A stretch of DNA of 64,000 nt from Narcine bancroftii (lineage: Eukaryota). Below the pieces are notes generated by a model. It made no database searches. It had not been told where the DNA came from and saw nothing but the letters and a program-made list of their open reading frames with translations. The stretch covers positions 172,856,001-172,920,000 of the forward strand of contig NC_091474.1 of assembly GCF_036971445.1 (NCBI RefSeq), given 5' to 3'. Below are positions 1-64,000 of the stretch, one piece after another (positions within the stretch are counted from its first letter, which is position 1; each line of letters opens with the position of its first letter). Both the position numbers and the translations under genes were made by a program.

Positions 1-1104
1 GGTATCCTGGTAGGATCCACCCACGTTGGTCAGAGGTCAGATTTGAAATGGGAGTAGTGAGGGCCGTGGAAGGAGTGAGGCTGGCAGCATCCCTGTTTTT
101 GGCTGTAAGATGTCTAGAGCAAAAGGTAAAACCAGGAGGAAGAAGTTCGACTACATGGCTGATTGGAAAAAGTTGAAGAAGAAGATGGTGAAGAAAGAGG
201 CTCCCCGGATCCAGTGGTGAGTGCTGTGGGCTGAGCTGACACGTGAATCTCTTACACTGCTGGTAACTTATAAAACGTATTTCAAGGAGAAAATAATTCA
301 AACGGCAAATAAAACACCTTGCTTTTAGTTTATGGAATTTGATTTGCAAATGAGGTGGGGCAGGTGGGACATAGATAATTCCTCTGATCATCATACCACT
401 GGTATCCCCACCTCTGGGTTTGTCCTGCCTGAGTAATGGAACATACTCGAACATTACAAGACCCTACTACGTTTGACCGTCAGCCTTGGTTCTGTGAATG
501 TGACTGTCAGTGTTTTGCTTGAGTAGGATTGTTCTGATTTGAACACCAATTTGCCCACGAGGAAGACTTTGTAAGGTTAATTTGGCTGGGAGGGGATTAG
601 AATCTCTGAAATTTAGTTCGGTGGGAGCCAATGGGTACTTATCCTGCTTCTTCTAGTTAATTGAACCTATAATTAATTTTGAAAGGGGAGGTAGGGTTGT
701 GCTTCAGAAGAGTCCCAAAGTAAATAAGTCCAACATTTTTTCAGGACCACTGTTATTATTAGAAGACCAGACAACATTGCATTATGGATTTTTTTTAAAA
801 ACATTCTTCATGTTTCCTTTGCCCTATCCATGCTTTGTTCTCTTTCTATCAGAGGTTGAGTGACTCCCAGAGCCTTCGTTGCCTCTTTGGAATGAATGCC
901 CTTGTTATTTGGCATGAGCACCCTTCTAAACAAATTTAAGTGATACTAGCTGTGCCATCTGGAAAACATGTCAAAATTACCAAGATTAAACACAAGGAGT
1001 TGCAAGGAGGAGAATTGTGTGACCACCCCTATAGATAAAACTCAAAAGCTCTGTTGTCCAGACTTTACATCACTTCCCTAAGCATAACATCTACCATGAC
1101 TTCA

Positions 1105-1960
1105 GAGATGCATAGAATCCACTGTGAATTGATAGTTTGTATTTGGAATTGTCTTGCTCAAAGAAGACAAAGGGTAGTGGTGGAAAGATGTTATTCTGAT
1201 TGGAGGTCCATGACCAGAGATTAGTGTTGGGACACCTGATCTTTGTGATGGATTTATCAATGACTTGGATGAAAAGGTAAGTGAGTGGGTTAGTAAGTTT
1301 GCAGATGACACCAAAATTGATGGAGCTGTTGTACAGTGTAGAAGGTTATCCAAAAATATAACAAGATGTAGATCAGTTACAGATGGAGCAGCGCAATGAC
1401 AGAGTACTCCTGTAGACATTTGAAAGAGTAGTCAACAACGTGCCACATCTCCTCAGACTTCTTAGAAAGTTGAGGCTTTGGTATGCCTGGATTGTTTGCA
1501 ATTCTGATCACCCTCTTACAGGAAGAATGTGTAGGGTTTGGAAAGGGCACAGAAGAGATTAACCAACGTGCTGCATAGATAAAAGGATATGATCTATGTG
1601 AAGAGATCAGACAAATTTGAATTGCTTTCTCTGGAGCATCAGAAGCTGAGAGGAGACCTGACTGAGGCAAAGACAGAATAAACAGATATGAATTTAAAGT
1701 GAGGAAGTGAAAGTTTAAAGATATATAGGGAAAGGATTTTACAAAGAGATTGAAAGATGTCTGGACATGCTGACAAGGCTCATGGTGGAAACAGATACTA
1801 CTAGCATTTAAGAGGTTTCTAGATAGCTGAATACGCAGGAAGTCAAAAGATATGAATCATGGGCAAGCAGCAGTGTTGGTTTAATTTGGCATCATATTTG
1901 GCACAGACATCTTCAGTCAAAGGGCCTGTTTTTGTGCTGCACTCTTCCACATTTTATGTT
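1105..1960 (+). mobile_element. CR1-clade LINE, degenerate 3' fragment (RT C-terminal half and 3' tail)
   Basis: Reads ...INDLDE..SEWVSKFADDTKI (tttgcagatgacaccaaaatt, ~1298-1318) and ends in a CR1-type 3' end (agggcctgtttttgtgctg...). Many stops; boundaries approximate. Confidence 0.85.
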
Positions 1961-2179
1961 TAACATCACAATTTCTGGCACCTTGCTGTTTCCCATCAAT
2001 CTTCTCCAGGGATTGGATGTTGCCAAATATTGATCCACCAATGGTGAGCAAAAGCCACATTCAATTGGAGTTAATCATGTCCTGACTGATAATGTTTAGA
2101 TTATCCTGACGGATGAAATGCCCAGTTCCTCCACTGGAATGTTTTGTCGACTCATTATCTGTGAGATACACAGAATGTC

Positions 2180-3093
2180 AAACTGCCAAAATGTTTGGCC
2201 TGGAAGTCAGCCTGAAGAAAACTGAGGTCCTCCATCAGCCAGCTCCCCACCATGACTACCAGCCCCCCCACATCTCCATCGGGCACACATAACTCAAAAC
2301 AGTCAACCAGTTTACCTATCTCGGCTGCACCATTTCATCGGATGCAAGGATAGACAACAGACTCGCCAAGGCAAATAGCGCCTTTGGAAGACTACACAAA
2401 AGAGTCTGGAAAAACAACCAACTGAAAAACCTCACAAAGATTAGCGTATACAGAGCTGTTGTCATACCCACACTCCTGTTCGCTCCGAATCATGGGTCCT
2501 CTACCGGCATCACCTACGGCTCCTAGAACGCTTCCACCAGCGTTGTTTCTGCTCCATCCTCAACATTCATTGGAGCGACTTCATCACCAACGTTGAAGTA
2601 CTCGAGATGGCAGAGGCCGACAGCATCAAATCCACGCTGCTGAAGATCCAACTGCGCTGGGTAGGTCACGTCTCCAGAATGGAGGACCATCGCCTTCCCA
2701 AGATCGTGTTATATGGCGAGCTCTCCACTGGCCACCGAGACAGAGGTGCACCAAAGAAGAGGTACAAGGACTGCCTAAAGAAATCTCTTGGTGCCTGCCA
2801 CATTGACCACCGCCAGTGGGCTGATATCGCCTCAAACCGTGTATCTTGGCGCCTCACAGTTCGGCGGGCAGCAACCTCCTTTGAAGAAGACCGCAGAGCC
2901 CACCTCACTGACAAAAGACAAAGGAGGAAAAGCCCAACACCCAACCCCAACCCACCAATTTTCCCTTGCAACCGCTGCAATCGTGTCTGCCTGTCTCGCA
3001 TCGGACTTGTCAGCCACAAACGAGCCTGCAGCTGACGTGGACATTACCCCTCCATAAATCTTCGTCTGCGAAGCCAAGCCAAAGAAGAAAGAA
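2180..3093 (+). mobile_element. RTE-clade LINE, 5'-truncated copy 1
   Basis: Reads FGLEVSLKKTEV, FTYLGCTIS and QLRWVGHVSRMEDHRLPKIVLYGEL, with a C-terminal C2H2-like CNRC..H motif (ORF 2607-3035) and a short gaa-repeat tail. Nearly identical to 26660-27413. Confidence 0.92.
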
Positions 3094-3367
3094 ACACAGA
3101 CTGTGTGTTCATATCTTCTATTTAACTTTCATTTGCTCCTTATTTTAATTTTTACTGATACAATTTTCATCCAACCAAACAAATAACTAATCCAGAGCCT
3201 CAAAAGCATTAGGCTGAGAAAGAACATGCATTGCTTGGCTTCCAATTACAAATAGGATAACTTAATGACCACAATCACTAAGCTTTCAATTGATTCCACA
3301 CAAGGTGCTCAGATGAAATCCTGTAAAGATAAAAAGGAGGCACAAGTGTTTGCCATGTTTATTGTTT

Positions 3368-3763
3368 GTGTGGGTGTGTGTATATGTGGGGGGGGGGGTG
3401 TATGTGTGGGGTGTGTATGTGTGGGGAGGTGGAGTGTGGGTGTGGGGGTGTATGTGTGGGGGGGTGTATGTGTGGGGTGTGTATGTGTGGGGAGGTGGAG
3501 TGTGGGTGTGAGTATGTGTGTGTATGTGTGGGGGGGTGTATGTGTGGGGTGTGTATGTGTGGGGAGGTGGAGTGTGGGAGTGTGGGTGTGGGGGTGTGTG
3601 TATGTGTGGGGAGGTGGAGTGTGGGTGTGGGGGTGTGAGTATGTGTGTGTATGTGTGGGGGGGTGTATGTGTGTGTATGTGTGGGGGGGTGTATGTGTGG
3701 GGTGTGTATGTGTGGGGAGGTGGAGTGTGGGAGTGTGTGATGAGAGAGAGAGAGAGAGAGAGA
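3368..3763. repeat. Compound GT/G-rich tandem repeat followed by (GA)n microsatellite
   Basis: Recurring units gtgtatgtgtgggg and gaggtggagtgtgg; (GA)n at ~3742-3763. The overlapping low-complexity ORFs are spurious. Confidence 0.95.
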
Positions 3764-3867
3764 GGCATTAAACAAAGCTGCCACTGCTCTCTCCCTTGAA
3801 GCTTGATTATAAACTGGCAAGTGAGTATATTCAAAGAAAGTTATCAAAGCTGTTTTTCCCTTTTAAG

Positions 3868-3987
3868 AGATGGATTCTCCAGATAAATACATTTTCCATT
3901 TTAGGTGCAGCTTTTCATCCTTTCAAGATGGATTCTCCAGATAAATACATTTTCCATTTTAGGTCCAGCTTTTCATCCTTTCAAGAT
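3868..3987. repeat. 58-bp tandem duplication
   Basis: agatggattctccagataaatacattttccattttaggt[g/c]cagcttttcatcctttca at 3868-3925 and 3926-3983, one mismatch. Confidence 0.95.
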
Positions 3988-6241
3988 TTGATTAAAGATC
4001 CTGAATCAAAATCAGCTGCATGACAAACATAAGTTTGAACTGGTTTCACCATTGCCACTCACTTTGATTACACAATTAGGCCAAAGTAATATATAATAAT
4101 ATTTCTTATTTTTATGACTATTGTTGTTCTGAGCTGGATCAGAAATGCAACTAAGGTACTAGGTTCAGAAATAAAAATAGAAAAGGAAACAGTTGACATT
4201 TCAGTCTCAGAATCCTTCCTAAGAGAGAAACAAGTTTTTCTGGTTTGCAGAGAAGCTGGGGCAGGACAATGAGGAGAAAAAAAGGGAGTTTCTCTGATAG
4301 ACTGAGCCAGATTACCTAAGGTGGCAATCAAAAGGAAGTTAGCCAAGAGATAGATCTGGACATGTTAACAAGGCTCAAGGTTCATTTATTGTTATGTAAA
4401 TATGTAAAACAATTGTTTTGTCCATTGTTTGGCCTGTAAAGGCACACAAGATGCCACCAATAGTCCAGTACCATGAACAAGAAAAGAAAGAGAAACAGAG
4501 AATCCCTTCAGAGATGTTGAGTGTCCACGGATCCTGCCCCCTCTGCTGGGCCCTGTGCTCCTATAGCCTCTGTAATTCCTGCTTGGTCTCTAGTCCATAC
4601 CAGCAGTAAACCCAAATCTAAGGTTTCCAAGTCACTCACCTCGGCAACTGGCTCCAAACCTCTGATGTGATTAAGAAGCTCTAAGAGCCCATGCTCTCTT
4701 GGAGCCCTGTTCTCCATCAGCATCCTCAAAAATCTCAGTCCCAGTACCTGGTTCTCCAAAGCCAGTCACCAGCTGTCTGTGGGCTCATGCAAAGCTCAGG
4801 AATGTGTTATTGAGCCCCTTGAATCTGTTCTGTTGGGGGTGTGCCATATGATGACGTGGGGTTAGACTGCAAATCCCTACTCTCTTCGAAAAAGTTGAAA
4901 AAAAAGTTGAAAAAGTGAAAGAAAAATAGAAGAAGTGTCGGAAGACTTGGAGAATAATTTAAAATGGCACCAAAGAAAGAAAAAAAAACCCAGCTGTAAT
5001 AATACAAGACATTGTGCAAGAAAAAGAACAAGATAAAGAAGAAAGGCCTACCTTGAAGAAGGATCCAGGAGCTGTCCGGAAAGTACTGCCCAAGGGAGTC
5101 AGGCCAGGGGCTGGGAGACCTTGGACACTGCTGTGCAGGGTCTCCCCCGACAATGCCTGCCTGCTATGGGTGAAGAAGTGACTCTGCTCATGTGCAAAAG
5201 CAAAACTGAGGCAATTTAAAAAAAAAGACTTTAGAGGCTTCCAGTTCCAGTGGTCAAGAAGAAGAACAAGAAGAAAATTTTGAACAAGGAACTATGGCTA
5301 AAAAGGTGGGAAAGTGAAAGAGTCCTTTATATTTACAGCTGGGATGAAAAATTATATGGAGAATTTCCAGAAATCACTGATGTTATTAACAGAATAAGTA
5401 AAAAAGGTGGAGATAATATAGTTGAAAATTTTTAAAAATTACAAAAAGGGTGGAAAAAAATGATGCAGCAAATGGACAAAAAATTTGAAGTTGAGGAAGA
5501 AAAAAATTAAAGGGAACGAATTTGAGATTCAAGGCATTAAGGAACAGATGAAGAAAATGTAAGATGAAGTAGCTGCAAGAAAAGATCAATCAATGCATAA
5601 AACTGACATTTTAGAAAATTTTAGTAGAAGGAAATAACATAAAGATTGTTGGATTTAAAGAAGGCGATGAAGGTCAAGAAATAAAGAAGTTTTTACAGTG
5701 TTGGATTCCACAATCTGAACTTCAAGGAGATATCGAGATTGAGGGAGCCCATTGAGCGTTATGACCGAAGCCACAACCAGATCAGAGACCACGTCCAATA
5801 TTGGTCAAATTTCTTCGTCACGAAGTAAGAGAGATCATGGGACTGGTGGCTAAACAAACAAAAGAACGACAGTCACCATTGATTTATATTGGAAATAGGA
5901 TTTTCTTTTACCCGGATATAAGTTTTGATTTGTTGAAAAAGAGAAAAGAATTCAATGCATTTAAAAATATATTATGATATAAAGGTTATGCCTTTGTCTT
6001 AATATTTCTGACAGTTTTTTTTAATTCCACATGGGAAAAAACAAGCTTTTTATAGACCCTAATGAGACAAAGGTGTTTGTGGATTCATTGCCTGAAAGAG
6101 AGGGACAAGCAGTGGGTGACACTTGAATGAAATATATCACTGACTGGTTTCAGTTGTTGCTACAGTAAAAAAAAATTCAAGGGAGTTTAATAGGGAGGAG
6201 GGTTTTAACCTATAAATGATCTATTTACACATATATATATA

Positions 6242-6345
6242 CATTATGTTAATACATAATGACTAATTGATGGATCTTTTAAGTATATATATATATATAT
6301 ATACTTAAAAGATCCATCAATTAGTCATTATGTATTAACATAATG
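6242..6345. repeat. Perfect 104-bp palindrome (42-bp arms around (TA)10)
   Basis: cattatgttaatacataatgactaattgatggatcttttaag + (TA)10 + the exact reverse complement of the left arm. Confidence 0.95.
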
Positions 6346-8150
6346 CAACAGGAGACTGAACTGCATTTTGAGTGAGTTAGTCGGGAATGTGGAGCTAACT
6401 GTTGCAGAATCATGAGTGCTAGTGTGGTTTTGACCACAACTCGAATAGATCAGGGCTTTAAAGATGTTATACCAACATTGTGTGCATTTGTGAGGAGAGG
6501 GTCCTATCTTTATTCTGTTTTCTTTCTTTTCCTTTTTCTTTAAACACCTAGATTAATCAAGATCATTATGAAGTATGTTGTTAATATTATGAAAGTGGGA
6601 GGAGTGGGAGAAGAAGGATGGATGGTCAAAAGATTTAATAAAAGTAATTGATGGTGGGAATATTGAATTTCATTAGCATTAATATTAATGGAATACAGAA
6701 ACCAATAAAATGGAAAAAATATCAATGTAAACGAAAAAAGCAAAAGTGGATATTGATATTTTACAAGAAACACATTTGACAAAAAGAGCATGAAACATTA
6801 ATTGAATGATACTGGCATCTTCATTTAATTCAAAAGCTAGGGATGCAGCAATATTAATACATAAAAAAATTACCAGTAAAAATATTAGACACAACTATAG
6901 ATGCAGTAGGAAATGCAGTAGGTATGTAATGGTCAGTTTTCAAATTTATTCAGAATATTTGACTCTAATGAATGTGTATGTGCCTAATGTAGATGATGGA
7001 AAATTTATATAAGATATATTTATGCAATTATCAAATGCTAAAGGGAAAATTTTATTCGGAGGAATAATTTCATCTTTGATTCAAACTTAGATATATCAGG
7101 TGATAAAATTATTTTAAAAAACTAAAATTTTCATGAATAGATATGTTCAAAGTCTCTGCTCAGCTTTAATCCAGAGTTCAAAAGACTGCATATCAAGCGT
7201 GAGTTCATTCTCATCATTCACCTCTAATTCTCTCAATTTCATTGAAGTAAGAACAAAATATAGGTTACAGATGGCAATTCAATACAATATTATTAAAGAG
7301 GAAAGACTTTTGAGATGTTATGAGACAGCAGATAAAACCTTTTTAGAAACTAATGGTAATTCAATAACAAATAAGTTTATAATATGGGACACGATTAAAT
7401 CATATTTAAGAAGTCAAATAATAAGTTATACTTCTAAAATAAAGAAAAAAAATGAAAAAGTACACCAGTTGGAAAAATATTGAAATTAGAGAAAGAATTA
7501 CATATGCAAGAAAAGATGAGAAAAAAAAAGATTATTGGAAGCAACGCAATTGAGATTAACATAATACAAACCTGCAGGGTAGAAAGGGATATAATGCGAA
7601 CACGGCAGAAGTACTATGAATTCAGTGAAAGAGTTCATAAAATATTAGCATGGCAATTAAAAACTGAACAAGTTTCCAGAAAAATAATTGCAACAAAGAA
7701 AGAAACTGGTCAAGTCACTTACAAGATACAGTGAATAAATAATAATTTTAAGGATTTTTATGAAAAAAGAATCTCTGAAAGATGAAAAAAGAGGAATATT
7801 TACAACAAGTGAAATTTCCTATGTTAAATACAGATGAAAAATTAGAGTTATTGTGGCGGCACACCACTAGGCAGGAGAACCAGCCCCGCTTTAATCTACG
7901 TGGCGGGGCAGCCAGCCAAAATGGCACCATCGGGGGTTTTCCTTCTTCTCTGCACTAGGCTCAGAAGCCCACACTGGGGGACCACGTGACGCCTGGGTGA
8001 CGTCAGTGCCCCCCAGCGCAGTTCTCAGCCAGGTCTGGGCTGGGAGTATAAGTGCAGCCCAGCAGCCTGCAATAAATCAGTTCTGCTCACTGAGCTCAAC
8101 CCGTCTGGTTGTGTGTGTTCTTTCAGGAGTAGTGTAGCTGCTGCTACAAT

Positions 8151-8163
8151 TGGTGACCCCAAC
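8151..8163 (+). promoter_or_regulatory. Primer-binding site, tRNA-Trp type
   Basis: tggtgaccccaac after a 2-nt spacer following the 5' LTR; matches the tRNA-Trp PBS TGGTGACCCCGAC with one mismatch. Confidence 0.8.
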
Positions 8164-8187
8164 TGGTTCAAATGTCTTTGAACCCAC

Positions 8188-11100
8188 ATGAGCGAACCTG
8201 GGATCAGTGCTATAGCCGTCAAGCTGCCTGAATTCTGGGTTCAGAAGCCGGAGACCTGGTTCGGCCATGCGGAGGCTCAATTTCACCTCTGCCAGATTTC
8301 ATCTGACATGACCAAATTCTACCATGTGGTCGCCGCCCTGGACCAGGCCACCGCCAGACGCATGCTGAACCTCATTCCCGCCGAAGACAAATACGAGACC
8401 ATCAAGCGAGTGTTCACTGGATCCCTCGGACAATACAGGTCCCAGCATGCCACTCGGATGCTGCACCTCGACGCCCTGGAGGACAGTTCCCCAATGGAGC
8501 TGATTGACGAGATGCTCACACTCATGGGTGATCACACCAACTACCCACTCTTCGAGCGCATTTTCCTCGAACATTTGCCTGAGGACATCTGGCCATTACT
8601 GGTCCAAGAGAGCTTTATCGACCCGAGGAAGATCGCTCAGAAGGCCCAAGAGCTAAGGCTCGAGCGATTCCCAGGGGGCTCAGTGGTCCAGCAGGTCACG
8701 AGGCACGGGCACGACCACGCCAAGCAGAGCATCCGGCCCCTGCAGGGGCCACCAAGAGCATAACCAGGAGCATGGCATCCGCTCCAGGCATCTGCTTCTT
8801 CCACCAGCACTGAGGAGCCAAGGTTCGAAAGTGTCATCAGCCCTGCTCGTTCCAGGGAAACGAGCAGGCCATCCGCTATTAATGTCTGTGGCGGCTGGCA
8901 AAAAACACAGCCTCCTCTACCTGCGGGACTCAGTCAGTGACCGGCGGTTCCTCATCGACACTGGGGCCCAGATCAGCGTCATCCTATCCATGGCCATCGA
9001 GTCCAGGAACCGACTTCGAGGACCTCCCCTCCTTGCGGCCAACGCAACAGATATCCAGACGTATGGAGACAAGACAGTCCACTTCCAGATTGGCCGACAA
9101 AAGTTCTCATGGAGGTTCACAGTCTCGTCCCGCCGACCACCATCCTGGGTGCCGACTTCCTCCTCGCCCATGGGCTTCTGGTGGACATTTGGGGAAAGCG
9201 CCTAGTGGACACCCGTACTTTCCAGGCAATTCACCTCGAAGCCTCCTCCACAGAGCAGCCACAGATGGCCACGATCCACATGCCAAGAGATGAGTTCCAG
9301 CGAATCCTGGACGAGTTTCCGACCCTCCTCAAGCCACAGTTCTCTGCTGCCTTGCTGCGCCACAGAGTGTTCCACCACATCCCCACCCAGGGCCCAACGG
9401 TTCATGCCAAGGCACGCCGGCTCCCACCTGACAAGCTCCAAATGGTGAAAGAGGAGTTTTCGCATCTGTTGGAGCTGGGGATCATTTGGCGGTCCAACAG
9501 CCTGTGGGCCTCTCCGCTCCACCTTGTCCCAAAAGCCTCCGGCGGCTGGCGTCCCTGTGGAGTCTATCTACAAGGCGACAGTTCCTGACCATTACTACAT
9601 CCCTCACATACAGGACTTTAAGGCCAACCTGCATGTTGCAAGGGTTTTCTCCAAGGTTGACCTGGTGCGTGGGTATCACCAAATCCTGGTGCATCCTTAG
9701 GACATACCCAAGATGGCCATCATCACCCCCTTCGGCTTGTTCAAATTCCTTCGCATGCCATTCGGGCTCAAGAACGTCGCTCAGACCTTCCAGTGCCTCA
9801 TGGACTCAATGGGCAGGGACCTGGATTTCGTCTTCATTTACTTAGATGACATCCTCGTTGCCAGCAGAGATCATCGGGCGCCACACAAAGCCCACCTGCG
9901 CACCCTCTTCTCCTGGCTGGCCGACTTCGGGCTCACCATCAACCCAGCCAAGTGCTAGTTTGTGAAAGAGTCCATGCAGTTCCTGGGCCATACCATCATG
10001 GCCGCTATGAAGGTCACCACTATCAAGGAGTTCCCACGTCCGGACAGTCTCAAGGGGCTGCAGGAGTTCGTGGGAATGGTTAACTTCTATAACCATTCAT
10101 CCTGGGAGCTGCGCATATCATGCAGCCGCTATTCGCCCTCATCGCAGCCAAGCACAAATCGCTCACCTGGACACCAGAGGCCTGCAGTGCATTCGAGGCC
10201 ACCAAGGACATCCTTGCAAAAGCTACCATGCTCACCCACCCACACATATGGTGCTCTCTGTCAATGCCTCTGCCACAGCCGTTGGTGCCATCCTGGAGCA
10301 GCAGATGAACGGACAATGGAAGCTGCTGGCATGCTTCAGCTGGCTTCACCACCCACCAGAGCGCAAGTATAGTGCTTTTGACTGTGAGTTACTGGACATG
10401 TACCTGGCAGTGCGGCATTTCCGCTATTTCTTGGAGGGGAGGACTTTTATCATCTTCACTGACCACAAACCCCTCACCCAGGCACTTGCGATGACAAAGG
10501 ACCCCTGGTCAGCCTGCCAGCACTGTAACCTCTCCTTCATGTCGGAGTTTACTACCGACATTCGGCACAAGGCGGGGAAGGACAACATGGTTGTCGATGC
10601 ACTCTTGCGACCGCCCATCTGCGCGCTGACGCCCGGCCTCAACTTCAACCAGCTCGCCTGGGACTAGAAGTCTGATGAGGAGATGCGAGCCTTCAGGACT
10701 GCCATCACGAACCTGTGGTTCCATGACCTCCCGACTTCGAGTGGCGGAAGCACCGTCCTGTGTGATGTCTCCATGGGCACCCCGAGGCCAGTGGTTCCCC
10801 AACAGTGGCGCAGGCAAGTCTTCCTTCACATCCATGACCTTTCGCACCCGTCCATCAGGTCCACGGTCCGGATGGTGGCAGAGTGGTTGGTCTGGCACGG
10901 GCTGCGGAAGCAGATCGTGGGCTGGGCCAGAACATGCACCCATTGCCAAATGTCCAAGGTACACAGGCACACCAGGGCGCTCATGCAAGAGTTCGAGCAC
11001 GTCCGGGAACAGTTTAACCACATTCATGTGGATATAGTCGGGCCCTAACCCGTTTCCCGGGGTGACCGTTACCTGTTCACGGTGGTGGACCACACCACTC

Positions 11101-11700
11101 TGTGGCCTGAGGCGATCCCAATGCCAGATGCCTCCATGATCTCCTGCTCCCAAGCGCTGTTGCACGATTAGGTTGCCCGGTTCGGCGTTCCGAATCACCT
11201 CACCAGCGATCAGAGAGACCAGTTCACCTCTGCACTCTGTGCACAGCTCACCAACAGGTTGGGGATCGAGCTACACCGCACCATGGCCTATCACCTGCAA
11301 GCCAATGGACTGGTCAGCGTCTGACCACCACCTTAAGTCAGTACTTATGGCCCACCTCACCGGTCCCGACTGGGTGGACGAACTGCCTTGGGTGTTCCTG
11401 GGCATCTGCTCCACGCCCAAGCAGGATCTGCAGGCGTCATCAGCTGAACTGGTCTACTGCGCACCGCTGGTACTTCCTGGTGAGTTCATCAATGCACCTC
11501 ACGAACCCCAGCGGTCGCCAGACGAGCTGCTTCCCCACCTCTGGGCCCGCTTGGACTCCTTCACACCCCCACCACCACTCAGACATGGCACACGGCCATC
11601 TCACGTCCCCAGCAAGCTGCTTTCCGCAGAATACGTTTTTATTCGGTGGGGCCCGCCCGCGGAACCACTGCAGAGATCTTAAGAGGGTCCAGCATTCAGG
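8188..11700 (+). pseudogene. gag-pol of the Gypsy element, frameshifted with stops
   Basis: ORF fragments 8188-8763, 8831-9205, 9109-9588, 9713-9958, 10248-10667, 10683-11048 and 11173-11682 carry successive gag, PR, RT, RH and IN motifs. Confidence 0.9.
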
Positions 11701-12818
11701 GTCTACGTTCAAGTTGGACATTGGCGGCAGGCGGAAACTGTTTACTGTGGACAGGCTGAAGCCAGCGCTCCTCGACCCCACCGAACCAGTGAATGTGGCC
11801 CAGCCCAAGAAGTGAGGCGCCCAGCTAAAAAGGACATTGGCGCCGGTTCTGGGGGTGGTGGGGCTGTGTGGCAGCACACCACTAGGCAGGCGAACCGACC
11901 CTGCTTTAATCCACGCGGTGGGGCAGCCTGCCAAAATGGTGCCATCGGGGGTTTCCCATTCTTCTCAACACAGAAGCCCACACTGGGGGACCATGTGATG
12001 CCTGGGTGATGTCAGTGCCCCCCAGTGTGGTTCTCAGCCAGGTCCACGCTGGGAGTATAAGTCCAGCCGAGCAGCATGCAATAAATCAGTTCTGCTCACT
12101 GAGCTCAACCTGTCTGATTGTGTGTTCTTTCAGTAGCAGTGTAGCTGCCGCTACATTATCTAATTTTTTTTCTGAGATAGAAGTTTATGAGATTTTGATG
12201 TCATTACAAAACAATAAAGCTCCAGGAGAAGATGGTTTCACCCCTAGAGTTTTATAAAGAATTTAAGGAATTAATTCCTGTATTAATGAGTGTATTAGAT
12301 CAAATGAAAGATGTACATGACTTGCCAGAATCTTTTAAAACAGCATTAATATCAGCATTAAAAAAGGAAAAGATCTTTAACAACCTTCTTCTTATATCAT
12401 TATTGAATATAGATAATAAAATTATATTTAAATTATTAGCTAATTGATTAAGTAAATATTTACCAAAATTAATAAATATGGAACAGACTTTTTATTAAAA
12501 ATAGACAATCTGTAGACAATATAGTAAAATTTTTGAGTTTAATATGTGTAGCACAGAAAGAAAGAAGCAAGCAGTACCGATTGCATTAGATGCAGAAAAA
12601 GCATTTGATAGATTAGAAAGGGACTTTTTATTTAGAGCAGGGGGTCACAAATACAGTACCCACGAGCACCAGGTTACCCGCAGGGACCACGAGTCGCCCA
12701 CGGGCCTGTTCTAAAAATAGCATTAGTCACCAATGAGCTCCATCTAAAATTTTATTTAATTGTGTTGCTATTCTTTTTGAATCACACTTGCATTGATGTA
12801 GATTTGAAAATGAAAATA

Positions 12819-13049
12819 CAGGTACACAATCCTTTATCCGGACATCTAAAATCCAGAAAGCTCCAAAATCCAGCAAGTGGGGAGAGAGACGGCAGCGCGA
12901 GTCATGCCATCGAAGGGGAGAGACTGGCAGTGCGAGTTGGGCCATGAGAGGGGGGAGACCGGCAGCACGTCGGGCTGGTAAGGGGGTGGTGGGGGGAGCT
13001 GGCAGCACGACTGGAAGTGGGTGTGGTTGGATAGAGGATTGTGTACCTG
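12819..13049. mobile_element. Tc1/mariner-pogo-type MITE inside the hAT
   Basis: 21-bp TIRs caggtacacaatcct[t/c]tatcc flanked by TA on both sides; GC-rich non-coding interior. Confidence 0.88.
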
Positions 13050-14231
13050 TATTAAAAAAAACATTTTTAGAAATAAAAATATTTAATATACATGAACTCT
13101 GATCTAGTCTGGTTCAAGGATCAGTATTGTGCGCATGACAACCCTTAGTGTTTGCTGAATAAGCTAGCGGGAGCTGTGAAGATGACGAGCTATATGCTGT
13201 TTCTACTCTCAAAAACATGGCAGAAAAAAGAAAGAAAACTTATCATTTTCACAGTGAATGGGAGGAAGAGTTCTTTTTTACTACTGTGAAAGAAAACTGT
13301 GTGTGTCTCATTTGCGGGGTGACTGTGGCGATGGCAAAGCAGCACAATGTGGAGAGACTTCAGTATGTGTCACAAAAGCTACCATGCTAACTACCCACTG
13401 GGCAGCGCACTATGGGCAGAAAAAGCCCACAACTTAAAGGCAGCTTTGGGCAAATTGCAGTCTTTTTTCACAAGGCCGGTGAAAAACTCCCAAAAAAACA
13501 ACTGAAGCCTCATTCAGAGCTCCATATTTTTTGATAAAGAAGAAGAAGGGATTTTCAGACGGGAAGGTTTTCAATGATGATAATTGCAAACACTGTGTTT
13601 AAAGATGAGAAGAATGGAGCTGATGTCATATCCACTCTCTCCGATGTTCAACTGGGGACAAGGATGATGATTGGAAGAGTTTCGGCTATGTCTGGAAACT
13701 TGGTATATGCACAGCAGCTATGAAGGTTGCCGGCCTGTTTCGTTCAACCTTTCTCCATGAACCAGCCTTTTTTAACATAAACTTCATCAAGAACAAACAC
13801 AGAACACACCTCAGTGATGCACATCTGCAAGACTCACTCAAAGTTGCAATGTCAAGTTACACCCCAGATTACAGTACACTGATGAGCAGCATGCAATGCC
13901 AGGCTTCCCACTGACAAAAAAAAACATAACAGATGTTGTCAGTGGCAACATGGCAGTGCCATAGTAAAGTTAAATACTGTTGAAGTTGATAAGTTTTTAT
14001 ATGAAATTACCCATCTTTTAATGTTTATTTTTACTGACTCCAACAAATTCAAATATTGAAAAATTATGACAAATGTGTTCGTAAAGTGTGACAGATATGA
14101 TGATTTTGTTAAAAATGCTGCAGATTTGGTGATTAGTACAAAATGTGATAAGATTTATTTAGAAATCTGAAAGAGTTGATTTTTGTTAAATCTTACATAA
14201 TTGATAACTTGTACAAACATGGTACATAGTT

Positions 14232-14572
14232 TTTTAAAAAACTTTATTTATTCATTCAAAAAAACAAATAGTACATGACATATACAACAATTAACCATAA
14301 ACATGAACATTATATTTTATATATAGAAAAAAAAGAAAAAAAGAAAAGAAAAGAACCCCCACCCCTTCAGCCAACTCTCCTAAGGAGAGCCATAAAAAAA
14401 GAAAAAAGAAAAAATATTAAAGAAAAATTAAATATACATATTAAGATCTATTCAATGTAAATTGAAATGTAAATATTCTGAATATAACAACCACTTATTA
14501 ATTAAAAAACTATAATTATCATGCGAAACATGTAATTTTTTCCATTATTAAACAATATCTCATCTCATAAAT
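14232..14572 (-). mobile_element. 5'-truncated L1 3' end inserted antisense in the hAT
   Basis: TSD atggtacatagtt (14219-14231, 14573-14585); T-run and tttattt (AATAAA on the minus strand); the minus strand reads EMRYCLIMEKIT, like an L1 ORF2 C-terminus. Confidence 0.8.
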
Positions 14573-16283
14573 ATGGTACATAGTTCATGATTTGTTAAAA
14601 ATTGTTAGAGTTAGTGGCTATTAAAAATGGGACATGGCGATTTCCTATGAAATGTTGCAAAAGTGATCATTTGAAAATGAAACAGTTGCAGAGATTAATA
14701 GAAATAAAGTGTTGCATGTTGAAACGTATCTGTTTCCTACCTTGTTAAATCATTAATAATTATTGTGAGGAATCATTAACATAATTAGTGTCTTCACATA
14801 GATAATATCATTAATAATAATATATAATTAAAGGTAAACCATGCAACTTTGTTATTTCAGAAGTGTGTACTAAACTGGTAGCCCTTTGTATTACTCAGTA
14901 CCCTTAAATTAGCTCACAGTTTCAAAAAGGTTGGTGACCCCTGATTTAGAGTATTAAATACATTTGGAATTCTGAATACTTTTATACATTGGATAAGAGC
15001 ATTATATAATCAACCTAAGCTGAAATAGTTACAAATAGACAAATATCAAAACCTTTTCTATTAGATATATTATCTAGACAAGGATAACAAGGTCCGTTAA
15101 CACCATTTTTATTTGCATTAGCTATAGAACCTTTGGCAGAAACAATTAGAAGAGATAAAGAAATTAAAGGTTTTGAGATAGATAATAAAGAACATTAAAT
15201 CTTTTTTTTTTGCAGATGATATTATAGTTTATTTAACAAAACCAGAAATATTGAATAAATTAAGTGTAAGATCAGCTGAATTTGGCTTAGTTATCTGGTT
15301 ATACAGTTAACGTTGATAGAAGTGAAGTGATGCCTATGGTTGATATGGACTATACACAAAGTGATGAAGTTCAAATGGCAAAAAGAAACAATTAAATATT
15401 TTGGAATAAAAACTGATTTATTTTAATTACATTATTTACCACTTCCTAAAAAGGTATAGGATGATTTAAAAAGATGGAAAGATTTACCGCTAACTTAAAT
15501 AGGGAATGTAAATTGTATTAAGATGAACATTTTTCCAAGAATACAATATTTGTTTCAATCATTACCCCTTTCAAAACCAGAAAAGTTTTTTTTCTGAAAT
15601 TTAAATAAAAATATACAGGAATTTATTTGGAAAGGTAAAATGACAAGAATTGTTTTGGAAAAACTAACTTGGAAATTTGAAGGGAGGAGGATTACCAAAT
15701 TTTAAAAATTACAATAAATCAGCTCAATTAAGATCCTTGTCCTCCTGTTATCAAATTGTTGAGAAAATAGCTTGGGTTCAGATTGGGATGAGTAAAATTG
15801 GAGAACCGATTCCTGAGCAATTTTTGTATGAGTGGAACAGTGAATTAATAAAAGGGAAAATAGAAGAGCCAATTTAAAAAAAAGATATTGAAGCTATGGA
15901 ATGGGATACCCAAAATAATGTTAAGAAATAATCAACTTATTCCTTTTACTTTGAATAATTCTTTATTTGATAGTTGGTAGAGGAAAGGTTTAGAGGAGAA
16001 AAGATTGTTTTATCGGATCTTTTTTTCTGACTTTTGAACAATTGAAAGATAAATACGATATACAATATAACACAACTTTGGCATATTTTATCAACTTAAA
16101 TCATACTTAAAAAGGAAATTAAGTACGAATCTAAGACTTCCGGAGCAAAGTCACTTTGAATATTTAATTACAGATACATTTATTGAGAAATTTATTATTA
16201 ATATGTATATAAAATTGCAAGATACTATGGGGAAGAAGGATTTATATAAATCTAAACAAAGGTGGTAAAAACATTTAAATATA

Positions 16284-18960
16284 CGAGGGGGAGGTGTGGC
16301 ATTGCTTGTCAGGGAAGATATTACAGCAGAGCTGAGCCAAGATAGACTGGAGAACTCATCGCGGGTGGCTCTGTGGGTTGAACTAAAAAATAAGAAAGGT
16401 GAGGCTACAAATATAAGGGTATATTATAGGCTGCCAAAAGAGGATAGGGAACTGGAAGAGCAAATGTGCAGGGAAATAGCTGAGATGTGTAGTAGAAATA
16501 GGGATGTGATAGTTGGGGACTTCAATTTTCCTAACATTGATTGGGAAACACAATCAGTGAGAGGGCAGGATGGCTTAAACTTTGTACAATGTGTTCAGGA
16601 TTGCTTTTTACAGCAGTAGGTTGAGGTGCCTACGAGAGGGGAGGCAGTGTTAGATCTATTGTTAGGGAACGGAATAGGGCAGGTGACAGAAGTGTGCGTT
16701 GGTGAGAACTTTGGATCCAGTGATCATGGTCCATTAGCTTCAACTTAAATATGGAAAGGGAAAGGTCAGGTCCGAGGTTGAAGGTCTTCGAGTAGGGGAA
16801 GGCCAGATTTGAAGAAATGAGAAGGGATTTGCAGAAAATTATATGGGCTGATCTTTTTTTCTGGAAAGGGTGTAGAGGAGATTTGGAGGGTATTTAAAGA
16901 AGAGATATTGAGAGTACAGGATCTTTACATGCCAGTCAGATCGAAAGGCAAGGTCAAATGTTCAATGAACCATGGTTTTCTGGAAAAATAAGGAAGTTGG
17001 TTCAGGATAAAAGTAAATTTAAGAAGCAAAAAATGGATAAGATATATGATTATTACATAGATTGCAGAAAAAAGAAGGAAATTAGAAAGGCAAAAAGAAG
17101 GTATGAGGTGTCAATAGCTGATAAGGTAAAAGTGAATCCTAAGGGTTTTTAGAGATATGCAAATAGTAAAAGGAGGGTTAAGGATAGAGTAGAACTGCTG
17201 GAAAATGGGAGCGATGAACTGTGCGAGGAGCCTTATCAGATGCGAGAGATATTAAACAATTTTTTTCTCATCTGTTTTCACGAAGGAAAAGGACATTTGA
17301 CTATGTGAGATAAGAGAGGCAAATGGATTAGTTATGAAAAAGATAGGGATTAATAAAGAGAGGGTTTTGGAGCTTCTAGGGTCAGTAAAAGTGGATAAGT
17401 CTCCTGGACTTAATGGGATTTTCCCCAGGACATTAAGGGAGGTCAAGGAGCAAATAGCAGAAGCACTGTCAGTGATTTTTCAACGATCACTGGAGGAGGG
17501 TGTGATGCCGCTGGATTGGAGGGTTGCTAATCTAGTTCCGTTGTTTAAAAAAGGCACGAGGTGTCGGCCAAGTAATTATAGGCCTGTAGGTTTGACTTTG
17601 GTGTTATGGAGGGAATTCTTAGAGATGGTGTGTATAAATATCTGGATAGGTAGGGATTGATCGGGAGCACCCAGGATGGGTTTGTGAAGTGGAAGTCATG
17701 TTTGACAAACCTTGTTGAGTTTTTTGAAGTAACAAGAAAGGTGGATGAAGGTAGGACAGAAGATGTAGTCTATCTGGATTTTAGCAAAGCTTTTGATAAG
17801 GTTCCACATGAAAGGTTAGTGAGGAAGGTTCAGTATCTAGGGATTAATAGAGAAACAGTAAGATGGGTTCAGAGGTGGCTGGAGGAGAAACAGCAGAGGG
17901 TCATGGTGGACAACACTGTCAGGATGGAAACCTATGACGAGAGGCGTGCCTCAAGGATCGGTGCTAGGTCCCCTGTTGTTCATAATTTATATTAATGATT
18001 TGGATGATAGGGTGGTTAACTGGGTAAGTAAATACACAGATGATACGAAAATAGGGGGAGTGGTGAATAGCAAGGAAGGTTTTCAGGGATTACAGAAGGA
18101 TTTGGTGTGTCTGGAAAATTGGGCTGAAAGATGGCAGATGGAATTTAATGTAGAGAAGTGTGAGCTGCTTCATTTCGGGAAAAAAAGAATCAAAATAGAA
18201 CATATGTAATAAAGGGGAGGACATTGGGGAATGCTCAAGAACAAAGAGATCTTGGAGTTATGGTGCAGCATTCCTTGATGGTGGATTCCCATGATGTCAG
18301 GATGATTAAGAAGGCATTTATATGTTAGCCTTCATAAATCATAGCATAGTGTATAGGAGCTGGGAAGTGATGCTGTTTAAGGCGTTGGAGGCCAGCTTGT
18401 GAGTATTGTGTTTTGTTCTGGTCTCCAAATTATAGGAAGGATATAGATAAGGTGGAAAGGGTGCAGAGAAGATTTACAAGGATGTTGCCTGGCTTAAAAA
18501 ACCTAGAGTACAGAGAAAGATTGAAGAGGTTAGGACTTTATTCATTGGAACATAGACAGTTGAGAGGGGATTTGATAGAGGTGTTTAAAATCATGAAGGG
18601 AATAGACAGACTAGATGCAAGTAGATTCTTCCCCCTGAGAGCAGGGGAGGTTGAAACAAGAGGATACAAGTTAAGGGTAAGGGGGCAAAATTTTAGAAGA
18701 AACATTAGATGATGCTTCTTCACTCAGAGAGTGGTGGCTGAAAGGAATAATCTTTCGGAGGAAATAACTGAGGCAGAGTCAATTCTTTCATTTAAGATGA
18801 GGGGCTGGATATATACGTGGATAGGGAGAGGGGGGTTGGAGGGTTATGAGCGGAGAATAGGCAGGGGGATCTAGCGGAATTGTTTGAGTGAACCGGCGTG
18901 GACTTGAAGGGGCGAGATGGCCTGTTTCCATGCCTTAAATTGTTATATGGTTATATGGTT
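16284..18960 (+). mobile_element. CR1-clade LINE (endonuclease and RT, 5'-truncated) inserted in the L1
   Basis: Reads [48 protein letters not shown] and ERVQRRFTRMLPG; 3' tail of ttatatgg repeats. Confidence 0.93.
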
Positions 18961-21579
18961 AAATTCAAGAAAAATATGGTCAAGATTGTGTCAAGAGAGT
19001 GTTACAAGTACAATTAATGCTAGATATCAAATGGTTGAATACAATTTTCTACATCTATACTATACTCCATATAAATTAAATGGACTTAATTCCAATTTTT
19101 CTGATAAATGTTTTCGATGTAATAAGATAATAGGGATTTTTTTTACATTCGGACTTGTCCTGTGTAAAAATTGAAGAATTTTGGAAGGATTTGAGTATAT
19201 TATTAGCACAAATTATGCAGATACAAATACAAAAAGATCCAAGAATATTTGTGCTTGATATATGAAGCAGATACAAAATTGAAGTTGGATAAATATTTTT
19301 TAAAAAAATTTATGTATAACAACAGCGACTGTGAAGAAATGTGTAGTAATAAGGTGGAAAATGGAGAATTTTGTAATAATAGATAGATGGAACATTGCAA
19401 TGCAAAACTATATACCATTAGAAAAAAATCACTTATTGTTTAAGGATCTATAAGATCTGGGAACCGTATATAGATTTTGTGAATAAAAGTCCATCCACAT
19501 CTTCCAAATCACCCTCTTCTCTCAGTCAACAGTTAATAATTAATGGCTAGAAAATAAAATAACTATGGTAATAATAGCAAATATATAGATTTAGGTGTTT
19601 TTCTCTTTTTCTCTCGTTTCTTTGGGATAGGATGGAAGGGTTGGGGAGAAAATAGATTTTAAAAAATTGTATCATTTTGTATTATGTTGTTATAAGATAT
19701 TATCTTTATTGAGTTTATATTGATGCAAATGATAAATAAAATTTTCAAAAAGAAACCTGTCATTTAACAAGACTGAGGTATACCCAATATTTCTATCCTT
19801 TAAAATCTTGTTGATCAAAAATCTATTAACCTCAGATACAAAATTAACATTTCGACCTGAATCAATTGCTATTTGTGGAAAGTTCCAAATTTTGACCTTT
19901 ACTCTATTTAAAACGTCTAAGATTTTTTTTGCCGAAAAGCCCTAAAGTCTGATTTGAAACTTTAGGCAGAGCATTCAGGTGCTGGACTCTCAACTAGCAG
20001 TAATCAGCCAAGAAAATGAAGACCAAAAATCCATTAGCAATAACCTTTTTGGGATAGATCACAAATATGGCACAGTTTGCAGTATATGATCTCACTTCCA
20101 TCTGAATTTTATGTAAAACATTGATTTACAAAGAGTCCATTCAAAAGGATATAAGTAAACATACCACGAGCTTCACTTTAGCAACTAACACATAACACTA
20201 CCCACCAAACCAAAACTGACCAGCTGTTAAATCAAGTATGTACCAAAAATAAAATTGGCTCTATTTCTAAAGAAACTATCACCACTTTGGCTTCTATTTA
20301 ATTTAGGGCATTTTGCATTACTTCCTTTTGAACAGGGTGTACAAATTTAGATTCCCTTCCATAAACATTCTCAGAGTATAAACAGAGTATTTTTAGAACA
20401 CATGAAACTGGAGCTATGTACAGTACTTGGAAAAAAATGATTTCAGTCAGAATTTTTTAAACTAAACTTAAAATTCCCAAAAAGAATTTGAGAGAAGGGT
20501 GAAAAGGGGCATGCGTGGGGGAGGGATGGGGGAGCAGGGGTAGAGGGAAATGTTCACTGCTAATTAAATCCACCAGGGGGAACTCTTTACATAATGAATC
20601 AAATTCATGGCTAATTATACCAATTATCACATTGTTCACTAATCTTTGAATCTGTGGTAGAAATACTAAGTCAATGCTGACAGGGTAAAAAAAAAAGGAA
20701 ATTCAATAAATAAAGGTCCTGCCTGTACATGTAGTGCGATAATCTTTCTTTCCCCAATGAATATAAGTACCACACAATATTTTTTCACTGTGTGGAAAAC
20801 TAATCTTCATCTTTAAGTATATTACAGGCAAATTTAAATTATGTGGCTTGACAATTAATCAATTGTGAGTTTCTGGGTCTATCTTGTGTACATCAGAGTA
20901 AAATAAATGTTGCACAAGGTACACCATGGATTTGTCCAGCTTATCTCCAATGCCATTGGTTGAAGCTAAATATTTCACCATGCAGCAAAGCCATAGAAAT
21001 CCCCCTTTTGAGAATGGGCTGCAGTTTATTTTGAGATTTTTAATGCTGTTATTTCTTCCTGTTAATGGACTTCTGTATCTGATGCTGAACTCACAGTGCA
21101 GTACTAAATATTAGAATCATGGCTCTGATGCACTGGTGAGATGATAATTGATGAGTGCCAAAATAGGAACTCATATTCTCGTAAAAGCCTCGAAACTACA
21201 ACTTCTGTAGCGCTATGTATAGAGGACGATATGAGTCAGCAAAAAATTATACAAGTGATCAATTTCTTGATTCACTTGTAATACTAGCAGGTCAACCTAT
21301 TTAAGGAGCTTCCCACAATTCAGAATATTAGCTATTCTCTAGTCTTCTGGAACCTCAACTTTGTGACTAATTAAGATGCAAAAATATCATGTCAGGGCTC
21401 CAGCTATCCTACCTTGCTTCCCACTGCAAAACTTGATAAATCTCATCCCGTCCTGGGGATTTATCCTCCCTTTTACATCTGACAACATGTAACATTTCCT
21501 CCTCTTTTATACTGACCTACTCCAGGTTCCAGAACTAACCACTTCCAATCCTTCTCCTTGGTGAAAACTAATGAGGAGT

Positions 21580-24500
21580 TGTAGCGGTGCGCTTGGAGGG
21601 AGTGGGCAGAACTAGCGCTAACAGCTCCCGTCTTGTGACAGCAAGACACAACAGCCTCCTACCTACTGGCAACTAACCACTACAGCCATGAAGCATAATG
21701 ACGCAGCAGCACCCATAGGTCTACTGAGAAGCCCAGGTCTACTCAACGTAGCTACGTCATGAGGACGTTAGCACTTCAGCTGTCATGACGCCAGGTCACA
21801 TATTGTGTGTCTATATCAAGCCTGATAACACTGTGCAGTGCACTGGAATTCACTGGTAGTGTGTTGTGCTGATGGCTGGCTCCACCCCCATCTGCTCACA
21901 TATAACCCTGGTTTCCTGCCTAAACACAGAACCCTTCTGAAGACCACTGTGGGACTCTATCCCCAGTTATAAGCTAATAAAAGCATTTGTTTTTCCCTCC
22001 AGTCATGAGAGCTTTTATTCACGCTACAATTTTATTAGCTTATTCCCTAAATGATACAAGCGCTACACAAGCCAGACATGCTGATGATGAACCCTCTGTC
22101 CCCCAACGTGACTAAGGAGTTCACGTACTAGCTAGACTGCTTCCAGGCCTACCAGATGGCAACCAGAGACATTTTCCACACCGATGAACTCAGGAGATCC
22201 GCACTTGTTTTGAGGGTAGGAACGAAAGGGTATGAAGTCATCAGGGACTGCACTACATATGATGCTGCCATTGAGCTGTTGAAGGCACATTACCTAAAGG
22301 CGCTAAATGACGTACTAGCAAGGAACTGACTTGCTCTACATCACCAACGACCAGGAGAGACCATCGATGATTACCTTCTGGATCTGTGGACGCTATTAAA
22401 AGCCACTAATTTCCCCCTCTCGGCTGAAGCCCAAACAGCTTTTAACTATCTCTGGAATCCAATTGCAAAAACTGCCATGCATGCGGTGGTCGAGAATGTA
22501 CCTTCCCAAGTGGAAAGCGACACTTCAGACGTAGCCCTGGCCACTACCCTCAACTAGACAGGCAGGCTGTTTGCATTTTTTTCGCAGACATTACAAGGCC
22601 ACGAGCTCTGGAACCCATTGGTGGAAAAGGAGGCTCAAGCCATTGTAGAAGCCTTGAGGCACTGGAGACACTACCTGGGTAGTAGGAAATTTACACTCCT
22701 CACTGACCAGTGCTCTGTCGCATTCATGTTTAATAATGTCAAGATAGGAAAAATCAAAAATGAAAAAATGACAAGGTGGAGGATCGAGTTCTCCATCTAC
22801 AATTATGACATTGCCTATCAGCCAGGAGCCCTTAATGACCATCCAGATGCCTTATCCAGAGGAAGCTGTGCCTCTGCACACACTGGCCCACTGTGGTCTC
22901 TGCATAATGAGCTCTGCCATCCAGGGGTTACCCACATGGCTCATTTTGTCAAGGCGCGTAATCTGCCCTACTCCATGGAAGACGTCAGGGAAATGACCAG
23001 GTCTTGCCAGGTCTGTGCGAACTGCAAGCTGCACTTCTACCGCCCCACAAAGATGCATCTGATCAAGTCATCCAGGACTTCTCCCCTCCATGAACAAGAA
23101 CACCTTCTTCCTCTCTATCATTGATGAGTACTCCCGCTTCCTGTTCGCCATTCCATGTCCAGACACATCCACTTCATCAGTCATAAAGGCCCTAGATTCC
23201 ATTTACACCCTGTTCGGGTATCCCAGCTATATTCATAGCGACCAGAGCTATGTCAGTTCCTCATCCAGCATGACTACTAAGGAACAGGCAGTTTGAAAAG
23301 GAGAATGCCACAGTCTGGATGGCTGACAAACTGGCCCTGATGTCAAAAGGTCTTTCAGACTCATGCTGGCAGAAAGTCCTCCCTATGGCAGTCTATTCCA
23401 TCTGGTCGCGGCTATGTACCGCGACCAATGCTACTCCTCACGAGCTTCTATTCAATTTTGAAAGAAGGCCGGTATCAGGAACTACACTCCCAACCTGGCT
23501 CACCACCCCTGGTCCAGTCCTCCTCAGGAAACACACGAGGAGAAGCAAGACCAACCCCCGGTGGAAATGGTGAAAATGATACATGCTAATCCCACATACG
23601 CCTATGTGGAGTACCCGGGTGGCAGGGAGGACACCGTCTCAATCACGGACCTGGCACCTGCCTCAAGTGCCTTGCGAAATATGGAGCTCATTCTTGCCAC
23701 CCCCAGTCAGGACCTCAGGGGATCCGGTTCACGAGGAAAGTGCATCCCCTTCCACTTGAGCTGGAGACCCAGCCCACCTCTCCTACCTCACAAGGGGACC
23801 AGGAGTCCCAAGGAATCCAAGGTTTCTCGGTGCTAAGGTGCTCCACCAAGATCTCCAGACCCCTGGACCACTTAAATTTGTAAATTTGTAAATAAGTGTA
23901 TATTTTTCAACCATTTTTTTCTGGACCCATGTTCTCTGTCTTCATTCACAGTCCCTAAATTCTACAGGAAGGGATGAATGCAGTGAACTGGGATTCACTG
24001 GTAGGGTGTTGTGCTGATGGCTGGCTCCGTCCCCATCTGCTTACATATAACCCTGGTTTCCCACCTAAACCCTGAGCCCTTCTGAAGACTACACTGAGAC
24101 CCTACCCTCAGCTATAAGCTAATAAAAGCATTTGTTCTCCCTCCAGTTGTGAGAGTTTTTATTCACACTACACACTGTAATAAATGCTGCTCTCTTCGCT
24201 GGCTGGCAACTTCAAGTGTGGTCTCGTTATTTCAACATAATAGCATATGAGCACAATCATTATCTGCCACATTGGTGACCCCGACGGGTCTAGCCGGTAG
24301 CTAGACCCTACAACGAACAAGCTCAATGGCATCGTGCCAATGAGCCAGCCATAAATAATGGACACGCTCCATGGCCAAACTCAAATTAATTTGCTACAGC
24401 AACGCACCAATGAGCCACAACAAGCACCTTGCTTGCAGTAACGCTCCAATGAGCCAGGAACAAATGACGGACAGCCTGACCCAACTGAACCTACTTTGGG

Positions 24501-26319
24501 ACTGCTCCAATTGACCGTAGCTACGAATGACTCCAAATCAATCAGTGTCACATCTCAGGACAGCAAATAAATTACCAGGAGGCTAGTTGCTCTTCCCTTC
24601 ACGCTCAACTGAACGAACAGCAAGGGGCATCGTAGAAGGTTTGGAAGTTCAAAAGACTGTTTTACAACCTACTCACTCACTTTGGTGACTTGAGTAGGCC
24701 AAGCTCTTGTCTGGTGTGCCTCATGAACTGCACAACAAGTCTGGCCAACCAGTTGCAAGGTCAGGGGAAGGCTTATCAGCAACATTTTAAACTGTCTGCA
24801 GACATCAAAAGGCTGGGTGATTTTGCTCAACACAGCATAGCAGTAGCGCCTCAGTTTCTCCAGAATGTTACCACATCCAGCGCTCCATTGAGCTGAAGTG
24901 GTTGTTTATCAGCAAGTTGTCTGTAGCTGGAAGCACAGACATTTAAAATTTGCCTGTTTGAACTTTGGGAGGTTTGCATCTCAGCAGCTGTGACCGGAGG
25001 GAGCACCCGCCACCCCCCACCTCCCCACCATGTTTCACCATCCTCCCTCAGGAAGACCACTCAACCTGGGAACAACTAGCAACCCCTCCTTGAGAGAAGA
25101 AGCCTGCAATCCGGGAGACAACTACTTACTCCCCTGAGGCAAGATCACGTGACCCAGGGGGTAGCCAGCCACACCCCCCTCCCATGATGGAAGATTCTGT
25201 GACCCAGGTAGTAACCTGTGAACTAAAGCTGAAAAAAGCCACCTGTCGATGATGCCACTGAGACCTTTTCCTGCCAACAAGGCAGATTGTAATAGGTTTT
25301 CAGTCCCTCGCTCAGCACAACATTGCCTGTCGTTGATGCTGCTGTGACCTTTCCTGCAGACTAGGCAGATAGTACAGGTTTTTCAGTCCCAGCACACTAC
25401 TGATCAGCATAGCACAGCTTACCGACCTGACGGCTAGCCAGTGGACTTCCAGCAGTAATGGACAGTCGCTCTACAGACCACCACCTACCAGCTCCTGTGT
25501 GTCATTGCAGACTTCGGCTGCTACCTGACTTTCTACAGTTAACTTTTTCCTACCAGACTTTGAGATTAGCACTATGGACTCTCATATTTACCAACAACCT
25601 CCTAACAGTATGGACTTTCACTTTTGGTAATGCATCTCAAATGTTTGATAATGTTTTGGATTTCTCATGTGTCTTAACTGTAATTATCTGTAATCAGATT
25701 TTTTGCAACTGCCTGTGGTTACCTTTTGCATACGTTAAGTGTCTCACATGATTCCTACTGTAATTTATTTGTGTTGTCAATAATTGGTTGTGGCTTTCTA
25801 CTTGATTGAGCCCTGTTAGGATGTACAGTACATATCACTTCCTCCCCCAGCAACCTTCATACACGATGCTTCGGCACCGCACCACAAATGGCAAGTCTGC
25901 TCGGTTCTATGGTGGAATGTCCGCACTAATTCGGAACCGCTGAGTCAGTCGGTCGCTTACCGCTGGTTCTGTAGGGAGCTGTGTTGCGGTACACTTGGAG
26001 GGAGTGGGCAAAACCAGAGCTAACAGCTCCTGTCTTGTGACAGCTAGATATAACAGCCTCCTATCTAATGGAATCTAGCCACTACAGCCACGAGGAATAG
26101 TGACTCAGCAGCACCTGTACGTCTACTGAGAAGCCCTGGCCTACTCAACGTAGTTATGTCATGGGGTCGTTAGCACTTCAGATGTCATGACATGTTGTGT
26201 GTCTATATCAAGCCTGATAACACTGTAATAAATGCTTCTCCCTTCGTTAGCTGACAACTTCAGGTGTGATCTCATTATTTCAACATGATGGTGTACGACC
26301 TCAAACATCATCCACCACA
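21580..26319 (+). mobile_element. Non-autonomous LTR retrotransposon with a non-coding interior; 5' LTR interrupted by a Gypsy element
   Basis: LTRs 21580-24271 (split) and 25982-26319, TG...CA; TSD gagt/aagt; PBS tggtgaccccgacg (24273-24286, tRNA-Trp); no gag/pol motifs seen in 24290-25980. Confidence 0.85.
21834..24172 (+). mobile_element. Gypsy element A (no tRNA PBS), PR and RT deleted
   Basis: LTRs 21834-22028 and 23979-24172; perfect 5-bp TSD CACTG. The gag start is joined (~22395) to RNase H (EKEAQAIVEALRHWRHYL) and integrase (HPGVT..C..C, IDEYSRF). Purine tract ggaagggatgaa precedes the 3' LTR. Confidence 0.93.
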
Positions 26320-26659
26320 AAGTATTAATTTAGGGCACATTTCCTGTCTCTGCATGTAGATTACCCCTTTGATCCCTGGTGTCTCTTGTTCCTAATTGTG
26401 GAACAGCCTGGGATTCCCTTTAAGCTTAATTCATGGACTCTTTTATGCTCCCTAACTTCACTGTTAACATCTAACCTGCACAAACTATATTCTTCAGGGG
26501 ACTTGTGACTACATAAATTAAGTCGCTGGAGATATTGAAAGCTGATCGCTGCGAAGAGCCTTTATTCATCATAACAATCAGATAATCTCTTGGGAGATCT
26601 CAGTCGAATCTCTTTTAATTCAAACTTTAATATTTTGAGTATAGGCAGGCAACTTCAAA

Positions 26660-27413
26660 CAATGAGATAAACAACAGACTCGCCAAGGCAAATAGCGCCT
26701 TTGGAAGACTACACAAAAGAGTCTGGAAAAACAACCAACTGAAAAACCTCACAAAGATAAGCGTATATAGAGCCGTTGTCATACCCACACTCCTGTTCGG
26801 CTCCGAATCATGGGTCCTCTACCGGCACCACCTACGGCTCCTAGAACGCTTCCACCAGCGTTGTCTCCGCTCCATCCTCAACATCCATTGGAGCGCTTAC
26901 ATCCCTAACGTCGAAGTACTCGAGATGGCAGAGGTCGACAGCATCGAGTCCACGCTGCTGAAGATCCAGCTGCGCTGGATGGGTCACGTCTCCAGAATGG
27001 AGGACCATCGCCTTCCCAAGATCGTGTTATATGGCGAGCTCTCCACTGGCCACCGTGACAGAGGTGCACCAAAGAAAAGGTACAAGGACTGCCTAAAGAA
27101 ATCTCTTGGTGCCTGCCACATTGACCACCGCCAGTGGGCTGATATCGCCTCAAACCGTGCATCTTGGCGCCTCACAGTTTGGCGGGCAGCAACCTCCTTT
27201 GAAGAAGACCGCAGAGCCTACCTCACTGACAAAAGGCAAAGGAGGAAATACCCAACACCCAACCCCAACCAACCAATTTTCCCCTGCAACCGCTGCAATC
27301 GTGTCTGCCTGTCCCGCATCGGACTTGTCAGCCACAAACGAGCCTGCAGCTGACGTGGACTTTTTACCCCCTCCATAAATCTTCGTCCGCGAAGCCAAGC
27401 CAAAGAAGAAGAA
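26660..27413 (+). mobile_element. RTE-clade LINE, 5'-truncated copy 2
   Basis: ORF 26925-27353 is almost identical to ORF 2607-3035; same 3' end with a (gaa)n tail. Confidence 0.92.
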
Positions 27414-27940
27414 CTAGATGAACCACTTTTAATATTCAAATACCAATGGCTAATCCAAGAGTTCTGAGCACAAATCCTCAGACACCCAAAATATCTTATT
27501 TTTATTGCAGTGTTAAGGGATAGTTTTCTAGATATACAAAAAGTTTGAAATGATAAGTGACAAGACAGACGTCCTGAACTTTACATTAAGAAAGAGGCAT
27601 TTGTGCTTGACAATGTTAATGCAAAGTCCCATATCCAATTATAAGATTTTTTATAGCCTTAAAATTCAGGAGATGAACATTTTATGGCTTTTCTGATCGT
27701 ATCATGAGAAATTCATTAAGGGATGATTAACATTCAGTTATTCTTTCCATGCATTGTTCCAATGATACAGTCCCAGAATATCCCACATCCAGTCCCTCGT
27801 TTCTATGTTCTTGCAGTGGAACTTTATTCCCTCTGAAAATAGGTTCTCATTTGAATTAATGCCTGCTATATTCACCAGGTTCTATTACCAATAACTCCTG
27901 AAGAATCCCTGCAAGTCTTGGTCAATTACAAATGCCAATT

Positions 27941-28443
27941 CAGTACATTTCTGATGATCTGAAACGCTTGGGACCGGGCGTGCATTGGTTAACTGCATTT
28001 TCCGGATAAATGAGAAATGGCTTTAAGTAGCCCAGTAGAATACTTGTATTAGCTGTTGCCAATCCCCAACACTTCTCCACTGCTATCACCAATCCTGCCC
28101 GGGAGCCTGGGGTCCCCGCTTTGATCCCCGAAATCTCCTCACCACTGTTGCCGAACCTGCCTGGGAGCCCGTGGTCCTCACTCCAATCCCAGACACCTCC
28201 CCACCACCGCCTCCGAACCTGCCCGCGAGCCCAAGGTCCCAATTCGGATCCCAAGTTTAATTCTTACCTTGAGTATATAAGAGCTCTGTTGGATTCAAAA
28301 TGGCGCTATCAGCTAGTCAAAGACCCACTTGAGCATGGCGGGTTAAAAAAAATGCAATTTCCGACATCATGCTGCCACCAAAGGTTTTTTCAGATAACTG
28401 AGAATTTCGGTAAAGTGGTTTTCAGATTATCATAAATGTACTG
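27941..28443. mobile_element. Tc1/mariner-pogo-type MITE
   Basis: 23-bp TIRs cagtacattt[c/a]tgat[g/a]atctgaa; TA on the right flank (tt on the left); GC-rich interior. Confidence 0.75.
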
Positions 28444-29089
28444 TACTTGCCATCTTTCCTTTTTATTCCATGATCAAACCTTCCTCATTCAACATTCCCT
28501 AATTTTGCCATCTTTGTCTTTCTTCTTTATGGGGACATGCTGGCCTTAAACTCTTATCAACTTTCTTTTAAAGAACTCTAACTTGTTTTCTTTCATTTTA
28601 CTTGCAAGCATCTGCTCCCAATCTATTTTCACCAGATTCTCTCTTATACTATTGAAATTCACCTTTTCCCAATTCAAGAGCTTAACTTCAGGACTCACCT
28701 TATCCCTTTTTTCCTTGAAACTTACAGAATTATGGTAACTGTTCCCCCACTGAAATTACTGCCACTTGTCTAGTTTAATTTCCTAAGATAAGGTTGGGTA
28801 TTGCCCTGTCTCTAATTGGATTCTGTATTGTCTCAAGAATTTTACTCCATCCAAGCCCCTTGCACAAAGGTAATCAAATCAATAGTGGGAAGTTAAAATT
28901 TCCCACAACTATAACCCCTTGCTTTTATATAATTTTTCCCTATTTACTTACAATCCACTCCTCTAATTCTGGGAGACCTATCATATAAAACAAGCCAAGT
29001 GATTGTCCCTTTCTTGTTAACTACCCCACTTGGTCTTGTAGGAAGAGACCAGATACTTACAGTGTCTGATTGCTCCATTCCTACTCCAA

Positions 29090-29225
29090 CCTGGGTCAAT
29101 AGGAGAAACTCAGCAGATCATGCAGTGTCCTATATATAGCAAAGGTAAACATACATAACTGACATTTTGGGCTTGAGCCCTTCATCAAGGTATGGAAAAA
29201 TGTCGCCAGGCATCTGAACAAATTT
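29090..29225 (-). mobile_element. Penelope-like element terminal relic with a decayed hammerhead motif
   Basis: Minus strand 29161-29190 reads ccTTGATGAa-gggc-tcaa-gccc-AAAAtgtc, the layout of CUGAUGA-stem II-GAAAC. Family assignment is inferred. Confidence 0.5.
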
Positions 29226-29299
29226 TCTTTGTTACTGTGGGCATCAGATCCTTATTCCCTTTTACCTCTCTTAATAATTTGTAATTTTCAGATAACACT

Positions 29300-29700
29300 G
29301 CTGGACATCCTTGAGGAGACACGGGTGAAGAAGAAGAATTTTAAAATGTGAAGGACAATTTCTTTATTTACAGAGAATGGTAGATGCAGAAAGCAGATAA
29401 ATAGTTTCATTTAAGAACTTCAAGACTGACAAATGAACATGCAGGTAATGAGTAATGAAATGAGTTTATTGTCATGCACATTATACAATGTACAGGTAAA
29501 CAGGTATTTCAGAAAAAATGCCAACAGTGTACATTAGATTAAAATGAAGAGAGATAATAAATACAAAAGAAAGATAAATAAATATTCACAGATCACCATG
29601 TGCAACCCGTGAAGTTTTAGTTTAAATTGGATGTCATGTTCAGTAGAGACATGAGCCAAAGGGCCTGTTTCTGTGTTTTACTGTTCTATATTCTATCTAT
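29300..29700 (+). mobile_element. CR1 3'-end relic
   Basis: Ends ccaaagggcctgtttctgtgttttactgttctatattctat, the same 3' terminus type as the other CR1 copies here. Confidence 0.6.
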
Positions 29701-29704
29701 CTAA

Positions 29705-32700
29705 CATGGAGGGGCACATCAGAGCCAAGTGTGCAAGAAAGAAAGAAAGTGTCAACAAGGGGAAAAAAAGAGAAAAAGGGATGATCCAGATACAGAAAAC
29801 AGCCCTCTGGAGTAAAAACCGTGGCGGAAAAGGATGAAAGCCCTAGCAGTGAAACTAACGACTCAAAGGAAGACAAGGCACTGGAAGTAATGTATATTCA
29901 TGGATTAAAGGTTAAGAAATTGGAAATCTATGTCCATGTGAAAATCAACAATGAACCTCTCCAAATGGAGTTGGACACGGGGATGGGGGCAGGCAGAGGT
30001 GCCGTTAATGCAAATAAAGTTAAAACCATGACTGTTACCTCACCTCACCATTAAACACCATGGTGTGAAAACTATCATGGGGAGAAAGTCAAGGTGTTAG
30101 GAAAATTCAAAGTAAACATGGAATATAAAGGACAGACACCAAAAAGATTACCCCTCTACATCGTTGACACCAAGGAATTGGCATTGTTTGGAAGAAACTG
30201 GTTATCACACATTCAACTAGATTGGATGGAAATTGGATCCATAATGAATGTATGACTGGAGGATGTGGCCAAGCCAAAAGTGGAGCAAGTGCTTAAGAAG
30301 TATAAGACGGTTTTTGAAAATGGCCTGGAGAAAATCCAAGGAATCCAGGTGAAGTTACACTTGTAATAAGGTGTTGAACCCAAGTTCTATATGCCCAAAT
30401 TATTCCAGGCCCTGAATGGGGGAAAGAAATTCACGAAGCTGGAGTTATGCCAAGCACATCAGCAAATAGAATTGGATAAGGCCTCCAAGAAATACGTGGA
30501 AATAAATACTCATTGGGGTCATTCACCTATACCTGAATGCCAAGTGCCCCAGTAATATTTCAAGGGTTTATGCATGGCATAAATATAGGATGCTATCTTG
30601 GTGACATCATAATTACAATTAGAGACTATTCAGAGCACTGATCTAACCTAGAAAGGGTCCTAACACAATTGCAACAAGTGAACGTCCAGCTGCACCAGGA
30701 CAAGCGTGTATTTATGGTGTCTTCCGTAACATATTTGGGCTTCACAATTAACAGTGAAGGAGTCCGTATGGATACCGCTGGTACTAAAGCTGTCTGCACA
30801 ATATCCTACCCAACAAATTGAGCCAAATTGCAGTTGTTCCTGGGCTTGGTTAACCATTATTGGAAGCACATTCCAAATATGTCACTGCTGTGCAGCCCAC
30901 TGAACCAATAGTTAAGAAAAGAACAGAAATAGTGCTGGAATGAAGAGATTAGTAATGCGGTCAATCATTTTAAAGAACTAATGTCAAGCAACAATATTCT
31001 TGTCCACTATGACCCAGAAAAGGAAGTGACCCTTGCAGTGGATGTTTTGCCAGAGGGCTGAGGAGTCGTGTTGTCACAGGTGATGGAAAAGGGGAACAAC
31101 CAGTAGCTTCTGTTTTCAGGTCTTTGACGGCTTGTGAACAAATTTATGTACATCTGGAAAAATAAGGGCTATCCATAATATTGGTGTCAAACTATTTCAC
31201 CAATACTTATATGGTAGAAAGTTTACTTTAGTAACAAACAACAAATCACTGAGTTGGATTCTAGGCCCTAAACAGGGATACCAGTGCTAGCTGCAACAAG
31301 AATTCAAAGGTCGGCTATGCAGCTCACCACATATGATTATGATTCGAAACATAAACCAGCAACACAAAACGCCCATGCTGATGCCCTATCTCACTTAGCT
31401 CTACCTGAAATGAACAGAAAGATGAGATAATTAAATGGACACTGGAGGCTACAGCTATTAATCAAGAACATTTTCATTCCTTACCAATTACAGCACAGAA
31501 TGTCAGCAAAGAAGTACAGAAAGAAGCTACACTGTCAAAGGCCCTATATTTCACATTAAATGGGTGGCCCAAGGCCGAAGCCATTTCTCCTCAACTGAAA
31601 CCTTATTATACATAACCAATGAAATATCAATTGAAGAAGGTTGTTTATTATGGGGGACCAGGACAATCATTCCTATGAAATGGCAAGCTGCCATGTTATT
31701 AGAGCTCCACAACAACCATCCAGGGGTGGTTTGGATGAAAGCTTTGGCACATTTGCTTGTCTGGTAGTCATCAATGGAGATCGATATTGAACAAACAGTG
31801 AGAAGATGTTGCATTGTCAGGAGATGCAACTCAAGCCGAAGCTAACTAATGGAAATAGCCATCGTGACAATGGCACAGGATTCACATAGATGTCGCTGGT
31901 CCTTTTATGGGAGAAAACATCTTATTATTGTCAATGCATACTCTAAATGGCCAGTAGTGTCAAACATGAAAACAACACCAAACTAGACTCTGAAGTATGT
32001 TCGCATCATATGGATTACCTATAGAACTAGTCTCTGAAATCAGCCTCAGTTTGTATCTGATGCTTTTAAGGTGTTCCTATGTAATAACAATATACAAGAA
32101 ATTTTATCAGAGCCCTACCACCCAAGCATGAATGGGGAAGTGGAACATTTTGTGCAAACTTTTAAAAAGGCCATGAAAACTAACAAATCCCTAAACATAT
32201 CATGGAATCACAAACTTGCAGATTTTCTAACAGAATATAGAAACACACTGCACTCTATTACCAAACAAACACCAGCAGAATTGATGTTTGGGTGGGACTT
32301 AAGGACAAGACTTTCCACGGTGCACATGGAACAATCTACATCTCCATGTAAACCTACCAGATCTCTTGAAGTAGGAGAACAAGAATATGGGACTATCAGG
32401 ACAATAGGGAGTGTGGATTGAGGCGTGATTCTTAAAAAACTGAGTCCTTGTTCTTATTCCGTTCTGGTGGGAACTAAAATATGGAAATGCCACATCGACC
32501 AGTTAAGAGTGGGTGGATGATCCAGTGCCCAAACCCACTGCTCATGGCCCTGACGAATTTCCAGTGAGGGTTCCTAACGACAATGTTCCAGAAATATGTT
32601 TAGAAGATGATGCCCCCTTGACGTTGACTGCTCAGTACAGCTGTCCTACACTATGTCCTGCTCAGCAGTGCAGTCCAACACTACGTCTGGCTCAGCAGAG

Positions 32701-33088
32701 CAGTCCTACACAACATCCGAATGGGGCTAGCCAAGAAGATCAAAAAGGCAAAAACATCCTCATGAACACCTGAGGGACTATGTAGAGTGATTTGGCTGCT
32801 TAACATGTCATACTTATGTTGTAGTGTAATTGTAATTCACACAATTAGTCCATAGGCACCATGTAGTTATCGTATTTCAGTATAAATGGTGCCTATAAGT
32901 TATTTCACGAAGCATTTATTTTTGTGGGAGGGAGGAGGGGAGTGTGTCATGTATGCACCTGCATGCGTATGATGTCATCATGTATAAATATTGTGTGCTG
33001 CAGGGAACCATGTTTAGTTTAGTAATAAAAAATGAATGAAGCACCACGTCTCCATGTGCTAGTGTATTTCTATATCTAGAATACACAA
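29705..33088 (+). mobile_element. Degenerate Gypsy element (Mag-like), 5'-truncated, with 3' LTR ~32945-33088
   Basis: Reads GHIRAKC (zinc knuckle), LQMELDTG (PR), LLWGTRTIIP..LLELHNNHPG (IN) and PYHPSMNGEVEHFVQTFK; PPT gggagggaggagggg precedes a short TG...CA LTR containing AATAAA. Confidence 0.85.
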
Positions 33089-33289
33089 CTTTATCAATCT
33101 TTCCTATTGGCTCAAAGACAAATTATACCAGGAAGACACAACTCTACCACCAGAATCTTCAGCTGACATGACCATTCAAACATTCACTAGTTCACTGTAC
33201 CATAAAGTCCACCAAGTGCATTAGCTCTCCCTTTGCTCTTCGGTCCTGAGATGAACCATGCTCCACTCCAAATCGTGAACTGTGGACAA

Positions 33290-33629
33290 TGTTGGAGGAG
33301 TTAGGCCCTTCAGGTAGCATTGCAGCCACGCCCTCATTAGAAAAGGAACGGTGGGTAGCATTTTGAAATCCTTGGTTGTTGTAAGTCTGTACACAGTTGC
33401 TAATATCGGTAGTGTTAAATCCAATGTGACTGAGTTGTACTGTGTTTGTATGAGTGTAAGCAGTTGCTAGTATCAGTGTGACTAATTATACTGTGTTTTG
33501 AAATTGAGAGTATTTACGTGTGTTATCCCCAATGCAATCCCCATCTGTATTTTAATAAAGTTTCTTCCTTTGTTAGCCTATGTCCAGACTCATTGCTCTT
33601 TGGACCCACCAAACTTTTCCCTTCCAACA
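33290..33629 (+). mobile_element. Probable solo LTR
   Basis: Termini tgttgga...tccaaca are inverted; internal AATAAA; flanks ggacaa/gaacaa could be a TSD with one mismatch. Confidence 0.5.
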
Positions 33630-33920
33630 GAACAAGGTGCCACAGATATGAACCAGTACAGTTGCTACCCCTCCATCATAAGATTCGCAAACAACAATCT
33701 CAATCAAAGACTCATTTAAGGACTCTTATTTTAGACATTATTTATTTATTGAATATTTATTTTCTGTATTTACATTTCCCCCTTTTGTTTACATTTCTTT
33801 TCTTGAGTACAGTTTTTTGCATTACTAATAAGTAAAAATTCTGCCTGGCCTGCAGGAAAAAAAGAATCTCAGGGTTGTATGTGATGTCATGTATGATGAT
33901 AATAAATCTGAACTTTGAAT
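33630..33920 (+). mobile_element. Rex1/Babar-like LINE 3' end
   Basis: Homologous to the reverse complement of ~42190-42500; ends aataaatctgaactttgaa. Confidence 0.7.
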
Positions 33921-33935
33921 AGAGAATATCGTGTG

Positions 33936-36900
33936 TGTGGTGAACTGCTGTACACTTTATTCTGGTTTTGCCCCATCCTGTGGCTGGACCCATAGCTCCT
34001 CCCTCTTGACCCTGTATAAAGGCTCCAACACCGTAACCCCTCCCCAGAAACCCTGCATCACAGCACATGATGACCTTCCAAGTTTATTGTAAATTCTTTT
34101 GAGTTATTGATAGTGCATCGATTTTATTTACAATATTTTTTTTCAATGATGGAACAATTCTTGAAGCCTGATGAGCTGGAGATCGAACCACAATCGGCAG
34201 AAACCTGACTGGTTTAAACTCTGGCTATGCTGCTTTGTGGTCTTCCTACAAAACTTCACCAGAGTCGTGGCTATAGAGGCAAACAAACTGAACCTACCCA
34301 TCTCCCGGGTCGGACATTGAGTGTTCCCGATGATCAGGGACACCTCAGCGCACATGGAGGAAATGAACATACTCAAGGACCAGTACAGGAAGGAAGTTAA
34401 TGAGGTATAAACCAGGCACATGCTGGCTACCCACAGACAGCGACCATAAATCGAGCAACAAGTTCCTTTGTGCCCTGCATGGACTTGCATGAGTGTGCAA
34501 CTTCTAGTCAGTGCTGGCTGCCCAGAACAAGGAGGACATGATCCAGGATGCCTATGCTGCAGGTGTCAGGTCAGACTAAGCGCGCCAGAGGCTACTCGAG
34601 CAGAGAAGTTAGACTTAAGAGGGGTGATCAACCTCATGAAATCGCTGGAGATCACACTCTGTAACATTGATGCATACTCGGCAAATGGCGTGTGGGCCAC
34701 CATCTTGGGACTCAGGTCCACAGCCAGCAGCCCGCTACCACATTCAATAAAGCAAACATACCACAGCTGCAGTATCCCACAAGCACCTGAAGTGCTACTT
34801 CTGTGGCCAACCAAAGCATCCCAAAAGCACTGCTTGGTGAAAGATGCTATGTGTGCAGTGCAAGATAAAAGGGCACTACACGAAGGTATGTCAATTGCAG
34901 CTGCCTTCCAGCTCCAGCGCTGCCGCATGTGCAGCACGGGAGCTGTCATCTTAGCTGCCACCAACTTCATCTTGGATGCAACCAACTCTGGGGACAACTA
35001 CACCACCGCATGGGCACCACCATTATCCTCCCAGACCATGAGTCAACACAGGCCAGACTGTGAACTGACACTAGCCTCTGATGTGCTGGAACAAAACAGT
35101 CCACATCAACCCTTCTGGTCTATGATGGACATCTCAATCTCAATCAACAATCAGGTGACAAGATGCCTTTTTGATAGCGGGAACACTGAGAATTTTATCC
35201 ACCCCAACACGGTGCAGCATCAATCCCTTAAAGAAAAGCCAGTAAGCTATAAAGTTGCCTTGGCCTCAAAGTCCCACTCAGCCAAGATCCGCAGCTACAT
35301 TACCATGACACTGACCATGCAGGGCATGACTTACAGGAACTCTAAACTCTTTATCATACCACAGCTCTGCGCACCAGTGCTGCTGGGGTTGGACTTTCAG
35401 TGCCATCTCAAGAGTGTCACAATGCAATACGATGGTCCCCTGACCCCCCAATAGTCAGCAACCTGTGGTTTATCAGCATGCCACCCCTTCCTCCGCTATC
35501 CCAACCGACACGCGGTTTATCTACTCTCTGTATCGACCTCCCCACCACTGTTCGCGAACCTCACCTCCAACTGTAAACCAGTCACTACAAAAAGCAGACG
35601 ATACAGTGAAGGGGACAGGGCATTTATTAAAGCAAAAATCCGGTGACTACAGAATGAGGGGATCATCGAGCCCAGTACCAGCCTGTGGAGAGCCCAAATA
35701 GTGGTGGTCAAGGGTGGACACAGGATGCCGATTGATTATAGCCAGACTATTAACTGCTATATACAGCTGGATGCGTATACCCTCCCTCACATTGCGAACA
35801 TGGTCAATTAAATTGCCCACTATCATGTCTTTTCCACGATGACCTGAAATCAGTCTACCACCAGCTTCCCACCCATCTGAGGAGAGCCCGTACACCACCT
35901 TTGAGGCAGATGGCCACCTCTACCATTTCCTAAAGGTCTCTGTTTTCCAGCGGAGGGTGGACCAAAATGACCTGCGTGCTGCCTTCCCCTACTTGGATAA
36001 CGTCAAGATCTGTGGCCATCAAGCAATCCAATACCTAGGTATTAGACTACGAATCACCATTTAAATGGCAAACACAAGCAATCCGATACCTAGGTATTAG
36101 ACTAGATAATAATCTAGGCCATCTATACAGATTAGATTATCAGCCATTAATAAAAAAAATTCCAAGATGACTTAGAACAATGGAAAGATTTACCACTAAC
36201 ACTGATAGGAAGGGTTAATTGCATTAAAATGAATATCTTCCCAAGGATACAATACCGATTTCAAGCGTTACCAATTCCCTTAACAGAGAAATTCTTCAAT
36301 GAGCTAAAGAAAATAATAAGGAAATTCTTATGGAAAGGGTGGAAACCGAGGATAGCGCTAGATAAATTAACAGAATGGTACAAACAAGGGGGCTTACAGC
36401 TACCAAACTTAAATAATTATTATAAAGCAGCACAATTAAGATATCTATCAGATTTTTATCAAACAAGGGATAAACCAGATTGGACCAGGTTAGAGCTAGA
36501 TAAAATAGGGGAGAAGGTACCTGAACATATGCTATATAAGTGGGATGAAAAACTGGTGCAACAGGGGAATTCACCAGTACTGCACCATCTGCTCAACATT
36601 TGGAAGAAGATTCACGTAGAAAGGAAAAAAAACAAATTACCAACTTCCAAAATTATTATTGATGCAAAATCAACTAATCCCTTTCACAATAGATAACCTT
36701 TCCTTTAGAGAATGGGAGAGAAAAGGGATCAAAAGAATAGAAAATTGTTTTTTGGGAAATAATTTATTATCTTTTGAACAAATAAAGTACAAATATGGAA
36801 TAACTCACGGTACAATGTTTGCATACCACCAACTGAAAACCTACTTAAAGGACAAATTGGGAAGCGGGCTGAGGTTACCAGAAGGAAGCAGCTTTGAATA

Positions 36901-39613
36901 TGTGATTACAGACACAATGATAATTAAAAGATTTATAACAAGCATGTACATCAAGTTGCAAGAGAAAGAGAATGATGAAATAAGCTGTAAACCCAAAGAA
37001 AAGTGGGAACAGATCTAAACATAAAGATAAAAAATGAAAAATGGGAAAAGCTATGCTCTGGAACTATAAGAAATACAATAAACATGAGGTTATGCATGAT
37101 ACAATATAATTGGTTACACAGGCTATATATCACGCCCCAAAAGTTAAATAAATGGGACACAACAGTATCAGATAGATGTTTTTGCTGTAAGAAGGAAACG
37201 GGAACAACAATACATGCAATTTGGGCATGTGAGAAAGTGGAAAAGTTTTGGGAAGAACTAAATCAGGTATTAAATAAAATTACAAAAAGCCACATACCAA
37301 AATATCCAGAGATCTTTCTTCTAAGTAATATTAGAAGTAAAGAATTAGGCCTCAAACTGGATGAAGCACAAAAAAGATTTATTATGATAACCTTAGCTGT
37401 AGAAAAAAAATGTATAATGTCAACCTGGAAATCAGAAGAGAGCCTGAGAGTACAGCAATGGTACATAGAAATGAATAAATGTATTCCATTGGAAAAAATA
37501 ACATATAATTTAAAAAATAAACTCACATTATTCAAACAAATTTGGGAACCGTACATGGAACACAACAGAGAGGGCCTACCATGGACCTCCACCCCCTAAA
37601 ATGACAGAATGAGAAGAAGACGAAATGAACTGACCCAGTGTGTAAAAGTAGATGACACAATTTTCTTGTTTATTTTCATTGTGTGATGACATTGTTTAAT
37701 GTATCGTATATGTTGAACGTTTAGTGGGTAGGGAGGGGGTTGGGAAGGAGGGAGGGAAGGGAGGGGGGAAAAGGGGAGAAAATGACACTGTATATTCAAG
37801 AAGGAAATGTTTGTATTTTGGTTAATATGGTTCATAGTGTGAAAAATAAAAACATTTTTTAAAAATGGCCATGACCTGCAAGATCATGATGCCAACCTCC
37901 AGAAATTCCTCACAGCAGCTAAAGACCTAAACCTCACCTACAACATCGATAAATATGTTTTCCACACTACCCACCTGTCAATCCTTGGCTGTGTTGTGGA
38001 GAATGGGGTTATTGGCCCCGATCCCAACCCCATGTGCCCTCTGTTGGAGTTCCCCCTTCCCTACAGCCTCAAGGTACTGAAAAGTGCCAGGGGTTCTTTT
38101 CTATTATGCCCGGTGGGTGCCCAATTATGTGGACAAAGCCCACCCCCTTATCCAGTCCACATCCTTCCCCCTGACAAGAGAGGCCCAGGGAACCATTTGA
38201 TGAATAAAAGAGGACTTTGCTAAATCTGCAATGTATGTGGTAGATGAATCTGCCCATTTCAGGTCAAGAGCAACGCAGTCAATTTCACCCTGGCCACCAC
38301 CCTGAACCAGGTAAGTCGGCCAGTGGCCTTTTTCTCCTGTAACCTCCAAGGCCCTGAAATCCAACTCTCCTCCATCGAGAAGGAGGCTCAGGCAATAGTT
38401 GAGGCAGTATGGCACTGGAGGCATTACCTGGCCTGTAGATACTGTACCCTGTTCATGGACCAAAGGACCATGGCATTCATGTTTAACAATAAACAGCGGG
38501 GTAACTATAACTATGATATTCAGTATCGGCCAGGGAAGCTTAACAAGCCCCCAGACTCCCTATCCTGAGGATCATGTGCCAATGTCCAGATAGACTACCT
38601 CAAGATCTTCCACAATGACCTCTGCCACCCAGCTGACACGAGACTTTTCCACTCCATAAAATCTCGTAACCTGCCATACTCCATCAGGGAGGTCAGAGAC
38701 ATGTTGAGGGACTGCTGAGTCTGCGCGGAGTGCAAACTGCACTTCTATCAACCAGATAGGGCACACCTGGTAAAAGCCATATTGTCATTTGAATGCCTGA
38801 GTATAGATTTCAAAGGCCTCCCTCCCCTCAACCAACCACAAAATATATTTCCTCATGGTCATCGATGAGTATTCATGTTTCCCTTTTGCCATCCCTTGCC
38901 CAAACATGACCTCCACCACAGTCATCAACTTGTATACTCTATTTGGGTACCCATCATACATCCACAAGACTGGGGGTTCTTGTTCATGAGCTGCAAGCTG
39001 CACCAATACCAGCAGGGCCACTAGTTATAACCCCCGTGGGAATGGCCAGGTGGTGAGGGAGAATGCCCACCATATGGAAGGTCATCCTCCTTGTCAAGTT
39101 CAGGGGGCTGCCAGTCTCTCACTGGCAAGAGGTCCTTCCCAAGGTACTCCACGCAATCAGGTCACTGCTATGTACTGCCACCAATGCTACCCCGCACAAA
39201 TGAATTTTCTCCTTCCCCAGGAAGTCACCATACCCCCAGCAAGTCGACACAGCGCGGGAGGTCCAGAAAGAATCAACGACTGCAGCTTACAGCAGAGCAC
39301 CCGACTCTCTGTCGGTCTTAATGAAAGACCAGATCGTTGGACAGACTTAACCTCTAAGACTTTGTGCCCCACATCACTTCTCCCAGACAAAAAAAATGGT
39401 GAATATAGTGAACTACTGTACATTCTTTAATCTGGCTCCACCCCATCCTGTGGCTAGACCCGTGGCTCCTCTCTCTTGACCTGTATAAAAGCTCCAACAC
39501 CACAACCCCTCCCCAGAAAGCCTGGTCACAGCATAGGACGACCTTAAAGTTTATTGTAAATAAAAGCCTATAGTTCTGTAACTCTAGTCTTTTGAGTTAT
39601 TGATAGTGCATCA
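33936..39613 (+). mobile_element. Gypsy element B (no tRNA PBS), interrupted by an L1
   Basis: LTRs 33936-34120 (with an internal deletion) and 39404-39613; TSD gtgtg/atgtg. Domains: gag (LKPDELEIEPQS), PR (CLFDSGNTENFI, PVLLGLDFQ), RT (IDYSQTIN, YLDN), RH (EKEAQAIVEAVWHWRHYL) and IN. Confidence 0.92.
36020..37865 (+). mobile_element. 5'-truncated L1 inserted in the RT of Gypsy B
   Basis: 7-bp TSD TGGCCAT (36013-36019, 37866-37872); ORF2 C-terminal ORFs at 36229-37599 (DRCFCCKK..HAIWAC, LEKITY); AATAAA and A-tail. Related to the L1 at 59629-64000. Confidence 0.93.
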
Positions 39614-40063
39614 ATGTGCAAGCAGCAAAGATTTAATTTAACTTGGGCATCATGTTTGGTACAATCCCATGGGGAAAATGGCCTGTTCCAGTACTGTACT
39701 GTTTTATGTTCTATGTAACATTCAGATCCACATCCACACCAACTGAATACGGCTTCAGTACCAGCTGTTATGTTAAATGTCAGTTGTGTAACTCAAGTCA
39801 ACTTATCAAATTCTGATTAAGCACTCCTCCTGGTTTATGGATGAGATTACTTGCAGCTCACTATATTCAGCTTAGGTTACTTTTATTGTTGCCAGTTCTG
39901 CTTGTAGTTTGGTGTGCTCCAGCTTCACACAGCACTTCACTGTTAACTTCCTTTCCACCACTCTGCTTTGTTTCTTGTACTGAATTAATTTCAGGTCACG
40001 TGCCTGAACATAGCATAGTCATCTTTTTCTCTGCCTACTACAGCCATGACAGCAGTTGGCTCC

Positions 40064-40649
40064 TGTGATGTGGAGAAAAGTCTGAATGCAGTTTAACCAC
40101 AAACAAGTATCTTTAAGCATGGGGGGAAGTCGCAACAGGGATAGGACTCACATATGCAAACGAGATCACACACAGTTTATATGATCAGAAGCAGCTGATT
40201 AATACTATTACAAGCCACAATTCCCACAGTTAATACGAAAAGATGGCATAAACAGTTCCCATTATCCCTTGCTAACTGACAGCCATGACATCCCTATTGG
40301 TGATAGAAATATTACAATGAATAAGTCACAATAGTCCTCTTAAACGTGTACCACTGTAGCCCGGGACACACCTTACAATGGTCTCTCCAGCATCACCCAC
40401 GTCTCATCACCTGGAAAGGAACTAGGGCTCGTCTCCAGGGGAAAAGAGGAAGAGCTGTTACATGTGGTGGGCTTTATACCTCAGCTGGCTGGAGAGGCTG
40501 GCTCAGGTATGCTCAAAATAGGCAAGATGATTAAGAGAGCCAATCACAAAGTGTGTGCTCACCTATGGGTGAGTTTGGCCTTGATTGGCAGATGAGGTGA
40601 TATCCGACTAAGCTCCTGCCGAAGGGCTCATGTGACCCTCCTTGTTACA
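40064..40649 (-). mobile_element. Probable LTR-like repeat (related partial copy at ~43730-43940)
   Basis: 40310-40490 aligns with 43759-43940 (attacaatgaataagtcac...cagctggctgg); TG..CA ends; TATAAA on the minus strand. No clear TSD, so boundaries are uncertain. Confidence 0.45.
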
Positions 40650-41914
40650 TCTTCTCATCAGATTCTATTTCTTCCTTCCTATCTCTCTTACCTGCCCAAC
40701 CTCCTATGGCAGGTTTGGAGTTTCCTACTGGAATGAGTGTTGGTGAGACATCAGGAAAAATGCATTATTCCCATTAGGGATTAGGGAGCCTTGAAAATTC
40801 CTCAAATGCCCTGCATTTCTCTGCCATATTCTCAATCATACTTCTCCTATTTTCCGGGCAATTTTTCCAATTACTTTACCCTCTTTCACACTGGGCTACA
40901 CTGTTTTCAGAAATGTTTGCCCACTGGCCCATTCCCACAACGTTCCGGCTATTTGCTGGGCATCTCAATGTATATCGATTTTTACCAATATTGTGAATCA
41001 ATAACATGGATTTATAATTTCCTTCAAATTATTCCAAAATTTTGCATTTCTATATTCTCCCTATAATTTTGTTTAAAATCAATTGTGGGGTAGATGGTTT
41101 ACAGACAGAGGTTGTCAGTAGCATCCAGAGTCCCTGCCGATCTCATCCTTCCCTTATCGTAAATGAGCACTTCCACCCATTCTGCAGCATCGACCTTTCT
41201 CAGCTATGCTGGTTCTGGGGCCCCTAAGTTTCCCTGATTTCCAGAGGTGTTTTCACTCTGATCTTCAGAATGATACCGGGTTAGTTGTCAACCTGTTTTT
41301 GTTGCTGCCACGTGCCATTTTTGAGCCCGAGCCCAGAAACCACTTTCGCACTTTGCCCTCTGGCTCCCCACCAATCTTTTTGCTGTTGTGGGAGAACTCA
41401 CAGAAATGGCCTTCCAGCACTTACAATCGTTTTCACTGTTCTGGGGTCTTGACCCTGCGCACAACTCCCTTCACCTCAGAACAATCTTGTCATGCTTTCC
41501 TCGCTTTTCTCTTGACCATCTTCCAGAGTGAAATGATAGTGTCCAAGTCCTAGTGGCTGATCATATTTAATTACATGCAAAAGTAGTGAAATAAAAAAGT
41601 GGTGCCCTCAGTTACTATTGCTGACTATGCCAAGTGATTGTGCAACAGATTCAAGAGTGTGCTGGAAATAGGAAATTTATATCTAAAGCAAACAGAGGTA
41701 CCATTTATGATCTAAAATCTATTAAAAAATTGCTTGAGGCTGATGACACACTGTCCATTTCCAGTCAATGTTGTATTTTACTAACATTCTTTTTCACACA
41801 TATTAATGAGCACCCTGGGGATTCATGACAAAGATAAACTTAATTAATCTCTAAGGATGACAAACAATTTTAACAGAATGAACTTAAGTAACCTTTGTAA
41901 CCATAGATTAAAGG

Positions 41915-42180
41915 AGTTATAAATCACAGAAATAGGCGCTTCACCCTAACTCGTCCATGCCATCAACTTGCCACCCTGAACTAATCTAATTTCCCTGCAT
42001 TTAGATAAGATTTCTTTAAAACTATCCAATCTGTGTACTTTGTCTTTTGAACATTGTGATTGTATCCCCCATCTACCACTGCCTCTGTCAGGTGTTCCAC
42101 ATATCTTCCACCCTTTTTTTGAAAAAGTTGCCTCTCAGATCTGTTTTAAATTTTTCCTCTCTCACCTTAAATCTATGAAT
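41915..42180 (-). mobile_element. CR1 3'-end relic
   Basis: cacagaaataggcgcttca...tcgtccatgcc is the reverse complement of a CR1-type 3' terminus. Confidence 0.55.
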
Positions 42181-42189
42181 ACTATATTT

Positions 42190-43060
42190 TCAGATACAGA
42201 TTTCAGATTTATTGTCAGAATACATACATGACATCACGTACAACCCTGAGATTCTTCTTCCTGTGGGCGCAGCAGAATTACCACTAATTGGTAGTGCAAA
42301 AGAAACTGTACACAGCATATACACGTAAACAAATAAAGAACTGTAAACAGATAATGAATGTAAACAAAATGACTGCTCAATGCAGAGAGAATAAAAATAA
42401 CAATGAAGTGCACAAGTATGAGTCCTTAAATGTGTTTCTGATTGAATTTGTCTTTGATGGTGGAGGGGTAGCAGCTGTTCCTGGTACGAGTATTGTGGCA
42501 CCTATACCTCTTTCCTGATGGCAACAGTGAGAACAGAGCAAGAGCTAGATGGTGTGGGTCTTTGATGATTGCTGCTGCCCTCTGACGGCAGCATTCCCTG
42601 CAGATGTATCCAATAGTGGGGGGGGTTTTGCCTGTGATGTCCTGGGGTGTGTCCACTACCTTTTGGAGGGCTTTTCGCTCAGAGGTATACCAGACCACGA
42701 TGCAGCTGGTCAGAACACATTCCGCCACTCCTCTCTAGAAACTCGCCAGGGTTTTTGGTGTTATACGAAACCTCTGCTAACTCCTGAGGGGGTAGAGGCA
42801 CTGACGTGCTTTATTCATGATGCCATTGGTGTGTTGGGCACAGGAAAGAACCTCTGAGAAAATGACTCCCATGAACTTAAATTTGCTCACCCTCTCTACC
42901 TCTTATCCCCCAATGATCACTGGATTGTATAACTCTGGCTTTCCTTTCTTGAAGTCAACAATCAGCTCCTAAGTTGAGGTGACACTGAGTGCAAAGTTGT
43001 TGTTGGTGCACCATTCAGCCACGTTTCCCTCCTGTATGCAGACTCATCCCCTTCCTTTAT
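42190..43060 (-). mobile_element. Rex1/Babar-like LINE, 3' portion
   Basis: ORF 42426-42728 reads SCIVVWY..ERKALQKVV..IIKDPHH..LFSLLPSGKRYR; upstream FKFMGVIFS; tail aataaatctgaaatctg. Confidence 0.85.
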
Positions 43061-43999
43061 ACTAGCTTTTAGACTCCACGATTCTTGGATTAAACTAGGT
43101 CCTTTCACCTTATCTACACCCCTTGTTAATTCATCACTGGACTTAGGTTGTCAGTGGCATCCAGAGACCCTGCCGATCTCATCCTTCCCTTATTGTAAAT
43201 GAGCACTTCCACCCATCCTGCAGCTTATTATCAAGCTATTGTTTAAGGCATAGATCAATGCAATAATGATGCATACGCCACCCCGGCGGCCCATACAGCT
43301 GCAGTAGAGAACCCTGAGCCATCACAGAGACCGCAGGTATATGAGAAGGATTCTTTAGCAGGGCTGCCTGATAACCTTCCAGTTGCTCGTGAGAAATGAG
43401 CTGTGGCTGGCACTTAGAACACAAAATGGAAATGTTTCTTCTGTGGATTCTCTTACCATTCATGGGAGAACTGTCCAGCATGCGAGGCTATTGTAATAAA
43501 TGTGCCAAGAAGGGACATTGTACCTGGGTGCACAAACCCAAGTTCTAGTTGCTGCCTCGCACCTTTGTTTAAAATTCTAACGTCTACCGTTTTAAAACTG
43601 TAACTTTTTAACCATCTTCACTATCCACAGATGGAGCTAAACAATCAATTCGCACCACATATCCGATGGATAATATGAAAAGAAGGCATAATCAGTATCC
43701 ACCACCCCTCGCTAATGGACAGGCACAGCACCCCGATTGGTTACAGATATGTTACAATAATTACAATGAATAAGTCACGATAGTTCTTCTTAATGTGCAC
43801 CACCTTAGCCCAGCACACACCTTACACTGCTCTTTCCAGCATTGCCCACGATTCACCACCAAGGGTGGAGCTAGGGGTCGTTTTCAGGGGAAAAGAAGAA
43901 GAGCTATTCTATAGGTGGGCTTGAAACTGCAGCTGGCTGGGTCTTTGGTGTCATGGACAATTTTTCTAAGCATGTCAACTTCATTTTCTTTCAAATTGC

Positions 44000-44340
44000 T
44001 GATTTAGATGATGTACAGCAGCGATCCTGCATCAATCTCTATGACACCTACAGGTCACAGGCCGCCAATTTGAAAAACAAACCGCAACTATCATTCTTAC
44101 TCCCACATTAAATTAATTTTGCATCCAAATGGATAGTTTTCGCTGGCTCCCATGTAATTCAGCCTTCTGGACTAGCCTACCTTATGGGATCTTGTCAAAG
44201 ACCTTGCTAAAGGACTGACCTTATCAATTCTCTTAGTTACCTCTTCCAAAATTCATGAGACACAATTTCCCATACATAAAGCCATCCTGCCTATTCCTAA
44301 TCAATCCTTGCCTTTCCAACAACTTTATCCTGACAAACAA
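44000..44340 (-). mobile_element. CR1 RT relic
   Basis: Minus strand reads FSKVFDKIP (~44187-44212). Confidence 0.55.
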
Positions 44341-45519
44341 CTTTAACATAAATTTTAATGGCCGCCTAATTTCCCATATCTTTAAGTAACTATTAATATA
44401 GTATCAAGAAACTATGACATAGAGAATTATCTGCTCATTACCTGTAATATTTTATCAATGGCAGTTATTCATAGGATTACAATTTTATAACAGGACATGA
44501 TAGTTAGTAATATTTTTAGACTTGAATCCTGTGGTTGTGTATATTTTAGTAAATATTTGTACAAATTACATCATCCAGTTTAAGTCAATTTTAAATGGAA
44601 TGGAAATTCTGCTGCAAAAGTTAAAACAAGTTGGCTTCTGTTCTCTGCTCTGAACTCGGGTATAATTACTCATAACAGTTCAAGTGGACTAAAGAGTCCA
44701 AAGTAGAAGGAAATTGTCTACATCAAATTTATGAAAAAAACTATTTCACTATGACTCAATAGGATAAAAATGGCAACTGTTTCCGGATGCCTTGAAAATA
44801 CTTCAACACATAGCCTGATCACAGGTAAAGTACAGCAAAACCAGCAGCCACACACAACTGGCAACAAAGAGGAAAATAAATAACAAAAATTAAAATAAAT
44901 AAGAATAAAATAATAGGTAAAAATACATAAGTTTAACATTGTGAAAGTAAATGTTCTCTGAAGTAATACAAAAGCCTTTGGTGAAGATGGGAGGAAATAT
45001 TCAGCCGGCCGAGTGCCTTGGTCATGCTTTGCTCATAGCAGCTGTTTAAATAAAGTTGTGTGAAACAGCAATTCCGCTCTAAGTTGTGTGATTCTCTTAA
45101 AGTGCATCCTTATTCCTGCTTAGTAAGAGTTGCCTCGGACAGAGGCTTTATCTGTAAACCTGGGGTGGGGGTGGGGTTAATCATCTATAATGTTATTGTT
45201 TGCCTTTCGGATGGCTCCATGAAGGGGGTGGAACCTGCAGATGCAGTGATGGTTAAATGTTTTCAAAGAATGTGACTGAAAATAAAGTAAAATGCTTTAC
45301 GGTTTATATATTCTTGCAAGTAAAATTTGTTCACTGTAAGTACTGCATAATATTTTTGTCTTTTGTCTTTTAAACTGTTTATTCTTAATGCAGGTGAATT
45401 AGTTAGGCCTTGTAAGAGAACATCTAAAGCAACAGGAAAGTGCACTTTTCAGGCATCAACCAATCCCTGTAGGTGCCAGGTACCAGGAGTTTTATTGTAA
45501 AAGGCAATTCAGAAAATTG

Positions 45520-48248
45520 GAAGCCAAAATGCATGGAAAAGGAGGTGGAGTAGCCTTGTTGGTTAGGGAAGAGATGAATGCCATAGAAAGGAAGGACATC
45601 AGTGTTGAGGTTGTAGAATCCATGTGGGTAGAGCTGTGAAGCATGAAGGACATCAGTGTAGAGGATGTGGAATCCATATGGGTAGAGCTGCGAAGCACGA
45701 AGGGGCAGAAGATGCTAGTGGGAGTAGTGTACAGGCCGCCTAACAGTAGCAGTGAGGTTAAAATTGGTAATGCGTGCAACAAAGGGACGGCAGTTGTAAT
45801 GGGTGACTTTAATCTACATGGAGATTGGGTGAATCAAATTGGTAAGGGTAAGGTTGAAGAGGATTTCTTAGAATGTATGTGGGATTGTATTCTAAATCAG
45901 CATGTTGAGGAACCGACGAGGGAACAAGCCATTCTTGACTGGGTATTGAGTAATGGAGAAAGGTTAATTAGCAATCTTGTTGTGAGGAACCCCTTGGGCA
46001 AGAGTGACCACTATATGGTGGAATTCTTCATTAGGATGGAATGTGACAGAGTTGATACGGATATAAAGGTTTTGAACTTGAAGAGGGGTAACTTTGATGG
46101 TATGAGATGTGAATTGGCTAAAATAGATTGGCAAATGGTACTTAAAGGACTAATGGTAGAAATGCAATGGCAATCGTTTAAGGATAGCTTGGAGCAAGTG
46201 CAGAAAATGTACATCCCAGTTTGTACGAAGAATAAATCGAGGAGGGTAGCGCATCTGTGGCTAACAAGGGAGATCACAATTTAGCCAAAAAGAATAATAT
46301 CCCTGTTGAATGGGAGAAATTCAGAGTTCTGCAGAGGAGGACAAAAGGATTAATTAGGAAAGGTAAAAGGGATTATGAGAGGAAGCTGGCAGGGAACATA
46401 AAAAATGACTGTAAAAGCTTTTATAGATATGTTAAGAGAAAGAGGTTAGTTAAGACAAATGTGGGTCTGTTGTGGACAGAAACGGGTGAGTTGATCATGG
46501 GGAACAAGGGTATGGCAAACTGTTTGAATGACTATTTTAGTTCTCTCTTCACCAAGGAAGACATAACTAATCTACAGGAAATTATTGAGGATTGAGGATC
46601 TATTTTGTTGGAGGGACTAAAGGAAATAACTGTAAGTCGAGAAGTTGTATTAGTTAAATTTAGTTAAATTGCAGGGATTAAAGGCAGATAAATTCCCGGG
46701 GTCGGATTGTCTGCATCCAAGAGTGCTGAAGGAAATAGCCAGGGAAATAGTGGATGCTTTGGTGATAATGTTTCAAACCTCTTTGGATACTGGATTAGTT
46801 CCTGAGGATTGGAGGGTGGCCAACATAACCCCACTCTTTAAGAAGGGAGGGAGAGAGAAATCGGGAAACTACAGACCAGTTAGCCTGACATCAGTAGTAG
46901 GGAAGGTGCTAGAATCAGTTATTAAAGATGCAATTGCAGTACATTTGGAAAGTAGTGGTATCATCGCACAGAGTCAGCATGGTTTTTTGAAGGGGAAATC
47001 ATGTCTGATAAATCTAATAGAGTTTTTTGAGGATGTAACCAGTAGAGTGGATAGGGGAGAACCAGTGGATGTGTTATATATGGACTTTAGTAAGGCATTT
47101 GATAAGGTTCCTCACAGAAGACTAGCGTATAAACTTAAAGAGTACGGGATAGGAGGTATGCTATTAAGGTGGATAGAGAATTGGCTGAGGGACAGGAAGC
47201 AAAGAATAGGAATAAATGGGTTCTTTTCAGAATGACAGCCAGTGACTAGTGGGGTAACGCAGGGCTCAGTGCTGGGGCCGCAGTTGTTTACGATATATAT
47301 CAACGACTTAGATGTGAGGATATCAGTATCTCGAAATTGGCAGATGATACGAAGTTGGGTGGCAGGGTTAGCTGGGTGGAGGATGCTAGGAGAGTGCAGG
47401 GCGATTTGGACAAGTTAGGCGAATGGGCCAGGACATGGCAGATGCAGTATAATGTGGATAAATGCGAGGTTATCCACTTTGGAGGTAAGAACAGGAAAGA
47501 GGATTATTATTTAAATGGTATCTGTTTAGGAAAAGGGGAGATGCAGCGAGACTTGGGTGTTGCTGTGCATTAGTCATTGAAAGTGGGCGTGCAGGTGCAG
47601 CAGGCGGTGAGGAGGGCAAATGGTACGTTGGTGTTCATAGCAAGAGGATTTGAGTACAGGAGTAGGGAGATCCTGCTGCAGCTGTACAGGGCCTTGGTGA
47701 GACCACATCTGGAGTACTGCGTGCAGTTTTGGTCGTCTTATCTGAGGAATGACATCTTCGCCATGGAGGGGGTCCAGAGAAAGTTCACTAGGCTGACACC
47801 GGGGATGGAGGGGCTCGCATATGAAGAAAAGTTGGATAGACTAGGCTTGTATTCTCTGTAATTTAGAAGATTGAGGGGGGAATCTTATAAAATTCTTAAG
47901 GGTTTAGACAGACTAGACACAGGAAAGTTGTTTCCAATGCTGGGAAAAACCAGAACCAGGGGCCGTAGTTTAAGGATAAGGTGGAAGTTTTTTAGGACTG
48001 AGATGAGGAAAAATTTCTTCTCTCAAAGAGTGGTGAATGTGTGGAATTCTTTGCCACAGGAAGTAGTTGAGGCTGGTTCCCTGTCAATATTTAAGTGTAG
48101 GTTAGTTTGGCCCTTGTGGCCAAGGGGATTAGAGGGTATGGGGAGAAGGCAGGAACCGGGTACTGATCAGCCATGATCATAATGAATGGTGGTGTAGGCT
48201 TGAAGGGCCAAATGGCCTACTCCTACACCTATTTTCTATGTTTCTATG
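45520..48248 (+). mobile_element. CR1-clade LINE ORF2 (endonuclease and RT), relatively well preserved
   Basis: Reads GVVYRPPN, MGDFNL, LGKSDH, NYRPVSLTSVVGK, YMDFSKAFDKVPH, QGSVLGP, ADDTK and LVRPHLEYCVQFWS; tail of tttctatg repeats; 54-bp tandem duplication at 45591-45698. Confidence 0.95.
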
Positions 48249-48944
48249 AAATAAAACATGTGTGGGATAATGTTTGTATGGATAGTAAAACAATGACCTT
48301 CTATATAATTACATTAAAATCACTAAAATAAAAAATTTTAAAAATGCAAATGCTGGAAATCTAAAATAAAAAAAACCAATCAGGTCAAGCAGATCTGAGG
48401 AATAAGGAACAGAGTTAACTTCACAAGGCAAAGACCATCAAGCCTCAAACATTTTCAGCCTAAAACATTATGCCCCTCTTTTAACATTTGCAATCTGACC
48501 TGCTGAATGTTTCTAGTATTTTCTGTCTTCTTTACTATTAAAGTCATGTTTATAGCAATGTCCCTACCTTCTGTGCCATTCCAATATATCAATATTATTA
48601 ATTGCAAGGCCTGCAAGCTAGTGACAGCCATCTTCAACCCAATATGATTTGTGTGGAGGAACCAAGAGCCACACTATGATTAGAAGAACGGAAGGTGTGT
48701 GGTTGAAATGTGGCTAAGGGTGAGACGAAACACCACAGGGAACAGGTCCACATGCTCAAAATACAGTGGAGAACAGGGTGAGATATGCATCCAGAAGCAG
48801 AGCTGTGGTGGGTACAAAGGCAATTGTGCTCAGAGAGAGGGGGTGTAAGACTTATGGGACTGGGTTAGGGACAGGCAAGGAGTAGAAGCTCCAAGTTAAA
48901 TTGATCAATGACACCACAGTCTGCTGATATATGTAAGAATTAGG

Positions 48945-50085
48945 TGGAGGGGGATGTCACGTAGGGCCAGGACGAGAAATCTGGCTTCTCCAAGAAAAAG
49001 TTTTAAAAAGTGAAAAAAAAAGTGGAGAAAAGCTTGAAATTCATCTGAATAAATTATAAACAACCAAGGAAAAAAACACAATGCTGCCAAAGGAAGACAA
49101 AGAAGCAGAAGAAATTATAGAGAAGATGGAAGAAAAACAACCAGTGGAAAAAGAAAGGCTACCTTAGAGAAGTTGGACCTGTAGTGAAGCCTGCTCACCC
49201 GTCGAAGAGGGCCTCCTGGCTCGCCTCCTAGCAAACTGCAGTGCCCCTGTAACAACAGGGATGCCCACACGAATCAGGGAGGGGAGTGACTTGACTGTAC
49301 ATGTGCGAGGAGTTGTGCATGAGCAGTCGACAGCAATGGGAGGCCTTGCCAGAATGGCTCACTAAGTCCTCTAGACATGCTCCTGTCTATTTCCTATTAA
49401 AGCTGAAAGAAAAGGGAGAGGAAGAAGAGAAGGAGGGAGAAGAAGAGGAAGAAGAAGAACAAAGCTCAGAGGAAATGTTGGAAGAAGAAGAAGAAGGGGT
49501 AAGAAAGAAAGTTAAAGCCATCCCGAAAGTTCAACATACACTGATTACGATTATGGAAGAGTTGAAGTTAATAAGATGAGATAATAAGATATCAGAGGCT
49601 AAAGTTAATAAAGTATGTGGAATTGTTAAAAAGATGCAGAAAAACATCAGAAAGTGGGAGTAAAAATTTGGAAAATCAATTTCTTCAAGAAAAAAATAGA
49701 TAAAGCAAATGAAGGATTAGAGCAAGTGTTGGCGATGAATAAACAATTGTCTGAAAAAGTGGATTCATTAGAAAATTTTAGTTGAAGAAATAATATTAAG
49801 ATTGTTGGTCTGAAAGGAGAGGAAGGAGAAGATGTTTTTCAATTTTTACAATGTTGGATCCCTCGGAATTTTGGACAAGAGCATTTTAAAGGAGATATTG
49901 AGATTGAGCGAGCCCTTACAGCCCTTAGACCTAAACCTCAGCTGGATCAAAAGTCGAGGCCTATTTTGGTCAAATTTCTTCATTATCAAGTGAGAGAGAA
50001 AAATCTTGGAATTATCAGCCAAACAGGCTGAAGAAAGAAAAGCACCATTCGAATTTGGAGGGAACAAAATCTTCTTTTATCCTGA
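48945..50085 (+). mobile_element. L1 5' UTR and ORF1 relic, related to the L1 at 4835
   Basis: Reads LENFS*RNNIKIVG, DIEIERA, RPILVKFLHYQVRE and NKIFFYPD; breaks off where the Rex/Babar sequence starts. Confidence 0.85.
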
Positions 50086-50545
50086 TAGGCAGTTCAGTAT
50101 GTCATCAACAACCCTCATAAACTTCTACAGGTATACCGTGGAGAGCATTCTGGTTGGTTGCATCACGGCACCAACTCTCAGGACAAGAATAAACTTCAGA
50201 AGGTTGTTAACTCGGCCTGCGACTTCACTCCATCGAGAAAAGCTACATGAGGCGGTGTCTTAAAAAAAACAGCCTCTATCTTCACAGACTTCCCCACCAC
50301 CCAGGACCCAGGACCCTAAAGATGAGCACTCAGCGGCACAAGGACAGCTTCCTCCCCACTGCCATCAGATTCCTGAATGATCAATGAACCAAGACTTTTC
50401 GTGCACTAGTATTATTATTATTATTTTATTTTATTTTTTATAGTTCTGTCATAAGAAGGTTACAATATGTATGTCTGCACTACGACGCTGCCACAAAACA
50501 CAGAATTTCGTGACTTGTTCATGACAATAAATCCTGATCCTGATT
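50086..50545 (+). mobile_element. Rex1/Babar-like LINE 3' fragment
   Basis: Reads LINFYRYTVESILVGCIT and KDSFLPTAIRFLN; tail aataaatcctgatcctgatt. Confidence 0.8.
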
Positions 50546-50549
50546 CAAT

Positions 50550-51790
50550 CTGGTGCCTATCTCACTGAACTCTCCTTGCAGGACCACCATACTCTTCCTA
50601 CCTATGTTAATGGTCCCTACATGGACCACAACACCCTCCCTCCTGAGAATGGCATGAACTCAATCTGAGATATCTCAGACCTTGGCACCAGGGAAGCAAC
50701 ATACCATCCGGAATACTCAATCTGTTCCATAGAACCTCTTATCTGTCCCACTAACAATGGAATCCCGTATCACTACAGGGACAAGCCACGGTGATCAGGT
50801 CTCTGGCATGGAGTCTCACCCTTCTCTTCCCTTCCCTTCTTAGCCACAGGGCCAGAGACCCCCCCCCCCAAAGTGTATCCAAAATGGTGTACTTGTTATT
50901 GAGGGGAATGGCCACAGGGGTGCCCTGCACTAACTGTCTGTTTCCTTTCCCTCTTGTGACTGTCACCCATCAACCCTCCTCCTGTCTTCTAGGTGTGATA
51001 GTGTCCCTGTAATTTCTGTCATCAGCCCCTCTGCCTCCCGAATGATCCAGAGTTCATCCAACTCCAGCTCCATTTCCTTAACGGTGTTAAGTGCTGCAAT
51101 GAAAACAAACGGGCACAAACAATGAAAGGTTGTACAACTTAAAGATTAAAACTTTTAGCTTAAAACTTGCACACCAGGTTCAGAATCCTTTCTAGCAATG
51201 TGCGCTCTGATCCAGCCCAGGGGGCAGCGTGAGGGTTTATGTGGGTTCAGTGATTGGCAGGGAGTAGGTAGAGCCAGTCTCCCACGTTACCTCCCTGCAG
51301 GTACAATAGGTTGCCCCCTGCAGTAGGCAGTGCAGGAGTATGGATAGGCGCAGCCAGTCAACAACAGTCCAGTGGTTGTATCACCACAAGAGGCCCATCA
51401 GGAGCTTCAGCTGGATGCACTTCTCGCAGATAAAGTCATCAGGGATACTGCTGGCTTCCCTGATGACCCACATTTTACAGGAGGAGAATTCCCCTGCCTT
51501 GGCTACCATTCCCACTGTATATGACTAGAGGAACAAAATATTTGATAATTAAACCTTCCTGCACTGATTCCTTTTTGTGCCTTGAAAAGGGTGTCCCTTT
51601 CTTACTTCAACTCCTACTATCCCTGTTCTTGCCGAAGCCTGTTGAGCCAATGCCTTACCACTTTGACTCAATCTGCTCCTTCAACGACCGCTCCAATACT
51701 CAGCTTCTTCCTCCAATCAGCTTCTAGTTGATGCCTTGGCCCTTTTTAAATTCTGTCACCGTTCCTCAGGTTACTTGACCTCTCTTGCCC
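50550..51790 (-). mobile_element. CR1 5' region / ORF1 relic (zinc finger and SGNH esterase), interrupted by a solo LTR
   Basis: Minus strand reads SCKMW, PDDFICEKCIQ, TPVAIPLNNKY, VCCFPGA and VVHVGTINIG. Confidence 0.8.
51085..51388 (-). mobile_element. Solo LTR related to the LTR of Gypsy C
   Basis: Minus strand starts tgtggtgata and contains gcctactgcagggg..tgtacctgcagg, as in the 56286 LTR. TSD not convincing. Confidence 0.65.
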
Positions 51791-51992
51791 CAATCAGCTT
51801 CTTCCTCCATGATGAAGTGACTCTGTTTCTCATTCCATATACATGGATTGATCTTCTGATTATTTCTAGCTTTTTGTGTTTTTAATTTAAATTTCTTTCT
51901 TTTCAAACTCATAGCAGCCAAACTGAGGCTACCCATAAGTTGGACGGCTAATATTCCGTCTGGGCATTCTTGAACTCAACAGCAGTAAGATC

Positions 51993-54900
51993 AACTCTCT
52001 GTACCTGCAGGAAGACCACCTAAGGGGCTGACTCCACCTGGCCTGCTGTCAATCAGCTGACCTGAATATCAACCTGAGCTGGCCCCTCCTGAGCCAGTCA
52101 AATGGGGAGCCACCAAGCCTTGGACTAGTGTTCAGAGTTTTACTGGAATAAAGCCTGTTGTACAGTCTTTAAGTTTTGTGCTTGCTTGCTGCTACCTCAG
52201 CACACCAGAATTTATTCCAGTAAAAATTTTTAAAGAGGGACCATGGAGACGATCTGGAGCCTGGAGATCGACCCCCAACACCCAGATGCCCAGGCATACT
52301 TTAAGATCTGGAAGCACGCGATCGAGGTGATCATCCTAACACAAGCTGAGGCGATCAACACCAACCAGAAACGGCACATGATGCTCCACAATAAGCTGGG
52401 CCCACGAGTTTTCCAGGCCATCAAGAACTGCTCGGACTACAGACCTGCGATGGCTGTACTAGAGAGCATGTACAAGCATCCAACAAATGTGATCTGTGCC
52501 CCGTACCTGCTCAGCACCCAGGTGAGACGGCAGATGCCTATTTGGGGGACCTGCGTGAGCTAGTCTGCCCGTGCCGAACCAAGACTGGAGTGACCCAAGG
52601 GGAAGTGGAGCAACTGATCTGGGATGCCTGCATGTGAGGGCTGCGCTTGAGGAGCGCCCGACAGCAGCTGCTGGAGGAAAGTATGGCCTCACTTACAAGG
52701 ACAATGGAGGTAGTACGCTCCCTGGAGGCTGCAGCTGATCATCATGCCGAGGTCTTTAATGCCCAACTCCCCCAACCCCAGGCCTGGCAGATGGAAATGA
52801 CCGCCGTCGCCAAAGGGTTCTACATGGAAGAGACGATCACAGCTGTCGGTGCAGCTTGCCCCTGCAAGTACTGTGGGTCCTGGAATGTGTCCAACAGGCG
52901 ATCCCACAAATGCTGTCCAGCAAGGAACTTGCCTTGTTCCCAATGGAGGAAGAAAGGCCACATCACAAAGGTGTGCCTTTCCAGGCCCGTTGGAAGTGCA
53001 GCGACCCTCTGCAACCAACTGGGAGCTCTCCCAAACATTGCCACGTGTGAGGACTGGGTAACGCCATTATTCACCCCTCCACTTCCACCCTCACCACTGA
53101 TGTCACTTCCAGCCCAGCCACTGACCCACACAGCTGAAGTGTGCTCACCCCAGGCACCACCATTTTCCTCCCGACAACTTCCACTGCATCGAAGACGTCA
53201 CTTCCACTCGCTCGGATGACATCATCTCTAGCTTCATTGCTGGTCGGTCACCCAACTGCACCAATGCCATGTGCATCCACTGGGCACCGCCATCTTGAGC
53301 CAGCTAGCTCCTGACAGCCACAACACGCTCACATCGCCTATCCAACTCACCCCACACCCTGAAAGGAAGCCGCTGGACGCTACTCGCCACACATCCATCG
53401 GGCAGCAGTGACTCAGTCCCTGAGATGGTCCTAGCGTCCCCTTAAAAGGGGACATTCCCCATGGACTTGGGTGCTCAATGATGGGCATTGCTGTTAATGG
53501 GAAGGTAACAAAATGGCTGTTCAATAGCGGTAGTACTGAGAGCTTAATGAACTAGAATGTTGCCTGGACATTAAAAATCTATCCCACAAACTTTTCCATT
53601 GCTTTCGCAGCCCATGACCACTCCATCATGGCCCTCAGGCGCTGCTCAGTGGAATTGACAGTGGGGGGGAGGTCATACCAAGGGTTCATACTCTTGGTCA
53701 TGCCCCAGCTCTGTGCCCCAGTCCTCTTAGGGCTGGACTTCCAGTGCAACCTCCAAAGTCACATCCTCACCTTTGGCTGCCTCCTTCCCCTACTCGCACT
53801 CCACAGCACACAGCCCTGTGACTGCCCCCAGTTCACCTGCGGCCTCTCCATACTACGGGTAACCCCTTCAGCCCTCTTCAACTGCCTTACATCGTACTAC
53901 AAGCCCATAGCTGCCAAGAGCAAGCGCTAATGCGCGGCCAACATGGCCTTCATTAAGAAGAAGTGAGGCAGCTTCTGGCGGAAGGTATCATACAGCCCAG
54001 CACCAGTCCCTGGAGAGCCCAAGTCCTAGTGGTAAAAGGGAGTAGCAAACCAAGGATGGTCATCGATTATAGCCAGACCATAAACTGGTAACAGCCAACT
54101 GGACGCCTACCCCTACAGCTGACATGGTCTTCTCGACAATTGACTTAAAGCCGACCTGCAGGCCTATCCACGCCCAGGATAAACTTTGAGGCATATGGGT
54201 GCCTCTACCAGTTCTGCCAGGTCATGTTTGGGGTCACTAACGGGGTCTCTGTTTTCCAGCGGGAGATGGACTGCATGGCAGGCCAGCAAAACCTAATAGC
54301 AACCCTCCCTTACTTGGGCAATTCCACCATCTGCAGCCATGACCAGCAGGTCCACGATGACAACCTGGATTGATTTCTCTGGACGGCCAAGGAGCTGAAC
54401 CTCACTTACAACAAAGAGAAGTGCATGTTCAGCACCACCCGCCTCTCCATTCTAGGGTACCTCGTGGAACATGGTATCATCGGTCCTGATCCAGAACGCA
54501 TGCAGCCATTAATGAAACTGCCCCCCCCCCCTATATGATCAATGTCCTCTGCAGGTGCCTTGCGCTTTTCTCCTATTACTCCCAGTGGGTCCCCCGTTTT
54601 TTGGACAAGGTCCGCTCACTGGCCCAAGCCACCACCTTTCCCCTCCCCCCTGAGGTGCAAGCAGCTTTCATTCATATCACCGATGCCACAAAGCATGCAG
54701 TGGATGAGGACACACCATTCCAGGTGGAGTGCGATGCCTGTGATGTTGCTCTCATGGCCATCCTCAACCAAGGGGGCCGACCCATGGCCTTCTTCTCCAG
54801 GTCCCTCCACGGTTCTGAGCTCAGGCACTCCACCATTGAAAAGAAGGCCCAGGCGATCAGGAAAGCAGTCCACCACTGGCACCACTATCTGGCAGACAGG

Positions 54901-56536
54901 AGGTTCACCCTCCTCACCGACCAGCTCATCTTGGCATTCATGCACTGGAGAGACAAGCTGGCCACGTTCAGCTACGACATCCAATATAGAATGGGTAAGT
55001 TCAATGACTCCTCCGATGCCCTGGCCTGGACCTGTGCCACTGTGCAGTCCAACCAACTGCAGGCGCTGCATGACACTTTTTTAATCACCCGGGTGTCATG
55101 CGTCTCTACCATTTTATCAAGTCCCAGAACCTCCCCTTCACCGTCCAAAAGTCTGGACCATGACTGAGGGATGCAGGGTCTGTGCGGAGTGCAAGCTTTG
55201 CTTCTTCTGCCCGCCACAGGCCCATGTCGCCAAGGCCACTCGGCCCTTTGAATGGCTTAGGATTGACTTCAAGGGGCTCCTGCCTACCATGAGCAAGAAC
55301 ATCTACTTCCTCATGGTCGTAGACGAATACTCCCTTTTTCCCTTCACCATCCCTTGCCCTGACACCTCCACAGCCACCGTTATCAGGGTATTAACACAGA
55401 TCTTTACCATGTTCGGATAACCGGCATTCATCCATAGTGATTGGGGGTCCGTTTTCATGAGTGAGGAGCTGCGCCAGTACCTGGCAGTGCGAGGAATTGC
55501 AGCTAGTCGCACGAGGGGCAACGGGCACAAAAACAGGGTGATCTGGAAGGCAGTCCTCCTGGTCCTGAGATCCAGAGTCTGGTCCGTTGACTACTGGCAA
55601 GAGGCCCTCCCTGAGGTTCTCCATGCCATTAAGTCACTCTTGTGCACAGCTACTAATCAAACCCCTCACGAGAGCCTTTTCTCGTTCCCAAGGAAATCGG
55701 TGACTGGGGTCTCCCTCCCAGCTTGGTTCACATCTCCAGGACAGGTACTCCTCCGCAAACACGTGCGAGCCCACAAGTACGACCCGCTGGACAAGCAGGT
55801 GCTCCTCCTCCACACCAATCAGAACTACACCTACGGCAGTTATCCCAGTGACCGTGAAAACACCATCTTGACCATGGATCTGGCACCAGAAGGGGCCCCA
55901 CCCCCTCCCCCCCAGCATCACAACTATCTGGCCAAATCTCCACACCATGGGTACCCTTGGCCCATCCAGGATTTGAGGGCTGACCTCGTCCCTCCGCCCC
56001 TCCAGAGGGCCCCACTCCTAGTGGACCAGACCCACCTGGCCACCCCACCGCGGACAGACATATGGATAGACACTATGCTGCCCACACCAATGCCCGGGCT
56101 ATGCTGGATCCAGTCAACCCTCAGGCAACCATGCCCTCGCCGACCATTGACCAGGAGCCAACCCTGTGACGGTCCCAGAGACTCCGACAGCTGCCAGGCC
56201 GCCTGAATCTATAAATACCACCCAGCACTGTTTTACACATTCCCCTCCCCCCCTACCCTGGACTTAATTTTAAGAAGGGGGTGAATGTGGTGATATGACC
56301 ACCAGCCTACTGCAGGGGGCAATCTCTGTATCTGCAGGAAGACCACCTAAGGGGTTGACTCCACCTGGCCAGCTGTCAATCAGCTGACCTGAATATACAC
56401 CTGAGCCGGCCCCTCCTGAGCCAGTCAAACGGGAAGCCACCAAGGCATGAACTGGTGTTTAGACCTTTACTGAAATATAGCCTGTTGAAAAGTCTTTTGA
56501 GTTTGTGCTTGCTTACTGCTGCCTCAGCGCACCACA
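51993..56536 (+). mobile_element. Gypsy element C (no tRNA PBS), 5' LTR truncated at its 5' end
   Basis: LTRs ~51993-52209 and 56286-56536. Domains: gag (LEIDPQHPDA, CKYCG), PR (PVLLGLDFQ), RT (MVIDYSQTIN, YLGN), RH (EKKAQAI..HWHHYL) and IN (DFKGLLP, VDEYS). PPT gaagggggtgaa. Confidence 0.9.
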
Positions 56537-57206
56537 CCCTTTACTTGCTATAGATACTACATGACTTGCCTAGTTTCTCTTGCACTTTTACATATTGAAT
56601 TCAGCCCAGCATCTCCTGACTTTCTTGTTTAAGTGGAAAACCCCAAACCCTGATACTGTTAACCAGCAGTTAATTTAATTCAGAAAGCCCTCAAGGTTTC
56701 ACACACAAAAAAAATTGACACATAAAATGCATATATTTCATTAAAAAACGTTTGAAAAATGACTTTATTTCTTGTGCAGGGTAATAAAAATATATTTCAA
56801 GGAATTGCCAAAATTTTAACTCTGAATTATTTGTGTGCTTATTTTATCATTTAGTAGCTTCATGATGAGTGGAGTGTACAAGCACTGTGAGTTGGTCTAG
56901 ACAGAGATAAAGAACAAGTTCCTCATTTAGATTAGCCTATTTCTGAATGATTATCAAAACAGGAAAAAGATGGTGTAGAATGAGAAACCTCATAAGGCTG
57001 CACCTCCTACAGAGTGACCCCAACCTATGACTGATGGAAAACTAAAGTTCAGGCTCATTGTGAAATATGCAATCTTAGAGTTGATTCCATACAACTTCAG
57101 GGTGCAGATTGACTCATGCCATAATTTTTTCATTCAAGTTGGCGTAATAGGCGAGAATACCACTGGAAGCCATGTTAACAAATTCAAAATTCATTTATTG
57201 TGATGT

Positions 57207-59628
57207 TGTAGCGGCTGCTACCACTGGAGAGGTTATGCACACTGCAGGAGTGAATTCAACACTGCTTTATTGCGCTGGCAGCTCTGGTTATAAAGGGCTC
57301 AGAAGCCCATCACTGACTTCATCACCACTCCAAACTGGTAGCATTACGATTCACTTCCTGGGATCGGTCCTTTAGTGCTACCCAGGGAGCGGCCAATCAG
57401 TGAGTCCCTCACATCCCCGGGTATGACTCTTTCTCTAGCTCCACCTGATTGGCTGCCACTGGCTAGCCCATCGGAGTGGGGTGCTGCAGCCCGTGTGCTG
57501 CTCAGTTGAGTGTCAACTTTGAAGACTGTAGCCCGTCTTGGCCAGCTGTGCAGGCTGCGGGATCCTGGTGTTGCCTCTTCGGGCATGGCACCTTCAGCGG
57601 CCCGCTGAATGACCCCCCCCCCCAAGAATCGGTGCTAGGTGAGGCCTTGTGCTTGGGAGGTCTACCCCTTCGGCATGGGATTGGGTCAGGGATCAGGTGG
57701 TCAGAGTCAAAGAATGCTGGCTTGAGCCAGTCCAGGGTGAAAATCCCATTTCTCCCCCCCAATATCCAAAAGACATGTTGACCTGTTGTGTCATATTACC
57801 TTGTATTGACCTAGGCCTCTGTAGTGGGGGTCTGGGTGTCCCGCATCTGACAAAAACATATTTACAAGTCATAAGTTCTTTATGTACAAATGTCGTCCAT
57901 GACCCGTGCTGCTTTGGCTGTGTCAGGGTGAGTGTTCTCAGGCAGTTCTGCAGGCGGATCAAGGCAGCCTCAGGGAAATCATCCCCAGTGTCTCTGGTGG
58001 CCAGAACTCCCGCAGAATTACTAATGGTGCGTCGTACACCATTTTGGCTGCAGAAACCTCTAGGTCCTCTTTAGGAGTGGCCCGGATCCCCAGGAGTACC
58101 CATGGGAGCTCATCCACCTAGTTAGGGCCATTGGGTCTGGCCATGAGAGCTGCTTTAAAGTGTCAATGGAATCGCTCTATCAAATTATTGGTCTGAGGGT
58201 GGTAAGCCATGGTATGGTGGAGCTGAGTACCCAGAGCATTAGTGAGATTAGACCAGAGGCCAGAGGTAAATTGGGAGCCCCTGTCCGAGGTTATGTGCTC
58301 TGGAACCCCGAACCTAACCACCCAGTTGTGCACATTTCCATAGAGGTCTCTGGCAATGGGATGGCTTCCGGCCATCTGGTCGACCTGTCTACTAGGGTCA
58401 GTAAGTAGCGTGCGCTTCTGGATATTGGTAGGGAGTCAACCAGATCCACGTGGATGTGGCTGAAACAGTGTTGTGGTGGTTGAAATGACTGTGGGGGGCT
58501 TTAGTGGGGGTATGGATTTTCAAGGCCTGGCTGACCTCTTTGCGGAAGCCATGCCAGACAAATTGACTAGCAACCATTTTAACAGTCATTTTGATAGCGG
58601 TGTGTGCCAAGTTGTGTATAGCCTCAAAAATGCGCCTCCTCCAGGTAGTGGGAATGATTAGACGAGGCTTACCCGAAGACGTGTCGCACAGGACAGTCTG
58701 CTTCCCAGGACCAATCTGTACGTCCTCCAACTGGTGGCTGGTAATTGCAGTGTGATATGCGTCAATGTCCTTGTCCACTGCCTGTACTTCAGCCAGAGCC
58801 TTATAGTCAATGCTAGATGTAGAGATGTATACCGCCTGTATCATAGGACGTGACAGGGCATCGGCCACCACGTTGGATTTTCCTGCAATGTGCTGAATGT
58901 CAGTAGAAAGTTCTGAAATATATGAAATGTGCCTCTGTTCCCTGGCTGACCATGGGTCGGAAGCCTTAGTGAAGGCGAAGGTGATGGGCTTGTGGTCTGT
59001 AAACATTTGGATCTTCCTGCCCTCAAAGAAGTATTTAAGATGTCTGATTGCCAGGTACAATGCCAGGAGTTCTCTACCAAAAACATTATATTTCAGGTGC
59101 CCGCAAATGTCTACTGAAAAAGGCAAGAGGTCGCCAGTGTCCACTCACCCACTGTTCTAAGACTCCCCTATTGCTGTATCAGAAGCGTCCACTATGAGAG
59201 AGGTGGGGGCATCAGCTTTAGGATGTATCAGGAGGGCGGCGTTATCCAGGGTGTCTTTTGTTGCCTGGAACACATCGGATGCCTCTTGGTTCCTCAAAAT
59301 CGTCTTCTTCGTACCAGTCATGAGGCAGAATAAAGGTTTCATGGTACGAGCCACCCCTGGCAAGAATCTGTGGTAAAAATTCACCATGCCAATGAATTCT
59401 TGTAGTCCACTTACTGTTGTAGGCTTGGGAAATGCCCGAATGGCCTCTGCCTTGTTGAATAGTGGTTTAGACCCATGGCAGTTGATCCTGTGACCTAAAA
59501 AGTCAATCGAGTCTTTGCCAAACTGGCATTTTGCTGGATTAATTGTCAGGCCAAACTCACTCAACCTGTGGCACACTGTCTTATGTGAGTGGCGTGTTCG
59601 ACACGATCACGGCTTGCAATCAGAATGT
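57207..59628 (-). mobile_element. Gypsy element (same clade as 7852-12155), 3' half, cut off by the L1
   Basis: Minus strand reads GLTINPAKCQFG, LQEFIGMVNFYHRF, TDHKPI and ITSDRGSQFTS; G-run PPT at 57613-57623; LTR ends gtagcagccgctaca at 57207. Confidence 0.88.
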
Positions 59629-62600
59629 CTTTTTTTTTGATTTTTTATTTTTCACACCATAAACCACATTGACCAAGATACATACATTTTCCTTTTCAAA
59701 TATATACAGTGTCATTTTCTCCCCCCCCGTCCCTCCTCCCATCCCACCCTCCCAACCAACCCCCCCATTCATTTAAAGTACAAAATCTAAGACACATTAA
59801 ACCAGTCAAACAATGTTGTCATTCAATAAAAATAAACAAGAAATTCCACTAAGTCAATTCTTTTCATTTCCTTCTCCTTTTGTTCATTTAGGTGGTAAAT
59901 GTCCCCGGTAGGTTTTCTCTATTGTGTTTCATGTATGGCTCCCATATTTGTTCAAATATTTCAATATTATTTCTTAAATTATATGTTATTTTTTCTAATG
60001 TAATGTATAGCCTGTGTATCCAGTTATATTGTATCATACGTAACCTCTTATTTATTGTATTTCTCATCGTTCCAGAGCATAACTTCTCCCATGTTTCCTT
60101 CTTTATCTTTATATTTAAATCTTGTTCCCATTTTTGTTTAGTTTTACCATTTGTTTCCTCATTCTCCTTTTCTTGCAGTTTAATATACATATTTGTTATA
60201 AATCTTTTGATTGTCATTGTATCTGTAATCACATATTCAAAGTTACTTCCCTCTGGTAACCTCAGACTACTTCCTAATTTGTCCTTCAAGTTGGATCTCA
60301 ATTGGTAATATGCCAACACTGTATCTTGAGTTATATTATATTTATCCTTCATTTGTTCAAAGGATAATAATCTATTTCCTGAAAAACAATTTTCTATTCT
60401 TTTGATCCCTTTTTCTCCCATTCTCTAAAGGAAAGGTTATCCATTATAAAAGGGAGTAACTGATTTTGCGTCATTATTAGTTTTGGTAATTGGTAATTTG
60501 TTTTATTCCTTTCTACATGAATCTTCTTCCAAATATTGAGCAGATGATGTAGTACTGGAGAACTCCTACGTTGTACCAATTTTTCATCCCATTTATATAA
60601 TATGTGTTCAGGTATCTTTTCCCCTATTTTATCTAGTTCTAATCTAGTCCAATCTGGCTTTTCCCTTGTTTGATAAAAATCTGATAGGTATCTTAATCGT
60701 GCGGCTCTATAATAATTTTTAAAGTTTGGGAATTGTAAGCCTCCTTGTTTATACCATTCTGTTAATTTATCTAGTGCTATCCTCGGTTTCCCCCCTTTCC
60801 ATAAAAATTTCCTTATTATTTTCTTTAACTCCTTGAAGAATTTCTCTGTCAAGTGTATTGGCAATGCCTGAAATAGCTATAGTATCCTTGGGAAAATGTT
60901 AATTTTAATACAGTTTATCCTTCCTATTAGTGTTAGTGGTAAATCTTTCCAATGCTCTAAATCGCCCTGTAATTTTTTCATTAGTGGATAATAATTGAGT
61001 TTATATAGATGGCCGAGATTTTTATTTATTTGTATACCTAGGTATCTTATTGCTTGCATTTACCATCTGAATGGTGATTCTTTCTTAAATTTTGAGAAAT
61101 CCGCATTATTCATTGGCATTGCTTCACTTTTATTTACGTTAATCTTGTAACCCGACACTTCTCCATATTCCTTCAATTTCTTATATAATTCTTTTATTGA
61201 TATTTCTGGTTCTGTTAAGTATACTATAACATCATCCGCAAATAAACTGATTTTATATTCCTTGTCTTTTATTTTTATCTCTTTTATATTATTTTCTGTT
61301 CTTATCAATTCTGCTAGTGGTTCTATAGCTAACGCGAATAATAAGGGTGATAGTGGGCATCCCTGCCTTGTTGATCTGCTTAAATTAAATTGCTTTGATA
61401 TATATCCATTTACTGTCACTTTCACCAATGGCCCCTTAATCCAATTAATATACTTCTCTGGTAAACTGAATTTTTGCAATACTTTGAGTAAATAATTCCA
61501 TTCTACTCTGTCAAAGGCCTTCTCTGTGTCTAAAGCAACTGCTACTGTTGGCGCTTTACTCCCTTCTACTGTATGAATTAAGTTAATAAATTTACAAATA
61601 TTGTCTGTTGTCCGTCTTTTTTTAATAAATCCAGTTTGGTCTAGACTTACCATTTTAGGTACATAATCTGCTAATCTGTTTGCTAATAGTTTAGCTATCA
61701 TCTTATAATCTGTGTTAAGTAATGATATTGGTCTGTATGACGCTGGTGCGAGTGGATCTTTCCCTTGCTTTGGTATTACTGTAATTATTGCTGTTTTACA
61801 TGAATCTGGTAAGCTTTGTGTTTTGTCAATCTGGTTGATTACTTCCAGGAGGGGAGGAATTAATAAATCTTTAAATGTTTCATAGAATTCTATTGGGAAT
61901 CCATCCTCTCCTGGTGTTTTATTATTTGGTAGTTTTTTTATTATCTCTTGTATTTCTACTATTTCAAATGGTTCTGTTAATTTATTTTGTTCCTCTATTT
62001 GTAATTTTGATAGTTCAATTTTAGTTAAAAATTCATCTATTTTGCCTTCTTTCCCTTCGTTTTCAGTTTGGTATAATTGTTCATAGAATTCTCTAAAGTT
62101 TTCATTAATCTCCGTTGGATTATATGTGATTTGTTTGTCTTTTTTCCTTGATGCCAATAACATTTTCTTAGCTTGTTCTGTCTTAAGCTGCCATGCTAGA
62201 ATTTTATGCGTTTTTTCCCTAGTTCATAATATTTCTGTTTTGTCTTCATTATGTTCTTCTCCACCTTATATGTTTGTAGTGTTTCATATTTTATTTTTTT
62301 ATCTGCCAATTCTCTTCTTTCAGTTGTATCTTCCTTCATTGCTAATTCTTTTTCTATATTTACTATTTCCCTTTCCAACTGCTCTGTTTCCTGATTGTAG
62401 TCCTTCTTCATCTTGGTTACATAACTTATTATTTGCCCTCTAATGAACGCTTTCATTGCATCCCATAGTATAAACTTATCTTTCACTGATTCTGTATTTA
62501 TTTCAAAGTACATTTTAATTTGTCTTTCAATGAATTCTCTAAAATCCTGCCTTTTAAGTAGCATGGAGTTTAATCTCCATCTATACATTCTTGGAGGGAT

Positions 62601-64000
62601 GTCCTCTAACTCTATTGTCAATATAAAGGGTGAATGGTCTGATAATATTCTAGCTTTATATTCTGTTTTTCTTACTCTATCTTGCATACGAGCTGATAAC
62701 AGAAATAGGTCTATTCTTGAGTATGTTTTATGTCTACCCGAATAATATGAATATTCCTTTTCCTTTGGGTGTTGTTTCCTCCATATATCCAAAAGTTGCA
62801 TTTCTTGCATCGATTTAATTATAAATTTGGTTACTTTGTTCTTTCTGTTAATTTTTTTCCCAGTTTTATCCATATTTGAATCCAAATTAAGGTTGAAATC
62901 CCCTCCTATTAATATGTTCCCTTGCGTATCTGCTATTTTCAAAAAAATATCTTGCATAAACTTTTGATCTTCTTCGTTAGGTGAATATACATTGAGTAGA
63001 TTCCAAAACTCCGAATATATCTTACATTTTATCATTACATATCTCCCTGCTGGATCTATTATTTCCTCTTCTATTTTAATTGGTATATTTTTACTGATTA
63101 ATATAGCTACTCCTCTTGCTTTTGAATTATACGACGCTGCTGTTACATGTCCTACCCAATCTCTCTTTAATTTCTTGTGCTCCAATTCAGTTAAATGTGT
63201 TTCTTGCACAAATACTATATCATTTTTTTATTTTTTCAGTAAATTTAGCAGTTTCTTCCTTTTGATTTGGTTATGTATTCCGTTAATATTTAAAGTCATA
63301 TAGTTCAACGTAGCCATTTCATACTTTGTTTATCTTCCCTTTCCGTTTCTCCATCATCACCTTTCCTTCTTATCCATTTCTGCTTTCTTGTTTTGAACAC
63401 TTTATAAGACAACATTTCTAAAACATCAAACATTTTCCTTATTCTCCTATTTAAAACTTCTTTAACCCCATTCTCCCCTCCCCCTCCTGAGTTGCCCTTT
63501 ATCCCTTGCCGGGCAACCACATCCATTTGGATTTGCGAATTCACTCGCAAGCGTCAACTGATTTTGCAGTGACCGTAACTCCTCCCCACCCAGCACCCCC
63601 CTGAAAAGATTTCAATTTTCATATATAACAAAGGTCATTCTTTTAATTCCCTCCTTATTCCCTCTATTCCCTTTCATTCCCTTATTAATTCTTATCTATA
63701 CTCTATATATTTTCCTCTAAATACGGATACACTCATGTATACACATATATACATACACATCTATATATATACACACATACATATCGTTCGTGGTCATTTT
63801 TACTCTCATTACATGTCTTCATCTCTCTGCTTGTTTTGTAGTTGTTCTGCAAATTTTCGTGCTTCCTCTGGATCCGAGAATAGTCTGTTTTGTTGCCCTG
63901 GAATAACTATTTTAAGTACCGCTGGGTACTTTAACATAAATTTATATCCTTTTTTCCATAAGATCGTTTTTGCTGTATTGAACTCCTTCCTCTTCTTCAG
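59629..64000 (-). mobile_element. Relatively young L1-clade LINE (ORF1 3' end, spacer, ORF2, 3' UTR, poly-A); continues beyond the window
   Basis: ORF2 starts at ATG 63317 (MATLNYMTLNING), then QETHL, GGDFN, SDHSP, YRPISLLNTDYK, RQGCPLSPLLF and SLFADD, to the stop at 59888; several frameshifts and stops; T-run at 59629. Confidence 0.95.
59888..63317 (-). pseudogene. L1 ORF2 (APE endonuclease and reverse transcriptase), disrupted
   Basis: ORF pieces 62196-63209, 61060-62163, 60877-61059, 60394-60864 and 59888-60421. The C-terminal Cys-rich segment present in the 36-37 kb copy is deleted here. Confidence 0.9.

Follow-up and report, generated by a model that had tools for sequence, protein, structure and literature searches.

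A clade of animal Gypsy retrotransposons with a primer-binding slot complementary to its own LTR

Element A, a Gypsy retrotransposon from Narcine bancroftii, is a member of a widespread clade of small, single-ORF animal Gypsy elements that lack a chromodomain. We identified it in a stretch of 64,000 nucleotides (contig NC_091474.1, positions 172,856,001 to 172,920,000), which we call the window and to whose first letter all positions refer. Judged by sequence comparison, a primer-binding slot complementary to the element's own LTR is a real and clade-wide feature of this group. We lean towards the view that this slot pairs with the LTR instead of with a tRNA and that, in rays, a capped 5' fragment of the RNA, freed by a nick, is the likely primer. 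Self-priming in some form, be it by a nicked internal primer, by a primer of the Tf1 type, or by the 3' copy of the LTR segment, is very likely.

Structure of element A

Element A occupies positions 21834-24172, and all features given here lie on the forward strand. Its 5' LTR (21834-22028, 195 bp, TG...CA) and 3' LTR (23979-24172) are 87% alike, both end in CA, and are flanked by a 5-bp target site duplication, CACTG (21829-21833 and 24173-24177). The insertion site is the 5' LTR of another Gypsy element (21580-26319), whose TGG primer site (24273-24285) we take to be of the tRNA-Trp type. Element A is dead: a broken gag N-terminus (22054-22410) stops after about 117 codons, and it is followed by an internal deletion that took the protease and the reverse transcriptase (RT), and then by a broken RNase H and integrase without chromodomain (22393-23671). 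Two A's separate the end of the polypurine tract (23966-23978) from the 3' LTR.

A single A lies between the 5' LTR and the candidate primer-binding slot (22030-22043). The initial annotation described this slot as a 14-nt complement of the LTR, and the match is real, since the slot matches the reverse complement of 21969-21982 exactly, and likewise that of the second copy of this partner segment at 24114-24127. The partner contains an AATAAA (21976-21981) and is the predicted end of the primer, with a nick expected after 21982. When the LTR end of A was shuffled 1000 times with dinucleotides preserved, the longest complementary run was 9 nt, and, a TA-repeat palindrome aside, the pairs of elements A and C are the longest perfect short-range inverted repeats in the window. 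A second complement of 21976-21984 lies within the LTR at 22011-22019; it could compete with the slot but is not favoured by folding predictions. Among the best 30 other copies of family A, the slot is identical in 23 and has at most one change in 25, and none of them carries a TGG, which bears out the earlier statement that a tRNA-type site is missing. At 6242-6345, the window also holds an inverted repeat, perfect over 52 bp, that is centred on a (TA)n core.

Elements B and C and the TGG controls

The same layout had been proposed for two more elements of the window. It is complete in element C, where a 15-nt partner (52138-52152) matches the slot (52211-52225), but is present only in part in element B. 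There, the slot (34122-34135) pairs over 14 nt with the intact partner of the 3' LTR (39552-39565), whereas its best run with the 5' LTR (33936-34120) is 5 nt because part of the partner was deleted from this copy. Short deletions over the partner, restricted to 5' LTRs, are frequent among family B copies (L393-L412). We set this count aside, since the matches are biased by a query that has a deletion of this kind itself. Element B is also interrupted by a LINE (36021-37866) that is 72-85% like another LINE at 59642-61080. The TGG elements of the window (primer sites at 8151 and 24273) had been suggested as controls and behave as such, with self-pairing to their own LTRs of just 3 and 5 nt. 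The spacing of about 68-70 nt between the TATA-like motif and the partner was upheld as well.

A clade of small animal Gypsy elements

The LTRs, the polypurine tract, and the order of gag, protease, RT, RNase H, and integrase place these elements in Ty3/Gypsy (Metaviridae), element A itself having neither protease nor RT. The best relative of solved structure is Ty3. The closest proteins among the listed matches come from rays and sharks. Next among them are many single polyproteins of 1150-1340 residues from marine metagenomes, insects, an isopod, nematodes, and a sea anemone, and the named hosts are rays, sharks, butterflies, dragonflies, isopods, nematodes, and sea anemones. Candidate matches in the genome of N. 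bancroftii number in the thousands. Some contigs filed under bacterial genomes (L111-L124) carry LTR retrotransposons of animals, a sign that these assemblies are contaminated with eukaryotic DNA.

A quick RT tree of 35 rows grouped 29 of them in one clade with a support of 99, apart from the tRNA-Trp element of the window, two other TGG elements, and three elements with the integrase before the RT. The clade is also separate from the window's tRNA-Trp elements with a DUF7041 gag. Two rows of poor quality and ten redundant ones of the outgroup were left out of the tree. It included no Tf1/sushi sequence, a search with SH3_Tf2-1 for sushi-type references having yielded elements with the integrase before the RT and unclear fragments. 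Hence, it is the lack of a chromodomain, and not phylogeny, that speaks for independence of the clade from chromoviruses: neither Chromo nor SH3_Tf2-1 had a match at an E-value of 0.05 in any of six full-length relatives, all of which have the Gypsy order. The same genome also contains a large family with the integrase before the RT, an order like that of Gmr1 (L447-L465).

Saci-2/lennie, CsRn1, and Mag elements have a similar size of 4-5 kb, short LTRs, and in some cases a fused gag-pol, according to the available text of PMC12471100 and PMC11117352. We rejected an identity with Saci-2/lennie, for which the accessible part of PMC12471100 gives a tRNA site and 4-bp duplications, whereas we found no TGG and a 5-bp duplication. 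Among the stored proteins, none was a named reference sequence of Mag C, MolGy, or another metazoan clade. Rfam gave no match above threshold, the viral contigs no relative, and a search of the protein atlas with gag only generic gag clusters. The clade names 'Selfy' and 'Smart' had no match in the literature searched.

The helix covaries across 27 families

To describe the helix beyond element A, we used one natural copy of each of 27 families (7 from rays and 20 others), drawn from metagenome and genome contigs and from this genome, redundant copies being cut to one per family. The LTR end was set by the second LTR in 12 families and by the layout itself in 15. The families partly share hosts and ancestry, and their counts are not counts of independent events. 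Sequence upstream of gag was present at 29 non-ray loci. A perfect run of at least 10 nt is seen in 21 of these, and five have a slot but a damaged partner; in the remaining three (L051, L056, and L064) we saw no LTR or slot, and they were left out of the family set.

Slot and partner match perfectly over at least 11 nt in 21 of the 27 families. Runs of this length are absent from all 702 pairings across families and occur in 10 of 27,000 shuffles. The copies of the other six families carry a mismatch or a gap. Helix positions 1-14 are paired in 22-27 of the 27 families and pairing is at chance level from position 15, so we dropped the idea of a primer of exactly 11 nt. The initial annotation held that the pairing is conserved while the sequence is not, and the covariation check agrees: with as many as four types of pair at one position, 229 of the 243 variable pairs at positions 5-13 remain paired across the 27 families, compared with a mean of 125 and a maximum of 158 in 10,000 permutations, and with 51-84 in slid registers. 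Stepwise double changes can be seen among close ray families. Slot positions 13-17 (L185-L392) occur in three common variants, two of which add one or two pairs, and these variants follow subfamilies.

The register of the helix is that of a primer. The LTR ends in CA, one base follows, and the slot then pairs with the last A of the partner, in the register of the TGG sites of the window; the partner is thus positioned as the CCA of a tRNA would be. Its 3' end faces U5 and the end of the LTR, which for the ray families supports the self-priming geometry proposed earlier. The four bases past the predicted nick are conserved, and they open a stem in 17 of the 27 families where 8.9 were expected. 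In folding predictions, the local 5' helix has a probability above 0.5 in 23 of the 27 families.

A few positions of the helix are near-fixed, namely three A's at its end and a G at -10 (22 of the 27 families). This would suit a host RNA, a tRNA fragment or another small RNA, that primes synthesis while the match to the LTR is a by-product. We find this explanation barely credible: the slot begins with TTT instead of TGG, and its middle changes family by family in step with each LTR, even within one genome.

RNA ends mapped from retrocopies

Genomic sites at which LTR sequence continues into an A tail were sought by pattern. Family D and its relatives yielded three matches against none in the control, and 14 (including those three) when two mismatches were accepted, again against none. 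Most of these 14 end in an A run 15-19 nt past the end of the helix, and one is an intact LTR. Five of them have target duplications of 12-16 nt, the mark of copies made by LINEs. The copy L425 is a 5'-truncated copy of the 3' end of the element. In family A, two of 14 pattern matches run up to the base equivalent to 22000 and then finish with nine A's, which sets the poly(A) addition site at 22000-22001, and one of the two has a 14-nt duplication. These retrocopies show that the AATAAA in the partner works as a poly(A) signal in ray families D and A, a function that the initial annotation had assumed. An initial poly(A) pattern for family A gave no match, a looser clade-wide pattern added nothing further, and three contig sets from RNA runs aligned to A revealed neither a start nor an end. 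Four retrocopies (L418, L420, L422, and L423) derive from host RNAs and stop at a family D LTR's poly(A) site, indicating that host transcripts borrow poly(A) signals from these LTRs. In the young family D (L273-L392), gag and protease are further separated by a 45-nt tandem repeat (at about 1220-1560 of the element) whose copy number varies while the reading frame is preserved.

Two retrocopies from two subfamilies of the D group (L421 and L431) inform on the start of the RNA. They are inserts of about 72 nt with a target duplication, and no other duplication-bearing copy begins in the LTR upstream of the partner. The two share their first LTR base, an A that lies 32 nt past a TATA-like motif in a TCATTC resembling the initiator consensus. 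One extra G, absent from the flank and from the LTR alike, precedes each insert. Such a G is interpreted as a copied cap in the available text of PMC2912911. Counted from this start, the partner of family D spans +39 to +52 and polyadenylation occurs near +68 to +71. The start is drawn from two retrocopies of one family group, whose templates may have been solo or 3' LTRs, and the packaged RNA need not begin there. In rays, the partner therefore sits inside R, about 39-52 nt into the transcript and not at the 5' end of the RNA, which supports the internal partner put forward earlier. From the TATA-like motif to the helix end, the distance is 82 nt in A (motif at 21901-21906) and B, and 84 nt in D. 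This similar spacing suggests a candidate start of A near 21931.

A plain Tf1-type arrangement would have the packaged RNA start just before the helix, its first 11-18 nt being the primer and the upstream start serving another transcript. A poly(A) copy of family A (L432) does have its start 4 nt ahead of the helix and would imply a primer of 18 nt. It begins at a TCAGTT-like motif seen repeatedly among ray families, several of which have initiator-like TCAGT/C motifs at this place; this copy has no target duplication, however, unlike the two clean retrocopies with a cap-like G, which both start 52 nt before the helix end. The G at -10 in 22 of the 27 families and a family (m043) that pairs over exactly 11 nt are also consistent with such a short primer. 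Yet, helix positions 12-14 pair in 22-25 of the 27 families and are mostly pyrimidines, which are poor start bases. The TATA-like motif of ray families is distant as well, at 80-87 nt before the helix end in six of them and at 70 nt in the seventh, whereas several invertebrate families have TATA-like runs, AT-rich and weak, at 37-44 nt, which would place their starts near the helix. We regard the Tf1-type arrangement as unlikely overall, and it may hold for invertebrate families even if it does not for rays.

A possible second role in hiding the poly(A) signal

The AATAAA of the partner had also been proposed to be masked by the slot. Folding predictions for ray families A and D are in agreement with this: the predicted exposure of AAUAAA is close to 0 with the slot, and 0.92-0.99 (A) or 0.16-0.89 (D) without it. 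The proposal does not extend to the whole clade, since the helix of 8 of the 27 families contains neither AATAAA nor ATTAAA, and masking thus cannot account for the helix throughout the clade. In rays, concealing the 5' poly(A) signal would at best be a second job of this helix, and on these models the chances of it are about even.

One may go further and suppose that the helix serves the hiding of the 5' poly(A) signal, or packaging, and that something else primes. All seven ray families, and 19 of the 27 overall, have AATAAA or ATTAAA in the helix; the signal works, it is hidden in folds only when the slot is present, and the 72-nt RNAs running from start to poly(A) site show that early termination is a real risk. 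Still, the helix is retained without the hexamer in the other eight families, it is always in the primer register with the 3' end of the partner facing the LTR end, and there is no alternative primer site. We consider this account very improbable.

Occlusion of this kind is known from HIV-1, where a polyA hairpin holds the AAUAAA of R in a duplex and represses its use at the 5' end, according to the accessible part of PMC2645353. Ray families D and A share with it a working poly(A) signal in R at both ends. In contrast, the HIV-1 hairpin can form at both ends and needs 3' enhancers, whereas here the strand that would mask the signal lies outside the LTR and is present at the 5' end only. Unlike in HIV-1, this strand would be the primer site itself.

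How the helix may prime

In the reading that we favour for rays, the RNA would fold a 14-bp helix between partner and slot. By analogy with Tf1, the RT/RNase H of the element may then nick the RNA after the last paired A. The nick would free a capped 5' fragment of about 52 nt as primer, the first (strong-stop) DNA would measure about 47-49 nt, and the strand jump could proceed through the 15-19 nt between the nick and the poly(A) site.

We rejected one extension of this scheme, in which the slot is re-copied from the primer at each cycle: in 108 copies of family D the slot variants follow subfamily haplotypes. The few changes seen in partner or slot are not mirrored in the other segment. To judge by the title of a Tf1 paper cited in PMC6317226, the self-primer of that element is reportedly not removed, and the failure of this prediction need therefore not count against self-priming.

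The primer could instead come from the 3' copy of the partner. The 3' R would pair with the slot, a cut 15-19 nt before the tail would create a new 3' end of the RNA, and this end would prime; the arrangement would also keep both RNA ends together for a jump through the 52-nt 5' part of R. The partner is indeed present at both ends of the RNA because it lies in R, and such a primer would account for the tolerated long leader and for a slot that is not re-copied. However, the local 5' helix, predicted in most families (see above), can form during transcription, and there is no sign of 3' ends that have lost their tail. The 3'-copy primer seems to us distinctly unlikely.

A fuller reading builds on the capped 5' fragment: the clade would represent an independent, animal-wide second origin of tRNA-free priming, in which one helix first hides the 5' poly(A) signal and is then nicked into a capped primer of about 52 nt. 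We advance it tentatively, as possible but short of probable. We know of no LTR element for which a primer of this type has been described.

Comparison with known self-primers

The Tf1 and Tf2 elements of S. pombe, Tj1, and Tf1/sushi elements have no tRNA site; their slot past the 5' LTR pairs with their own LTR RNA, and in Tf1/sushi a cut at the end of the duplex yields a primer facing U5 (available text of PMC7175516, PMC10085805, and PMC4600332). The clade described here resembles them in its slot complementary to the LTR and in the absence of a tRNA site. It differs in several respects. The self-primer of Tf1/sushi is the 5' end of the RNA (the first ~11 nt), whereas the RNA of family D starts 52 nt before the helix end in two retrocopies; Tf1/sushi elements have a chromodomain at their integrase's C-terminus, which is absent from all six full-length relatives; and the partner overlaps the poly(A) signal, unlike in Tf1/sushi. 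Of the two extra duplexes that complete the three-duplex 'pretzel' of Tf1/sushi, only one has any support here: a stem opens directly after the helix in 17 of the 27 families, and a duplex with the sequence 3' of the slot ranks in the top 5% of shuffles in 2 of the 27. The clade thus works like Tf1 self-priming yet departs from it in two defining traits, the 5'-terminal primer and the chromodomain, and is likely a variant of the Tf1 trick.

Tcn1 and TAR (Houba, Osr-1) are predicted plant self-primers with a complement of at least 10 bp between slot and LTR (accessible part of PMC6317226). They belong to plant chromovirus and copia lineages, and the same text contains no mapping of start sites. 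Skipper of Dictyostelium has lost its TGG site and has a chromodomain, and no complement was found in its LTR (accessible part of PMC5006619). In the available text of the literature on self-priming, Tf1/sushi, Tcn1, TAR, and, as an open question, Skipper are the only cases, and neither this clade nor an internal partner is described there; Repbase, Dfam, GyDB, subscription journals, and supplements were outside the scope of this search. The accessible parts of PMC3601003, PMC3670739, PMC6238403, PMC5341516, PMC11117352, and PMC12440569 contain no such description either.

Significance

The retrocopy approach maps the RNA ends of LTRs using the genome sequence alone. To our knowledge, fission-yeast elements are the only ones in which self-priming has been put to the test, and it has been tied to chromoviruses. 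If the reading favoured here is true, the primer need not be the first bases of the RNA, and reverse transcriptases would have escaped tRNA supply and tRNA-fragment defence more than once. It would also offer an answer to how an LTR distinguishes its 5' from its 3' poly(A) signal.

Follow-up and report, generated by a model that had tools for sequence, protein, structure and literature searches.

To our knowledge, Tf1-type elements are the only ones in which self-priming of reverse transcription has been proven; for a few lineages of plants and fungi it has been predicted. Mag uses a tRNA primer site. HIV-1 is also primed by a tRNA, and its poly(A) hairpin holds AAUAAA in a helix that is local to R and lies at the RNA 5' end. 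In Tf1, as described in passages of two studies, pairing involves the first 11 bases, and the RNase H cut falls between bases 11 and 12 (PMC7175516, PMC4600332). The Tf1 cDNA is reported, in a passage of a third study, to bear a copy of the primer (PMC11042837). Outside Tf1/sushi, self-priming is predicted for TAR elements of the copia superfamily (Houba and Osr-1) in part of PMC6317226. Animal Ty3/gypsy elements of the Mag lineage/Cigr-1 clade are described as widespread in marine animals in part of PMC6238403.

The window analyzed here is a 64,000-nt stretch of the Narcine bancroftii genome. Element B, at positions 33936 to 39613, is an old Ty3/gypsy LTR retrotransposon with the following features.

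33931 to 33935, + strand: left target-site duplication GTGTG, 4 of 5 letters like the right copy ATGTG
33936 to 34120, + strand: 5' LTR of 185 bp, with a 26-nt deletion after 34094 and the end changed from CA to CG (LTR-LTR alignment)
34015 to 34020, + strand: putative TATA-like box TATAAA in the 5' LTR
34085 to 34094, + strand: 5' LTR remnant of the target, 10 nt of the predicted primer segment
34122 to 34135, + strand: primer-site slot TTTTATTTACAATA, complementary to the LTR target, without TGG
34146 to 36019, + strand: gag, protease and the start of RT, all broken (tblastn with P0002)
36020 to 37865, + strand: nested LINE 3' fragment within the RT gene, with a 7-bp duplication, TGGCCAT, on its flanks
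37866 to 39227, + strand: remainder of RT, RNase H and integrase, broken, in the order RT-RH-IN
39384 to 39403, + strand: degenerate polypurine tract ending in GGTGAA
39404 to 39613, + strand: 3' LTR of 210 bp (LTR alignment)
39484 to 39491, + strand: putative TATA-like box TATAAAAG in the 3' LTR, with the target 3' end 82 nt downstream
39552 to 39565, + strand: complete 14-nt target TATTGTAAATAAAA in the 3' LTR, with AATAAA at 39559 to 39564 and GCC next
39614 to 39618, + strand: right target-site duplication ATGTG (flank comparison)

Paired LTRs, a target-site duplication and a polypurine tract mark element B as an LTR retrotransposon. The domain order PR-RT-RH-IN, with an RT that is nearest to Ty3 among solved structures, places it in Ty3/gypsy. 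The LTR pair is identical at 160 of 182 aligned positions (K2P 0.135). The LTR ends have decayed to TA.../...CG in element B and are intact TG...CA in other family-B copies; solo LTRs of the family also bear 5-bp flanking duplications, as read by eye. A zf-RVT match in the nested LINE fragment is under the Pfam cut-off. This copy is dead, and it is ordinary for family B.

The original prediction placed the 5' LTR end at 34120, followed by a single base (34121) and then the slot, and these coordinates hold. As it also claimed, the slot is the exact reverse complement of 39552 to 39565; the match has no extension on either side, and the target lies 48 nt inside the 3' LTR end. The 26-nt deletion in the 5' LTR was confirmed as well, and it leaves the element's own 5' LTR with 10 of the 14 pairs (34085 to 34094). 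The 14-mer contains a single G and could be taken for a chance A+T-rich match or for an inverted duplication that arose locally in a single copy. However, an exact 14-mer complement is expected by chance at about 2e-6 in a 210-nt LTR of the same composition, and in 28 of 30 family-B 5' junctions at least 12 of the 14 letters agree with the slot. The pairing also recurs in unrelated LTRs. These results rule out both explanations, to which we give practically no weight.

We then considered a tRNA-primed class, which was rejected. A tRNA-type TGG within 6 nt was found at none of the 30 family-B junctions. It is present in two control gypsy elements of the window (TGG at 8151 and 24273), which we take to belong to the CsRN1 clade.

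7852 to 8148: LTR of a CsRN1-type gypsy element
24172 to 24271: part of an LTR of a CsRN1-type gypsy element

The slot is therefore family-wide and non-tRNA (28/30 versus 0/30), and this site, complementary to the element's own LTR, adjoins the LTR end. The outcome that would have refuted the original prediction, family-B copies without the complement or with a tRNA site, did not occur. Pairing at 14 of 14 positions with the copy's own 5' LTR persists in only 8 of the 30 copies, and at 12 or more in 20. Deletions near the target occur in further family-B 5' LTRs (L033, L034, L043 and L046), but we do not take them as a pattern because the query itself had such a deletion. Element B, like its sister families, lacks a tRNA site and in its place has a 14-letter match to its own terminal repeat, so the group likely self-primes. 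Judging from this arrangement and by analogy with Tf1, element B probably used its own RNA to prime reverse transcription, through the LTR-paired site instead of a tRNA.

Equivalent pairing with different letters was found in two other elements of the window, A and C, and in one young family of the genome.

21969 to 21982 and 22030 to 22043, + strand: target and slot of element A, a 14-nt complement with other letters
52138 to 52152 and 52211 to 52225, + strand: target and slot of element C, a 15-nt complement with other letters

The original prediction had treated A and B as divergent instances in which both strands changed together. The divergence itself stands, in that the 7 upstream nt of the target differ and AATAAAA (7 nt) is common. 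However, the LTRs of A and B cannot be aligned, so they represent separate families rather than two co-changed copies. It is between families that the slot co-varies with the LTR target. The genome holds thousands of candidate copies of the lineage. Further relatives were taken from a metagenome scan, in which 42 of 80 loci reached the Gag start; 5 of these were dropped (less than 100 nt upstream) and 37 were scored. A complement of 9 to 19 nt was present in 19 of 21 families from the metagenome contigs. No relatives were found in a viral collection. The 26-family counts below rest on a single chosen copy for each family; the metagenome families L136 and L137, which failed the screen, are excluded.

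The slot lies one base after the LTR CA in 24 of 26 families, and the LTR end was set independently by LTR pairs in seven (L066, L074, L079, L102, L106, L126 and L141). The orientation of the pairing brings the target 3' end to one base from the LTR end. That 3' end is TAAA(A) in 24 of 26 families, and the next letters are GCC or ACC in 21 of 26. This combination resembles a fixed cut site. Helix positions 1 to 11 comprise 285 Watson-Crick pairs among 286, with no G-U and with three or four pair types at positions 4 to 11, although this count is partly circular because the search began from perfect complements, and the families are related and thus not independent. Mismatches and wobbles increase from positions 12 to 15. 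In a swap control, runs of at least 11 were found with the family's own LTR in 25 of 26 families and with foreign LTRs in 2 of 650 pairs. Over 4176 nt L078 is 98.4% identical to L079, yet pair 7 differs between them by a matched change on both sides, as expected if the primer templates the slot. Unmatched changes were seen at slot position 2 in L077, at position 14 in L075, L082 and L095, and also in L208 and L212.

The swap control also bears on a primer of another origin, either a small RNA of the host or an internal fragment of a tRNA, with the LTR match being secondary. Half-tRNA primers are known in copia elements, according to part of PMC6317226. However, the slot varies by family yet always fits its own LTR, and an Rfam scan gave no family matching the LTR or leader (there was one chance-level match, in the integrase region). 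We therefore regard a host-derived primer as very improbable. ARAGORN and a bacterial promoter scan were uninformative.

The slot had been described in the original prediction as antisense to the poly(A) signal. This overlap was borne out in 6 of 7 families sampled in the genome, but it is not defining. AATAAA or ATTAAA lies inside the target in 17 of 26 families, and the targets of the other 9 contain neither. In L070, L071 and L091, which form one sub-branch, a canonical hexamer lies 5 to 28 nt downstream, outside the helix; L137 has a second AATAAA outside the helix, by eye. From these comparisons, the invariant is the geometry, namely the one-base offset, the TAAA(A) end and the Watson-Crick helix, rather than the poly(A) hexamer.

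The helix had a mean pair probability of at least 0.79 in 25 of 26 predicted folds. With the slot, the unpaired probability of the hexamer was at most 0.12 in 23 of 24 families; without it, the hexamer was mostly more open (from 0.01 to 0.28 in B and from 0.01 to 0.48 in the young family). Whole-region folding energies were ordinary, with z of -0.70 for B (the deleted copy), -0.54 for C and -1.40 for the young family; element A stood out at -3.35. The predicted sequestration and the 17 targets with a canonical hexamer would suit a helix that serves to mask the 5' LTR AATAAA against premature polyadenylation, with some other primer in use. However, 9 targets have no canonical hexamer, and both the hexamer of the L070, L071 and L091 sub-branch and the second AATAAA of L137 lie beyond the helix. 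Folding also predicts a paired hexamer in A, L068, L072 and L089 when the slot is left out. For masking, the one-base offset need not be fixed and G-U pairs need not be absent, and as the sole role it leaves the element without a primer site. We consider this sole role quite unlikely. Masking may be a second function: a self-priming helix would, as a side benefit, mask the AATAAA of the 5' LTR.

TATA-like boxes lie 82 to 86 nt upstream of the target 3' end, and 19 of 25 young-family copies have an Inr match at -52; both point upstream of the target. The TATA spacing hints that the paired segment lies inside R and is not the first base of the RNA, and suggests that it begins about 35 to 40 nt inside the RNA. 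In the element C family, 8 of 12 copies have an Inr match at -19, which points to the target. None of the sequencing runs with the young-family LTR or leader was recorded as RNA; four contig sets from one study were guessed to be RNA. When these contig sets were aligned to the young family, their ends did not pile up, and a single A-rich loose end, 12 nt past AATAAA in 2 contigs at 0.65 agreement, was too weak to use.

A further point is which copy of the target acts as primer. The sequence is identical in both LTRs and the copies are thus indistinguishable from DNA, so the primer could be the copy near the RNA 3' end, of the same or a second molecule, trimmed or cut after TAAAA. That copy lies near the expected RNA 3' end, and we only infer the upstream transcription start. 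However, the 5' copy lies just 36 to 87 nt from the slot in every family and folds onto it, and the R remnant needed for strand transfer on that molecule would be lost if the 3' copy were cut. A 3'-copy primer is improbable in our estimate, and we favor self-priming from the 5' LTR copy.

In this self-priming scenario, the RNA would start upstream of the target, by analogy with Tf1, and the target would fold back onto the slot. The element's RNase H would cut right after ...UAAAA, before GCC, leaving a 3'-OH from which RT would copy the one-base spacer, U5 and the remaining R. The short R remnant, from the cut to the poly(A) site, would mediate the first strand transfer. Plus-strand synthesis would copy the primer and thereby rewrite the slot, and we propose that the helix stays purely Watson-Crick for this reason. 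We also propose that the AATAAA overlap follows from geometry, because the cut must sit slightly upstream of the poly(A) site; the overlap may additionally mask the poly(A) signal in the 5' LTR only. More tentatively, this widespread, chromodomain-less animal Ty3/gypsy lineage might self-prime by cutting within R, at a conserved TAAA(A)/RCC site about 50 nt from the cap, with the same helix burying the 5' LTR poly(A) signal in most families. A single RNA switch would then license full-length transcription and make the primer, an arrangement not known to have been described for Tf1.

If self-priming is correct, the abundance of this animal lineage means that priming without a tRNA has arisen or survived more broadly than stated in the literature we found. 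Such elements would be expected to evade tRNA-fragment control aimed at primer sites, and annotation tools requiring a tRNA site would under-call them. For RNase H cutting of an RNA duplex, the fixed TAAA(A)/RCC end is a testable handle. Because a poly(A) signal overlaps the helix in some natural variants and not in others, these offer a handle on how LTR elements avoid 5' LTR polyadenylation.

Neither the literature nor motif searches of part of the PMC8556966 and PMC6238403 supplements yielded a sequence-level clade reference, and the ESM Atlas returned generic Gag clusters only. Like Tf1/Tf2 of Schizosaccharomyces pombe, Tj1 of S. japonicus and Tf1/sushi, the lineage is Ty3/gypsy with a non-tRNA, LTR-complementary site by the 5' LTR. 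Unlike the Tf1/sushi chromoviruses, it has short LTRs (150 to 290 bp) and lacks a chromodomain: the integrase C terminus gave no Chromo match at E up to 0.01 in four of four full polyproteins, and none of 16 chromodomain loci in the genome adjoins an integrase. Unlike in Tf1, the helix is 9 to 19 nt long and terminates at TAAA(A), in most cases over the poly(A) hexamer, and the TATA spacing suggests a target away from the RNA 5' end. Plant Tcn1 (gypsy) and TAR (copia) are likewise predicted from sequence to self-prime, but they differ in having plant hosts and in belonging to the chromovirus branch or to another superfamily. By description only, the lineage is like the Mag lineage/Cigr-1 clade in its single ORF and short LTRs. 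Gag has two Cys/His knuckles in P0001, P0002 and P0005, which we take to be Mag-like. The CsRN1-type window elements share Ty3/gypsy membership and short LTRs beginning TGTGG. They differ in having TGGTGACCCC, presumably a tRNA-Trp match, after the LTR, and their RT is 27% identical and falls far outside the lineage in a quick-method, unrooted tree of partial rows, in which the placement of element A is unreliable. As in the HIV-1 poly(A) hairpin, AAUAAA is sequestered in a predicted helix; unlike in HIV-1, it pairs in this lineage with the primer site, which is found behind the 5' LTR alone.

The window copy of element B, an old Ty3/gypsy LTR retrotransposon, is dead, and its parts are laid out as follows.

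33936-39613, element B, flanked by GTGTG and ATGTG
33936-34120, 5' LTR of element B
36020-37865, LINE fragment inserted in element B, between 7-bp duplications
39404-39613, 3' LTR of element B

The two LTRs are identical at 160 of 182 aligned positions (K2P 0.135), and the interior is a broken gag-PR-RT-RH-IN. The LINE piece is a 3' fragment nested within the RT gene, and related pieces lie at 15448-15590. As the original prediction stated, a slot at 34122-34135, one base past the 5' LTR, is the exact reverse complement of a target in the 3' LTR (39552-39565). The match does not extend beyond either end, and its probability by chance, from composition, is about 2e-6. The predicted deletion in the 5' LTR is also present; 26 nt are missing after 34094, and 10 of the 14 pairing bases remain. 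The end of an LTR is determined by the end of the primer. The slot looks like a primer site, because it lies one base off the LTR end, its paired 3' end is aimed into U5, and there is no tRNA site nearby.

We then searched for family B in the 3.3-Gb animal genome that holds the window; the named proteins nearest to those of this genome are from rays. With the 3' LTR as the query, there were 1954 candidates, 40 of which were scored and 30 fetched; the slot was seen in those fetched matches that continue into the internal region. The 5' junction gave 976 candidates, and 30 were fetched, including the window copy. Family-B copies lacking the complement or carrying a tRNA primer site had been named as evidence against the slot. 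However, in 28 of the 30 fetched junctions, the 14 bases past the one-base spacer agreed with the slot of the window copy at no fewer than 12 positions (exactly in 19), and none of the 30 had TGG within 6 nt, so the prediction holds in this sample. The absence of TGG is specific, because two other gypsy elements of the window carry TGGTGACCCC at the primer-site position. Pairing with the copy's own 5' LTR was found at 12 or more positions in 20 of 30 copies and at all 14 in 8; the remaining copies are decayed or deleted.

The window also holds a gypsy element with a DUF7041 Gag and a tRNA-type primer site at 8151 (7852-12125), which served as a control. Within 21580-26319, element A (LTRs at about 21834-22028 and 23979-24171) is internally deleted and nested in an LTR that belongs to a gypsy element of the TGG type, the primer site of which is at 24273. 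Other gypsy-type lineages are represented by decayed pol fragments at 58398-60876 (minus strand) and 30594-31577, and a degenerate tandem array of five overlapping copies, spaced 47 to 106 nt, lies at 3363-3788.

The same layout, in other letters, was found in elements A and C and their genomic copies (15 fetched for each), in a young family whose LTRs are identical, and in three more families of this genome. Between families A, B, C, and the young one, the LTRs align only over 13 to 19 nt at the target. In metagenome contigs, 42 of 80 loci extend to the Gag start; 5 were dropped for short upstream sequence, and the other 37 were grouped into 21 families. A complement of 9 to 19 nt was present in 19 of the 21, and in 18 of these 19 its length was never reached in 40 shuffles. 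By eye, L137, one of the two families scored as negative, does have a complement of 14 nt, slightly beyond the 70-nt search window, and the other (L136) appears decayed. In a quick RT/RNase H tree built without named references, B falls inside the lineage, in one cluster (SH-aLRT 100) with the ray proteins, the young family, and C, and the TGG-type element is far away.

We compared one copy from each of 26 families, namely the 19 metagenome positives and 7 from this genome. The counts lean toward the result, because the families are related and the longest perfect complement was taken as the helix. With that bias, 24 of 26 families have CA and one further base ahead of the slot, 24 have a target ending in TAAA(A), and in 21 the target precedes GCC or ACC; the loop measures 36 to 87 nt. 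Of the 286 cells for pairs 1 to 11, 285 hold a Watson-Crick pair and none a G-U pair. Helix positions 4 to 11 each use three or four pair types, and the order breaks down from position 12 to 15 onward. A run of at least 11 was found between the slot and its own LTR in 25 of 26 families, versus 2 of 650 comparisons with a foreign LTR. LTR pairs set the LTR end independently in seven of the 26. Two loci, L078 and L079, are 98.4% identical over 4176 nt, yet both sides of pair 7 differ. Unmatched changes are also present (L077, L075/L082/L095, L208, and L212). We conclude that the signature is real and lineage-wide.

The slot had been described as antisense to the poly(A) signal. This is true of six of the seven families of this genome. 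One family of this genome (L201 and L202) has a target that ends in AGTAAA instead of AATAAA. It is not the rule of the lineage, because the hexamer at the target end varies (AATAAA in 11 families, ATTAAA in 6, GTTAAA in 5, TTTAAA in 1, and AGTAAA in 1), is absent in 2, and in L070, L071, and L091, which share one sub-branch, a canonical hexamer lies 5 to 28 nt downstream, outside the helix. In most families, folding predicts that the hexamer is buried with the slot and more open without it. Therefore, occlusion of the hexamer at the 5' LTR is a possible second role of the helix. The total folding energy is unexceptional, save for A. In family A, an LTR hairpin (21973-22020) pairs AATAAAAGC with GCTTTTATT in U5; it would mask the poly(A) signal of the 5' and 3' LTRs alike and would either compete with the slot helix or stack on it.

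Priming probably follows the same steps as in Tf1, the self-primed Schizosaccharomyces pombe element, in which the first 11 bases pair and RNase H cuts between bases 11 and 12 (PMC7175516, PMC4600332); here the putative cut would come directly behind TAAAA. Strand transfer needs part of R to be left over ahead of the poly(A) site, and this would account for a cut at or just before the hexamer. Although their LTRs are unalignable, A, B, C, and the young family all have TATA-like boxes 82 to 86 nt upstream of the 3' end of the target, and in 19 of 25 young-family copies an initiator match, by consensus only, lies 32 nt past the box. From this spacing, RNA would start about 53 nt before the cut, and the primer would then be a 5' piece of roughly 50 nt, with pairing confined to its last 14 to 16 bases. 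However, 8 of the 12 copies of C have their initiator match, likewise by consensus only, at -19, and most metagenome families have no TATA-like box at such spacing. On balance, we somewhat favor an upstream RNA start for these four ray-like families, which would be a possible difference from Tf1. By eye, all four have small hairpins in the stretch from the TATA-predicted start to the target (L141, L203, L206, and L219; A, B, and C included), with matched changes between L141 and L206/L203. Some invertebrate-like families (L131, L135, L126, and L115) have, by eye, a splice-acceptor-like branch point, pyrimidine tract, and CAG 15 to 25 nt upstream of the target; these may point to an intron in the LTR or to trans-splicing close to the primer.

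Self-priming is known for Tf1/Tf2/Tj1, sushi, and fungal elements and predicted for plant Tcn1 and TAR (PMC4600332, PMC6317226, PMC6934838, PMC5006619, PMC5341516). The portions of PMC3601003, PMC6238403, and PMC8220671 and supplements that were searched gave no clade name for the lineage. Searches of the open literature gave no description of the primer site of this lineage; an earlier mention is possible in Repbase, GyDB, or most subscription papers, which were outside this scope. Tf1 and sushi belong to the chromodomain class, whereas none of four polyproteins of B's lineage has a chromodomain, so we tentatively keep the lineage apart from Tf1/sushi. Its sequence features suggest a variant of the known self-priming.

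Follow-up and report, generated by a model that had tools for sequence, protein, structure and literature searches.

A primer-binding slot antisense to the element's own LTR covaries across a clade of animal Gypsy retrotransposons and points to self-priming

Introduction

Elements A, B and C are Gypsy retrotransposons located in the window, that is, the whole stretch of 64,000 nucleotides of Narcine bancroftii DNA (contig NC_091474.1) analyzed here. Together with about 20 lineages whose slots match their own LTRs, they form one Gypsy clade without a chromodomain. In this clade, the site at which minus-strand synthesis should begin is a slot complementary to a segment of the element's own LTR. 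The primer is very likely that segment of the element's own RNA, a judgement that sums over the three self-priming readings weighed below, since no host RNA could keep track of some 20 different slot sequences. The form of self-priming that we favor, and which appears probable, is that the capped leader of the element's own RNA folds onto the slot and is cut after AAA; primer, cut and RNA-DNA joint are deduced from sequence fossils.

Results

Layout of element C and its slot

The elements have LTRs with TG...CA ends, a polypurine tract (PPT) and the order protease (PR), reverse transcriptase (RT), RNase H (RH) and integrase (IN), as expected of Ty3/Gypsy elements, and the best match among solved structures is the Ty3 Gag-Pol (E-value 6e-63). 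The decayed gag-pol (Table 1) is supported by translations and a Pfam RNase H match, and the RT at 53960-54520 groups with the family C copy L223. The terminal CA of the 5' LTR reads GA, with CA in sister copies, and as this LTR is without its first ~35 bases the target-site duplication is unreadable.

Table 1. Features of element C, with the corresponding segments of elements A and B (positions in the window).
Feature	Position	Strand	Remarks
5' LTR, element C	51993..52209	+	left end short by ~35 bases; 88% identity with the 3' LTR
TATA-like box, element C (putative)	52065..52070	+	in family copies 86-88 nt upstream of the primer end in 13/21
Predicted transcription start, element C	52096	+	initiator-like motif A, 31 nt past the TATA-like box; by analogy with family D
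LTR segment pairing with the slot, element C	52138..52152	+	predicted 3' end of the self-primer; poly(A) signal 52147-52152
Remainder of R, element C	52153..52167	+	predicted cut between 52152 and 52153; predicted poly(A) site near 52167
Spacer A, 1 base, first base copied	52210	+	A in 20/22 lineages
Primer-binding slot, element C	52211..52225	+	complementary to the LTR segment; does not begin with a tRNA-type TGG
Decayed single gag-pol, element C	52243..55900	+	gag, protease, RT, RNase H, integrase; stops and frameshifts
Polypurine tract, element C	56272..56285	+	ends TGAA
3' LTR, element C	56286..56536	+	3 mismatches in its version of the paired segment (56465-56479)
Segment and slot, element A	21969..22043	+	14/14 pairs
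Segment and slot, element B	34085..34135	+	5' LTR partly deleted; 14/14 against the 3' LTR

An earlier note on this DNA had claimed that an exact 15-nt complement of the LTR lies one base past its end, and this is what we find: after the LTR end at 52209 and the spacer A at 52210, positions 52211-52225 are the exact reverse complement of 52138-52152, a segment that ends in AATAAA and is paired in the predicted fold of the element. Among 50,000 dinucleotide shuffles of the LTR of element C, the longest slot match was 10 nt (reached 6 times) and 15 nt was never reached. The slot of element A (22030-22043) pairs with 21969-21982 at 14/14 positions, and that of element B (34122-34135) pairs at 14/14 only with the 3' LTR (39552-39565), the deleted 5' LTR giving 10. 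The LTR of element C had also been described as dissimilar to those of A and B, which we confirm, no alignable common stretch being longer than 19 nt among the three; likewise, the purine-rich tract reported before each 3' LTR ends in TGAA in all three elements (GAA or AAA in most relatives). The further argument that three perfect matches make chance unlikely survives in part. Chance is out, by the shuffles and by covariation, but the three matches are not independent events because all three elements belong to one clade, and that of element B is perfect only against its 3' LTR. The weight of the evidence is the covariation and not the three coincidences.

Covariation within the genome

Copies were picked by gag alone and not by the slot, taking the best 30 loci per search out of at least 150 or at least 40 matches per search. 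At least 12 of 14 pairs were retained in 21/30 copies for family C (15 of them perfect), 21/30 for A, 22/30 for B (picked by gag DNA), 30/30 for D and 29/30 for the mixed set E, that is in 123/150 copies over the five gag searches. The control was the family of the window element at 7852, which has an ordinary tRNA-type site starting with TGG, and there the same level was reached by 1/30 copies; shuffled upstream DNA gave 6/540. Both checks put forward in the earlier note, covariation in family C and rarity of the match in a tRNA-primed family, thus came out in favor of the slot. In the old families most of the lost pairs go back to a change on one side only, as is to be expected once a copy has inserted.

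Perfect double changes were found inside family C (L050 and L054), and they produce seven distinct perfect pairs in the mixed set E, among them changes of the hexamer that are mirrored in the slot (ATTAAA in L166, AGTAAA in L176). Of 21 lineage representatives, chosen as positives, 20 have 12-17 nt of match between the slot and their own LTR (mean 13.8 nt), compared with a mean of 5.0 nt and a maximum of 11 nt against the LTRs of the other lineages. A chance match, or a functionless relic inverted duplication, might be thought of given that the sequences are A/T-rich and share a common AAA end; however, none of the 50,000 shuffles exceeded 10 nt and the double changes extend across lineages whose RTs are only 44-66% identical to the RT of family D. 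Covariation refutes this explanation, to which we assign a negligible probability.

Conserved junction and predicted folding

The paired segment measures 11-17 nt in the 22 lineages compared; it ends in AAA in 21/22 and is followed by RCC in 18/22, while the slot is preceded by CA plus A in 20/22. The segment ends in 17/22 lineages in a hexamer that we take to be the poly(A) signal or one of its known variants; the exceptions comprise four segments ending in GTTAAA(A) and one in ACAAAT, and two of the GTTAAA(A) lineages (L230 and L295) have a separate AATAAA downstream, outside the pairing. Overlap of segment and signal is therefore usual, not universal. The slot had been described as antisense to the poly(A) region, which applies to most lineages, and AATAAA is a signal in use in the related family D, but the conserved part is the fixed slot together with the junction, AAA and then mostly RCC, and not the hexamer as such.

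A second helix is predicted to begin with the bases past the AAA more often than in shuffles (mean 0.64 versus 0.29; 7/22 individually at p ≤0.05), in statistics whose independence is overstated as the 22 lineages are related. Folding of the whole region of element C is not unusual (z -0.61). Inspection by eye had suggested a conserved hairpin in the leader, upstream of the primer, which was dropped because it did no better than shuffles (mean z 0). The control family has a poly(A) hairpin inside the LTR, with the tRNA site untouched. In most of the copies scored in the five groups, a TATA-like box precedes the primer end by 78-88 nt.

RNA ends from retroposed copies

Placing the RNA ends from genomic fossils and fold-back junctions is new in this work; four contig sets of putative RNA runs contained no usable start, end or poly(A) joint. 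In seven loci of family D and the mixed set E, which represent six events at most, a poly(A) tail begins 16-21 nt past AATAAA, which is thus the poly(A) signal in use in family D. One of the retroposed copies (L335) covers 1.17 kb of the genomic 3' end, is truncated on its 5' side and has a 12-nt duplication; its 3' R carries the same segment. Another one (L328) is an R-only polyadenylated retrocopy with a 17-bp duplication and one non-templated G, which at the 5' end of retrocopies marks a cap. It starts at LTR position 141, ~32 nt past the TATA-like box and ~36 nt upstream of the paired segment.

This one capped retrocopy, along with the TATA/initiator spacing, suggests that transcription of family D starts at LTR position 141. 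In the 240-bp LTR of that family R spans ~141-208 and the paired segment ~177-192 (~+37 to +52). Based on a single capped copy and indirect data, the geometry is not that of Tf1, since the copy starts ~36 nt upstream of the segment. A targeted search for a second capped retrocopy gave none among 4 matches, and L341, which has its stop at the start site, was left out of all counts because it had been selected with that very pattern. As for element C, one locus (L330) has poly(A) after the base equivalent to ~52167, a weak placement with 17 nt aligned, and the family C fold-back L405 jumps adjacent to the predicted start corresponding to 52096.

Fold-back junctions

Searches for the LTR end followed by A, the slot and further antisense R returned 153, 245 and 9 exact matches (~400), while the reversed patterns gave 0; 30, 30 and 9 of these matches, respectively, were examined (69 in total). 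Fold-backs with LTR end, slot and antisense R joined exist in family C as well. Complete fold-backs of family D are flanked by 5-bp duplications in 5/6 cases, revealing insertion by integrase. The slot is the primer site, since the fold-backs show that plus-strand DNA ends there. At two loci (L344 and L373) a slot copy follows a 3' LTR that is preceded by a PPT, as expected of plus-strand synthesis into a still-attached primer, a tandem element being the alternative.

A sense LTR piece that is incomplete or could not be placed was seen at 45 loci. Its start is at most 15 nt from the predicted cut at 26 of these (at most 5 nt at 12) and at most 12 nt from the start site at a single locus (L359). 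In 49/69 fold-backs, antisense copying continues beyond the start site as far as the start of the LTR. Earlier antisense stops represent 16 independent events, eight of them within 12 nt of the start site and six at positions 45-56, with the remaining two at 32 and at 35 or 71, depending on the family. Apparent early stops at 103-106 proved to be alignment artefacts from subfamily differences and are excluded from these counts. The junction windows were chosen after the data had been seen and our rough binomial tests (denominator 40) are indicative only. Jump hot spots, such as the cluster at 45-56, can be sequence-driven, and the palindrome itself may favor junctions near its loop. The two junction clusters correspond to both ends of a leader cut after AAA, which speaks for folding back in cis and for a primer with a cap. 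The run-through majority fits transfer or snap-back onto plus-strand DNA by way of homology in R, and it also fits priming from the 3' end.

Relatives outside the genome and placement

RT relatives at E ≤1e-20 numbered 882, the named hosts being rays, catsharks, a sea anemone and a damselfly. Among 87 contig loci from environmental DNA, the 38 reaching towards gag were examined. The complement was present at the slot in 24, at the other contig end in 2 and with one G-U in 3 (one family), and was not seen in 9; eight of these nine have no gag start or LTR, while L251 has a gag start, yet no complement. In a quick RT tree of 65 rows, the lineages and element C are split from five other Gypsy RTs by a long branch (SH-aLRT 97). 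A chromodomain was found in 0/12 proteins scanned and PF00385 in 0 of 120 relatives among the matches listed; the chromodomain search of the genome returned 16 matches. Target duplications in the clade are 5 bp long. The RT motif is mostly YxDN, and a tie between YxDN and self-priming was rejected as the slot-positive L252, L264, L241 and L246 have YxDD. A scan of IMG/VR found no relative and the ESM Atlas returned generic RT clusters only. The clade may already bear a name among the animal Gypsy clades (Mag A/B/C, Cigr-1, MolGy1-16, PolGy). Many such clades are listed in the available text of two surveys (PMC6238403; PMC8556966), where primer-site terms gave no match, the supplement of the former included.

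Discussion

A proposed route of self-priming

According to the mechanism that we propose, the capped leader would fold back in cis onto the slot and would be cut between AAA and RCC, probably by the RNase H of the element as in Tf1, creating the 3' end of the leader. The predicted primer would be 52 nt long in family D and 57 nt in family C. Minus strong-stop DNA would comprise U5 and the last 15-17 nt of R and would jump to the 3' R. Plus-strand copying of the primer would renew the slot, which would explain the many double changes.

The primer could instead be supplied by the 3' copy of R in the genomic RNA, or by a short RNA made up of R alone, with the last ~16 nt and the poly(A) removed and the 5' template left uncut. 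Such an origin is suggested by the 49/69 fold-backs that continue past the start site into U3 and by the LTR piece of L359, which reaches the start site; moreover, capped R-only RNAs exist (L328) and the same segment is present in the 3' R (L335). Nevertheless, partial LTR pieces begin near the cut (26/45) and not at the cap (1/45), and early stops at the start site (8/16) are not predicted by a primer bearing U3. An R-only primer would account for the stops but not for the starts, and the helix in cis would presumably have to be displaced by an identical strand. We consider this origin unlikely. Even less probable is the plain geometry of Tf1, in which a second start would lie at the paired segment and the primer would be the first 14-19 nt of the RNA. 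Paired lengths of 11-17 nt are indeed Tf1-like, an initiator-like motif was noticed by eye just before the segment in several families of the genome, and LTRs can have several starts, according to the accessible part of PMC3601003. However, the sole capped copy starts ~36 nt further upstream and TATA-like boxes precede the primer end by 78-88 nt in most scored copies. No early stop was found at the 5' edge of the segment either, but the patterns required 7-9 nt beyond it and were blind to such stops.

It could also be that the helix serves solely to conceal the 5' poly(A) signal, priming being left to a host RNA fragment or to a protein. The signal lies in R and is used, 17/22 segments end in what we take to be the poly(A) hexamer or a variant, and retroviruses of that layout must occlude the signal, HIV-1 by a stem-loop (PMC12789967, in the text available). 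On the other hand, the arm sits exactly where the minus strand must start, with no tRNA-type site in sight, and an outside primer would have to match ~20 different sequences; the poly(A) hairpin of the control family leaves its tRNA site free, and AATAAA is unpaired in two lineages. Hiding without priming is thus given very little probability. As an addition to self-priming by the capped leader, the predicted helix may, with about even chances, bury the 5' poly(A) signal in R and limit premature polyadenylation, while the 3' LTR, having no slot next to it, would stay active. The 5' signal needs silencing, since it lies in R and R-only polyadenylated RNA existed. The AATAAA outside the helix in L230 and L295 is an observation against a hiding role. 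Taken in full, our proposal would be a widespread clade of animal Gypsy elements in which self-priming arose independently of Tf1, and in which one helix would hide the 5' signal and would then be cut between AAA and RCC into a capped primer of ~52-57 nt, at the price of frequent plus-strand fold-back, with hundreds of inverted insertions mapping both ends of the cut RNA; this complete version is tentative and falls somewhat short of even chances.

Relation to known systems

To our knowledge, self-primed reverse transcription has been shown only in Tf1-type elements of fission yeast. In Tf1/Tf2 of S. pombe, Tj1 of S. japonicus and the Tf1/sushi group, the primer site likewise corresponds to the element's own LTR transcript and not to a tRNA, and a cut must create the 3' end of the primer, as far as the available sections go (PMC7175516; PMC4600332). 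The first 11 bases of Tf1 pair and RNase H cuts between bases 11 and 12 (PMC7175516, in part), and the 3' end of Tf1 cDNA often still bears the primer site as a single-stranded copy (PMC11042837, in part). In contrast to Tf1, the paired segment here is internal to R, in family D at ~+37 to +52, and in most lineages includes the poly(A) signal, and two tested features of Tf1/sushi differ, namely the geometry of the 5' end (one capped copy plus indirect data) and the chromodomain (0/12 proteins).

Self-priming has also been predicted from LTR complementarity for Tcn1 chromoviruses and for the plant copia elements TAR, Houba and Osr-1, which represent different lineages and hosts, and no overlap with a poly(A) signal is given for them in the accessible part of the source (PMC6317226). 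HIV-1 likewise carries the poly(A) signal within R, at either end of its RNA, and base pairing has been proposed as the means of silencing the 5' copy; however, it uses a local hairpin and tRNA priming, whereas here the pairing arm is the primer site and exists at the 5' end only (PMC12789967, text available). Saci-2/lennie of flatworms resemble the present elements in being short Gypsy elements of animals whose gag-pol is a single frame (PMC12471100), but have 4-bp duplications and tRNA sites compared with 5-bp duplications and no TGG-type site here, a comparison made by description only from the available portions (PMC12471100; PMC4558846). In the literature searched, subscription papers and Repbase reports being largely beyond it, no account of this geometry was found.

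If our reading is true, it would add a second, animal design of self-priming, with an internal primer end lying over the poly(A) signal, and would give LTR elements another route of escape from control by tRNAs and tRNA fragments. It would connect priming with the long-standing question of how the 5' poly(A) signal is kept silent, and would name the exact bond for cleavage. It would also explain a source of palindromic insertions and provide an annotation rule for a large class of Gypsy elements that seemingly have no primer site.

Fold-Back Products and Repeats

Inserted by-products that join the LTR end, the slot (the primer-binding site at LTR end +2, antisense to a segment of the element's own LTR) and antisense R occur integrated in the genome. 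One such fold-back (L341:1300-1560) consists of a complete LTR followed by antisense R, which stops at the predicted RNA start site; after the latter, two short jumps restore a CA end, and the target duplication matches at 4/5 positions. Additionally, tandem arrays were found (L361-L364), the 278-bp unit of which comprises the LTR and 42 nt of antisense R. These arrays are a satellite-like repeat derived from a fold-back product.

Location of the tandem arrays and of further elements and repeats
Feature	Sequence	Position	Remark
Tandem array, 278-bp unit	G000 C9	30112840-30114257	
Tandem array, 278-bp unit	G000 C11	238647255-238648392	
Inverted repeat, perfect, 52 bp	window	6242-6345	loopless, centre is a TA run
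Region of element A	window	21580-26320	A lies inside another element's LTR
tRNA-type site	window	~24273	belongs to the element hosting A
Element B	window	33935-39614	split by a LINE fragment
LINE fragment	window	~36030-37865	within element B

Hairpins at the Poly(A) Signal

Concerning family A (window 21969-22028), a 9-nt complement of AATAAAAGC is also present within U5, and on this complementarity a local hairpin would compete with slot pairing. Comparable but weaker local hairpins were noticed by eye in families B, C and D. In the tRNA-primed control family (L182-L206; window element 7852-12136), 10 of 30 copies have a hairpin of 8-10 nt within the LTR, in which AATAA pairs with U5; it is a separate, HIV-like poly(A) hairpin.

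Family D and the RT Motif of the Clade

Family D (L121-L150), a related family in the genome, is very young. Its gag has at least 150 matches with 98-100% identity among the matches listed, many of them in frames exceeding 1,400 codons, and over 90 residues it is identical to a protein recorded for Narcine bancroftii, an electric ray, a match that indicates the host. Members of the clade, which is eukaryotic, also occur in contigs filed as bacterial metagenome-assembled genomes (L308-L315), where their presence is probably contamination.

Regarding the RT catalytic motif, a literature search for YxDN gave nothing relevant. YxDN is carried by 101 of the 131 proteins (P0001-P0131) and YxDD by 19, while 11 were not called; loci L211-L309 are also concerned. 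Because YxDN predominates, and young copies with long open frames are among its carriers, loss of the second aspartate seems to be tolerated across the clade.
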